Source: Tricharina praecox
Taxonomy: Eukaryota
NCBI RefSeq assembly: GCF_024521635.1
Contig: NW_026250410.1
Span: 992,001-1,056,000, forward strand
Direction: 5' to 3'
Length of the DNA: 64,000 nucleotides
Position numbers and translations under genes: made by a program. Shown in pieces: positions 1-64,000 of this stretch. Within the stretch, counting starts at the first letter, position 1. Each line of letters opens with the position of its first letter. Under the pieces are notes generated by a model. It worked only from the letters and a program-made list of their open reading frames with translations. It ran no database searches and was not told where the DNA came from.

Positions 1-14
1 ATACTACGCTCGCA

Positions 15-1676
<1,662 letters not shown>

Positions 1677-1866
1677 GTGGGTGGATGGACTGGTTGGACT
1701 GGTTGGATGGATGGACTGGTACATACTACCTACATAAAAAAGCGATCGTTTATTCTCCTTTGTTTTTGAGTGGATGGCTGGCTGGATGGCTGGAGTACGA
1801 ATCTGAAAAATTTGCGGTGCACAATGGATGGATGGATGGGCTTGGCTGGATGGGCTTGGCTGGGCG

Positions 1867-1919
1867 GAGGTTGGGCTGAGGTTGGGCTGAGGTTGGGCTG
1901 AGGTTGGGCTGAGGTTGGG
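1867..1919. repeat. 11-bp tandem repeat (GAGGTTGGGCT)x4.8 downstream of MAP2
   Basis: Directly visible; five GGG runs. Confidence 0.9.
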
Positions 1920-2908
1920 GAATGCGCAGGGCTGTAATTATGCTTACTTACCTACGTATTTACTGCCTACTTGTTGCTTAGTACTTGTTACACGTGCGGT
2001 TTATCGTCTCGTGAGGGGAGATATTGGAGGATGGGTGCAGTGGGTCACTCAGTGATCCATAGTCCGCGAGGGAGGCGGTGAGGTGTATACGGGTGATGTA
2101 TGTAGGTGAACCGTCCCTGGAGTCGGAATACTGTGATTTGTATATCAGAATATATGCCATCTCTACTCCTCTGTGTCATACGTTCCAGCTTTCCACCTCC
2201 TAGCTCTACATATACCATCACCCACATTCATCCATCTAATGGCTGTCAACCCCAATCAATACATTCACGAAGAGTGCCAGCAGCCACACTCCTTTCACCT
2301 GGTTGACGCGCTCCTTTCCCGGGGTCTCGTCTGCGGTGGACGCACCCAACGCAGGGCACAGGGCTGAAAGTGACAAGTCTGCGCATTGGCGGTGCGCACT
2401 TACCTGGGTGGAACACGCACGATCGAAGCGGAGAACTCGCCGCCCTGTCCATTGCTACGACGACGACGACGACGACTTGGGTGGACATGAGAAAAATGAT
2501 ACGCGCCGAGTGATATTTGTGATGCAGCATATATTTCGTAGCCATCTAGACCTCTCGAGTACATGGAGAAACAACCTTCACCCCTAGGTAACCGGGCAGT
2601 AGCCATTACGTTATATGTCTAAGTACCTATAGGGGGGCAATGCTTTTCCTTCCCTCCTGCTAATAGAGCACAAGCTTCACTGCTACATAGCAGCACTCGA
2701 CCGTCGCTCTAAAGTTCGGACTCAGGAACCACTAATTTCAATTCACCTTTCGGATCGATTTTTCGGCGGCCGAGTTTCATCTTTGTTCTATGCTGGTGGA
2801 GCTGTCGAGTGTCCAGTGAGTGAATCGGGGCAATGGAAGGGTTGCCACTTTGGATCATATATTATCACTCCTCTACGGCTGGAGTACGGTACCTATGAAA
2901 CCGGAAAT

Positions 2909-2943
2909 CTGGAGACTGGAGACTGGAGACTGGAGACTGGAGA
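2909..2943. repeat. Heptamer repeat (CTGGAGA)x5
   Basis: Directly visible. Confidence 0.9.
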
Positions 2944-4443
2944 CCCGGGGCCGAAGATCCAAGGCTCGGAGAACCCCAGGACAATCCGTCGTCTTTGTCC
3001 AAGCAGGCCCTGAACTGGCAATTCCATCGGTCCGGAACCGGCCACCTACTCCTGGTACTGTTACCCGGAGTTATGGCGGCCTTGCATACAAACCGTCGAT
3101 GTTGCCTGCCGACGACTTCCACATGCAAGGATTTGACCGCCCCTAACTAAGTGACGACTCATGATGCGCCCCATGGTTACCAGTACATCTCGTCATCCGC
3201 CAAGCCAGGTATTCGGTCCGCACTTCGATTCTCCTTCTAGAAAAAGTCGATCGGTGCGCAAAACCCACATTCCGAGTTTCAGAGTACTGTACTCCGTTTG
3301 GGGGCTGAAAAACTCTTCTCTCTTGTTTTCTATCTTTTTTCCCTGGCTGACGCGTTCTGCAGTAGATGTTCAGAACGCCACGGCGGATAAGCATGCAGGT
3401 TGGTGATGACCGTGCGGTTTGGGAAAGTCTCAGGCACCAGGAGCGGGGTGGCAACGAATGGACGGACCCACTCTGCCGCCCGCCTCTCCCCGCTTTACTG
3501 CATATCAGACGGCGGCGGGAAGGTTAGGATAGTTATCTACCGCTTGCCGCCCGTGGTGCCCGAGAAGACCGTGGAATACAGTACCAGGTATACTACAGAG
3601 TACGGTAGCTACCGAGCTTTGCTCACCAACCTTGCTTTGGAGATTGGATAGGGTTTTCGGGAACCACAATCTCAATCCTCCACGCCGATTTGCTGTTCTT
3701 CCCCACAAATGGACCGCGTGGAGATTTGACGGCACGGGATAGTCCCCCAGTTAGCTAGAAATCCTCACTTTCGGGTGTGTGCGAGCGTTGCGAACTTGCG
3801 AGGATTTTCTTCAGCCGAATTCCGCTGGAACAAGGGATGGAATCCCACCATGTGCTAAATAGTAAGTTACGTCTGTCCCCTGTCGATCTCACTCTGGAAG
3901 CAAAAACACCCGTTCGTTACACAACTCTCCTCCTTCCAGCAGCAAGGGAATGCAGCCTGTTCGTGTTAGTTACATAGGGGGTTCGACTGGAAATCACTGC
4001 CGCTTGTTAGCGGATTACTAAATAACCGAGCTGCCATCCTCGACACCAGAGCTCAGAGACATGGGCTCCCCATCCTCCTGCTCTTATGGTACTATAACTG
4101 CCTATTTCCCCCGCCGTCCCGGATCAGTTCAGCGTCCAACGGTCAGCGGTCAGCGGTCATTGTTCAGCGTTTAGCCGGATTCCTTTCCTTATCATAGCAT
4201 TTTCTTCCAGTCCTTTTCAATACACACACACCTTTGTTTCGTCTCGCGAATTCCAGACGCCACATATAGAAGGACAAACAGGGCCTTGCTTTCTTTCCCG
4301 GGGTTGACATTTCTTTACCGCTTCTCATTGTTTGAAACGTCCTCCTCCTCGTTCTCCTCCTTCCGCTTCTCTTTCCTTCTTTCCTTCCTTCTTAGAGTAA
4401 ACTTCCCATTGTCCCTCCCGAATCCTCTAGTCGACCATAGAGT

Positions 4444-6797
4444 ATGTGGTTCTCGACATCTACAGGCTTCACGGCAGCCATTGCCGTGTCGGCGCTACTA
4501 CCCGTCACGGTGTTATCGCAGAGCGATCCGTGTGCGGAGTTCGCGGAAACCAGGGGCAACAGTAAGTGGCATATAGCTCTTCCCTTCGTCTATCGATCGT
4601 GTGCTGCATGAATAGATTGTACCGCAGGGGAGGGGGGGAGGGGAGGCAGTTGTAGATATTGCGGGGCTGTCACTATAACGGGGTTGGGCTAATATATCTG
4701 CTGTGCTTGTTGTAGGAGTTACTGGTCTTGATGCGAACCTGTTTCGTCGGTGTATCCAAAGCGTGCCCTTCGATGAAGACAAGGCGACACGGACGTTGCA
4801 TTATCTTCGCATGTTCCTTGGGTTGGATACTTATGCACCTTACCTGGTCGATCCGCCTGTCTCGGAGCTTGGTACGATATATTCCCCCATGAGGGTTATG
4901 CATGTGGTAGGAGGAATTGTCTGACATTTGGGCCCTAGAACTGGAACCTTTCAACCTCAATGAGACTCTGAGCGAGATCGAATCCAACATCAAGAGCGGC
5001 TCGTACGAGAATAATTGGTCGTTCGACTACGATGTCGTTCGGATGTTTCAGATGTTCCGAGACGGCCATACAGACTACGAGACGGTGTGTTCTCACGGCT
5101 TCATATACGTCCACGAGTTTCCCATCGCCTCGATTGCTTCCGGCGACGGTACCCCAGAGATCTACCATGTCATCAAGAACTTCGCCGCAGCGCAGTGGGA
5201 GGAGCCGCGGCTGGGGGCTAAGATCAAGAAGATCAACGGAAAGGAGCCACAGGAATACTTGACGGATTTCATAAGGAATTCACCCGAATCTCTGGATTGG
5301 GTGGATCCCGATGCTAGGTACAATGAGATGATGTACGGCTTCCCCGAAGGGACCTTCAGGGGTCGGTTCGCCAGACGCAACATGTGGAATGGGGAGGACC
5401 TGACAATCACCTGGGAGAATGGCACCGACACGAAAGTCGAGTTTACGTTGCAGCTGACCACGAGTATGTACAAGGACGGGGAATTGCTGTTCAACGATAC
5501 TCAGAGTCTTATCGACCTATGCTTCCTCAGCGAGACGGAAATCGGCAATTCGGGCTCAGCGGCAGTTGACGATGAACAGGCGGATGATCTGGACCTGGTT
5601 GTTCGGCAGACGGACGACGAGAAGTACCGTCCGGATGGGTATCCGACACCGTTGAATCATTCCAGTGAGTATGCTATGGCGACTTTTTCGGTGCCCGACG
5701 ACAAAGAGGCGGTCGTTCTCGCAATCCGTACTTTTGATCAGGAGGATTTATCGGCCGATGACTTTGTCCACGCGATGTCGGAATTCCTCAAGGATCAGGT
5801 CGCGTCCTGGAAGAAGTCTGGCTACAAACGTCTCATCATCGATGTGTCCAACAACAGCGGTGGCAAGGCGATCCTTCCATACGATTTCCTCAAACAGCTC
5901 TTCCCCTCCAAGGAGGACTTTCCGCCGGTGAACATGCACTACTCCCCCGTGACATGGGCGTACATGCACGCCATCAACGGTGGAAAGGAGTACGAGATGT
6001 ACAAAGACACCGGGATGAAAGACTTTGCCGACATGGCGGACTTCCTCGGACCGGTGCGGAAAGACAACGAATACTACAGCAAGACCTGGAAGCAGGACTA
6101 CGAGCAGTTTGGCGAGGTCAACTACAACCTCGAAGTCGCGGCCGCCTCCAACGAGCAGCCATTTAGCGCCGAGAACATCGCCATAATCTCCAACTCGCAC
6201 TGCGCATCCGCGTGCCACTCGATCGTCGAGTCTCTCCGCAACCAGGGCGTCCGCGCCTTCGCATACGGCGGCCGCGCAAATGCGTCGACACCGATGCAAC
6301 CAGTCGGCGGCACCAAAGGCGGCAAAGTCCTGCGCTACGACAACGTCCGCGGCTTCCTCGAGCGCGCACAAGACGACGACACGGTCCTCGAAGCCGCCGG
6401 TGACCAGAGCACATGGCTCCTCCAGACGCTGCCGGTGCGCATCAAGAACGTCAATGTCAACTCGGAGAACAAGTTCCGCGAGGGCAACCGCCTTCCGCTG
6501 CAATTCGTCTACACCCCGGCGTGCAACCGGTTTTTTGTTGATAAAACCATGTTTGGCGATATATCCGCCGTGTGGAAGAAAACCCGCGAGGTTGCCTGGG
6601 GCTCCGATGGCAAGGCGGTGGATTGTGTCGATTATGACCCCATCGAGCCCGAGGATACGTTCTTGGAGAATGACGAGTCCGCCAGCACCGGAAAGGATAG
6701 CGAGAAGGAGAGCGCTGGTCAGGTTTCTTGGAAGATACCCGGTTGCGGGTGGCTCGTGGCGCCGGGGCTGCTGGCTTGCGCACTTTTATACATCTAA
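4444..6797 (+). CDS. Secreted, probably GPI-anchored fungal peptidase S41-family protein, exons 4444-4561, 4716-4871, 4939-6797 (710 aa)
   Basis: Signal peptide MWFSTSTGFTAAIAVSALLPVTVLSQ. FRDGHT, LIIDVSNNSGG and ISNSHCASAC (catalytic-Ser-type) motifs, plus MQPVGGTKGG. Hydrophobic C-terminal tail; canonical introns; 2133 nt spliced. Confidence 0.85.
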
Positions 6798-7243
6798 ACC
6801 CTGGATCATGTCGAAGATTGCGGGCGGAGGGGATGTGGTGGGGCGATTGTCGATTGAGTAATCACTCAGCTCACAATAAACGGGAGACGCGGAGAGCGAC
6901 AGCGAGAAGGGGACGAGGTGTGCCCGGTGGGTAGACGGGCGAGCCGCGACGGCCAGAAAATACTGGCGAGTGGGCGGGTGAGCAGTGTTCCGGAGGTTGC
7001 ATCTGAGGATGACTTCATCACTTTCATTTTCTGGGGGTTTTTTATCATTCATTCATTCGTTTCATTTATTCATTCACTCATTCGTTCGTTCCGGAGGCAT
7101 CACTTTGGACTGGATATCATTCTTTGGCGTTCTTTACTTTGCTTTACTTGGGATTGGGATTGGGATTGGGTTTGTTGCGTTATAGGTACCTAATGTACTC
7201 ATTGTGTGGGAGGGATTGGGATTGTGGTTTATGGGGTGGGAAA

Positions 7244-7288
7244 GGAAGGAAGGAAGGAAGGAAGGAAGGAAGGAAGGAAGGAAGGAAG
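7244..7288. repeat. (GGAA)n microsatellite
   Basis: Directly visible. Confidence 0.9.
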
Positions 7289-10124
7289 GGAAGAATTACC
7301 ACCTAGACTAAGATGTATCTGTCGATGAATATAGAGTGGAGTATGTAGACTAGTATAATAGGGAGACTGGCTACATTTGTAATATATATTATGCGGATAA
7401 AAGGACAGACTGCTTTGTGAACATCTTGGTAGCTGTTATGTACAAGTATGGAGAATATTTGACTGAAGATAAGACTGGAATTGCATAGCCTCATACCTAC
7501 TCCTTCCATGATTTGGCAGCTCGACTCGGACCACAAATCTGTCAGATAATACTAGTAGATTCCCTTTGCGCTTTCCTGGCTGCATTTGGAAATAGAAGCT
7601 CAAAGTTATTCTCGCTGATACCAGGAACAATAGCAAGGGGACCGAGGAGAGCTCTCGTCCCTTGTATGCATACTGTCTACGTACAAAAAGCACCCCAAGA
7701 CCAGTTCTGTTCTGCCGGAAAGGAACAATAGACAGGAGGCCACTGGCCAGCAGTGCCCGGGAAATATCCAGTCAAGATATACACACCTACATACTCAGAC
7801 CAAGAAGCTCAGGACGTTGAACTAGGAACCATACTCCCCTCCTCCCCTTCTCTCCCCACCCTTACGAGATATGGGCTGTCTGGTTTAGCCTCCCCATCTG
7901 CGTCTGCCCGGCTGCCTCTGGGAGCAGAACACCTATATATGTACAATACACCACCCGATGCATCAAGCCCATCTTTCCTTCCTTCTTTTTTCTTTCTTAC
8001 TTTCTTACTTTCTTACTTACTTCCCTCGGCCCCACGTATCAAAAACTGGGAGCCAATAAAAAAAAAAAGTTTATATAAAAAAAAGAAAAGCAACTACAAC
8101 CACACCAAGGTGTAATCATGAAATCTTGAGCGTCTGGGACAGCAGTTATGGAGTCCAGGAGTGCAGTTACAAACTGCAAGGAAAAGCGGCTGTGACCGGC
8201 CGGCCCAGCGCTGCGATGAGGGCGAGGCGAGCGTCGAGTAGTAGGATGCACGCGTAGAGGCCGCCAGCTTGGATTGTGCTCCAGTGGAATAGAACCCGAA
8301 AACGACGGGGTGCTAATGCCGCAGTACGCGAAAACACCCCGAGGCGGACTTTGTCCGCTGGATGTGCCTTCGCAGTCGCAAGTGGCAAGTGCCAACTCGA
8401 TAGACCCGCAGGCCGTCCATGACGATGGAGGTGGAGGCGCTTCCGGGTTTCCAGAAATCTTCTTCGGTGGTTTGCGGAGGAAGTCTGTTGTGAGACTCTT
8501 CGTCTTCCCCTTGGGACTAGTCTGGCCTCGTTGATGTTCCAGTCTCTGTTGTTGTCCTGGACGATCTGATCGTCCCGCTTGACAACACATTACCATCACC
8601 AGGGTGGAGTATTGTCGACATCCGTAAAACCAGAGTTGTCTGGCTTGCGGAGGTGGATGTGCCTTGACAGGAGGAAAAATGTCAGTAAACTGCTTGTGTA
8701 AGAGGGAAGCGCGCTGGATATACCTTCGACTTGATCACCACATAAATGTGCCGCTCTCAACCGGCCCCCAGATAAGTTCTGGAAGGCCCTTTTCAATGGA
8801 GATGGAGGATGATGAGTGGGGCAATGTGAGGAGGAGGAAGAGGGGTGGGTGGATGGATAATGGTGTATGGTGGAGAGTTGGTTGTGATAGAGGAGGGATG
8901 ATGGAGGAGGGATGATGGAGGAGGAGGGATGTCGGAGAAGGCTGGATGTTGCAGAAGTTGCATCGAAAAGGTGTGTTAGGATTACCCCGAAAGGCTTGCG
9001 GAGGGAGTGGGACGAAGGGTAGGTGGGGCTGCGGCTCTCTTTGTGGGGTTTGTGCGGGAAACAACGTCACAGCCTCGCAGGAGGGCACGATGCCCCAACC
9101 CCATTCTGTGAACACTGCAGCCCACGGCTTAGGGTACCTACCCCGGGTTTAGGGCAACGTTGCAGATGCATTGAAAGACATGCATAAGATTCCCGCACAG
9201 GACCTCGCAAAGTCCCTGGACCCGAGACCAACTCCCGGCTGGAGTGAACCTCCCGGCGCCGTCTCGTTTGGTCTTCTCCCGCACCACTATCCAAGAACAT
9301 ATCTTTGGACAAAGGAACCGGAGAAGTGGATGTTTTGACCTTCCAGAATCAGCTGCGTACAGATACCGCTTGTCAGGGAACATACTCAGTAGTGTCACAT
9401 CCATCTGACCAACCACCGGATCGGTACATACATTAGGTACTTGCGTCCACAAAGACCTGATCCGACAGGTGAGTGAGCCAAATCCCCCGACATCTACAGA
9501 CTACATAGCAGATCCTTCTACCTTGAGAAATTGGTGACAAACCGGAGGCGGAACTCCAACACATGTTCACCAGCGGATGCCTACTCCTTACCTATCATCC
9601 GCTCCTTGGCCCTGGCCTTCTCGAGCTCCCTCCCCCTCTCCTCCTTCCCTTCCTATCCTCCATCTGTAGCAGCTTTCGAGGTCGACATCGGCCGCACTGT
9701 CCAATGTTCTTGGTTGCCCACTCTAAAGATATCACAGACGTCACTCGATCCGACCAATCCAGCGAGTGATCCATCATGTGTAAGTACACCATACGTATTC
9801 TCATCTCCCAACGCCCCAATCATCCACAATCCACCCATTTCATCCACGCTATTCACATCCATCCCCATCATCCTTCATTCTCGCCACTTTAGGTACCTAG
9901 CAGGAAAAAAAAGGTACAGTTACAAGTCAAGTCGGAAAGCAACAATACGTTGCTGCACGAGGCGGCGGCGGCGGCGAAATAACGGAAAGAAAAAGCAAAT
10001 CAACGATATAAACTACAAGAAAAATAAGAAAGCAAGAAACGCCCCATATGTAGCAGGTCAGTTCCCGCTACCTGTGCACACACAACTGCGAAGATATATG
10101 TGCTTCATCGTCGACTAACAACAT

Positions 10125-13100
10125 CTACTCCTCGCTTCTGGTCCTCTTAGGATCTGAACCTGTCGTGTCATCGCTAGCACCACCGACAGCAGCTTCAATC
10201 TTCCGTTTCACCGGTACGACATTCCCGTTACTACCCTCAACCGGTGGTCCCGTAGGATCGTATTCCGCTTGTCCCTGTTTCTGTCCCGAACGCTTGGCCA
10301 CTTCTCTCGCTTCCTTTGCCTTCTTGCGGTCTGCATCGTGTCGCTTCTTTTGGTTGTCGCGCTCTTTACGGCGCTCCATCTTAGACTCGTACTCATGCCA
10401 GTCACCACGGAGGTCTCGCAAGCTGATCGAGAAGCGTTAGCACAAATTCACCATTGATAGAGCTATATCCAGTCGGAGACATACCCAAGCGGTGGCTCCG
10501 GAGCCGGGTCCTCGGAGAAGTATGGGTGTTTTAAGCAGTCCTCAGCAGTCGGTCGCCGTTCGGGGTTGTATTGCAAGAGTTGTGTGATCAAGTCCATGGC
10601 GGATGGCGGAATTTGCCTGGGAAAGAATCGTCAATCACCAACCCTTCATCATCACAGCGATATCAAGGATACAACACATACTCGGCAAACTTTTTCCGGA
10701 ATCTGTTCTTCCGGTTCAGACCGGACGTCCTCAGGAGCGAGTACCAGGGCATTTGTTTCAACTTCGGCCACACTTTCTCGGTAGGCTTGCCCAGAATCTT
10801 ATAGATGATATCCAGCTGGTCGATTTCCGTCCTGCCCGGAAACAGTGGGACGCGGGTGAAGAGTTCAACAAAGACGCAGGCGGCGCTCCACATATCGACA
10901 GCGGGACCGTATGCTGTAGCACCGAGAAGAATCTCTGGTGGACGGTACCAAAGGGTAATGATCCTATTCGTATAATCCATTTCCTTCTTGCTGTTCTTGG
11001 TGTAGAAGCGCGCCAGACCGAAGTCGGCGATCTTCAGCTGTCCGTCGTTGTTCAAGAGGATATTGGAACCTTTGATATCGCGATGCAAGACACCACGGTG
11101 GTGCAAGTAGTGCAATGCATCGAAAAATTGCCTCGCCAGGTGCTTAATGTGTGTGAGCTCGAGTCTGAACGTGGGGTGGTTGAGAATTCCGGTCAAGTCG
11201 TGATCCATGTAGTCGAACACCATGTAAAAATCACCTGGCCTCTATCAGCCAATTGAACCGCGAGACCAATGGTTGGTTGTACTTACTCTTTTCCACCATC
11301 ATTTCCAACAATGAAACGATATTCTCATGCTTGAGCGCTTGAAGTAGTTTCATCTCCCGAACAGCGGTGATCGGGAAACCGTCCTTTTCATTTTCCATTC
11401 GAATCCTCTTTAGTGCTACCAACTCTTTGGTAAGATTGTTGGAAGCTTTGTAGACCTTGCCGTAAGTTCCCTCTCCAACCATGCTAACCCTATGATATAT
11501 CGGCATATCCTTGACGATAATCTCGGGGCCCGGGGGTGGAGGGGGAGGTGGCGGCGGCGGTGGAAGTGGCGGAGACGGAGCTCTGACATGTCGCGGTGAG
11601 TTACGTCTGCGTCCTCTGCGGGGACCTTCGTTCGGCGTAGGTCTCGGTTCTGGCTGTCTAACTCGGGAGAGCCTGGCCGTGAGGTCGATAGTCCGACCCC
11701 CCAGTGGTGCGCTATTACTGCCAGTCGCAAACTTACCCATCCTCATATCTAGGGCCTTTGGTGCTGGTTTCACGGGCTTGGAAGACTTTGTAGGTATAGC
11801 CATGGTGAACTTGATCTTTTCCGCTGCGGGGGCCGTAGGAGCGTTTTCAGGAGCGGTGTTGTCGGGACCACTAAGCACCTTCTTAAAAGACTTGACTGGC
11901 TCTTCCCCAGATACGGGCTTGGTTTCATGTTGCATCTCGGGCGGCTTTTGGTCGGCAGCGGGACCGGTAGGAATCGGACGTTCGCCGTTAACCTCTGGAG
12001 ACAGCTGTTGACTTGGATCGTCATGACTGCGAGCCCCGGGAGACCCGCCGTGAGAGTCCCGGCTCTCAGACTGCAATCGGTCTTGTGTAGGTGCTGGAGG
12101 AGATTGGTCCTGCCGTCCTGGAGCTTCAGAGTGGCCACCGCCTCTACCACCTCTGGCTGAGCCCCGCCCTCGAGCTGGGAATTCGCCACCGAAGGTCCTG
12201 AAATCATTAGCTTTTCATCACGCATTGGCATTTAGGGTTTCCTACAATGGCTGGTTACGATGGTGATCTGCTCCACCACGACCACCGCGACCACGACCTC
12301 GACCTCGACCTCTTCCACGCTCGGGACGATCCTGCACCAGACGTTGTCGCTCCGGGTTCACATATGGTCCATTACTTGGACCTTCCGGTTGCCCCTTGCT
12401 GCTAGAATCGCCAACGGTGGATTGTGAGTCATGGACATCACTACGCCGACTAGACGGTCGTTCTGCTGTATCACGCTTTGGCGACCTAGGGGGAGTCCGA
12501 CGACGGGGTGGGCCACGGTTTGAATCTCGCGAGCGACTCCGTATTCGTCCTTCGGATGGGCCGTGATCGTCCTCCCGCCGACCTCTGATCCGACGTTCCG
12601 GTGGTCCACGATCCAGAGCCGTGCGATTGGACCTTGATGACGCAGCCGGTGGCGATGGCCGTCTGTCAGGAAATAGTTCGCGTGGTGGTCGACCGGAACG
12701 TGGAGGCGATCGTGTACGCATGGGAGGTGGTGAGTATGCTGCGTGTACTGGAGGGGAACGAGCACGTGTTGATGGCGGTGGCGGTGGTTGATCGGGCCTG
12801 TCACGATATGGTGACCTGTCCGATCTGCTCTGTGAATGTCGATGCCGGAGAGGAGGATAGTCCGCATCATTCTTCTTCGAAGGTTCCCTCCGAGGCGAAG
12901 AACCTCTACGCGCGGGCGGGCTGACATATCTAGATTTCAGGGGAGGAGGCGATGGTGGCCTTCGGGACCCCCTCTCGACTGAGTATCCGCGGGAACGAGG
13001 GGGCAGTGGTGGAGGTGAGAGATCAATAAGAGGTGGTAGTGGAGGGGGGGATCCGGGTTCGCGTCTTGAAGGCGGTGGAGAGCGCTTGCGGTAAGCCGCT

Positions 13101-13723
13101 TGCGGAGGCGCTGGAGACGCAGCATGTCGACGAGGCGGTGATGCCGAACGCTCCCGGTGACGGCCCGATAATTTGTGTTTTCGTGGCGGAGAGCCTGGTG
13201 CAGGTGGTGGTGAACGTGAGGCATCACGTGTCCCATGCTTGATGTTGGATGGCGGACTTCGAGATCTAGTACGTGGTCGTTTTGGCCTCTTGTGCTTGGT
13301 GAAAGTATGACCCGGAGAGCGACTCCGCCGTCGCTTATCTGTGGGTGATATCGAAGCATGCCGCTTCCTGTGTCGATGGGATCCGTGGCGTGGTGAGTGT
13401 GAATGGCGATGGCGCTTTGAACGGTGTGGAGAGCGTTCGTCATGCTTTGCAGAACGCCGAGTCTCCGCACTCCGACTTCGTCCTCTCGAGCGTCTCCTGG
13501 TAGCTGTCGGCGGTGGGGGCCTCATATCATCCCTTTTCCGCCGCTCACGGCTCCGTTCCCTCTCCATATCAACGTTTTGCCCATGCTTTCTTGCATGCGG
13601 CGATGAACCTTTCTTCTCCCTAGAATCGGAGCGCGCCCGCCGACCTCTGCCTCGATCCGCATCCTCGTAATCGTACCGCCCCGGACTCCGAGCGTCATGA
13701 TTTCTGGAGGTCTTTGACGACAT
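10125..13723 (-). CDS. CTK1: RNA Pol II CTD kinase subunit alpha (CDK12/13-like), exons 13723-12246, 12197-11287, 11234-10682, 10616-10485, 10422-10125 (1123 aa)
   Basis: [64 protein letters not shown] and C-terminal GDWHEYESK. Long RS/SP-rich N-terminus; 3372 nt spliced. Confidence 0.93.
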
Positions 13724-16196
13724 GACTGGTTGGGGAAGGACGGGTGGGACACCTGCGGGTTGGGGAGACAGTTCACGTCAGCGATCTGTTGCACAGCGAT
13801 GTTGGGGATTCTGCCAGACGACATACTCGAGAGACCGCGACACACGCACACACGCTAGGCAGTACACCTGCCCTTCTTTTAAAATTATGTGGGCGTTAGG
13901 TTGTAAACCGTAAAGCTGGTTGTTCTGGATGTTTGATTATCTCAGACTTTTTGGTTGGTTAGGTTTGGTTAGATATCAACGCGGCGAGTCGGGAGTGACA
14001 AGTCGTTCGGGGTCGGTCAGAAGTAGAATTGGTGAAGTGAAGGGCGAGCCAGCTGCAGTGGTGGCTTCAGGCTTGGCACTGTCCGGACGCGCCCCTCGCT
14101 CGCAAGTGTGTGTAGTGGTGGTAGTGGCAGCTGTGGTGAGAAGCGAATCCGCATAGCGAGAAAGGCGTCCGTTCACTCGGCTTCTTCCCTGTCCTCCTCT
14201 TCTATCTTCTCTTCTCTTCTCCGCTTTGGAATGAAAAGAAGATGATTAAGATCTGCCCCGCGTTTCTCGCTCTGGGGGGAGGGGGAAAGTGAAGTGGCGG
14301 GTGAGATTGGGGCAGTCACCCGCCCATCCGCTCCGCCATCCCATCATCATCACCACCACCACGACCACCACCACCCGTACGTGGCCGGCATGCGAGAAGC
14401 AATCGCCGCCACCACCACCACCACCACCACCTCTACCTCCAACAGGCAGTGTGTAGAAGTATGCAGCATGGCCTCCTCAGCCCATCCGACATCCACCTCA
14501 GCCCATCCGACGTTCCCGACTCCATCCATGATCTTCCTCTTTCCTCCATCTTTGACCCCACACGATTCCCAAAGAAAACCCCCGACCCTCATCGCCTGCA
14601 TCTAACTCGGCACGATAAACCCCACAGGGACGGGAATCTCTCTCTCCCTCTTTCTCTCAGAGAATTTCAAAAATGAAGCCCCTCTCTCCCGTCCATCAAT
14701 CCAGACCGAACCAATCTGTCTGGCAATGATGATGACACGGGCAGCATAACAACATATCAAACACAGAAAAAGGACAGAAAAATAACAATATCCAAACCGA
14801 GCATGGCTCTTTCTTCCCCTTCCTCTTTTTTTCGTACCATTGCACAGCCCGCCGGGCTGCAGTGTGTCGGTGGCAGACAAGGCGAGGCAACCCCCCCTCC
14901 CCCCGCCCCCCCCCCAGGCCAGCTCTTCTCACAGCCGCCAAAATCTGGTTGACGTCGCGTGTGTATGTAATCGGGTCACCGCCGAAGACCCGTCCCCGAT
15001 AAATGTGGCCGAATGATCTCCGTTTGACGACCAGCGACGACGACGACGACGACAGACGATATATATCTGCCTATCTGCCTGTTTGTCTTCCCGTCTTTGA
15101 CGGGCCGTTTTCTCGAACCATCATGGGAGCTCCAGGGAGGGTGTGTATCTACTGCCGAAGCTTTGGAAGGGACAGACCACCACTGGCAACCGCCAATATA
15201 AAGTTGTGTTGTCTTCTTCTTCTTCCTCTTCTTCTTTCGCGTGCGCGTCATCATGACCCCTCCATACCATCGCCCATCCAGTACAAGAATTAGTTCTGTC
15301 GGCACCGTGCTGCTTGCTGTTTTCGTCGCGAAAAAAAAGCCGAGAGACAACGGCGACAACGACGACGGCCGGTCGACCCTTCCTCGGGGCTGTATTCCTG
15401 TGTCTGCCTGATGCTGCTGCAGGTTGCTTCATTCCCTATAATCCGAGAAAACCCGGCGCCATGTTCGACCCCGCGGAAAGCGGATAATGATCGGAACAAG
15501 CGATAATCGCGTCCCATCCCATGCCATCCCCTTTCATTTCGTTCCGTTCAGTGCCTTTGAGTCCTGTCCCGTAAAAGTTGGGGTTGGAGTTGGAGGTGAA
15601 TATCAAGTCTCTGCCGGGCGCCGTGGGGGGTGAATGAAGTGAAGTGACGTATAGATATCAGTTCCAGATCCAGTTCCAGTTTCCTGGCGAGTTCGCATCG
15701 CCGCGCGACCACCGTCGCCGCCGAAGCTTCCGTTCCGCGACGGGACCCATCTGTCACGTCAGTAAAACACTTAAGAGCCCCAATGGCATGCGGGTTCTGT
15801 TCTGTTGCGAGCGACGACGTTCGGATTCGCAGGGCGTGGTGGGACAGTGGGTTGCGGTTTTGGGGGTATTAGGAATCATGGGGCGGTGGTGGGTGTGGGT
15901 CTTGGCTTGGCTTGTTCTTGGTGGTGGCTGCATCTCAAAACATCGAGGAACGCTGTGAGTGATCGATCCTCAGAAAAATTCACCCACACAAGAAGGGAGC
16001 AAATTCAACAGAATCCCAACAGTCATCTTCAATACTATATTAAAGGGCGCTTCAAGAATCTCACTTCGCTATATACTTTGGTATATTCCAAGCCCCCCAT
16101 CGTCCACAAATAAAACTCCATCAGATATGCAAACGCCCAACAATTACACACATACAAACACCTAAAAGAAATTCTAGTGCACGCTCCCAGTTCCAA

Positions 16197-19100
16197 CTAC
16201 GCTAGCATATACGAAAGATCCGGCAGCCCGTCAATGATCTTTTTGATTATCTCGCCTTCTTCCATCTCCCTCTTTCCCTTTGTCGGGGTGGGCGGCACCG
16301 GAGCATCCCATAGATCTTTTCGTACAGGCGGTGGTGGCGCTGGTGGTTGACTTGGCTTGTCGAAGAATGAGAGGTCCCACTCGGTTGATGCTGGTGCTGC
16401 TGTGATAGATGTGGTTGTGGCTGATCCTCCGAAACTAAATGCAGTGCCATTGCTGCCCAAGCCCGTCGCTACCGTTGAGGTGTTGGTTGAGAAAGCATCA
16501 AGCCCGTTGAATAAACTCCCACCAAGCCCTGCAAACAGATCCATACCAGCGTCAGAGGATATGGAGGGTTTTGCCGAGTGAGATGGAAGCGACATGGGCA
16601 CTGGCGTCTGCATGCGGGAGGTATTATCAACAGATTTAGTTGGTGACTGCATCTCGCCCCATTCATCGTCGTCGCGAACCAGATCGTGATCATTATTTAT
16701 AGCGATTGACAGAGCGGAAGGTTGTGGTGGTAGCGGCTTGTTGGTGGTCTCCGGGGCTGGGGGTAGTTGTTTGGCTATTTCCACTGGTTTTTTCGTGCTG
16801 ATGACACTGTCGGGTCGGGAGCTGATTGTACTATTGCGAGATGATATCGGCGAAGCGGGGCTTGATGGTAGTGCTGGAGGGGACGTTGGCTTGATCGACT
16901 CGAAGGCAGCCCATCCATCGCCTGAATCTCGGGGCAAAGGGGTTGTTGCCTTTGATGGTGTTGAGACGAGCGCCTCGAATGCACCCCAGTCATCCGAGGA
17001 TTGCGATGCAGGTTGAGCATTCACCGCTACACTCGGGGTACATGGCTTATTGAAGCTATCAAAGCTATTTCCCCAGTCGTCCATGCTTGATGTGACTTGC
17101 GTAGTCGGAGGTATTTCGTCTTTGGCCGGAGGCTCAGGTGCCACGTCGTTTGGCACTTGCATCTTTGGTGTTGGGGGGCCGCTGGCCATTGCGGATGATG
17201 CAAATGACGCTACGGTGGGCGAATTTTGCCTCGTACCGCGTCCAAGAGTCAATGAGACTCTCCGAGATGCAGGCCTTGAGTTGGCAGCGCTCAAAGGTAG
17301 CACATCAAAGCTTGACTTTTCAAACGGTGAATTGTGGCCGCTGAAGCTTGCCTTGGCTAGCGGGGACGGATGGTTGCTCGAGCTAGCCCATCCAAAGTGA
17401 GGTGTAAGAGGTGAAGGGACGGATGATCGTTGTATCGACGGGGGCACCGTTGACGTGTTGAGCGGTAGAGGTGGTGTACGCAGCCCGCTCTCACTGGTGT
17501 GTCGGGAATGTGTTTGCAAGGCAGGAACAATTTTCGGCGTACCGAGAGAAAGTCGTTTGTTGGCCTCACTTGATATCGGCGACGGCGACGGCGACGACCC
17601 AGCTCCCCATCCAAACATGGAACTCAGATTCTGTACACTTTTACGCCCATGCCCTCCAGTGCTTTGTGTTTCGGTCAGCCACTTGGCCACAATCTTGTGC
17701 ACCTCGCCTTGCACATTTGACCCAGGCCAGGTGACGCGGACGTAGTCGTCGTCGTCTACAGCGTTCTTCTTGCGTAGCGTTCCGTCTTGCGTCAATCGAT
17801 ACCACGCTTTCCGTCTACAGAGCTATTGTCAGCAGACGGTCATATTCTACCTACGATTCAGATCACTCACGCTCCAGTGGTGTGTATCACCTCGCCCTCT
17901 ACCGGAGGCGGATCGGGTGAGCTAGTCGGTATGGGGTAGAGTTTGCGGACGAGTGATATGTCTATATTGAATGCCGGGACACCGTCTGAGGGCGGCGGCG
18001 GCGGCGGAGGTGGGGACGACGGGGCTACAGCCTCGGGCTGTACCTCGGGCTCGGTTCCAACAAAGTCATCGAATTCCGCCTCCTCGGCAAAGTCTCCGAA
18101 ATCGTCATCACCTCCGGCATCCTCGGTATCTGAAGATTCCTCATCGTGCACTTGAGTGTCGGCGGGTGGCTTGTCTTGGGTAGTGTCCGACGACAGCTCC
18201 ACCTCCGTGACTGACCCATTGACGTCCGTATGTATAGCTGTGGTTGTTGGTGTTGTTGGTGCTGCGGGCGGCTCAATTTGCGGGCTATCTCGGTCTTCCT
18301 CTTCCCTTTCCTCTTCCTCTTCCTCTTCCTCTTCACTCTGCTCACTCTGCTCACGAGTCGGAGAGGAAGGAGAAGTTTCGGGTAATACTTCCGCGGACTC
18401 CGACCTTTCTCCGACCTCCGCCACCACCACCACCACCACCACCACAGTCTCCGCCTCTTCCTCTTTCTCTTGCCCAATTTCCCCCTCTTCTGCTTCTTCC
18501 ACCTCAGCTTCTTCTACATCAGCCTCCTTTACCTCTGTCACCTTCTCCACTCCGCCATCAACAGCTCCCCCCACATGTATATCCAACCCCACCTCTTGCG
18601 TCTGATCGAACGACGACCCATCCATCTCCACCTTCTCCAGCACCGGCGATGTCGCCGTCTCCACATCAGGCTCAATCTTTGAACTTTCCGCCCTCTCCGC
18701 CACATCATCAAGCACATCACTCGCCGCGCTCCACTCGACCTCCTCGATAGTCGGTGGCACCGGCTTCTGCAGCTCTAGGTCAAGCTGTGGAGTTTCCACG
18801 GGAACCGGCACCTCCTCATCTTCCCCGTGTGTAGAGCCCTCATGTATAGAGCTAGCAGCACCCCACTCCGAGCCGGCCCCCCACTGCTCATACCCGTTCC
18901 CGGGGCCGGGCGAGAACCCCTTCACTCCCGCCGCGGCCCACAGCCCAGGCCCATCATCGTCGGCGGTATTCGCAACCGCCCAATCCGAAAGCGGCTCGGT
19001 AGAAGTAGTAGTCGTAGTCGTCGCCCAGGCCGACGTCTCGCCAAAGCTGTCCGCCCACGGATCCTTCGATTTCGCGGCCGTGGAGTCGTCGTGTTTCTTC

Positions 19101-19219
19101 GTAACAGTAATCGTGGGGGCAGCGGCAGTGGTTGTGGTGGAAGTGGTGGCAGCAGTCGTGGTCGTGGTCGTGGTATCATCCGCCCACGGCGAGCCCCAGC
19201 CGTCCGCGTCGTCGTCCAT
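16197..19219 (-). CDS. Largely disordered protein with many acidic-aromatic adaptor-binding motifs; aftiphilin-like candidate; exons 19219-17871, 17814-16197 (988 aa)
   Basis: Two long ORFs joined in frame by intron 17870-17815 (GTGAGT..CTGAC..TAG). Conserved-looking block RKAWYRL..GTLRK..DDYVRVTWPGS and C-terminal IIDGLPDLSYMLA. The function call is inference. Confidence 0.85.
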
Positions 19220-20784
19220 GCTGCAGCTGTGATGATGCCGGTGGATGGGATGGAACGTCGAGCATGTTCCGTTCGTCGCGGTCCGGTGGCAGGCGACGGG
19301 GGGTGCTGTCAAAGCGGGACGCTAGATGCTGTGGTGCTAACTATAGTGGTCGTTGGTTGGCTGGAACGTGATGACACTCTTTTGCTTGCTTTGCGCCCCT
19401 GGTTGCGCTGGCCGGTGGCTGCACGTGCGCGTGGCTTGGCTAAGGGGACTATGATATGGAGCTTGAAACATGATTCACCATACTATGGAGACATACTACC
19501 GCAACACAGCGCTGATACTCTAGATTACCTCGAGCTTGCAAACGGATCGATGACCGGTGACCGCGTCTGGGAATAGGAGACTGGGAGGTGTCATCGCCGC
19601 CGCCGCCGCCCACACGCCCACAAGCCGTGTCGCAGCCGCAGCCCGGATCATCCTATCTTCACGCCTCGTATGATGCCTCGTATGATACTACTCTACATAC
19701 ACCTACACAGAAGAGCACTCGGCCAGCGCCGGCAATAGAGAAAGTACTCTGCCGGCCCTTCTTTCCCAAACAGAACGGCGCGCGTACCTTACTCAGCTAG
19801 GTAACAAACGTAGTGTACCTACTGGCACACACACAGTACGATTCAGCAGAGATCCGACCAGGTACTTTTGTATGTAGAACGCAGCATCGACCCATGGACC
19901 ATGGACCAGCAAAGCAAAGCAAAGCAGAGATATCACACACATGACAGTAGCTCAGCTCCACTACCTACGGCGTTCCTGCATGCAGGAACTTGGAAGGGCT
20001 AGGTATCTTTGCCCTAAGCAAGTGTAGGTACGTACGATGGTACCGTAGGTGTCCATATCCATGACCTGGAACCTGGTGCTGGCCGTTGAAACTTGACCGT
20101 TGGCCGTTGAACTAAATCCTGAGATCATACCTGTTCTTTGGGTACATACATACCGTACCCTAGTCTCTAGAGTGCTTATGTAGGTACAAGTGGCCATCCT
20201 CGGCGCTGCAATGCACTGTGATTCTGTGAATTGAAGTCACCTAGGTACCTATGCAAGTGATGGCCCATGAAGGAGTCGCTGGATAAATAACTCAAATCAA
20301 CTCGCAGGGTCGCAGTCAGGCTACGGACATACGGTGCAGAGTTACAGCCTTCATATATGTACCTAGGAAGCTCCATTCCTCCTGTGGTCCATCGGGACTA
20401 ACCTACCTACACACAGGTAGAAGCACAGCTTCTCGGCCAACCACATGTGCAGAATCCGGCAGAGGACTCTTCACACCTACCTGGTATGATATGTAGCATG
20501 CAGAACGCAGAACGCAGAATCCGACGGGCGACGCTCGTTCCTTCTTCCTTCCTTCCTTCCTACCAGTACCGGTATACCTGAGGTGATTATGTATGGCTCG
20601 CCGCATTACGTCCACACCCACCCGCACACACGCAGGCCGCACGCCGCGCTGCACCGCATTGACCATTCCACCACCCACCGTACAGCGACGTACCGCGACG
20701 TGCCACGTATCTTGAGCGACCATGGACTTGTGCACTCTTGTGCACTCCTGTGCAGCACAATGTTATGCAAGCTCCACCACCCCC

Positions 20785-20822
20785 CACCACCACCACCACC
20801 ACCACCACCACCACCACCACCA
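20785..20822. repeat. (CAC)n microsatellite
   Basis: Directly visible. Confidence 0.85.
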
Positions 20823-23800
20823 GCTCCTCCTCCTCGTTCGGCAACGCGGAACACATAGCTCAAAGCCCACAGCCCATCAAAGAGGACCGTTGACGATGCT
20901 CATCACTGGGCGGAACCAGTGGCTCCCCTTCCATCCATCCAGCCAGCCATCTTGGCCCGATCTCGTGAGATTTCCGAGCTTGCCGAGGTTTTCGTTACCT
21001 ATGTATGCATACATACGAAAGGTGAGTCCAACTGTCGGAGGCGGCCGATGGATGGATGGGTGGGTGGATGGGTGGATGGATAGAACGTGGCTGGCCAGTG
21101 GTGTCGTAGTGAGAAGTGAGATGCGACACACTCCCAGAACTTCCCACGGTTTAAATTTCGGGATGGATTTCGGGATGAATTGAAATGAAAAGAGGGCCGG
21201 GGTTTGATCTGATTCGACTCAGGCCCAGGCCCAGGCAAAAGGCATGAAGGCCAGAAGAAACGTGATACCTGGGTGCCTATGACGTTGTCTGCCAGCCTGA
21301 AGTGACGGTGACGGTGACGGTGCTGAGTAGAGCACCTACCAGGTATAAGGTAGGTCGCACCGGGCTTCAGCCTTTGAACCCGGTGATCTCTCGAACGACC
21401 AATGGGCGGACACCGGTACATACGTTGGGGGTCCGACATGGGGAAACTTCCGGTGCGGGCAGAGAAGTTTCTGCCAGCCTGTGGCCAGGAGCTTCTGAGA
21501 TCTCCATCCACCCATCCACCCATCCACCCATCCATCCATCCAGCCCTTAGACATGCTCGTGCCGAAGAAGAAGAAGAAGAAAAATGCAAGCCGCTATTTA
21601 CCGAACCGTTCGCTTCAAAGTTCAAGCAGGCAGGCTCTTGGCGGACTGAGGCTCGCTCGGCTGTAGCTGGCGAAAACGGCAGTGTAGCAAGCAGAGACAT
21701 TTGATGGGGGGCACTGGGGCACTGGGACACTGGGGCACTGGGGCAGTGGAAGGCAGTGGAAGGACGCATAGGTCGGCATCAACGTCGTGAAGAAATGTGA
21801 CGATAGTTAGCCTTTCTATGTAGATGCTTTGCCCTAGGTACCGTAGTGTGCTTGCTGTACCGGTACCACCTATGATAGGAATCGCTCCGTCTCTGCCGCT
21901 AACTGATGCCCAACTTAGTGCAGAAACAAGAGTTGCGGCTCCTTGCGGCTCTCCTACGACTCGGCTGCGGCTCGGCGGGAGAGAGAGAGAGAAAAGTAAA
22001 CGAGACAGCACGTTCCGAGACTTAACCCGTGGCCCGCCCGTCGGCATCGTCTACCAACCCACCTACGTACTCTGGAGTATGGGCATCGGTCGGATCTCGC
22101 GAACGCCATTCGCCTGCGGCTACCCTCCCACCGTCGAGATTAAAATATCTGCAGCCTCCAGCAAGTTGCAGCAAGTGCAGCCTAGAAGGGAATGGTCGCA
22201 TTGATGGCGGTGGTCGCATTGGTGGGCATTAGTGTGCGATTTATTGGAATTGGACGATCTGCCCTGCCCTGCCAGCGCATCACTTTTTTCTTCATGCATG
22301 CTCGACTGGGTGCAGACAGGGTGGCCTATCAGAAGAGGGCTGGGCTGGGCTGGGGGAGGAGGGCTGCTAGGGGGAGGATGGGCTGGGGGATATGGAGGGG
22401 AGGGCTGCTGGGGGGGATGGAGAAGGGGAGGGGGGAGGGGGAAACATGTGACTTGGGCGGTGATGGGTCGTGATGGATATGGGATATGGAGGTTCGGGAT
22501 TGGAACACTTCCTTGTTGATGGGAGCTGCGGATGCTCTCCACTCTACTTCGGACAACTCCACGGCGCACGCCGGAGCAGCAAGACGTGTCGGTTGTGATA
22601 TCGGGCTTCCGGTACTAGTAGTTAACACCCCAGCACCCGTCCGCGAGCCTTCTCGGCGGCGGCGTCATCCCGCGTGCCCGCCTTTACTGTCCGCCTTTAG
22701 AGCACCGTCCGCCTTTACCGCCCGAATTAAATACCGGTAGGTACTAGCTGTAGAGCTCACCCGTAATGGCGAATATCGATTCGCTCGATAACACTAGGAG
22801 CTTTGCCGCTGCTAGAAGGGATCAAAGAGATGGCTGAAGCGGCATGGAGTTCTGGTGGTGTCGTCGTCGTTGCGAGGCTAGGGACTGTGGCTGTGGCGGA
22901 GGATTCGCCGATTCCCGAAGCCTTGAACTGACTGACGAACGACGAACGGCACTGTGAGATTCATCATTCGTAGAGCTGTCTGTGGGCATGCTTGCTCCTA
23001 TGTACCTATGGTGCTGTAGGTGCTTTAGAGTACCTACCGGTACCGATTTACCTCACCTTACCTCAAAGCCATGCTGAAAATAAAACATCCTTCGTCTCCA
23101 ACTGGAGATCCAGTTCAATGGGGAGCCCTACATGAGTAAGTATGTTGGTAGGACGTCTCACCGTGGTTGGAACTTGGTGGTGTGAGAGCCTGAGCACCGA
23201 GAGTGAGGAACTCGCCGGACCATCTACGGTATCTACGGTAGTAGCTACGGTAACTATCCTGGTCATTGCGGGGTGTGGAAGGCTGGAGCCAATAGGACCC
23301 TCCCGAGTCCCCAGTGCCCACCACCTAATTCGTGGATAGATAGACGTTTCGCTAACCTCCACCATCATGTTTTGTTTATACCCGCGCCTGGTGCGCTTAT
23401 AGGTATATGTTTCGCATCTCCAGCTTCATCTTCAGCTTCACGCTGCTGCACCGTGGTTACTCTAAAGTGGGTATATATTACAACCCCACGGGCCTCGACA
23501 CGCCGATTGATAACACCCAGGCATGAAGCATGTACTCTATCGTCGAAGCTTCAGCACAGTGACTCGACAACGTCACGGTGGCTGACGTTCACGGCTCATC
23601 ACCGTCGTCATGGGAGCGCACGTTCCCGAATCGAGTCCCTTCCTCATCACATCTCACCTGGCCAGCCAGCAAGTTACCTACATCGAAAACGCCCGTTTGA
23701 CCATACCATCATACCTAACATCATGCCATGCCATCTCGGAAACAGAAGGAACAGTCCGAACAGAAAGTTCAAAGTCGTGAGACTCGTTGCGGATGCGGAA

Positions 23801-26321
23801 AGACTCGGGTGGACCGTGGGGGACGGAGCAGGTAGGCACGAGGTAGACAGTCCAGACTCCAGACTCCAGACTCCAGTGCACGATTAGATACCTGATGCAA
23901 ACACCCAAACGCCCGCACCCGGGAGGAAACGACATCGTTGCGGAGGCCGGAGGATCACAGGTTCGCATCTTCACCAGGTCTTATCCAAAGATCCAAAGCG
24001 GTAGGGGGTATCAAGTTCCACCTACCTAGTCAACTCGCAGTCGGCACGTCTAGCTCGCAGGCGCCATTCGCTTCTTCATCCCGCCGAACGCCATGTTTTG
24101 GGCGGGGGTGATTCTCGTCACAAACAGGCCCCGTGGACAAGTGCCGTATCGCCAAGTCCGACGTAGGTAGGCGGTGTACGGTATTTCAAGTTCTAAAGGG
24201 CGAAGCCGACGATCTACATACGCAGCAATCTACTCTATGTATGTAGGGCGATTGTCGGGTTTAGTGTGCTCTCCAGCTCTAAGCGCGGGCCGGGTGTAAG
24301 ATATGTGAGGCACTGAGGGGTTGGCGGGAGGGGAAGTGGGGAGTGGAATACGACCACCGAGTCACCGTGAGCTGTTCAGCCTTCCTCTGGCCTTCAAAGT
24401 TCAAAGTCCTGAGTGATGTGAGGCTACATACTGGAGGAAGCGCGGTAAGGCGGCACGATGAAGCCATCCGCAAGACTCCGCACCTTGCCTACGATAGGTA
24501 TTGCGAGTTGCGGGGGGCTTTTCAAGGTTGGGGGTTCGGGTGACATGCACAAGCTTCTCGAGATCGTTTCACCCAAATTCCCGAGCAGCGTCAGGGCGAA
24601 CCGATGGCAGGGTACTCGATAGTACTAGTTGGTGACTTGCAGCTGCTGACTGTCCTCGAGATGTTCCGACGGTGGTGGTGGTGGTGGTGGTCGGGGATGC
24701 CGGAAGGGGTGGGTAGGGCTTGAAGCGGAGGTGAGGTTCGACTCCTCTCTCGTCACTCTCCTCAAAGTCGCATGTGACCCCTGTCGCTGCGCTGTCGTTT
24801 CGTCGTCCGACCAATCGTAAACGGCTGCCGAAAAGCACCGTCATGCAGCCGCACGCAAGGAGTCGAAAACAGACTCCTCTCTCTCGCTCTCTCCATCTGT
24901 TCCTTGCAACACCTGACGGCGCGGCATCGAGCAGCAGCAGCATCGTATCACAAGCAGCGTTCAGCAGCCCGGACTGGCCACATTGGCCAGGAGTTGCGAG
25001 CACGGTGCGAGTGCAATCTGATACCCGCAGCGGGGCCAGGTGCAGACATGTATCGTATCTATCATAGTATTTGCCGGTCTCTCTCTGCGACGTTCGGCGG
25101 CTGGCTGGATGGCTCGACGGAAACGGGGGTGCTGGCCAGGGAGGGGGAGAGGGAGAGGCAGAGGGAAGGGAAGCAACGGAAAGAAAAGAAACAAAGAGAA
25201 ACAAAGAGCAGAAACTCGACCCGAGATATCCCAAGCAATGACGCTGGTGCTGATCCGCCACCGTGACTCGATTATGTAGTTGGTGGTGGTTGGCTTGCCC
25301 ACCGCGTCCATGACGGCCGCGAACGAGCACAGCAGAAGTCGAAGAACGACTGAAGAACAACTTCCCTCATAGCCCCCCTTCCCCGTTCTCCCGCAGTCAT
25401 CGCCATCATATGCAACTCCTCGCACCGGCCTCGTAGAAAAGCCACTCGTCATCCGTCTTTGCACCCTCTGGCGTCCAAGTCACCCAATCCCGTTCGTCGC
25501 CAGCGCACCCTCTTCTTCTTCATCCTCTTCATCCTCGCCATCCATCCATCCATCCCGCCCACTCTCCGCCTCCGCCCCCTCCCTCCCCATCCAAATCCCG
25601 CGCGCGAAAAGAGTGCGGCCCTTCGACTGCATATCTAGTCCGCAAGGCAGTTGGATCTCGTCTCGACCCCCGCGACGAATCAGACCGCCAGGCACTTCGT
25701 CCACAGAATCCGGAGAGCAAATCGCTTTGCTGTCGAGTCAGCACGGGCAGAAGTGGCAGCAGTAGGCCCAGCATCATTTCCCTAAGGCAGGTAGAGTACC
25801 TAGAGTCGCAGCAAGCAAGCACGCAGCAAGCACGCAGCAGCAAAAGCACAGAAGCACCGCGACACCAGCCATACACACGCAACTGCCACCCCCCCTCCTA
25901 GCACCCCTCCCACCCCTCCACCTCAGCGCGACTCTCGCTATCCGATTCACCAGTTCTGCGATTCCATCGTCTTCGCCCGCAACTTCCCAGTCGCTGTCGC
26001 AATCAAAGCCATCTATTTTCCCCCACTTCCTTCTCTTGCCGGGGGGCTATCGTTCTACCTATTCAAACTCCCAAGTAACCTATTCTCAGCTCCGCCCGTG
26101 ATTATCTGTTGATTTTTTTCTTCTTCTCCTTCTTCTCCGGACTACTGCTGCTACTACTGCTACTGTGTCGTTGGGTGCCCCCCCCCGTTCGCTCTCTTGT
26201 CGTCGAGCGTTCCCGAGTCCAGAACTACAACTTCTCACGCCTTCTCCGAACCGGTTACGCCTGGTCAACCTGCTGTTTACTTGTCTATATTGAACTTCGA
26301 CTCATCCCGTCCCATACCTCC

Positions 26322-26333
26322 ATGGACTCATGA
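26322..26333 (+). promoter_or_regulatory. Minimal uORF ATG-GAC-TCA-TGA whose stop overlaps the predicted main ATG (ATGA)
   Basis: Sequence cATGGACTCATGAaggaa; main start inferred at 26330. Confidence 0.5.
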
Positions 26334-29300
26334 AGGAATCTGATCCTCTCCCTCGCTCAGCCACCTGTATGTTTCTCCCCCCTTCCTGTCTCGTTCGTTC
26401 GTTCGACCAAAATCGGCCGATCGGTCTCCAGCGGTGTCGTCGGCCGGTTTGTGGTTCGGGCGTGGGTTGGGTGTGAGGTCTGGCGGCGCCGGCGGTGGTG
26501 GTGGTAGTGGTGGTTGTGGTTGTGGTACTGGTTGTGGTTGGGTTGTGCGCGCGGTGGCCTTAGTCGCTCGCTCGCTCGCGCGTTGGACGTCCACCGCTGC
26601 CGGCCGGCCATGCTTGCTTGCTTGGATGGGCACTGGAGCAGCAGCTAACGTGGCAATCGTCCACTCTTCTTGATGATCGATGCTGCTGCTGCTGCAACCT
26701 AAGCAAAAAAAAAGGGCATCTCATAGCTAATATATCATTTGGCCTTCTCTATAGCCCTGCTGCCTGCGCCCTCATCGCGGCCCTCTTCTCCATCTTTGTC
26801 GTCGCCGTCCCCTGCTCCGCAGCAACAACAACAACAACAACAACCACCCCCGCCTCCTCCTCTCGCTTCTCCTCCTCCCCTAGATCCTACCTCCACCGCT
26901 CCTACCAAACCTCCACCACCGCTTCAGCAAACCCAACCGCCGCCGCTGCCACCGCCGCCACCGCCACCCGCTCCTCCACCTATACCGACCATAGCACTGC
27001 CCGTTGGTACTCCGGCGCCTACGTCTCGCCCTTCGTCACCCGCGCCGTCGCAAGAGATGACCGTTGCTGGCGGGCGGAACTCGCACAAGCGGTCGTCAAA
27101 GAAACAACGTCCTTCTCTACCTGCACACCCAGCAGCAACCGCTCCAGCGGGCCGGCTGCCTCTCGTCTCTCCAGATTTCTACCACACTCCTCCCCCTTCA
27201 ACCATACGCACAAATGCATCCGTGTCGGAGTTAGCACAGCTTGTGAAGTCGCAGGCCTACCATGAACAGAAATACTCGCAGTCCAAACTGCGCCTCCAGA
27301 AATCGCTGATAGCGAATGGAATCTCGGCGCGGTTGACGAGAACGGGCGACCTGTGTCACAGGATGTTGGTGGACCACTTCAAATCGGATCAGAAGTCGGA
27401 GTTTGCCACTCTCTACAATGCGATCCATGATGTGCGCAATTCGTGCGAAGCCAGCCGCCGGTTCGCTATGCTAGAGCCGGAGTTGAACTCTAAGGCTTTC
27501 AAGTCCAACGACGATCAGGATATCCATCCGGCTGGCACCTCGTTCCTCCAGCAGCTGCCTGCTCAGGCGCGAGAAACAATCTTGACGTTCATCCAAAGCA
27601 TTAGATCGAACCCGTCATTCCTCGCTAGTCGGTTGAGTCGCTTGTCCAACTCGGAGCTCGAAGCGCTTTCCCGGTTTCACCATCAACCCAACCCCCAAGA
27701 GTCGATTCTCCCACAGCAGGCCTCGAGACGAGGGACCGGATCGGTGAGGGGTCACCCGCAGTTGGGAGCAATGCCGAGTCCGGTCGAACGGCTCCTTGCT
27801 TTCCACCGTAACGACCCACTGTATACTCTGCTGCACACCGTCTTTGCCAATTCCACCGGACCCGACTCTCCCGAAGACTCGAGAAAATTGGACATTTGGG
27901 CGACCACTTGTGCTAGGTTGATCGCTGAAAACAAGGGAGAGTCGTTTCTGATGTGTGTCATGGATTCGTGGACTGCGATGCGAGAATGGCCGGCCAAGGC
28001 GAATCTGGAGATCTGCATCATGGATCTCGTCCAGGAAGGCTCATTTCTTGTGGAACGAGCCGAAGAACAAGCGACCGGTCGGTCATCGGACGTGCGAGGA
28101 AAGCACGACCTTCTTGCCGAAGAGTTCTGGACCAAGGCCGAGAGGAGACTCTTTGAGGTATTGGACGATGAACCTGGTGCTGGTGGTATTCCGGAAGGTA
28201 TATTGGAGCTGGGACATGCGATTCTGGAGAAGATGGAGGATCCAAAAAAACAGCGCCAAGCCGAGATCATGATTGTCGTGAAATGGTTCTTCAACCGCTT
28301 TCTGGCGAATGGCGTCGCTTATCCAGAGGTAAATTCCGGGCGCATGTCTCACTGTCGTTAATGCTGCTAACCGGACTGAATCATCAGTATCATGGAATCA
28401 TGACTGGTCACCATATCAGCGAACATGCCCGACTAAAGATCCTGCGGCCCGTCCTTAAGAAGATGTACAATCACGCTGTCAGTGTGGTCTTTGGCGATTG
28501 GTATGATTGATATCTCTCTTGGCAGATATAGCCCTCAACGACTGACCTGTAATAGGAAAACCAATTCTCCCGTAGAGCCTGTGATCAGAACTCACATCGA
28601 GAACTTATTGGAGAGATTCCGCTGCCCTCGGCCCATCAATACACCTCCTGTTCTTGTCTCCACCAAGGCTGTTGCATCCCCACCGGAAACATCGGAGGTG
28701 CAACCTTTCCTTGTCGTCAGCCCGGCCGACATCATTACTCTCTGTAATGCTATTTATCCTAACTCTCCCACCACGCAGATAGATCCTCGCGATATCCAAA
28801 AAAGATTGTCTAGTCGAGCATCTTCCCGGATGCAGGCCAAGTCGCCCGGAGGCTTCGATATCGGCGCAGGATCTGTCCTGAGCGATGGCAGTTCTTCTCT
28901 GACTAGCGATACTGCTTCGATAACCGCGCCTCTGTTGGAGCGCGGGAGTTTCCAGGATGATAGACGGTCCTTCATGTCCATCCCGTCGCCTTCACCTTCG
29001 TCTTTCAACATGGCCCCACCTTCTTTGGCAGGAACAGAGACCCCCATGACCATCCCCGAGAAATCGGGCGCTGCCGAGGTCAGGTCGGCGGTGGAAGCCA
29101 TGCGGGGACGACTGGGTTACGATGCTGTCTCTGGGCGTTGTCACCCGTGTGCCGAGAAGTGGGCTGTTATTTACATTTCTCCGGATGGTGAAGAACTGAG
29201 CCTACGGATGCGCAAGGAGTGGGAAGACGATGATGAAGACGACGACAACGACGAACATGGTAGTGAGAGCGAAGACGAGCAGCCTACAGAGCTGGACGGA

Positions 29301-32132
29301 CTCGATCGCGACTACGACCAACTGAAGCAGGCCATCCTGAAGCTGGTTGATGAGTATGAGATTCCCGAAGAGGCCAAGAACGAAGGCGAGCCCGAGGCAA
29401 GACCCGTTCTGAAGAAGACCTTGAGCACCCCCGCCCCTTCGTCGTCTCCCCCAGATTCTCAGCTGGATCCAAGTAATCCATTCCACCAGAGCAATTTGAC
29501 TGCCATGTTTGCCAAGAACCAATCTAGACCGCCTGCTCCCGACAGGTCGCGAGGTGTGCCCAAGGACTTGGAAAAGCCGAAGAGACAACAGCCAACTGGA
29601 CTCCTCGTGACCATGCTCCAGGCTGCATATAGCCAGTGTTACGCCAGGGGAGACTATGTCTCGGCGCAGATGTACTTCCGAGCTGGAATCCAGCTCCGCA
29701 AGGTTGCGCCTTCTTTGCAACGAAACGAGTTCGCCCCCCTGCTTCACATCTTCTCTCACTCCGCCCGCCGAGCCATCGACAAGTGGGCGGCAACGATGGA
29801 CGAATACGAACACTGGTTTGTCTGGGCCGCGCAGGCCAACGAGAGACTTGACTCTTCAATTCAAGATATGATGAAGAAGATCAAGGACCTCCGAGACAAG
29901 ATGTGGTATGTCACTGATGTTCGCAACTCTGCCGCCTACGATGAGGCCAAGAATGTCGCTCTCGCTCTGAAGAGGATGGCCATGCCGCAACCTGCAAAGC
30001 CACCTCCGACGAAGGCTACAAGCCGAGCTACCTTGACGCACCGCATGTCGACAAGCAGTTTCTCTCTCCTCAAGTCGGACACGTTGATCGACATCCTGGC
30101 GGCGACCAACGAACATGGTGGTCCAAACAAGCTTAGCGATGAGCAAGCAGTCATGACCTCGGAATACCTGAGCAAGTACTCGGTCGAGAACTTCTGCAAA
30201 GGTGAAGAACGTATCCATCGGTTCTGCCTGGAAATCGATAAATGTGTTACCAAACTGGTTGGCGATGGTATACTCGACGGGCCTGTCCTTTGGTCGAGCG
30301 AATTGTTCTCGCGTGATGATCGGGAGATGTCCCCTAACCGCCCGAAGGGCGATCTGTACCTTGCCGGAGTGGGCACATTGAGCGTCACAGGTGACGAGGA
30401 CATCGAGCCGGAGCGCGAAGATGGCCGGAGCAGTCGACGGAGCATAGAGATGTTGAGAAGACCGAGCACAAGCGACCTGTTCGGCAGGAATAATAGGTCT
30501 GCAAACCTCGTTGGCTCTCTGCACGATCCTCCGCAAAGCCGTAAAGGGTACACTAGATCGAGCACTGGGCTTATGGATGCGGTGGGCAGACAAGATCTAT
30601 TTGGGATGCCGAGTCCGGCCCTGCCGTCGGAATCGCACAACACGTTCTGGTCGCCGTTTTCGTCTCATATCACCCACACTGCCACTGCGGGGCGGCCGAA
30701 GACGGCGCACTCGCCGACTACCCTACTGAAGACGTCGGAAATGATCACGCAGGAGAAGAAGAAGTTCCTCGCCGAGCTGAAACAGTCGTTGACTGGGCTG
30801 CTCCTGAGCGACCTTGGCCTCGAAGTTTTCAGCCGTGGAAGTGAAACTGACGCATGGTTTTCCGGCGGTTTGGGAGACGACTGCATCCTAAGGAAAGAAG
30901 AGCAGGAGGAGGCCAAACGGAAAGAAAGGGAGAGGGAGAGGAAGAAGTCCAGTTCTGCGGGTGTGCGCAAGGGATTGTCCAAGAAGAAGAGCACCAAAGC
31001 TATGCGCAAGGACAAGGCAGGAGGCACTCTTGAGGCGCTGGGCCTGGGCAAAGATAGGAAGGGCGAACTTGCTGCTCCAGTCGCCACGTTCGAAACAGTT
31101 GGTCGCGAAGCATGCTCAGGGGAGGAGAATTCATCGTCCAGCGATGCCACAGCCCGGTCATCCAAGTTCTCGGTGACGAGGAAGGGTGGTCTAATGGCTT
31201 TCCCCTACGGCCACGCTTTCCGAAGGCTCCTGCTCAAGTTCTCGACGCACCCCAACCCATTCCAGAAGCTTCATGCTCTGTATGAACTGGAACGCCTGAT
31301 CGTTGCGTCGCTTTCTCGACATTCGTCGTCTGATAGGCCAACGCTGCCGCCGCTTCCAACCTCGCCTTTCCTTGATGCAATGGGCGATTCCACTTCCCGC
31401 GTCTCCTGCGTGCAGCTCTCTCAGCCCACCAATATTGAAGAGGCCATCGCTAATCTCGAGGAGCGTCGGTCGAATGCTACTAACAATGGTGGCGTTAATG
31501 GCGCCCGTTGTCCATCGTCGCCGTCTGCTCCTAGCACCGATATGATTGTCGATGTTCTCCAGAGCCTCTTCAGACAGGCTGATATCCGTCCTGCCACTCT
31601 GTTCCGCGATCTTCAGTATGTTGCTGCCTTCGTACCTGCGTCTATCCTGGACATGACGGAGGTGGGCAAAGCCTTCTGGGATGCCGGGCTCGCCGCACTG
31701 GGACTCAAACAGGATGTCTGCCGCACAATGGTCGAGATTGCAGACGCGATCGTCGCCGGAGACGCCAATGGCAGAGAATCCGAAAATGCTGGCAAAGAAA
31801 AGGGCACCGAGAACGCCGACTACCTCCGCTACTCGATGCAGGATGCCGCCAACATGTGGATCATCACCGCTCGGGAAGGAGACCCTACCGCCCAGCGCGA
31901 ACTGGCCATCTTCTACCTGACCAACCCGTCGCTGCTTCCTAGGACCACAAAGCCTCTGTCCAAGCCGAAGGACACTTTCCGGCCCGACATGATGGTTGCC
32001 AAGGGAGAAGACCCCGAGAAGAGGGATCCTGCTACCATGTGTGTTGCATACCACTGGATGGAGCTGTCCGCCCAGGGAGGCGACGAACTGGCGCGTAAAT
32101 ATCTGAGGTCTCAGCGAGAGGAGTGGGCTTGA
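26330..32132 (+). CDS. Large protein with RasGAP-like N-half, divergent VPS9-like domain and C-terminal SEL1-like repeat (GAPVD1/RME-6-like candidate); exons 26330-26366, 26755-28328, 28388-28500, 28556-32132 (1766 aa)
   Basis: ORFs joined by canonical introns (5301 nt spliced). Domain calls come from motif resemblance described in the findings. The first exon is less certain than the rest. Confidence 0.85.
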
Positions 32133-33276
32133 TTCTGTTTTTGTTTTATTTTCTTCCTCATTTCCCCTTCCGTTACTTTCCCCTTTCGCTTTCGTTTTCT
32201 TGATTCCTCTCATGTTCAAAAAGTTTAACGGTTTCGGTTAGACTGTGACGGCGTACTATCTGCTTGGTTTGGAACAACATGGACATGATCCCTTTACCAC
32301 GCATGTTTATCTTCTAGTTGTTTATTTCCGTTTTCTTCTTCCGGGTTGCTTTCGTTCCGGGAGCATTCGCAACCGTTACTTTACTTTGCTTTATATCCAG
32401 TGAATTAGGTCCCCTTTACCTTCTTCTTTCTCTTCAGACGAGCAGCATTTTTTTGTTCGGGTTTCACATTATTCGCTCTTGCGAAGGAGTTTGTAATTCT
32501 TCAGGGCATTGATTGGAGTTTTTGCATCTCGTTTTTTCGTTTTTTGTTTTTCGTTTTTCCTCGGTGCTTTCATTTCATGTCTTTCATGTCTTACATAGGC
32601 CGCCTTTGGCATCATACATTCTGTGATTATCATCCCCCCATTGCATCGTTATTCTTGTTCCTGTTTCTGTTCTCGATACCGTGTGTTTTTTATATAATCG
32701 TTGTTTCTGTTTCCTCGGTTCCTGTTTCCTTTCGTGGGAGCAGCTTGTGTGTGTGTGTGTTCACTTTTGCTTCTATTCTAGACTTTCAGGTTTAATACCC
32801 CCCCTTTTTTCTTTGATTTCTATCTCATCTCATCTCTCCATACAACTGTGATATCGATCTCAGCACTAGTTTTCATTTATGACCTGTTACGAACCTGTTA
32901 CGACCACGAAGTTTCTTTACGACTGTTATGAGCTCGATTCTGTTGACACGATGGCTACGATTTCTTTCTCTCTTCTCTCTTCTCTCATAGTAAAGCTGGA
33001 GTATTGGATGGCAGTGTGGCAAGGGAATGGACGGTGGAAACCTTCTCTTCTGAACTATACGGGAATCAATACATTCTTTTAGTTGCTCACCCGTGGTCCC
33101 TCATCCGCACAAAACCTGAACCCTAGCCCCTAGCCCACCACATTCGGGTAGGGTAGCCTCCATGACGGCCTCCACCTCTCTCATACTCTTAAAAAGTTCC
33201 AGTTCCAGTTCCAGCTCCGGCACCTTGCCACGCACCTCCGACCGGAACCACTCACGCCGTCGCTTGCCCGTACGCC

Positions 33277-34064
33277 ATGCTCGGTCCACGCCTACTCGGT
33301 GTCCTTCGGGGACCCTCCGTCACCGCCGCCCGCACGCCGTCACTGCTGCTCCGCTCATCAATCCTCTCCGCCACCACTGCCTCCCCGCTCAAGGCCCTCC
33401 GTACCACCACCCCACCACAAACCATGGCGGTCCTGAGCACAATCCAGGCTCGTCACGCTTCGCACGCCACCTCCGGCCGCGCCAATAAGGCGAAGGACGG
33501 GCCGGGAAAGCGCCTGGGTGCCAAGAAGACCGCTGGTACCTTATCCCCTCCCCCATCCATCCCCCCTCCGTCTGCCCTCCCCGCTGACCCCACCCCCACC
33601 ATCCAGGCGAAAAAGTCGTAACCGGCATGATAATCTACCGCCAGCGTGGGACAGTGTGGTACGCGGGCGAGAACGCGGGCATGGGGCGGGACCACACGAT
33701 CTTCGCGATGGCGCCGGGTTTCGTGCGGTACTACAAAGACCCGTTGCATCCCTCACGGCAATTCATCGGGGTCGCGCTCCTCGAATCGCAAGTCCTCCCT
33801 CGTCCCCTCAACGCGGCGCGCGTGCGCCGCCTCGGGCGCATAGAAGTCCCGCTGGAGAGGCAAAGGGAAACGGTACCGTTCGGTACACCGCTCAAAAAGA
33901 GTGACTCGGAGGCCAAGGATGGGTTCTATGTCTATAGACCCCCGAATTGGAAAATTGGACGCACCATGCCGAAGGTGGAAGTGAAGAATAATAATCCCTT
34001 CGCGAGGTGGCAGAAGAAGGGGAAGAGAAACGCGGCGTATAAGAGGCGGAAGGGGATTGCGTAG
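33277..34064 (+). CDS. MRP7: Mitochondrial large-subunit ribosomal protein bL27m, exons 33277-33535, 33607-34064 (238 aa)
   Basis: Presequence, then [52 protein letters not shown] (L27 signature). Confidence 0.92.
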
Positions 34065-34697
34065 GCGGGCGGTGATGAGGGAAGGTGGGGGTGGGGGGGA
34101 TGGGAGGGGGGAAGGGAAGAGAACGGGTGTATTTTTAGAGGGCATTGGAGCAATATACTTGGTGCTGTTCGTTCGTTTGTTCTGGTACAGCTGCTTCTGC
34201 AGCACTCTGTGGGTTGCTGATGCTGATTCGGAAGAAAGGAATTGGCATGGAATGGAGTGGCTACTACCGATCATGGTGATATCCGATGTTTGGCGAGGTG
34301 TATACAAACAAGGCTTCAGCCAGTCCATCTCAAGGCCAGGGATCGGACTATGCAGCCGTTATTCTCTGGCCTCCCCTTGATCGCCATCACACGACAGTCC
34401 AGTCGCCCGCGCGGAACAAGCCCCTCAACTTTCCCGAGCAGTGCAAGATCGGCGTGCACGTTAGTACTCTACGTTACAGCATGACCGCGTCATGGCCGCG
34501 GCTTCGGCCACGGGAGGATCGTGGTAACATTGACGTCACACGGCCATAGCAACAGCAACAACCACCACTGCCACGATAAAGCGAAGTGAAGCATCCGGCC
34601 AGTCAATGCAAGACTTGACTTGACTTGACTCCCCTCTCCTTCGCCCGTACAGGATATAGATATAACTACCCCCCACAGCAATCCCACCCCCATTCTC

Positions 34698-35482
34698 ATG
34701 AGACCACCATCGCGACTCTTCACCAACTTCATCCGCACCGCTACTCCGGTCAGCACCAAACAGCACCAGCAAATCCGGCGCCTCACAACCACCGCCACCA
34801 TGTCCGCCGACACCCCGCACAACAACGACTCCGACACGAGCGGGCTGCCGGAGGCTCACAAGCGAATCGTGCACCGCAACCGAATGGACCGGCCTCCCTA
34901 CTCCGCCGCCCCCGGCGGCTCTTCCCCCTTCCCCACCGTCCTCACGGCCTCCTGTTTCTGCTCCACAGTGCAATACTCCCTCTCGCGCTCCTCCCCGCTG
35001 GACGCAAAGTTCTGCCACTGCAGTACCTGCCAACGCTTACACGGCGCGCCGTTCCAGTGGGCGGCGATAGTGCACAAGACCGACGTGCTGTTCACGAAAG
35101 GCCGCGAGGACCTGGTCTACTACAACCCTGGCGAGAAGAGTAGTGAGTACACGCTGCCGTGTAAAGTCGCCTGTAAACGGTGTAGAACCCCGATCATGGA
35201 TGAGGGGAGGAATATGCTACTGCTTTTTCCGACGCTTATCAGGTTTGGGGGGGTGGCGGAGAAGAGGAAGTGGTATCCTTCGTAAGTTGGCTGTGGATGG
35301 GAACGGGGAAGGGGGCTGATGCGGAAAATAGGTGTCATATTTTTTACGCGCAGAGAGCGGTCGATATAGTCGATGGGCTGCCGAAGTTTGAGAAGCATAA
35401 GGATGAGAGCGACTTGATGCCTGAGACGCTGAAGGAACATGATAAAGATGGGACGGGGAGGGAGGAGAAGGCCGAGTTGTGA
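34698..35482 (+). CDS. GFA/CENP-V (Mss4-like) zinc-binding protein, exons 34698-35281, 35332-35482 (244 aa)
   Basis: ASCFCSTVQY, CHCSTCQRLHGAPF, CKRCRTP and HIFY..DIVDGLPK motifs; canonical intron. Confidence 0.88.
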
Positions 35483-36903
35483 GTGGGTGGTGTGGGGCGT
35501 GGGGTGTGGGGTGTGGGGTTCTGCATAGAGAACGAATCTATCTGTTTATACATGTCAAACGGCGAGTGAGCGAGTGAGATATTGTGAAATTTCATCTGCC
35601 AGTAGAGGTGAAAAGTAGATAGGAGGTAAATACGCTGCTCCGGCAGTGGTGGTGCTTGGTGGAGGGGTTTATTCTATTGTAATGGTCCATAAAGCAATGT
35701 ATCGTATTGTACAGCAGTCTGGAGCATGCTGGTTATGCGCGACAAGCGAGTGACGCTGGCAAGAACGACCGTGGTGGCGAAGGTGCGATGCTACCTCACA
35801 CTCGTTATGCACACCGGGAACGATTGGAAGTTTGGAACCTCACCCAACCCGCGCGATGGATCAGTGTGTCAGTGTTCAGAATCCAAATGCAAAGACGAAG
35901 AGGTTCAGCTCCATAGATGTTCAGACTGGTGCGGTGGTGGAGATGTTTTTTCTATGCGGGCTTTCACGATGGGGTTCTCCTACTAGCACATACTGCTGTG
36001 AGGAAGAGGAGTGTTCATATTCCGTTTTAGTGATAAAGATCTAGATCCAGATCCAGGGGGTAATATGGTGATGGTGTTGATGGGATACGGTATGGTAGGT
36101 ACGGTACAGAACGAGTGATGGAAGACGGTACAAAAAATACTATGGCCAGAAGCACTGTAGACCACCGCTTGAGAAAGTAGAGACTTGATGGACGGTGGCC
36201 CACAAAAACACAGACTATGATAGTATAACTCGATACCTACCGCAAACGGACGTCCATCAACGGTCGGTACTCTAATACCGGTAGGAGATGAAGAACGGTA
36301 TACGGTATATAGTAGACACGCAGATTACCCCGGAAAAAAAACGGAAGGAGCTTGAGCCGTACGAGATACGCAGTTACTACATGTAGGTAGTGCGTAAGAA
36401 CCTTATTGACTGAGTACGGTGCATGTTCTAGCAATGAAGTTATGAAGTTAAAGGTCCATGAGCTTTGAAGTGTTTATGTAGTCGGAAGGACGTAATCTAA
36501 CACCCAGATCATCAAGTACCTACTTTGGATAGTTGTCCCTGGAAGCTATCCCGAAGTTTAAGTAACCATAAAATTTGAACTCGGAAGCGACTTCTGCCGT
36601 TCACCAGTACTATACGTAAGTATTTCGTTGCATGCGTCTGAAAGAGCGGTGAACAAAAGGCCTTTTCAAATACCAGCAGTGCAGTGCAGTGCAGTTCCAT
36701 CTTCCGTTCCTCACAGCAGCCGTCGGAACACAAACCCTTCGTCCCCCGCCCCTCGTCCCTCGCTGATCCCCTCACAGAGTCGTAGCACTCACGATCTCAC
36801 GATAAGCTTTGCTTATACTCCACTCTCGAAATCCACTCCCGGCTGCATATATGCCGATCGCCGCAGGCTCCTAGAATCTCCCCTAGAATCTGGTCGATGA
36901 GTC

Positions 36904-37028
36904 TTCTCAGTCCTCAGTCCTCAGTTCTCCGTTCTCAGTTCTCAGTTCTCAGTTCTCCGTTCTCAGTTCTCAGTTCTCCGTTCTCAGTTCTCAGTTCTCA
37001 GTTCTCCGTTCTCCGTTCTCCGTTCTCC
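36904..37028. repeat. Degenerate heptamer minisatellite (TTCTC[A/C]G)n, about 17-18 units
   Basis: Directly visible; encodes a spurious SSQFSVL-type ORF. Confidence 0.9.
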
Positions 37029-38289
37029 GGCTTCGCCGTGGATCTATCGTTCACATATATAGGGGCTCGCATATCTACTGTAGTTATATACACGTGCTGG
37101 CGCTTAAGCCTTAAGGAAGGTGCATTCTGTAGTTATGTTGTCTGTATGTATCTATCCCCACCGCGCGCTACCCGGGAGCCTTGGTGTATGTAGTAGTGCT
37201 ATCACGGTGCAGTAGGACTAGGACCGTGGGTTAGAGTAGAGTACATTTACTAGTTTTCTTCCAGATATTTAGGGGGGCAGGGGAGACAGATGGGAGAGAG
37301 CAAGGAGACGGTTCGAGCTGAAGGTGGAGCTGAAACGTGAGATGAAGGCGGTGGAAGCATGCACAAGTACTTACAAAGGTAGGCATGGGCGCGAGGATGG
37401 GATGGGGAAATCGGAATTGGGAGAGTTTCGGGGAAAGTATTTGACATAAGTAAGGACGATGTTAATCATGTTATCGCCGAGTGACGTAATATGGAGCTCC
37501 TACCACCCCATATGTACACTCGGGATTTCGGTTGGTTGTCTGGCGCGCGGGTAGGGGGAAAAAGTTAAAACTCAGTTCGCGCTCCACGGGTGGAAAAGGT
37601 ATTGGAGAGAGCGCGACTTCGAGGAGAGGAGAGTACGGTTCGATATCTGCCAGATTCCGAGTCACTTGGGCCACGCCCCATATGCGCTGCAGACGCATCG
37701 TCGACGACGGATGAGCGCGGGTAGTATCTGCTTAATGTACGTCGGTACACGCCATCGCGAGTTCACGAAAGATGAAGCAATGAGACGGAAGCGGCGGCAG
37801 CCGTTGCGCTGTTCAGCTGTTCCGTGATTCTGCAATACCACGCATGTATGTAGGAGGCAGACGAATGTAAGATATAGAGTGTCTATGAGTCGTGAACCCT
37901 GGTGCCGGTGCCGGCGCTCAATGCCCAATGCCCATATCCATATCCATGCCGTGGAGGTGAATTTAAAGTTGTCTGAGCTGCTGCAGGCGTAGGTACCTAC
38001 ATAACTAATCATATCAACGGGTCAGCATGCTTTCTTCGGACACGAGCTCGGGCATGCGTTGGAGATATACAAAGCTGACCTGCGTATCTCTCCTGAGTCC
38101 TGGCTGCCGCGTTTTCCCACGGGGTGGCATTTGCGGGAGTGGCCCCCCCTCCCCGCCCCCTCCTCATGTTGCCGTAGGCCTAAGCTCGATCAGTCACTCG
38201 GTAGTTAAACTCCACTTATTCGGTTTGGTTTATTTTTTGCCGTTGCGATTTTCTTTGTTTTCTTTTTTTTTTTTCTTCTTTCGTTTTTC

Positions 38290-38309
38290 GGGGGGGGGGG
38301 GGGGGGGGG
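38290..38309. repeat. G20 homopolymer embedded in T-rich flanks
   Basis: Directly visible. Confidence 0.9.
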
Positions 38310-39565
38310 TTTTTCGTTTTTCGTTTTTCTTCTTTTTTTTCCTAGCGAGCGAGGAAATCTCCGACCGATGACGATGCACAGCACAGCACACGGACAAGCA
38401 GGCAGGCTGGGTGCAGGGACTGTTTCAGCGGAGTCTTCTCTTCTGTCTCCACCTATCATGGCCCAGCGGTGGGTGTCGTCTCCTTTCCTTCCGTAGGGAC
38501 GACGTTGAGAAAGGACCGTTGATTCGGCTGACGTCGTGGTGTGTGTGACGGCTGTGCTCGTACCTGCATCGTAAGTGCGATTTCTTTTCCCTTTGTCACC
38601 ACCCTGGTATCTCCCGATAGCTGCTGGGACTACTTAGCCAGTAGTATGGTAAAGCACCTACGCGGCGGCGGCGGCGAGTTGCTGGCTCATACATACGGTA
38701 CATGCTGGTGCCGGTTCTCACCCGCCTCTTTCCTTCTGTTGCCCCTTCTTCATCTTTACTCGCGCCGGAAACGCAATCTCCCATGGCTGCTCTTGGGTGC
38801 TGCGAGTGGTGATGCGATGGAGCGGTGGTGGTGTAGATAGACTTCTGCTAGCAACGGTCCCACCACCAAGAGGGCAGGAATGACGGCGTTCTGGGCAGGT
38901 CGTGGCTGTCTTGTCTCTCGGCAGGTGGGTCTACCGTGAAGCGACGGTTGCAATGCTGGGGCCAGAACGATCCAGCGAGTGCACCGTCGAATTGGAAAGG
39001 GGTGACCACGGCGATGGGTGGCATAGTGGGGGAGGGTCTTTGTCGGAGTTGCCGGCGGTGATTGGCTGGCAGGATACCTAGCACGCACATCCCCCTGCAG
39101 AGCGATGCTCGTCTGCAGATGCGAGGAAACGATGGCGCGGGATATCGAACACGCCAAGTTAAAGAATTCCTTCTGTGAGATTTGGGCACGGGTGGTGGTG
39201 GTTGCGATGCTTGAACGTGCTAGCTAGATATCGACATTCAACATTCGACCTCTTTCGGTGTGGCGGCTTGTCACTCACTCCGCTGGCGCACAATGCAACG
39301 CCGGTTCGTCCGAAACTGCTCGTCCGTTGTTGCTACTTCTTCTCGTCTTCTCCCCCTTCCCCCACAACATCCTTTGTTTTACTCTTCATCCTCACCGATC
39401 AAACCTCACTCTCGTTTCGACTTCGCTGCACATCCACCACATCTCCCCCACCACATTCTTTGACCATCTGTCACTCTTTTTGATCTTTGCGCTGCTCAAA
39501 TCACAACAGAAGAGTAGTTTCAATCGTTACGCTCAAACACCACTACAAGGAAAAAGAAGATAAAC

Positions 39566-40524
39566 ATGGTTTCCATCAAGCTCATCGTCGCTGTGGCTAC
39601 AGTCTTCGCTGCTGGTGTGTTCGCTCACGACGGACACCACCACATGCACCGCCGTGGTGTCATCAACAAGAGGTATGCTTATGGCCAGAACGATACCATT
39701 ACCACCGGCATTGTTGGCACTGGTACCGTCGGCCACTTGGAGCCCGTGGTTACGCAGACCACCTACATGGCATCCACCACTTCGTGTGTGACGGTAACCT
39801 ACACTCTTGGTGACGGTCGTGCCATCACCAAGACGATTACGAAGACGATCGAGGTGCCTACCACCGCCTACGAAACACACTACTATTCCACCGCCCCCGT
39901 CGACCCAACTGCGTCTGAGACGACCACCATCTACCACTACATGCCGTCAGCTGCCCCCGAGCAGACCGATGAGCAGGACCGGGAGACGATCACCTCGACT
40001 ACCACTCGCAAGGTCACTGTTCCGGTGTACCACACCGACACCGAGTACCAGACCAATGGCCCCGTCGCCCAGCCGTCTATCGCTCCCGTCGAGTACTCCG
40101 AGCACCCCACCACCACCAAGACTGTGACCGCTACTGCTGTGTCGACGGAAGTCGTTGTATGTGAAACCCGAGCAATTCCTCTTTGTGATCTGATACTAAC
40201 ACATCACAGCATGTCACTATGACCATTGCGCCTCCCGCTCCTATCTACCCTGTTGTCAGCTCGAGCTCTATCCCTAGCTTCAGCTCCAGCTCTCTGCCGG
40301 TTGTGCATCTCCCTCCCTACGCCAACTACACCATGCACACCACGGTCAAGAGCGGTAACCCGACCACCTTCAAGCTGTACACCACCGACAAGGCCGCCCC
40401 CGTCGGCCCCACCGGAACCGGACTGGTTGGCTGCTCCACGGGTCAGACGACGACCATCACGCAGTCGGTTGTCACTACCGTTGCTGGCCCTACTTCCGTC
40501 GAGACTGTCTACCAGTACTACTAG
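39566..40524 (+). CDS. Secreted Thr/Val-rich cell-wall-like protein, exons 39566-40156, 40210-40524 (301 aa)
   Basis: Signal peptide MVSIKLIVAVATVFAAGVFA, His-rich segment HDGHHHMHRR, KR dibasic site, Thr-rich body. Intron GTATGT..CTAAC..CAG; C-ending codon bias. Confidence 0.85.
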
Positions 40525-41029
40525 AACGATTCCTGCGGTGGTTGTTTCGGTAAGGGTGGATCTCATGCGATCACTCGGCGTTAGCACCTCATCCTTCTAG
40601 TTTTCTTGTTCAAGTTTTTTTTCTGTTTTGTCGGCAGCTTGAGGGGAAATAAACCTTTGTAACTGTGTGTTGTGTTCTTTCTTTTCTTTTCTTCTTCTTT
40701 CATTCATTCTTTCATTCTTTTGCTTCTGTGTATCTACTTCGGGATCTAGGGGAACGATGTGATGCGAACCGCACGGACGGCCGAAACGGAATTAAGTGTT
40801 TAGTGTTGCCAAAGTGTGTACGTTTAACGTGTGCTGTGTGCTGTGCTGTACGAGGTGCTTCGATAGGAATCATCTGATTGGAGAACATCTACATACTATG
40901 CTTGCTCTACTATGAGTGTTGGGTTCTGTGTGAACGAGGGTGGTTGGGTGTGAATGGGAGCTACGGTACCGGTATGGTGCTTCTGTGAATGGTCCGTCGA
41001 CCTGGGGGGTTTCATATCACACATACACC

Positions 41030-41294
41030 GGTGAAATAAAGATATCTCGATGATCTGGTTTCTAAATGGTGCCGATAGGTATCTTCTCCAGGACCTTTTC
41101 GGGATAAGAAATGGTGGGCAGGCTTAGCTTCATGCTTCCCCAGGCCTGGCTACCTACTCCACGGTGAAACAAAGATCTCTCGATGATCTGGTTTCCAAAT
41201 GGCGCTGATACCGGTATCTTCTCCAGAACCTTTTCGGCATAAGCTGTGGTGGGCAAGCTGAGCTTCATTCTTCCCAAGGCCTGACTACGTACTC
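41030..41294 (-). repeat. Diverged two-copy tandem repeat of about 133 bp, possible relic of a TPR-repeat gene
   Basis: Copies start at 41030 and 41163 (GGTGAAAYAAAGATMTCTCGATGATCTGGTTTC...). Confidence 0.75.
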
Positions 41295-42360
41295 AGACTC
41301 TAACGTATTTCCTAGTCAAGATTACTTCTTAGCGGTGGGACAAAGGCTACCACATCTTCTCCAGGAAATTTCAGAGACAGGTATCATACATGGCGGCGAG
41401 TGAGTTGAACCACATTCTCCAAAGGTTGAGCGGCATCCACGATGTACTGGGTATTTTCTCAGCGGCGGGACAAAGGGCGTGAACCTCATGATCTGTCTCC
41501 CTTCATGCGTCCATATTCTCCACGGCCTTCCGTGGCTAGGAAACTACCGGAGCAAGTTGAACAGCCTGTGATTGACGCTTGAGGTATAAAACATAGCGCT
41601 GTCCGCGATGCCAGGGCTGGCGCCGAACCTATGCGAGGCAATCGTGCTCGCTGGCTCCTTGATCCTGCTCACCTGGGCCAAGGGAGTGCCCGTGTTTTGC
41701 ACGTGGTTTAACAACGAGCATCCCGATCGCTGCGAATGCCTAAGAGACGCTGTGTGTCACCAAGAATTGTGGAACTCACGGGGGCGGGGAGGGTGGTGGG
41801 AACGAGGGAAGAGGGTTGGGGAGTTGATGGGTTGATGGGTTGAGGACTGAACTGGGACTCGACGAGGCGTTGCTTTAACCTCAGACCAAGCGATGCTGAG
41901 GAATACACAAGTAGAGTACCTAGATCCAAGTGGGGTAGTTCATATGTTTATCTTAGCATTAACTTACGCGAGGGGCCGGTGAGAACTGTGACTTGAGCTT
42001 TATCTTTTTTTCGCCTAGAGTCTACCCAGAGTAACGCAGTGACGTTGAGGTAGAGTGCGGCAGATGACTCGAGGAGATTCTTTCGAAAGGGTTCTGTGCT
42101 GTAGCCACCTGCTTGCCTGTGTCAGCCAGCTGCTCTACTCTACCTACCATCCCGGTCAGTCGTGGTAGCCTCTAGTCTCACCGACGTCAATATCACGAAC
42201 CCCTCCGCGCTGTAACAAACCGCCCTCCCACCATAGACCGCCCATCCCACCATCCCGCCATCCCCCCACAACTTCGCTCCCAATCCCACCCGACCTCCGC
42301 ACAACTCCACAGCACATTTGCACGCCCATCCGAAGCTTCACCAAGACCTTACGCAAACCC

Positions 42361-45300
42361 ATGTCCTCTCCCAGTCCCGACCTTCCAGCGGCGGCAGATG
42401 CAGATGCAGTGACTTGCCCCCCTCCCCCTCCACCGTCCCACCACCCCGCCGAGTAACACCTAACTGACCCCCGCAGATCCGCAGCAAACGCTTAGCCCGT
42501 CTCCAAGCCCTGCAGCAGCAGCAACAGCAGCAGCGACCATCCGCAGAACCGAGCCATCCACCGCCAGACGCGCCCGACGAAGCTTCAAAGTCGGCCACGA
42601 CGCAGCAGCAGCACCGTCCGGAATCGCGACTTCTCGCCCCCACCACAACAAATCCCGAGGTTGCGTCTCCATCGCTCAAGCGCGCGGCGTCCCCCACGGC
42701 AGCTCCGCAGACCATCAGGATCGCGCCGGCGGCGGCGAGTGCTGGCCCGTTGAAGCAGCTACTGGCACCGGAGGGCGGCCTCACACAGCAGGAAGCCTGG
42801 GAGGATCAGAAACTCGGGCAGATTTTTAAGGTTGCGCTAAGGGTATGTGCTCCCCATCCTATACGTGATGTGGACACGTTGCGTTCGGGTGGGTGGGTGG
42901 GGGTGCTGATGGAGGGGTTGAGCTACAGTCGAGCCCGAGAACTACTTCCGGGGGTTATTTGATTCTGGATGATTTATGCAGAGACCTGCAGGACGAGGTC
43001 GAGCCGGGGAAGGGTAAGTGGAAGGAATGAGATCCTGCATGTCGTGTGCTCGCTCATTGATGTGCTCCTGTTCCAGTTCCCCACCTCTCGGTGTCGATCC
43101 TCGACCAATTGATCCTGAGCATTTGCGGCAAGAACGTGGTGCCGTTGAATCATCTGATCGGATCGTGGAAGCGAGCGATGGATATCCAGCGCAAGACTCC
43201 AGCGAGCAGGTTGGACGCGGAAAAGATTGGGATCCTGAAGGAGGTTAGGCGCATGTGCTCCAACTATGCGCTCTACTGCATCACGATGCCGGATATGTTT
43301 GGGTGGGTGGTCTTTGTGACGGGACACGGTGCGAGACCTTGCTGATTCGCGTATAGCGGCAATCAGCCCCCCGTACGGTTGGACCAGCGGTTGATCACCG
43401 ACCCGGAAGACGACCAGGGACTACCGCAGGACATCTTACTGGAGTGGGTGTCGAAACTTGACGAGGAGCCGGAGCTGTTGGGTAAATTCGAGGAAGCCTT
43501 CGTACTCATGAGCACAACACTAGCAGACATGAGTATGTGCGACGACTATAAAGTATACATCTCTGCGCTCAACCGAATAGCACATATCAAGCCGCTGGCG
43601 GACATCTTCACCGGCCTACCTGAATTCTTGTCTGAGACGGAACCACAGGACATGGAGACGACGATGGTGCTGGGCCCGTTCTTCCGGATCTCGCCACTGC
43701 AGGCCGAGGTATCCAGGCAATACTTTTCCAATGGCAAGGCGAAGGCAGCAGTCACCATTCGGGACACCACAAATGCCCTACGCATGGCCTCGAAATCGCT
43801 GCAGGAGGAGCTTGCGCAGATTGTGACGGCACTGTGCAAGGCTTCTGATCGGTCGCGCGGACGGGTGCTCGACTTCTTCGCCGCAGTCATCAATTCAAAC
43901 AGGAAACGTGCTGCACTTCACGTTGACCACACTACGGTTAGCTCGGACGGGTTCATGGTCAACATCTCGGCGGTGTTGACCCGTCTGTGTGAGCCGTTCA
44001 TGGACTCGACATATTCCAAGATCGATAGGATCGATGTGGACTACTTCCGTCGTAACCCAAGGCTAGAAATCGGCGAGGAGACAAAGCTGAATGCCGACGA
44101 TCAATCCTCGAAGAAGTTTTACTCTGAGGTCGTAGAGGGAAAGGATAGTTTCATCACCGAGATCTTCTTCCTCACCGTCGCGGGGCTCTACTATGGCTTG
44201 GGTACGACGGAGTCTGAGCACGACGGACTTGCTAGGGATATTCCCGAGATGGAGAGGCACCTGGCAAGAATTCAAGAGGACCGGCAGAGATATATTGGGG
44301 TATGCTATTACTGATACATCATGTATCACCCCACACTGGAAGGCAGAGACTAACCGTGACGATAGACTCCCGCTTTGGCAGTTCTCGACCGGAACATTGC
44401 CAAGATCAAGGACCGGATAGATGGCGCCATTGCATACAGATTCGCTCTCGAGGTGGTCCTGTGGGATCGCACCATACAAGCTTCGGTACTGCTGTTTATG
44501 AGGTATCAAATGGTTTGGCTGCTCAGACTTGTTGATCCACACCATCAGTACCCGAATAAGCTCATCACGTATGTCGTTCCCCCACCATCCGATGCCCGTG
44601 GCGAACTGACCAATGTGACAGATTGCCACTGCCCGACCCTCCGGCGCATGTTTTCAACCATCTACCAGAATATATGGTCGAGTCCGTTGGTAACATCGTC
44701 AGCTTCGTCAGCGTGTACACGCCCGAGGTTCTGATCTCAACACAGTTGACGGAGCTCCTGGTTTTTTCCGTGACTTTCCTGCGGTCATCGAAATACATCA
44801 TGAAGGCCACACTCAAGTCGAAGCTCGTGGAAATAATATTTTACGGCACTCGACCGGGTGGCCCGTCTCGCAGCGGTAATGGATATTTGGGAGAACTGGT
44901 CCATGGGAACAAGTTCATCCTGCAGCATCTGATGCATGCGCTGATGAACTTTTACATTGGTTTGCCCCTTCCCCTACCTATCCGACTGATGGAGGCTAAC
45001 AACAACACAGAGATCGAGAAGCATTACTACGAAAAGTTCAACGTGCGCTATCACATCTCCAAGATCATCCAGCAGCTCTGGCCCAACCAGCAGTACCGGG
45101 ACAAGCTCGAGCAAGAGAGCGAACACAACGTGGACTTCTTTGTCCGCTTCGTGGCCCTGTTGCTGAACGACGTGACATACGTCCTGGACAATGCTCTCGC
45201 CGCACTCATCGACATCCGCAAGTACCAAGATGAGCTCGAAAGCAGTGCGGCTAGCTTCCTTACTGAAGAGCAAAAGTCCGACAAAGAAAAAGCTCTGGCC

Positions 45301-46118
45301 AAAGCAGAGCGCGACGCACAATCATACATGCAGTTTGGCAACGAAACCGTAATAATGCTCAACCTCTTTACGTCCGCCATCGGCGATTCCTTTGTACAGC
45401 CCGAAATCGTCTCTCGCCTCGCTGGCATGCTCGACTACAACCTCGAAGCCCTCGTTGGGCCAAAGTGCAACAACCTCCGCGTCCGCAACCCCGATAAATA
45501 CCGTTTCAACCCCAAGGCGCTTCTCGGCGAAATCACAGGTGTATACATAAACCTCTCCTCCAAGCCTCCGTTCATCGAAGCCATCGCGCGCGACGGCCGC
45601 TCCTACAAGCCGCAAACCTTCGAGCTCGCCATCTCGGTACTGCAGAAACACCACCTCCGCAGTAACGAGGACATCGCGGTCCTTGCCAAACTTGCGCAGG
45701 AGGTGGAGATCGTCAAGGCGCGCGAGGACAAGGACGAACTGGAGCTGGGCGATGTACCAGACGAGTTTATGGATCCGCTCATGTTCACGCTCATGGAGGA
45801 TCCTGTCATCCTCCCTACGAGCAGAACGAGCATCGATCGACAGACTATCAAGTCGCATCTGCTCTCTGATGCTACAGACCCGTTTAATCGTGCCCCGCTG
45901 AAGATTGAGGATGTTGTGCCTGGTATGTTAACTTCCTTCCTTCCTTCTTTCCTTGGAGAAAAAAAAAGAAGGGTGTGGGATAAATGGCTGACTGACTGAC
46001 TGCTGGAAAAGATACGGAGCTGAAGGGAAAGATCGATGCGTGGGTTTCTGAGCGCCGGGCGGCGGTGAAGGCTCAGAAGGTGGCGGCAGAGAGCGGAGCA
46101 ATGGAGATAGATGGTTGA
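42361..46118 (+). CDS. UFD2: Ubiquitin conjugation factor E4 (U-box), 9 exons: 42361-42408, 42477-42842, 42929-43013, 43077-43302, 43357-44299, 44366-44568, 44622-44959, 45011-45922, 46012-46118 (1075 aa)
   Basis: [10 protein letters not shown]-terminus, [37 protein letters not shown]-box [38 protein letters not shown]; 3228 nt spliced. Confidence 0.96.
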
Positions 46119-47237
46119 TTTTTCTTTCTTTCTTCTTTTTAATTTTATTTTTGCTTTCCTTTTCCTTTTCCTTTCCCATTGTTCGATCGTTCGATCGTTC
46201 TACCTATCCTTTTCGAGTGGGCAGCCGTGTTCGTGTTTTGGCATGGTTGCGTGTAAGGCTTTGTACCTGTGTATGTACAAACGTGTTGCCGTGGAGGCAG
46301 TTATTCATGGAGGTAACTCATGGCCCAGTACAGTAGGTAAGTAGGTGGATGAATACCTACTCTACTCTACTCTACATACTGCAGATTGATGGTACTGTGT
46401 TTCTGTGCTCCCTTCAACTTCAACTTCAACTTCTTTAACTTTAGCTTCAGCTTCATCAATAAAAGTAAAAGTCTCCAGGTAGAACAGGTAGAAGTAAAAT
46501 AGCATTATAACCCCTCCCCCCTCCTCCTCCGTATCTCCTCCATATCATCATCATCCCTCCTCATCATCCTCCCAGCGTTGTACATATCCACCGCTCCCCT
46601 CACCTCCCAAATCATCACGTACATGGGCACTCAAAATCAAAATCAGAATTCAATGATAGAGTTTGTAGAAACTGGAAAACGGCGAAGAAAAAAAAAGGGA
46701 ATGAAATGCTACAAGCTACATAGAGTAAAGAGGTATAAAGGGAATAACACAAGAGCAACATACAAAGCAACATACAAGCAAAGCAACACAAGCAATACAA
46801 AAGCAACAAGTAAAGCAAGACAGCGCAAGACAGTAAAAGCAAAAGCGTGTGATGTGTGTGTGTTAAAATAAAAAAAAGAGAGAGAGAGAAAAAGAAGCAA
46901 GCAGATTCACGTCACTTTCAGCCCCTCCCCTTCTTCTTCTTCTTCTTCTTCTTCTTCTTCTTCCGTGGCAAAAAGCACATGTGAAACCACTTCAATCATT
47001 GTAGCGATACCCGTCCCTCCATTCTCTGTCCGCCCCCTCCCCTATACCGCTCCCACAACCGTCGACAAGTAGGAAACAAACACTAGACACGCAGCACACA
47101 CACACACACGCACACACACAACACAAACTAGGAACACACAACACGGACACACGAGGCAGCAGATGATAGACTAAAAAACAACACAGGTATATTCGGACTT
47201 CGCGCGTTTGCCATTCCTTTCGGTCTTCTTCGCTCCT

Positions 47238-48112
47238 TTACAAGATGCTGCACGGCTTCTTGACCTTGGCCTTCTTTTGCATTAACGCGCAGCGGGTGGC
47301 GTGCTCAAACACCTCACGAACACCCTCGTTGGTCTTGGCGGAACACTCGAGGTATCGCTCGGCCCTGATGACCTTCTTGACGGCATCACCCTGTACACAG
47401 GATTAGACATCATGTACACGTACGAAGCAGGAAGCATGCAGGACATACCTCGTTCTCGGTGACGGGCTTCTGCGACGTCTTTGCGAGCTCCTGGATGGTC
47501 TTCTGGTCGTTCCGCAGATCCTTCTTGCAGCCGACCAAGATGATGGGCAGACCGTGGCAGAAGTGAAGCACCTCAGAGATCCACTATATCGAATGAATTA
47601 GTTGCTGATCCCCCAAACCGATGCTTATCCTGAAAGCGCGTACCTTCTCCTGGACGTTCTCGAGCGAATCTGGCGAGTCGATCGCGAAGCAGATCAGGAT
47701 GACGTGCGAATCGGGGTACGAGAGAGGTCGGAGACGATCGTAATCCTCCTGGCCAGCGGTATCCCACAAGGCCAGCTCGACGTGCTTGCCATCGACCTCG
47801 ACATCGGCGACGTAATTCTCGAAAACGGTAGGAACGTAGACCTAAAACACACACGCGTTCCGTCAATTTTTCTGTTCGTCCATACCACGTGTCGCGGACC
47901 GGTTCGGGTGTTTGCTCCGGAAAGTTGAGAATCTACCTCAGGGAAGGTTCCTTTCGAAAACACGCTATTGATCCAAACCGTTAGCAACCAAGGCAAGGGA
48001 ACGAGACTGGAACCGAGGGAGAAAAAAATTGGAAGATTCCTTACATGAGCAAACAGGTCTTTCCGCAGGCTCCGTCACCGACAATAACCAACTTGCGTCT
48101 GATTTCGGCCAT
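47238..48112 (-). CDS. RHO1: Rho1 GTPase, exons 48112-48045, 47964-47937, 47841-47644, 47583-47449, 47390-47238 (193 aa)
   Basis: [73 protein letters not shown]-terminal CAAX KKPCSIL. Confidence 0.98.
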
Positions 48113-48508
48113 TGCTGCTGTAAGGATGGACGAGCTGTGATTAGCGAGGGCGCAAGATAACGAGGCGCGAAGCGAAGTGAGAGATTGTGGCGAAAGAGGA
48201 GGATAGAGAGAGAGAACGAGAGACAAGAGGAGAGGAAGAGCGGGTGGTGTAGGAAAGAGGTAGTTAGGTAAACGGCAAGTGGTAGATGGCAGCCGAAACA
48301 CTTGTGGTTGTTGGTTGTGGTTGCTGTGGTGGTGGTAGTGGTGGTGGTGGTTGGGATGGAGTTGGTGTTAAGGGGCTGAAGGTATTGTTTATCGGGGGAG
48401 GGGGGATGGGGCTGGGGCTGGGTTGTGGAACAGAGCTCTCTCGAAGCGGCCACAGCTTCCAAAGCTGGGAGAGCTCCATCTCTCTCCACGATAGTGTCTT
48501 TCTCATAT

Positions 48509-48510
<2 letters not shown>

Positions 48511-48542
<32 letters not shown>
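48511..48542. repeat. (CT)n microsatellite upstream of RHO1
   Basis: Directly visible. Confidence 0.9.
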
Positions 48543-48546
<4 letters not shown>

Positions 48547-50852
48547 ATACTCCATCTCTCTGTCCGACTGTTTCCTTCCGACAGCTCTCCGGAGTGGGGG
48601 GTTCAAATATGACTTACCAATGAGTGTTTATCTCTTGATCAGGGGTGTGTTGAGCGAGCGAAGGTCGGGGAGCGCGAGTCGAAGGGAAGAAACGCGATTT
48701 GCGGTCGGTCTGTGGTATCGGGGAAGATGTCAGTTGTGTGTGAGGAAGCGGGTTTGGTGGTTGATGGGGATTATGAATTTGAAGATGGAGGTTGGGTGGT
48801 AGTGGTAGCGGGAGACGGGGTAGTAGCAGCAAGCAAGTAAGGTAGTAAAGGGGAGGGAAGGTCCGGGGTGGCGGTGGAGGGGGATGGGGGGGATACTCAA
48901 GACGTACGTATTGATTATGGGGGGTGGTGGTTGTGGTGAGTGTGGGAGTTGGTGGTTGGGATGGTGTTGCAGTAAGGTAGAGAGGTAAAGTAAGGTAGCA
49001 GAAGCAGTAGCGTCAGGCAGGGCGTCAGTTCGGAGGTGAGTGAGAGGAAGAGGAGGAGGAAGAAGGAAGGGAGTGGTCTTTGGGGGTGGTTGGCTTAGTC
49101 GGTGGCTGCCTTTGCTTGCTTGACTACATACAAAAGTGACAGTGCCCGACCCAGCACCCGCTCGGGGCTTGGCCCAACAGCAACCACCACCACTCACCAC
49201 CACTCACCACCACCACCACTTTCAATTGCACGCATCTGCGTGCGCGGATGAGATTGGGATGGTTTCGTGCTTCAATTGTTCGCAGTAATTTCAAATCAAT
49301 TCTCTATTTAAATAAATAACAGATAGTTGCGTAAAAAGACAAAAGAAAAGGGGAATTTCGCTGTGTATGATTCATGATTCACAATTCCCCACGCCCTCGC
49401 CGTGCAGTCGCCCGCCCGCGATTATTCCCCCGTCATTGCTGCATCGCTGCATCGGTCGGTCGGTCGGTCGGTCACTTCCCGCCGTACCGTATAGATACCG
49501 TATCTACCGCATCTATCGTGAATTGGAGTGCTGGTGCTGATGCTGGTACTGGGAGACGACGGTATCGAATCCGGCGGATCATAATCACCGTAGTTACGGT
49601 CTGGTATGCCTATTGCTGCCCAATGCCCTCCCATGATCTATCCCCCCCAAAACGAGGCGACATCATCCATCACCGTTTAGTAATCCCCGTGCCTCGAGCC
49701 TTGAAAGGCCCGCCCTCCCATCCACCCCCAACGAACGAAACCCGGACCAGCTCCAAACGCATCCCGTCCGTTGCCCATCCATCCATCCACCCATCCATCC
49801 ATCCCATCGTTCCTTCCCCCCTCCCTCCCATCCATCCCCCTCCCCTTGCGGTAGATAGTGGTAACCCTTCCCCTGCTCGATGACGCGCAATCATAAAACC
49901 CGCGAACAAACCAGTCCAAACCAGTCCAAAAGCTGCCCCAAACGTGCACCCACCCCCCAGAAACACGAGAAAATGAGAAACGAGGGAAATGGAAAATGGA
50001 AGAGAAAAAACGCGACGCGTCTGTCCTCCTATCTATCTTTCTGCCTGCGAAGTTGTCACGGATCCGAAACCAAAAAACAAAACAGTACCCATTATGTATC
50101 GGACCACTTCCCCCCCAAGCCCCAAGCCGGCCGCCCGGCTGTAAGCGCCTCATCCCGAAAGCTTAGCTTAGCTTACCACTTACCAGCCTTCTTCCCTTCC
50201 CTTCCCTTCCCCTTCCCTTCCCTTGCGCGCCCGCCCAGTCCAGCTGGGCAAGCCATCCTACCTATCGCTGCAAGACCAGTGGGCGCGCGGGCAGTGGGCA
50301 GTGGATAGACGGATGCGTGGATGGATGCGTGTATGGATGCGTGGGTAGGTGGAAGGAAGGAAGAACCCGCATCATGTCATGCATGCGTGCGCAGGCAGGC
50401 AGGCAGGCAGAGTCAAGGCTGAGTGAGGTGAGTGATAGATGGGGAGTGCCCAGGCAACAGCCTACCTCCATATCTACCTGCTATGTACTCTACATATCAT
50501 ACCGTACCCTTTCCTTCCTTCCTTCCTTCCTTCATCGCTCGATCCAATCCAATCATACCGTATCTCTAGTATCTACATATCATCATCCATGGCATGGAAA
50601 CTGGACATGTGAACTGAACCGAACCGAACTGATTGATATGCATGTTCCCAATTCGCATCCCCATCCCGTCCCGTCCACCATATCATTACATGGAGTACAT
50701 ACCTAGATACCGTATCCACAGCCATGAGCGAAGCCGCAAATCCAGTGCCAAAAATAACAAAAAAAAACCAACCCCCAGCGTTTGCAAGAAGAAAAGACAT
50801 AATCAAGATCCCAATGACAATGACAGCTCAACGGTTACATGTGTATGTACCA

Positions 50853-52736
50853 CTACCGCGCCGGACTCTTATCGGGCGCATTCATTCTCAGCTCTTGACA
50901 GATCTCAAAGCACTCTGCAAGCAGAGACGCGACGCGACCTTGGCCCTCCGGGATGTCGTTCCCTACCATAAACTTGCCATCCACCTTCATGTTCTCGATC
51001 GATGAGAGCTATAGATATAAGCCAAGCGTCAATACGAGTACATATACGAAAAAAAAAACGGATGGATGACTCGACAACAACAGCAACAACAACCGCCTGG
51101 ATGGTTTGGTTCACCTTCATGCTGTAGGGGTACAGATCCCGTGGATCCGCAATCCCGAATTTCTGCACTTCTTTGAGACAGCGCTGGACGGTTTGAAGTT
51201 GGTTAAAGATCGGGGTCAAGGCTTCGCTCACGGGCTGATATCGATCGGGTTAGCATCCCGTCCTCTCCTCGATGTTGATATCATGTCTTACCTCGCTAGA
51301 AATCAACAGAGTATAGATATGTGCATACGACCGACGTAGCAGATACAGTATTATCTGCGAATCACCATAATCAATATCGAGCTCATTCGGGAAGGAATAC
51401 ACCGCAGCCTCACACTCTGTCCCTCTTCCGGCGAGGACCCGTCTTCGGCGACAAACTTGCCGTCAACACGGCCGTCGTCGTACTGCATCAGCTTGATCAT
51501 AAACTCGTAGAGATCCGTCTCTCGCAGCGACCACGCCTGAGTAAGCTCAAACTTCTCAAGCTTGTGCTTAACCTTGTGGAGGGTATCGGAATAGTGTAGC
51601 AGTCCCGGGGCGATGACGCCTTGCCTGTACTCCAATCAGCTCCTGGGGCCATCCATCACCACCACCAACCGAAACCCATCATACCGGCTCAATGCCTCCT
51701 CAGCCATGGCATAGCACCGATCCATCACGAGTTGCACCTGTTTCTGCCCCTTCTCCGGGACCGCCCCATCGTCGCCAACAAACTTCCCAGCGATTTTGGT
51801 CGCGTCGATCTGCTGGATCTGGTCGAGATAGCCTTTAATTTCCGACTCGGAGAACTACACGGGGTGGGGTGGGGTGGGTTAGCTATGTACCGACCGACCA
51901 GCGGGCCATGCTCCCAACCAACCAACCACGAACCTACCTTCTTCTTCGCCTCGGCGGCCTTGATGCAGCGCCGCAGACTCACGAGCCGCTCGTGCACGCC
52001 ATACAACGTGGGTGATATCAGGTTCAGCTTGTCCTGGAGGTCCTGGAGAACGGCTTCGCACTCCTCCACCTTCGCCGCCATCAGTACGTTGACCCGCAGG
52101 TCGTGTGTGGATCCATTGTTCTGAATCGCTTCTTTGAACCCGCGAAGCGTATCGTGCACCGGGGAGATGTCTTTGTTCGAGAAGTTGCTCGACTCCGTAA
52201 GGTGAACTAAAAGCCTCTTTGTGAGGTGTAAGTGGGAGATGTCGATGACGTGTGGTCGGAAAGGGGGGAGGGTTGCGTGGTAACCTTTATTACAACGCTG
52301 GGTGCGTATCTGTGATTCCGGTGGTGGTCTGTAAGTATAGGGTGAGGAGGGTTCGGACATGAGAGGATTCGTACGTAGCCGGAGGGTCGAGGTTCCTCCC
52401 GATCGTGAGAAACAACAATGAGATCAGTAGGAAACAGTTATCGAGCAGGCGCTCAGCTATAGGCGGAGGTCAGTGATGTCCGAAAGGGAAAGGTTTAATG
52501 AGGGCCATGAGGTTGAGCAAGGAGGAAGAAGTACCATCCAACTGTTCGGAGCTCTTCTCGTTTCCGCTATCCAAAGCTCCAAATTGACTCTCGACAGCTC
52601 CGTGTAGTTCACAAAGTGTATCGTAATTAACTAGCACATTTGCGGAGCGAATGTAGGTGGTGCGATCTTCCTTCAGGACAATCAGGCCATCAAGGAAGTC
52701 CCGGAGGCGCTGGGTGATGGGCGTAGTCTCGGCCAT
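50853..52736 (-). CDS. CUB1: UPF0662/DUF2408 protein (yeast YPL260W/Cub1-like), 9 exons: 52736-52535, 52456-52375, 52309-52285, 52216-51938, 51854-51685, 51624-51414, 51354-51292, 51234-51115, 51008-50853 (435 aa)
   Basis: LKEDRTTYIRS, FLLISLLFLTIGRN, HERLVSLRR, LTQAWSLRETDL, LLRRSYA, SEPVSEALTPIFNQLQT, LYPYSMKL, IPEGQG; 1308 nt spliced. Confidence 0.88.
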
Positions 52737-53258
52737 CTTTGAGGAATTTGAGGTTGATGGTGGGGGGTGACCTATGTGTAGTGGTAGTATGTAGCGCAGC
52801 GAGCGACAGCGGAGTTGCCTCCAAAAGTTCCGTCATCGATTCTTCCAGGTTGTCACGGTACTATGTTCTAGCGCATAAGATAAGGCGGTAGCGTGCATCT
52901 TATCACCCATGGCGCCACCAGCTCATCGGATTATGGCGGTGCGGCTGATGCTGTGGTGTGGTGTGGCGCCCGATATCTCGGCTGGGGTTGTGACCTATCA
53001 GCCGCACCCACAAACCACCGCGCCAGCAGTCTTAACTTTGTGCGTGATTCTCGACACACCATTCTGAACTGGCCAATTTCACGATCAGCTCCCCCCCGCG
53101 ACAATCAACCGAACCGAAACGCCCCGACTTTACGACCCGACCAGCATCGTACAGGTGAGCCATCTCTCCCCTCGAGAAAACACTGCTTCATCGCATCGCA
53201 AAAAAAAAGAACAATAATCTGACGAACGAATCCGAGCGATACAGCTACTCCCCACACA

Positions 53259-53765
53259 ATGTCGTCGACTGCCGAGCTTGCAACCTCCTACGCCGCGCTC
53301 ATCCTTGCGGATGACGGCATCGATATCACAGTTCGTCGCCCCGTCGCAAACCCCCGCGCTACACCGCTCGGAGGAGGAGAGGAGGAATTTGGAAACAGCA
53401 ACTGACGAGTGATTCGTCGTACAGGCCGACAAGATCACCAACCTTATCAAGGCTGCCAACGTCGATGTTGAGCCCATCTGGGCTTCGCTCTTCGCCAAGG
53501 CCCTCGAGGGTAAGGACGTCAAGGACCTGCTCATGAACGTCGGTTCCGGAGGTGGTGCCCCCGCTGTCGGAGGTGGTGCTCCTTCGGGAGGTGCCGCTGC
53601 CGCCGGTGGTGCTGCTGAGGCCGTTGAGGAGAAGAAGGAGGGTACGTTCGAGATCAACCCCCGCTACAGCAATACACTCGCCCAGGAATCAGGTGCTGAC
53701 AGAAGGAAACAGAGAAAGACGAGGAGGAGTCCGACGAGGACATGGGTTTCGGTCTGTTCGACTAA
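53259..53765 (+). CDS. RPP1: 60S acidic ribosomal protein P1, exons 53259-53330, 53425-53641, 53713-53765 (113 aa)
   Basis: [44 protein letters not shown], Ala/Gly hinge, [14 protein letters not shown]. Confidence 0.97.
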
Positions 53766-54361
53766 GCGGATTTCAATTACAAATAAAATCCTTGTCATGG
53801 TTTCGAAACTCCGGCGATGTGGGTGCTTTCTGGGTTAGAAAATGGCGTTCATGTTCTCTTCGATGCTGGACGGATAGCAAATGCGAATGTCTGGTGCACC
53901 AACTTTGTTCCAACAGTGATACCGTAATGCTTTTCCCGTGATCTGCCGCCTTGAGTACTCTGGATAGAACAGCTGAATTCAACTGTGCAACCTCCTTTGC
54001 CCAGCATCCATTGCCCGACCATGAGCCCGTAAAGTCTGCAGCGTAACGTCCACGTGCCCAACCTGATGGTCAATATATCATCACAGATCTCCCTTCGTAC
54101 CTGCTCTGCATCCATACATCCACCTGCAGTTTCAGTCCAAGAATTGAGCCCTACGCACCCCTAGACCAATGGGCCACCCCCCTCCGCGCCGGGCCCAGTG
54201 GCAGCGGCAGCTGCAACTTTAAAGACATCGCCTAACCCAAACACGCTAGACTGAGCCCTTTCTCTATGGTGGGGCAGACCTTAGCTTGGCGCAAATCTTC
54301 CACCTTCCACCTCACCACCCACCATCACCACCAGCATATCCCACGAATACAAAACCGAAAA

Positions 54362-55982
54362 ATGTCGACACTCCTCCCCCCCAAAGCCAAGCGCGTAAAG
54401 CGCGAAGAACTGCAGCGCGCACGGGAACAACAGGCACCAGACCTGGTCCCCGACGATGTGCCAAATGTCGTTATACAACTGCGCGCATCAGACACCGGCA
54501 CGCAGCTGGGCGGAGAGTTGCACATCCCCGGCAATGCGAGCGCGCAGCAGCTGGATCAGCTTGTTAACAAGCTTTTGGGGAGTGTATGTTTTTTTCTCTC
54601 CATTTGTAATGGCGGCGGGATATGCGGGGCTGATTGAGGTTGGTGCGTAGGAAGATGATAAAGTTCCGTATACCTTCTCGCTCCTCTCGAACCCTGCGGA
54701 CCCGAATTCGGCGGTGATAGATATTGCCACCGACCTGTGGAGCGCTGTGTTGAAGCCGGGCCACAAGTCGACGGAAGACGTGCTCACGCTGGTATACACC
54801 CCGCAAGCGGTGTTCCGGGTGCGTGCTGTGTCAAGGAGTTCGGCGGCGATCGTCGGGCATGGAAACGCCATCCTTACTACGCAGTTCTCTCCGGCGTCGA
54901 GTAGTCGCATGGTTACGGGCAGTGGGGACGGCACGGCGAGGATATGGGATTGCGACACCGAGACACCGATGCATACATTGAAGGGCCACACGAACTGGGT
55001 GTTGGTCGTCAGCTGGTCGCCGGACGCAGAACTGGTCGTAACGGGGAGTATGGACAACACCGTACGCATGTGGGATCCGAAGTCAGGCAAGCCCCTCGGC
55101 GACGCCATGAAAGCCCACAGCAAATGGATCACGGCGATTGCGTGGGAGCCGTACCACCTGCAACAGCCGGGCACGCCGCGCTTCGCCAGCTCTAGCAAAG
55201 ACACCACGATCCGGGTGTGGAACGCCACGCTGCGACGAGTCGAGTTCTGCCTCGCCGGGCACACCGCCGCCGTCACCTGCGTCAAATGGGCCGGTGACGG
55301 CCGGATCTACTCCGCGTCGCAAGACAAATCCATCCGCATCTGGGACCCCACCAGCGGCCGCTGCCTCCACACGCTCACCGCCCACGCCCACTGGGTCAAC
55401 CACATGGCGCTGTCGACCGACTTCGCGATCCGCACCGCGTACCACGACCACCTGGGGCCCAAGACCATCCCCTCCACGTCCGCCGAGCGCATCCAAAAAG
55501 CGCACGACCGCTTCACCGCGGCAGCCACCATCGGCGGCGAGCTCGTCGAGCGCCTCGTCACCGCGTCCGATGACAACACGATGTACCTCTGGGAGCCGTC
55601 GTCGAGCCTCAAGCCGCTCGCGCGGCTCCTCGGACACCAAAAGGCCGTCAACCACGTGTCCTTCTCCCCGGACGGCCGCATCATCGCCAGCGCCTCGTTC
55701 GACAACAGCGTCAAGCTGTGGTCCGCCCGCGACGGGAAATACATCACGACCCTGCGCGGCCACGTCGCCCCCGTCTACCAGTGCGCGTTCTCGGCGGATA
55801 GCAGGCTGCTCGTTAGCTCGAGTAAGGACTCGACGCTGAAGGTCTGGGACGTCAAGACCGGCAAGCTGCATACTGACCTCCCGGGCCACCAGGACGAGGT
55901 CTTTGCTGTCGATTGGTCGCCTGATGGCGCCAAGGTCGCCAGTGGAGGGAAGGATAAGGCTGTTAGGTTGTGGAAACATTGA
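54362..55982 (+). CDS. RSA4: Ribosome assembly protein 4 / Notchless (NLE domain + WD40), exons 54362-54583, 54651-55982 (517 aa)
   Basis: MSTLLPPKAKR, STEDVLTLVYTPQAVFRVRAV, multiple GH..WD repeats, GHQDEVFAVDWSPDG..GGKDKAVRLWKH. Confidence 0.96.
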
Positions 55983-56214
55983 TTTGGCTGGAATATGTTT
56001 AAAAGTTTTTGCCGTTTGGGTTGGGTGCGAGGGGCGCGGCGGGGTGTATATACTAGTACATTTATATCTCTTCTGGTTGTATTTTTTTGTTTTGTTTTGT
56101 CTAATCATCATACATATCATTCGAACCTTACTAGGTAGATCTTCCGGTTGGATGGGCGTGGTTATCAAGATCAAGGAATAGACAAAAAGCTGGCTGCCGA
56201 GTGAGCGATAGGCG

Positions 56215-56327
56215 GTGGAATAATCGAAGCAAAAGTGACCCACCATACATACATCGAACGAGACGCAGTGGAACAATCGAAGCAAAAGTGACCTACCATA
56301 CATAGGTACATCGAACGAGACGCAGTG
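56215..56327. repeat. Tandem duplication of about 53-57 bp between convergent RSA4 and ENP1
   Basis: GTGGAAYAATCGAAGCAAAAGTGACCYACCATACATA..CATCGAACGAGACGCAGTG occurs twice. Confidence 0.9.
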
Positions 56328-56445
56328 ATTGTGAAGGAGTAAAAACCGCACGAAATTTTTATTCTACCAACGCCGAAAATAAAGACCAACTTTTTCCCAT
56401 CCGCATCGTCAACAATCACATGTATGTAGCAGAGCTTAACGCCGC

Positions 56446-57967
56446 CTACTCCATCATCAAATCGTCCTCCTGCATCATCATCATCTCCTTCTCCATTCCC
56501 CTAGCCCTTCCCGCAATGAGCTGGCGTCTGATCTCCGGTCCGACGAGGGGATGTCCCTTGACCAGCAGCAGATCGAGCAGGGCATCCCGCTGGTCCTCGG
56601 TGATATCGTTTCTGTAGCGCTCCGCGAACGCGAGCAGGCTCTTGTGCCACAGCAGCGGCAGCTGGTCGTCGACGCTCTTGAACCGGATGAAGTGGAACAC
56701 CAGTCCGTCAACGACTTTGTACGGCAGCGCGTACTTCTTGTCGATCAGCACTTGGATAAACACGCTGGTCGGCCCAGTGTAGTCCATCTCGCAAAGCCGG
56801 AGAAGCGCGGCCGCCGAGTGCAGCACCGGGATCGAGATGCGCGTGAGCACCGAGCCGATTATTTGTGCTTCTTTTAGGGAGCAGGTGCCGCTCTGGAGAT
56901 TACTGGTCAGTACTGACTGCGGAATAGCTGAGAAGGGTGGGGAGTATGGTGTGTACCTCGGCCAGAGGGAACAGGAAGCCCTTGAAGAACGCCGCTGGCT
57001 TGTATAGCGACTTTTTGATACTGTTGTAGAGATGAACGTTGAGTTTCTTGCTCTCATGGATTTCGTCGCGCACACGGTCCAGGAGAATTAATGACAAGAA
57101 TCTATCATACACACAATTAGCACACGGCTCATATCTCACGGAGGGGCACGCTTACTTCTGAGTCTGCGACGACTTCTGCGCGGCAAACAACTTCATCGCC
57201 TCGTAGCACGCATTTGGCGTCCACTTATCCGGTCTTGTAATAAACAATATCGGCTCCCAATTTTTCAGCGACGGAATAATCTTGAACGCCTTTGGCAGCT
57301 TTCCGGACTTATATCTTGACAGCAGGATTCCGACTCTGTGGGCGAATCATCAGCCATGAACCGACCAACCACGCATCACATGGACATACTTGGTGTAGAC
57401 CTCGACGACCTTCGGCGGCAGCGCAAGTACATCGTCCTGTCCCTTGCCCTGGCCGCCTCCTCCAGCAAGCTTCGCCTCGTGCTCCGCAATTTTCTCCAAA
57501 ATCTTATCTGCGAGCGAGACCCTCTGTTCCTGCTGCCCCTCCTGGGGCATGAAGCGATTGAAGAGCTCCTCGTCGCCCTCATCGACCTCAATCTCCTCGA
57601 CCTCCTCCTCCTCGTCCTCGAATCCATCATCATCGTCGAACTCTCCCTCATCGCTATCCTCCTCCTCCTCCTGCACCTGAATCCTCATCTGCGCGCCTCC
57701 ACCACCAATGAATGCACCCACGCCAACTGCGGCGGCGGCCGCCCGCTCCTCGGAGATCTCGTCTTGCTGCTCCTTCGCCAGCAGCAGGATCCGCTTCGAC
57801 AGCCCGCTGTCGACATAGTCCTCGGGCCGGTCCTGCTTCTCCTTGCGCTTGATGCGGGCCACCTTGCGCAGGTGCCCCGGCCCGTGCGACGTCTCGAGCA
57901 ATTCTTCGTGCAGTGGGTTGTGGCGGCGGTGCGCGCGCGGCTGTGCAAGCATTGTGTCCTTCGGCAT
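56446..57967 (-). CDS. ENP1: Bystin / 40S biogenesis factor Enp1, exons 57967-57390, 57335-57156, 57101-56957, 56892-56446 (449 aa)
   Basis: RRHNPL, SKRILLLAKEQQDE, LPPKVVEVY, LSRYKSGKLPKAFKIIP, SLYKPAAFFKGFLFP, SIPVLHSAAAL, KKYALPYKVVD. Confidence 0.96.
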
Positions 57968-57972
57968 CGTGT

Positions 57973-57973
<1 letters not shown>

Positions 57974-58012
<39 letters not shown>
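57974..58012. repeat. (GT)n microsatellite in the ENP1 5' leader
   Basis: Directly visible, a few nt upstream of the ENP1 ATG. Confidence 0.9.
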
Positions 58013-58014
<2 letters not shown>

Positions 58015-58473
58015 ATCGAGGGGCCAACTACTGTACTGTCTGTCTGTCTGTCTGTCGAGGGGGGTTTATGTGGCAGAGTGAGTTGAGTTCGAAGCGTTAA
58101 TCTATCTGTCTGGTCACTTGCGCTGGGCGCTGGAATTTTTTGAGTTTTGCTCGTTGGAACGTTTTGCCCCACAGTGCCAAGATTTATTTCAGCTAGCTGC
58201 CACCCTGTGCCGGCTCATAACTACATGGAGTCACGAAAATCGGCACGGGTCCCTCCCTAACCTTCGCGTGTCAGCTCAGACTCAGCTCCCCCGATCCCCC
58301 GATCCCGACTTCGCCGTCATCAGCCAGCACCTCCGAAACATACAAATCCACCATCCACTATCGAAAAAAAAACAAAACTGGCATCTCGCTAAAATTACGT
58401 GCAGTCCCGCGTATTTCCGCGCCGAATCCGAAATCATAACAGCCCATGTACATGCATACGATACAGATAATCA

Positions 58474-59967
58474 TCAATTCTCGTGCGCGCCCGCACCGGC
58501 AGTCCCCAACCTCGCCTCCAATATCGCCGCAACCAGTCCCATCTTCCCGGACTTCCACACGCGGTCGGCAACGACATCGCCAACCTTCTTTACCAGCGCC
58601 TCCCGAGTCTCCTCGTTGATATCGACGCCCTCGGTCTTAACGAGGATGCCGGTTTCGTCCTGCTCGAGGAGCTCCAGTACGTTGAAGATCGCCTCCACTA
58701 CCATCTCTGCATCCGCCTTCTTCGGTGTGTTGTCCTCAATCTCTGGGCGGTACACTTTTTCGTAGAGTTTGAGGTTGGGTAGGATGAGGACCCGCACGGA
58801 TTCTCGGCCGCCGATTGCGGCGAGGCCAACGATCGCGCCGTAGTGTGTACCCAGGGGCTTGGACGGGTCGAGGAAGTGCTTCAGACATGCGCGAGTGAGG
58901 CGGGGCCGGAGGGTGTGTGATGACTCGCCGAAGCGCTTGCAGACGAGCTTGATCAGGCTGGCGGCGTAGTTTCGAAGGTGAAAATGGTGGTTTGTAGATG
59001 GGTCGCCGAGTCGCTTGCCGACGAGACATGTCAGGATGGGGGGAATGATGGAGGTCACCTAGTGCTGTCAGTCAAACAGTGCTCGCCTTCAGAGAATACG
59101 AGGGAGACGGACATAGGGCCCGATAAACAGGTTCTCGTTCTCCAGCAACGCATGCGTTAGATGCATCATCTGATTTAACACAAACATATCCCTCAACTTC
59201 TGCGTAACCTTCTCGGCGACAAACTGCAAAAAGTACGGCAACAATTGGTGCAGTCCCGGATCGTGTCTCAAGCTCGACAGCGCCGCGCCGTGAAGATGCT
59301 CGTTCGACTCGTCCATGAGCGCCGTGCAGATCCGCTCGTAGTATAGCTGTAACTCCTTGGACAGAATATGTTTGACCAACGGCTTGACCGTGGCATTCTC
59401 GCTGTTCCCCGCTGTCGCCGCGAGCGACGATGTAGTGTTTGACCCCTTGGGTGTACCCTCCGACAATCGTGCCGCCTCCGCCTGCGTAGGATTCTGTGCA
59501 ATCGCTGGTTGCACACCCTCGATCGCGAGCCAGTGTGCTAGTATCCCCCGCTCATCAGCCGTCGCCCGCACGCCGCCCGCACAATACCATTACATACCCG
59601 TGAACGTAACCTCCCTCGGCACCTTCGGTAGCGGGGCGTTTATAAGTTTTTCGAAGTCGACCTCCTCGTCCTCTACGTAGTATATGGGTTGAGCGGGGCC
59701 CACCGAAGCCTCGCCGAACCGCAGCGGTCGCTGCGAGTCGTATCCGTACAGCGGTTCGACGTTCAGTACGCGCAGCGCATGCGAGATATCTGTGGTAGCT
59801 AGCACCGTCCGTCGGCTGTGTCGCATGAACTTCAGCGCCTCCTGTAGTACCTGGTGGATCCGGTACTCGACGTCCATCGCGAGGTTGTTAGCGACCTCGT
59901 CGTTGAGGTTACCGATGCCCACGGATTCGGAGACATCTTTGATCGTGTCGCTGTTCCAGAGCGACAT
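58474..59967 (-). CDS. TAF6: TFIID/SAGA subunit Taf6, exons 59967-59598, 59537-59113, 59058-58474 (459 aa)
   Basis: Histone-fold [80 protein letters not shown]. Confidence 0.96.
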
Positions 59968-61439
59968 GGTTGTGAGTGAGTGGAGATTTGGTGGTGGTGT
60001 ACGAGTGGTGATGTGGCAGTGGGGTGGTGGTCGTGGTTGTGGTGCTGGTTGCTGGTTGCTGGTTGCTTGCGGGTGGAGAGACGTGAATTGCCGACCAACG
60101 TGACTGCAAACGTGACTTACGTGTTTGGCGTGCTTCACACAGAATGACCCCCACCACGAGCAATCACTCGATAGTTGGTTTTCACTTCGCGATTCTCCCT
60201 GGCCATTCTAGGACCAATAGCGACAGTAAATTAATTTTTCTCTCTCTCTCCAGCACCAATAGCACACCAACATTCATATCTGTTTTCACGATAAACTACA
60301 AATTCCAGATTCGGCATTAGATACTTTGGTACCACAACGCTACATTCAACCATAATAACCACTCATCGCACAGTCACCACACAACACACAACACGACATA
60401 CGACGCATGGCTTCGGTATCTCAGCCCTATATAATCAGACTCGATCCCGCCCGAGATTCCAAGGTGCGGTTAGGTTATTATCATGACGGCTTGGTTCGGA
60501 AAAATGGTCGGGACCAAGGAGGAGGAGTGGAGGAATCCGATTCTACTTGGTAGGTATTTGCTCTGGTTATCCGATCTACATAGGAGTCATGTGCTGGTTT
60601 CCAAGGTATTTCGATTTAGTTTTTCAAGTTGAAGTGTCATTGTGAACGACGAACCTTCCAACCAGGTGAATATTTTGCTAAGTAGTATGTAATGAAAAGT
60701 GGAGAATAGTGACAATTGCTACAACCACTCCCCACTACCCAGGAGTCTCCAACCGTACAGAGCCAGCAGATTTTGGGCGAAGCATAGAATGTCCCATTGA
60801 TCCTCCGAATATTCCACGCCGATTGCGCACAGGTTGAGTAGAATTGGTACTGCAGCCAAGCCAGACGAGCGGCTCGCTTATGTCCTCTAGCGGCCCGCTG
60901 TAGTTAACCCCAGCTGGAGATCTACATTTCTTTGAAATGTTCCGTACACGGGACGTCAATCCACCATGGGACAGTCGACCATCGAGGAGTTTGCCAAATG
61001 GTTGGAGGGTTGGGCGGACGGGATTGGAATATCTGCAGTGGCAGAGTTCAGATTTTAGTTTACGGAGATGAATGAGTACTAGTAGACTTTCCAGTTGAAT
61101 GTGAGGATGTATCATGTGGTATGCTTTGAGCGTCTGAATCTAGACTTCATTCTTGACTTTTCCAATGCTCCGGAGTCAAAGGTATGTATTCTGTCTAGCT
61201 TTTCTACATATCTGAAGGATATACCTCCTCTAGCACCCTAGTTAACCTTATACCTTCTGAAGCTCAGAGCTACCTACCTATATCTATCTGTATAGCCCGT
61301 CGGGGCACCCACCGCTTCCCATCCGGCAAGCAAGCACAAACATCCTCATCCTCTCTCGTACCTCGAAAATCACCACCACCACCAGCCTCGCCATCTCTCT
61401 TTATCACTCAAAACGATCAACGGACCAGACCAGCCGTCT

Positions 61440-62129
61440 ATGGATCCGCCAATGACAGGAGGAAGCTGCAGAACTTCTCGCTAGACGACCGGAGGAGGAG
61501 GTACCCGATGGAGTGACGCTCTATCTTCCTGTAAAAACTCGTTTTCCCCATACACCGCAGACGTGCACGATAGCCTGACCATCCCTTTCCCCGTAGGCAA
61601 AGCGGAAGCGGAAGCGGCCAAGCTCGCGGAGCTCACGCGGCTTCGGGGCGAAAACGTTCGGTTAACGGGCGAGGCGGTCAGACTGACGGGCGAGGCGACG
61701 CGGTTGACCGACGAGGCGATCAGGTTGATCGACGAGAATGTACGCTTGAGGGCTCGGGCTCGGGCTCGGGCGAAGGCGCGGGCGAAGGCGCGGGCGCGGG
61801 CGAAGAAGATCGCAGCAGCAGCAGCACGGCCGGGTTCTCAGGCTAGCGGCGCCGGAGAAGAGGCCAGGACGAAACTGTGCGACGAGTACGACGGTTTCCT
61901 TGAGGCAGTTGAGTATGAGTGGAATTGGTCGGTCGACAGGAGGATTGCCATGCATGCGTTGGTCGAGAGGGTTAAGAGGTTGGGGCCGTCTGCGGAGGTG
62001 AGTGATTTGTTTGTCGAGATGAGTGAGCACGTTTTCGAGCTCGTGATTGGGGCTACCCGGATTAATGATGATCTTTTCATGGTCTACAATGAGTATGGAA
62101 GGAGGTTGCGGCTTATTCGCTTGGTGTAG
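61440..62129 (+). CDS. Hypothetical coiled-coil protein (heptad repeats ENVRLTG/EAVRLTG...; RA-rich tract); 5' exon uncertain and interrupted by TAG
   Basis: Open coding-like exon 61597-62129 preceded by CTGAC branch and TAG acceptor. The only compatible upstream ATGs (61440/61452) are in a frame with an in-frame TAG at 61482. Confidence 0.45.
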
Positions 62130-62315
62130 TTAGGCCTCGTCCAACCGGGGGATTGGGGGGGTTGTCATCGGGAATTTGGGTTTAAACTGAGCGTAAAACA
62201 TTTGCAGTAATTCTAGGATATGTACCAAGATATATATACAGAAAAAATAGACTCAAAAGACCGGTCATACATAGCACTCATCACGCACCTTCCATGCTCC
62301 GCCAACTATCTACCA

Positions 62316-64000
62316 TTACACCGTGGTCTTCTTACTGAGCGGCAAGTTCCTGGAAGAATCACCGACATGAACGGTATATCCACCAGCCCCAGCACCCGGA
62401 ATAACCCAATTCTGCAGCACGACGTCCCAGACACTCAGATCCTTCCTAGTGAGCTCGAAGGTGACCTGCTTCGCCTCGGTAGGTGCGAGCTCGATCTTCT
62501 TGAAGCCGCGCAACTGGCGGATCGGTGTGTCGTACTTTATCCCGCTGGGGAACTCGAGGTACAGTTGCGGCACGGCCTTGCCCGTGACCTCGCCAGTGTT
62601 CTGGACGCATATGGTCACCCGGTAGATCACGTCGCGGAGCGCGGGGTTGCCGCCTTGTGCGCCGCCGGCGGCAGGTGCGGGCGCGGGAGTCGTGGTGTAG
62701 CCCGTTGGGTATGGGTATGCCCCCGTGGTGATCGTGGAGGGGTTGTCGAGGTAGGGGTAGATGTATTTGCTGATCCGCGTGGTGATATCTGAAGGCCATG
62801 CGACCTCGAAGGCGGGCGGGATCGTGGTGGGGTAGACGGGGGTGGCGCCCTTTGCGGCGCGGGCGGGCGGGAGCTCGGAGGGCGCCGTGACGGTCTCGAT
62901 CGAGATGTCGCTGTAGGTGAAGTCGGTGTAGGAGAGTCCGAAGCCGAAGGGGAAGCGTGGGGCGATACCCTGCTTGTCGAACCAGCGGTAGTCGATGTAG
63001 GCCTTTTCGGTGTATTCATTGTCCATCTTTCCGGAGCCTTGGGTGACGAGAGCAACGGAGGAGCCCCAGTCGGAAACCGCCTTACCCATGGTGTAGGGAA
63101 GGTGACCGGAGGGGGAGACATCACCAAAGAGGATCTCGGTGAGGGATGAGCCGGCTTCGCGGCCGGGAAGGTGAGCGTTAACGACGGCTTTGACGTTCGG
63201 ATGGTCGATCCACTTCTCGACGATGATGGGACCGACGGTGTGCATGATCACGATAGTGTTGGGACAGGCGTCCGCGACGGCGGTGACCAGCTCGTCACCG
63301 CTGTGCCAGGCGTACAAGCTGTTGCGGTCACCTTCGTTGCCGTCTACGGTGATGTAACGCTCGCCGGCATCAGCGCTGATGAACACGAGGCATTTGGAGT
63401 TCGCGGTGCCGGCCATCTGCTTGACCGCCGTGGTGACGTCGTCCTTAAGGATGGACTGGACGTTGGCAGCACGGGCACTGATGGCGGCGATGGGGGTTGA
63501 GATGTCGGGGTAGTAATCCGCGGTTCCGGATCCCCAGCCCATCCCCAAGACACCGCTGTTGCAGCCACGGTCGACGCAAGAATTACCACCGTTGGGGTTG
63601 GGACCAGCGTCGGAGCCGAATACGCGAATGGTGTCGGACTCCGCGATGGGCAGAGCGTTATCAACGTTCTTCAGGAGGGTGATACCATCCCTGGCAACAG
63701 CCTTAGCGATCTCAGCGTGATTGCCCCGAACATCGATGTGCTTGTTGACTGTGACGATGGGTCCGGTGTTGGCACCCTTGTAGAGGACATCAGTGTCGCT
63801 GGTGGTCCAGCTGGAGAAGGAAACGGGAGGGTAGTTCACGTCCTGGCCGAGTTGGTACCAAGCAGCGACGATACGGGTGACGGCGTCGTTCAAGCGGTCC
63901 ACGGGGACGCTGCTGTTCAGAACGGAGCGTGAAAGGGAGTCTCCCCACAGAGACTTGCCGTTGGCCCAAGATTCACCGTCTCCGGGTTGGGTCTGGTCGA
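62316..64000 (-). CDS. Glycoside hydrolase family 3 beta-glucosidase (3' part; 5' end beyond window)
   Basis: DQTQPGDG..WG..V..SSVPVDRLNDAVTRIVAAWY, ARDGITLLKN, GVLGMGWGSGT, VFISADAGERY, PSGHLPYT, YIDYRWFD..PRFPFGFGLSYT, FnIII-like VPQLYL..QLRGFKKI. Confidence 0.96.
   Translation of the reverse strand, partial: DQTQPGDGESWANGKSLWGDSLSRSVLNSSVPVDRLNDAVTRIVAAWYQLGQDVNYPPVSFSSWTTSDTDVLYKGANTGPIVTVNKHIDVRGNHAEIAKAVARDGITLLKNVDNALPIAESDTIRVFGSDAGPNPNGGNSCVDRGCNSGVLGMGWGSGTADYYPDISTPIAAISARAANVQSILKDDVTTAVKQMAGTANSKCLVFISADAGERYITVDGNEGDRNSLYAWHSGDELVTAVADACPNTIVIMHTVGPIIVEKWIDHPNVKAVVNAHLPGREAGSSLTEILFGDVSPSGHLPYTMGKAVSDWGSSVALVTQGSGKMDNEYTEKAYIDYRWFDKQGIAPRFPFGFGLSYTDFTYSDISIETVTAPSELPPARAAKGATPVYPTTIPPAFEVAWPSDITTRISKYIYPYLDNPSTITTGAYPYPTGYTTTPAPAPAAGGAQGGNPALRDVIYRVTICVQNTGEVTGKAVPQLYLEFPSGIKYDTPIRQLRGFKKIELAPTEAKQVTFELTRKDLSVWDVVLQNWVIPGAGAGGYTVHVGDSSRNLPLSKKTTV

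Follow-up and report, generated by a model that had tools for sequence, protein, structure and literature searches.

The HEATR5 proteins, which regulate AP-1 traffic, are conserved, but their cofactors evolve so fast that these appear specific to single lineages. A 64,000-nucleotide stretch of Tricharina praecox DNA, referred to here as the window, contains a gene for a 988-residue protein studded with acidic-aromatic motifs, which had been interpreted from the sequence alone as a fungal homolog of aftiphilin or, alternatively, as a Laa2-like protein, acting together with HEATR5/Laa1 and AP-1. Is this protein a HEATR5 cofactor and, if so, to which of the described cofactors is it related?

Gene structure and transcript

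Two long open reading frames on the minus strand, 17867–19219 and 16197–17822, are linked by an intron of 56 nt. Joining 19219–17871 to 17814–16197, a two-exon structure read from the sequence, yields 2967 nt, that is, 988 codons and a stop, exactly the protein length that had been given before. The coding part of exon 1 (17871–19219) comprises aa 1–449 and two bases of codon 450; that of exon 2 (16197–17814) comprises the last base of codon 450, aa 451–988 and the stop codon at 16197–16199. The intron (17815–17870) has the form GTGAGT...CTGAC...TAG on the minus strand, on which all features described in the following are located as well. Two public runs, X1 and X2, which come from two studies, each contain a contig that skips it precisely, with borders that read CT..AC on the plus and GT..AG on the minus strand. 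The contigs match the window identically, end at 16022/16047 and 19333/19345 and then continue into adaptor-like letters; they define an approximate transcript at 16022–19345, on the premise, a guess only, that the runs are RNA data. Genes for HEATR5, gamma-adaptin or Gga are not found within the 64-kb window.

Composition and predicted structure

The protein consists to 12% of serine, 11% of proline and 10% of threonine and has a net charge of −94. In AlphaFold2 models, the pLDDT is below 50 for 402 of the 538 residues encoded by exon 2 (model P0001) and for 699 of the 901 residues of an ortholog (P0005). The only confidently modelled parts are three short central helices, with linkers between them, and a helix at the C-terminus. 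The earlier description as a disordered, motif-studded protein is borne out by the composition, by the pLDDT values and by motif islands conserved in the orthologs (see below).

The first helix-like element, FNIDISLVRKLYPIP (aa 417–431; 17927–17971), is the site of a FxxDxxLxxLFP island conserved in orthologs, and its equivalents in P0005 (residues 330–336) are predicted to be helical, with a pLDDT of 84 for the block. The second, RKAWYRLTQDG (aa 451–461; 17781–17813), with R, K, W, Y and R invariant across the family, is helical in the P0005 model (residues 357–368) but not in the model of exon 2 alone, in which it is located at the cut end. The linker DDDDYVRVTWPGS (aa 470–482; 17718–17756), in which Y and W are invariant and R nearly so, leads to the third element, NVQGEVHKIVAKWLTETQ (aa 483–500; 17664–17717), modelled as a helix at residues 34–50 of P0001 and 392–410 of P0005 (pLDDT 80–88). 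The ordered-looking block quoted before as KAWYRL...YVRVTWPGS is located at aa 452–482; judged from ortholog alignments, the most invariant residues of the family are those in helix 2 and in the linker between helices 2 and 3. The protein terminates in EIIKKIIDGLPDLSYMLA, again as quoted, and the C-terminal helix EMEEGEIIKKIIDGLPDLSYMLA (aa 966–988; 16200–16268) is modelled at residues 513–528 and 534–537 of P0001 (pLDDT 85–90) and at 881–892 and 897–900 of P0005 (pLDDT 93). When the fold of the P0005 model was compared with those of 48,161 chains, the best Z-score was 2.8 and no chain reached Z≥5, and the central block had no match among PDB sequences at E≤10.

Motifs in the window protein

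All eight motifs quoted in the sequence-only reading were found in the translation. Near the N-terminus, the tryptophan motif DGWGSPWADD (aa 6–15, of which DGWGSPW is 6–12; 19175–19204) is followed by the DPW-type motif KDPWADSFGE (aa 52–61, DPWADSF being 53–59; 19037–19066). The acidic phenylalanine cluster DDDFGDFAEEAEFDDF (aa 371–386) is present as well, at 18062–18109, one base from where it had been placed (about 18063–18110); both of its phenylalanine motifs, FGDF and FDDF, fit an FXX-hydrophobic pattern within an acidic run 30 residues upstream of helix 1, which makes the cluster a candidate docking site for gamma-ear and GAE domains, of a motif type described in PMC10798858 and PMC13581114. 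C-terminal to the helices, two islands, SMFGWGAG (aa 515–522; 17598–17621) and HFGWASSS (aa 589–596; 17376–17399), contain an invariant and a conserved pair of F and W, respectively, the family consensus of the latter being AAFxWSS. The acidic tryptophan motifs DDWGNSFDSF (aa 695–704), DDWGAFE (aa 724–730) and DGWAAFE (aa 749–755), which together extend over 16899–17081, are common to the aligned Pezizomycete orthologs. DDDEWGEM (aa 831–838; 16650–16673), an acidic run followed by WGEM, and the island EWDLSFFD (aa 928–935; 16359–16382) complete the series.

The frequency of such motifs was compared with 1000 shuffles of the window protein. The single [DE]FG[DEP][FWL] site was reached in 3/1000 shuffles, the three [DE]W[GA]x1-2[FWM] sites in none, and the seven acidic pairs followed by F or W (mean after shuffling 2.2) in 10/1000; plain WxxF/W was not enriched, with two observed against 0.9 and 238/1000 shuffles reaching that number. 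The consensus aromatic-G-[PDE]-[aromatic/L/M], which is of the gamma-ear type, occurs twice as compared with 0.087 expected copies, a count reached in 6 of 2000 shuffles.

A family in filamentous fungi

The gene belongs to a large family in filamentous fungi that has no name and in which a Laa2-like core is set into a protein built, overall, like aftiphilin. It spans the Pezizomycotina, with 537 representatives at E≤1e-3, of which 412 remain at E≤1e-30; the best 150 of the 537 are all full-length members (322–824 bits), and five Pezizomycotina classes are named among the matches listed. All 146 matches listed (26 + 120) are devoid of a Pfam domain, and the matches listed carry no functional name except for 'glucan 1,4-alpha-glucosidase', which some sources assign; these names come without any glycosidase domain in Pfam. 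A search with the family alignment among proteins of 2257–5000 aa found no member.

In the orthologs, the gamma-ear-type consensus is universal (129/129, as opposed to 9/129 after shuffling) and is preceded by an acidic run in 126/129. Because of this difference between real and shuffled sequences, the motifs are to be regarded as conserved islands rather than as products of composition, so that the motif conservation on which the earlier proposal depended is indeed observed. Judged by sequence, DDDEWGEM varies least among the short motifs of the family: [DE]3x0-1WG[DEQ][ML] is present in 124/129 orthologs, as WGEM in 102 and as WGDM in 19. MDDxWGSPWAD is conserved at ortholog N-termini, where W[GSA]xPW is found in 106/129, D[FL]S[FIM]F[EDG] is present in 78/129 and the C-terminal end [LI]P[DSN]Lx[YF][MI]L in 112/129. 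The canonical DFGDF site is inconstant, its strict form [DE]FG[DEGP][FWL] being present in 25/129. Two further candidates were rejected: clathrin boxes, which occur in 4/129 orthologs, and weak matches to PF23197 (IG_AIR9; E 0.012–0.19) just past the block in ten orthologs, which were judged to be noise shared by descent.

Relationship to yeast Laa2

The Pfam model of Laa2 from the yeast Saccharomyces cerevisiae, PF17104 (YBL010C_LAA2), matches three of 240 orthologs, all below its curated cut-off of 24.7 bits, and leaves 237 without a match. The best of the three, P0207, aligns residues 311–434 to profile positions 12–123 (E 4.2e-4, 20.9 bits), followed by P0220 (E 0.02, 15.4 bits, positions 13–94) and P0007 (E 0.3, 11.6 bits, positions 6–65); at E≤4.2e-4, about 4e-6 matches to this model are expected by chance over 240 scans (240 × 4.2e-4/24736). 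In all three orthologs the alignment begins at the acidic phenylalanine element, and the matches are collinear, proceeding from the acidic FGDF element to helix 1; that of P0207 also extends to helix 2. The two exon products of the window have no match to PF17104 at E≤10, and the 103-aa block taken alone has none to PF17104 or to PF15045, the model of the aftiphilin/CLBA1 family (0/16 cases each). The helix blocks of two orthologs, which are about 40% alike there, retrieved the same top named cluster of the Atlas with scores of 0.77 and 0.75; 53% of the members of this cluster contain PF17104, and scores of 0.75–0.77 are to be taken as leads only. Taken at the level of sequence, the likeness of the family to the Laa2 model thus appears specific but sub-threshold, and the alternative of a Laa2-like protein gains support from the collinear matches and from the twice-retrieved cluster, although none of the matches passes the Pfam cut-off. 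The acidic FGDF stretch is the easiest part of the Laa2 match, and it could reflect composition or motif rather than descent.

Relationship to aftiphilin and the C-terminal helix

Aftiphilin (AFTPH) is a partner of HEATR5B and gamma-synergin. Profile similarity to it, to be expected under the original proposal, was not seen at the level of hmmscan: at E cut-offs from 1 to 10, PF15045 (Clathrin_bdg) matches none of the 240 orthologs, none of the 16 isolated blocks and neither exon of the window. In published work, aftiphilin is described as a partner of GAE domains (PMC13581114), clear homologs of it are placed in animals only and those of Laa2 and Lft1 in fungi only (PMC10798858), and higher eukaryotes are said to lack an 'overt orthologue of Laa2'.

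The C-terminal helix offers a different point of contact, and a ...GLPDL[ST][FY]M... helix is presumably also a feature of aftiphilin; the four strings of this motif do not occur in the searchable literature. With a Y-to-F variant of this motif, 34 metagenome loci were gathered. Two of them encode motif-rich sequences upstream of the C-terminal motif, L004 with 8 motifs of the DFGDF type and L011 with 13 of the DWGAFDE type; the other 32 of the 34 loci have none. Two vertebrate-like fragments, L012 and L015, which may be aftiphilin, contain in their last exon ...AKVIAGLPDLSFMQAKVLMFP..., the core of which matches the C-terminal helix of the fungal family and which is almost identical to the aftiphilin C-terminus given in the earlier reading. 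This match is not independent evidence because the loci were found with a pattern made from that very motif, and for the same reason the hhalign matches of the C-terminus (77% and 72%) are circular.

Outside the selected motif, little connects these loci with the fungal family. The products of L004, L011, L012 and L015 have no PF15045 and no PF17104 match in Pfam; hhalign aligned the block with the L011 protein over 6 columns at a probability of 0.05% and found nothing between the family and those exons of L012 and L015 that had not been selected. A local HMM of the family, run against 2718 open reading frames of the 34 loci, detected the C-terminal motif only, and nothing else in L004, L011, L012 and L015. 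The strict D[FL]S[FIM]F[EDG] pattern is absent upstream of the motif in all 34 loci; a relaxed form of it matches L011, L012 and L015 and none of 30 other loci, a weak result because the expression was picked after the data had been seen.

These observations bear on a wider idea, which we regard as tenable though somewhat short of probable: the fungal family may be the link that unites Laa2 of yeast and aftiphilin of animals in a single family of HEATR5 cofactors, ancient and pan-eukaryotic, the fungal Laa2-like core (the acidic motif and helical regions HR1-3) being embedded in a long, disordered protein of the aftiphilin kind. The helix hydrophobic-x-GLPDL[ST][YF]M would then be an undescribed conserved module, which also ends the ear-motif-rich proteins of two unrelated eukaryotic contigs, L004 and L011, and the fragments L012 and L015.

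Proposed function and alternative explanations

In our judgement, the gene probably encodes the Pezizomycotina form of a fast-evolving HEATR5 cofactor of the Laa2/aftiphilin type, with binding steps that we infer. Laa2, Lft1, aftiphilin and CLBA1 are described as binding the C-terminus of HEATR5 proteins via three short helical regions separated by linkers, four in the case of Lft1 (PMC10798858), and the predicted layout of the fungal protein, in which an acidic FXX-hydrophobic motif precedes three short helices and disordered linkers part the helices, fits this scheme. The helices at aa 417–431, 451–461 and 483–500 and the invariant Y-x-R-x-x-W linker would lie along the C-terminal HEAT repeats of Laa1/HEATR5. 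The acidic aromatic motifs of the disordered arms, DDDFGDF/EFDDF, DDDEWGEM and perhaps the tryptophan motifs, would dock on the gamma-adaptin ear of AP-1 and possibly on the GAE domains of Gga proteins. By these contacts, the protein would connect HEATR5 with AP-1 in the late Golgi and at endosomes. A further conserved binding element may be the GLPDLSYML helix at the C-terminus. The original proposal is thus retained as far as adaptor-type motifs, layout and Laa2 likeness are concerned, and loses the match to the aftiphilin model.

The motifs might serve another pathway. DPW/DPF and WxxF motifs are ligands of AP-2 appendages, DP[FW] of the alpha-ear. The protein could accordingly be an adaptor-ear accessory for AP-2, as a ligand of the alpha- or beta2-ear, or a partner of Gga only, with a helix block that binds something other than HEATR5. 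DP[FW] is common in the family (119/129 orthologs, on average 2.59 copies per protein) and therefore leaves room for an endocytic role; WGAF and WAAF in the window protein and the missing PF15045 matches in the orthologs are compatible with this explanation. We nevertheless consider it unlikely: it is a gamma-ear-type motif that all orthologs contain, the strict WxxF-acidic form is limited to 5/129, the acidic motif and the three helices are arranged as in the published HEATR5 cofactors, and the only specific family signal, from both PF17104 and the Atlas, is that of Laa2.

Another alternative keeps HEATR5 as the partner: the block would bind Laa1, and the protein would act in AP-1-independent intra-Golgi recycling in the manner of Lft1, or as a single cofactor for both complexes. 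Lft1 and Laa2 are reported to occupy the same Laa1 surface with superimposable HR1-3 despite little sequence likeness, and Lft1 has a fourth helical region (PMC10798858); the fungal family, too, has a fourth helix, the conserved C-terminal one. Both the Pfam matches below the cut-off and the neighbours in the Atlas point to the Laa2 family and to no other, and acidic gamma-ear-type motifs are universal here, whereas binding of Lft1 to AP-1 was, as described, not detected (PMC10798858); this alternative is accordingly rather improbable. Least probable of all is an unrelated disordered protein, such as an FG-nucleoporin-like protein, an Arp2/3 activator with acidic tryptophan motifs or a COPI delta-COP ligand, whose likeness would be a matter of composition and chance motifs: the degeneracy of short motifs, the lack of a Pfam family above its cut-off and of a fold match, the plain WxxF/W counts and the glucosidase names would suit it, but the gamma-ear-type consensus is lost on shuffling, the Laa2 match is collinear across three separate elements, the glucosidase names have no domain behind them, and the lone FSFG-like site is not a conserved island.

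If the assignment as a Laa2/aftiphilin-type cofactor is correct, filamentous fungi, among them many pathogens of plants and animals as well as industrial species, gain a missing AP-1/HEATR5 adaptor, intermediate sequences become available that connect the cofactor families of yeast and animals, and the conserved C-terminal helix becomes a new element of interest. If binding fails, the family still comprises a conserved, expressed and well-defined protein with mapped short motifs.

Comparison with known HEATR5 cofactors

Lft1 (YML037C) resembles the fungal protein in the number of its helical regions, four in Lft1 and four elements confidently predicted to be helical here; compared by description, it differs in that it has no detectable AP-1 binding, in contrast to the acidic gamma-ear-type motifs always present in the family. 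For human CLBA1 and FEZ1/FEZ2, use of the same HEATR5 surface by short helical regions weakly like those of Laa2 has been reported or predicted (PMC10798858); arrays of ear-binding motifs are not mentioned for them in that description.

With Laa2, the family shares an acidic FXX-hydrophobic motif followed by short helices, predicted in the fungal protein, that are parted by disordered linkers. In Laa2, as described, the AP-1 site is an FXX-hydrophobic sequence in an acidic region, the interaction between Laa1 and AP-1 is lost when this site is mutated, and Laa2 has been demonstrated to bind both Laa1 and the Apl4 ear (PMC10798858); putative motifs of this kind in the window protein are FGDF, FDDF and WGEM after DDDE. 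The differences are equally clear: the Pfam model of the whole of Laa2 has 292 positions as compared with 988 aa here, WGSPWAD, FGWSS, DDDEWGEM, DLSFFD and the GLPDLSYML helix match nothing in it, and binding to Laa1 and the Apl4 ear has been shown for Laa2, whereas the fungal family is known from sequence and models.

Three of the metagenome loci differ at the C-terminus: the fungal protein stops with the helix, two residues past M-L, whereas about 18–22 residues more follow in L012, L015 and L004. In aftiphilin and CLBA1, mutations between HR2 and HR3 are described to break the interaction (PMC10798858). In overall build, aftiphilin and the fungal protein are alike in being long, presumably of similar length, and mostly disordered, and in combining candidate ear-binding motifs of the gamma-ear/GAE type in a disordered acidic chain with a short helical region, which binds HEATR5 in aftiphilin and corresponds to the predicted helices in the fungal protein.

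Gene structure and genomic neighbourhood

The minus strand at 16197-19219 contains two long open frames, separated by a 56-nt stretch that carries the canonical fungal intron signals GTGAGT...CTGAC...TAG. When 19219-17871 is spliced onto 17814-16197, the reading frame continues (GC plus A at the junction, giving Ala450) and 988 codons result, reproducing the length of 988 aa proposed in the sequence-only reading. The window sequence recurs identically in contigs of two public runs from two studies, and one contig in each of these runs, which are typed as RNA by guess only, skips 17815-17870 exactly. This joint demonstrates an intron-less form, with the two exons together on one molecule. The overlapping run contigs span about 16022-19345, followed by adaptor-like letters; in their comparison with the window, 18287-18478 was passed over as a repeat. 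Two microsatellites lie inside exon 1: (TCTTCC)x7.5 at 18294-18339 codes for a glutamate run, and (CCA)x8.3 at 18421-18445 codes for eight valines.

Six named neighbours in the window are ordinary housekeeping genes, none of them tied to membrane traffic: a protein kinase (11231-12214, minus strand), a Ufd2-type U-box ubiquitin elongation factor (43346-45999, plus), a WD40 protein (54651-55982, plus), bystin (56446-57087, minus), a TAF6-like histone-fold protein (59590-60207, minus) and a GH3 glycosidase (62316-63998, minus). An open-frame scan also revealed two adjacent long frames on the plus strand, 26727-28361 (544 aa) and 28437-32132 (1231 aa); neither has a Pfam match at E<=1e-3, and together they may be one large gene of unassigned family.

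Relatives of the window protein

A search with exon 2 retrieved 26 proteins at E<=1e-3, of which the closest with a name belong to Pezizales (Wilcoxina, Trichophaea, Sphaerosporella, Geopyxis, Peziza; 25-48% identity) and the more distant ones to Leotiomycetes, Sordariomycetes and Dothideomycetes. With a profile built on the central block, 467 clusters were obtained at E<=10; each of the best 120 of these 467 bears the label 'hypothetical' or 'uncharacterized' or a wrong name (glucan 1,4-alpha-glucosidase, SMP-30 fusions), and a precomputed Pfam domain is lacking from all 120. When 1.84 billion representatives were searched exhaustively with HMMER, 537 reached E<=1e-3, of which 477 passed E<=1e-10 and 412 passed E<=1e-30, and the named matches among the matches listed all come from Pezizomycotina. 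As proteins, the family relatives among the matches listed are without exception unnamed and without a domain.

Among the orthologs P0046, P0088, P0127, P0120, P0131 and P0182, some bear the name 'glucan 1,4-alpha-glucosidase' with no glycosidase domain present. Others in this group are long fusions with SMP-30/gluconolactonase names (1274-1289 aa), and P0182 (1463 aa) contains CAF-1 subunit A domains; these long forms are probably merged gene models.

Conserved islands, motifs and predicted structure

Alignments of 17 and 129 orthologs display islands of conservation amid unalignable sequence: an N-terminal island, MDDxWG(S/D)PWA; a variable acidic site, FG(D/E)F; the central block, FxxDxxLxxLFP ... 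RKAWYR ... (D)DDxYxRVxW ... KIVxRWxxED, where the invariant R, K, W, Y, W and W of the family are located; the islands MFxW, FxWSS, an acidic run followed by WGEM, and DxWxxADFSFFE; and the terminal island EEDxIVxxIIxGLPDLSYML(R/A). The AlphaFold2 model of the 901-aa Wilcoxina ortholog, computed with the 129-sequence alignment, has a mean pLDDT of 47.6 and five helices only: three in the block (330-336, 357-368 and 392-410; pLDDT 73-88) and two at the C-terminus (881-892 and 897-900; pLDDT 93). Helix 3 and the C-terminal helices are also seen in the model of the window exon 2 (17 sequences), and no solved fold resembles the Wilcoxina model (best Z 2.8). The protein, as modelled, is therefore a string of short linear motifs, in addition to which it has three short helices and one terminal helix.

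In composition, the window protein favours S, P, T, A, E and D, and its net charge is -94. The motifs quoted in the sequence-only reading were all located at their positions within one base; acidic-aromatic motifs are more frequent than in shuffles of the same protein, and plain WxxF/W motifs show no excess over such shuffles. Mattera et al. are said to have given, in 2004, the consensus aromatic-G-[PDE]-[aromatic/L/M]. At least one such site occurs in all 129 orthologs, compared with 9/129 after shuffling, and it stands behind an acidic run in 126 of the 129; the near-invariant DDDDEWGEM island fits this consensus. Clathrin boxes occur in 4/129 orthologs only, leaving the direct clathrin binding that had been suggested without support.

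Possible membership in the Laa2 and aftiphilin families

The hmmscan comparison with Pfam covered both exons of the window, 16 blocks in isolation and 240 orthologs. PF15045 (aftiphilin/CLBA1) matched none of them, and PF17104 (Laa2) matched three of the 240 orthologs, all under the Pfam cut-off of 24.7 bits: P0207 (E 4.2e-4, 20.9 bits; residues 311-434 on profile positions 12-123), P0220 (E 0.02, 15.4 bits; 301-383 on 13-94) and P0007 (E 0.3, 11.6 bits; 310-365 on 6-65). In all three, the matching stretch begins at the acidic FGDF element and continues across helix 1, and in P0207 it extends over RKMWYRLSRYGPMR of helix 2. For PF17104 as a single pre-named family, the chance expectation of E 4.2e-4 in 240 scans is about 4e-6. 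Independently of the Pfam scans, one small cluster of the ESM Atlas, with PF17104 in 53% of its members, is the top named neighbour of the block of one Pezizomycete ortholog and of that of one Dothideomycete ortholog, with scores of 0.77 and 0.75 that serve as leads only. We read these matches together as evidence, weak but real, that the family and Laa2 descend from a common ancestor; on the aftiphilin Pfam domain, the evidence consists of the negative hmmscan result.

The same scans gave matches to PF23197 (AIR9 A9 domain) just after the helix block, at residues ~445-570 of P0188, P0207, P0208, P0214, P0216, P0219, P0224, P0226 and P0234; with E 0.012-0.19 they are below any threshold and are probably noise common to related sequences.

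The available sections of PMC10798858 place homologs of Laa2 only 'in other fungi' and aftiphilin only in animals, and an overt Laa2 orthologue is described as absent from higher eukaryotes in the portion of the literature available. For filamentous fungi, Laa2 is mentioned in a single paper of the searchable literature, where it is merely cited.

The C-terminal helix motif outside the family

Scanning metagenome contigs with the C-terminal motif of the family, its Y relaxed to F, retrieved 34 loci, 30 of which look like chance; in the other four (L004, L011, L012 and L015) the motif lies 9-22 residues ahead of a stop. L004, on the minus strand of a GC-rich (0.69) eukaryotic contig, has an open frame with at least eight DFGDF-type (DDFGDFG) motifs upstream and a last exon with LFDWSAGG and, 18 aa ahead of the stop, ERAQRLLDGLPDLSFM. 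L011 (plus strand, 2-3032 of a eukaryotic contig) has a frame that spans 1005 aa or more and contains 13 DWGAFDE-type (DWGAFDEAP) acidic WxxF motifs, followed by RRNAWTLAAKGEDD..., an FDIDFFND island and a last exon ending in VLDGLPDLSFML, 9 aa before the stop; its appearance is that of an aftiphilin-like protein from a eukaryote outside the fungi, and Pfam detects nothing in it. L012 and L015, short vertebrate-like records and probably host DNA within the metagenome, contain the exons ...LLNLDFFGP... and ...DPELYELT...AFARLMS..EKTSTS... and a last exon, ...AKVIAGLPDLSFMQAKVLMFP..., closely matching the string given for metazoan aftiphilin in the sequence-only reading; both look aftiphilin-like.

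Ear-type motifs are absent from 32 of the 34 loci, that is, outside L004 and L011. In the four loci, hhalign and a local HMM detected nothing significant beyond the motif used for selection, and Pfam gave no match to PF15045 or PF17104. A relaxed LDFF-type island lies upstream in 3/4 loci versus 0/30 controls, the pattern having been picked after the data were seen. The strings of the C-terminal motif were not found in the searchable literature. Only a narrow reading is safe: the terminal helix motif turns up again at the ends of further disordered, ear-motif-rich proteins from distant eukaryotes.

A candidate HEATR5 cofactor

According to the sections available of PMC10798858, HEATR5 proteins reach AP-1 via fast-evolving cofactors: yeast Laa2 and Lft1 bind the HEATR5 C-terminus by short helical regions with disordered linkers between them, and for human aftiphilin and CLBA1 the same mode of binding is predicted. 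The helical regions (HRs) number three, but four in Lft1, where HR2 is essential; the interactions of aftiphilin, CLBA1 and FEZ2 are disrupted when the stretch between HR2 and HR3 is mutated. For AP-1, the typical site is FXX-hydrophobic within an acidic region, and its mutation in Laa2 abolishes the link between Laa1 and AP-1 (PMC10798858). Ligands of the GAE and gamma-ear domains include DFGGF, WNSF, WAAW and FGxLV, and aftiphilin is named as a GAE partner, in the available part of a review (PMC13581114).

We consider it rather likely that the window protein serves as a HEATR5 cofactor of the Laa2/aftiphilin type. In this reading, the helix block would bind the Laa1 ortholog, the acidic aromatic motifs would engage the gamma-ear of AP-1 and, perhaps, the GAE domains of Gga, and a further partner would be bound by the C-terminal helix. 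An accessory protein that binds ears in a different pathway, AP-2 for example, would agree with DP[FW] in 119/129 orthologs; next to the PF17104 matches, we regard this as unlikely. An Lft1-type or dual cofactor, which would share the HEATR5-binding mode, is quite improbable. That the protein is disordered with an unrelated function is the least probable, given the motif excess over shuffles.

The acidic FXX-hydrophobic feature of Laa2 is present as the candidate site DDDFGDFAEEAEFDDF, followed in the window protein by 30 residues and then by helices 1 and 2, an invariant linker and helix 3. This is exactly the order of HEATR5 cofactors in the published sections available (PMC10798858).
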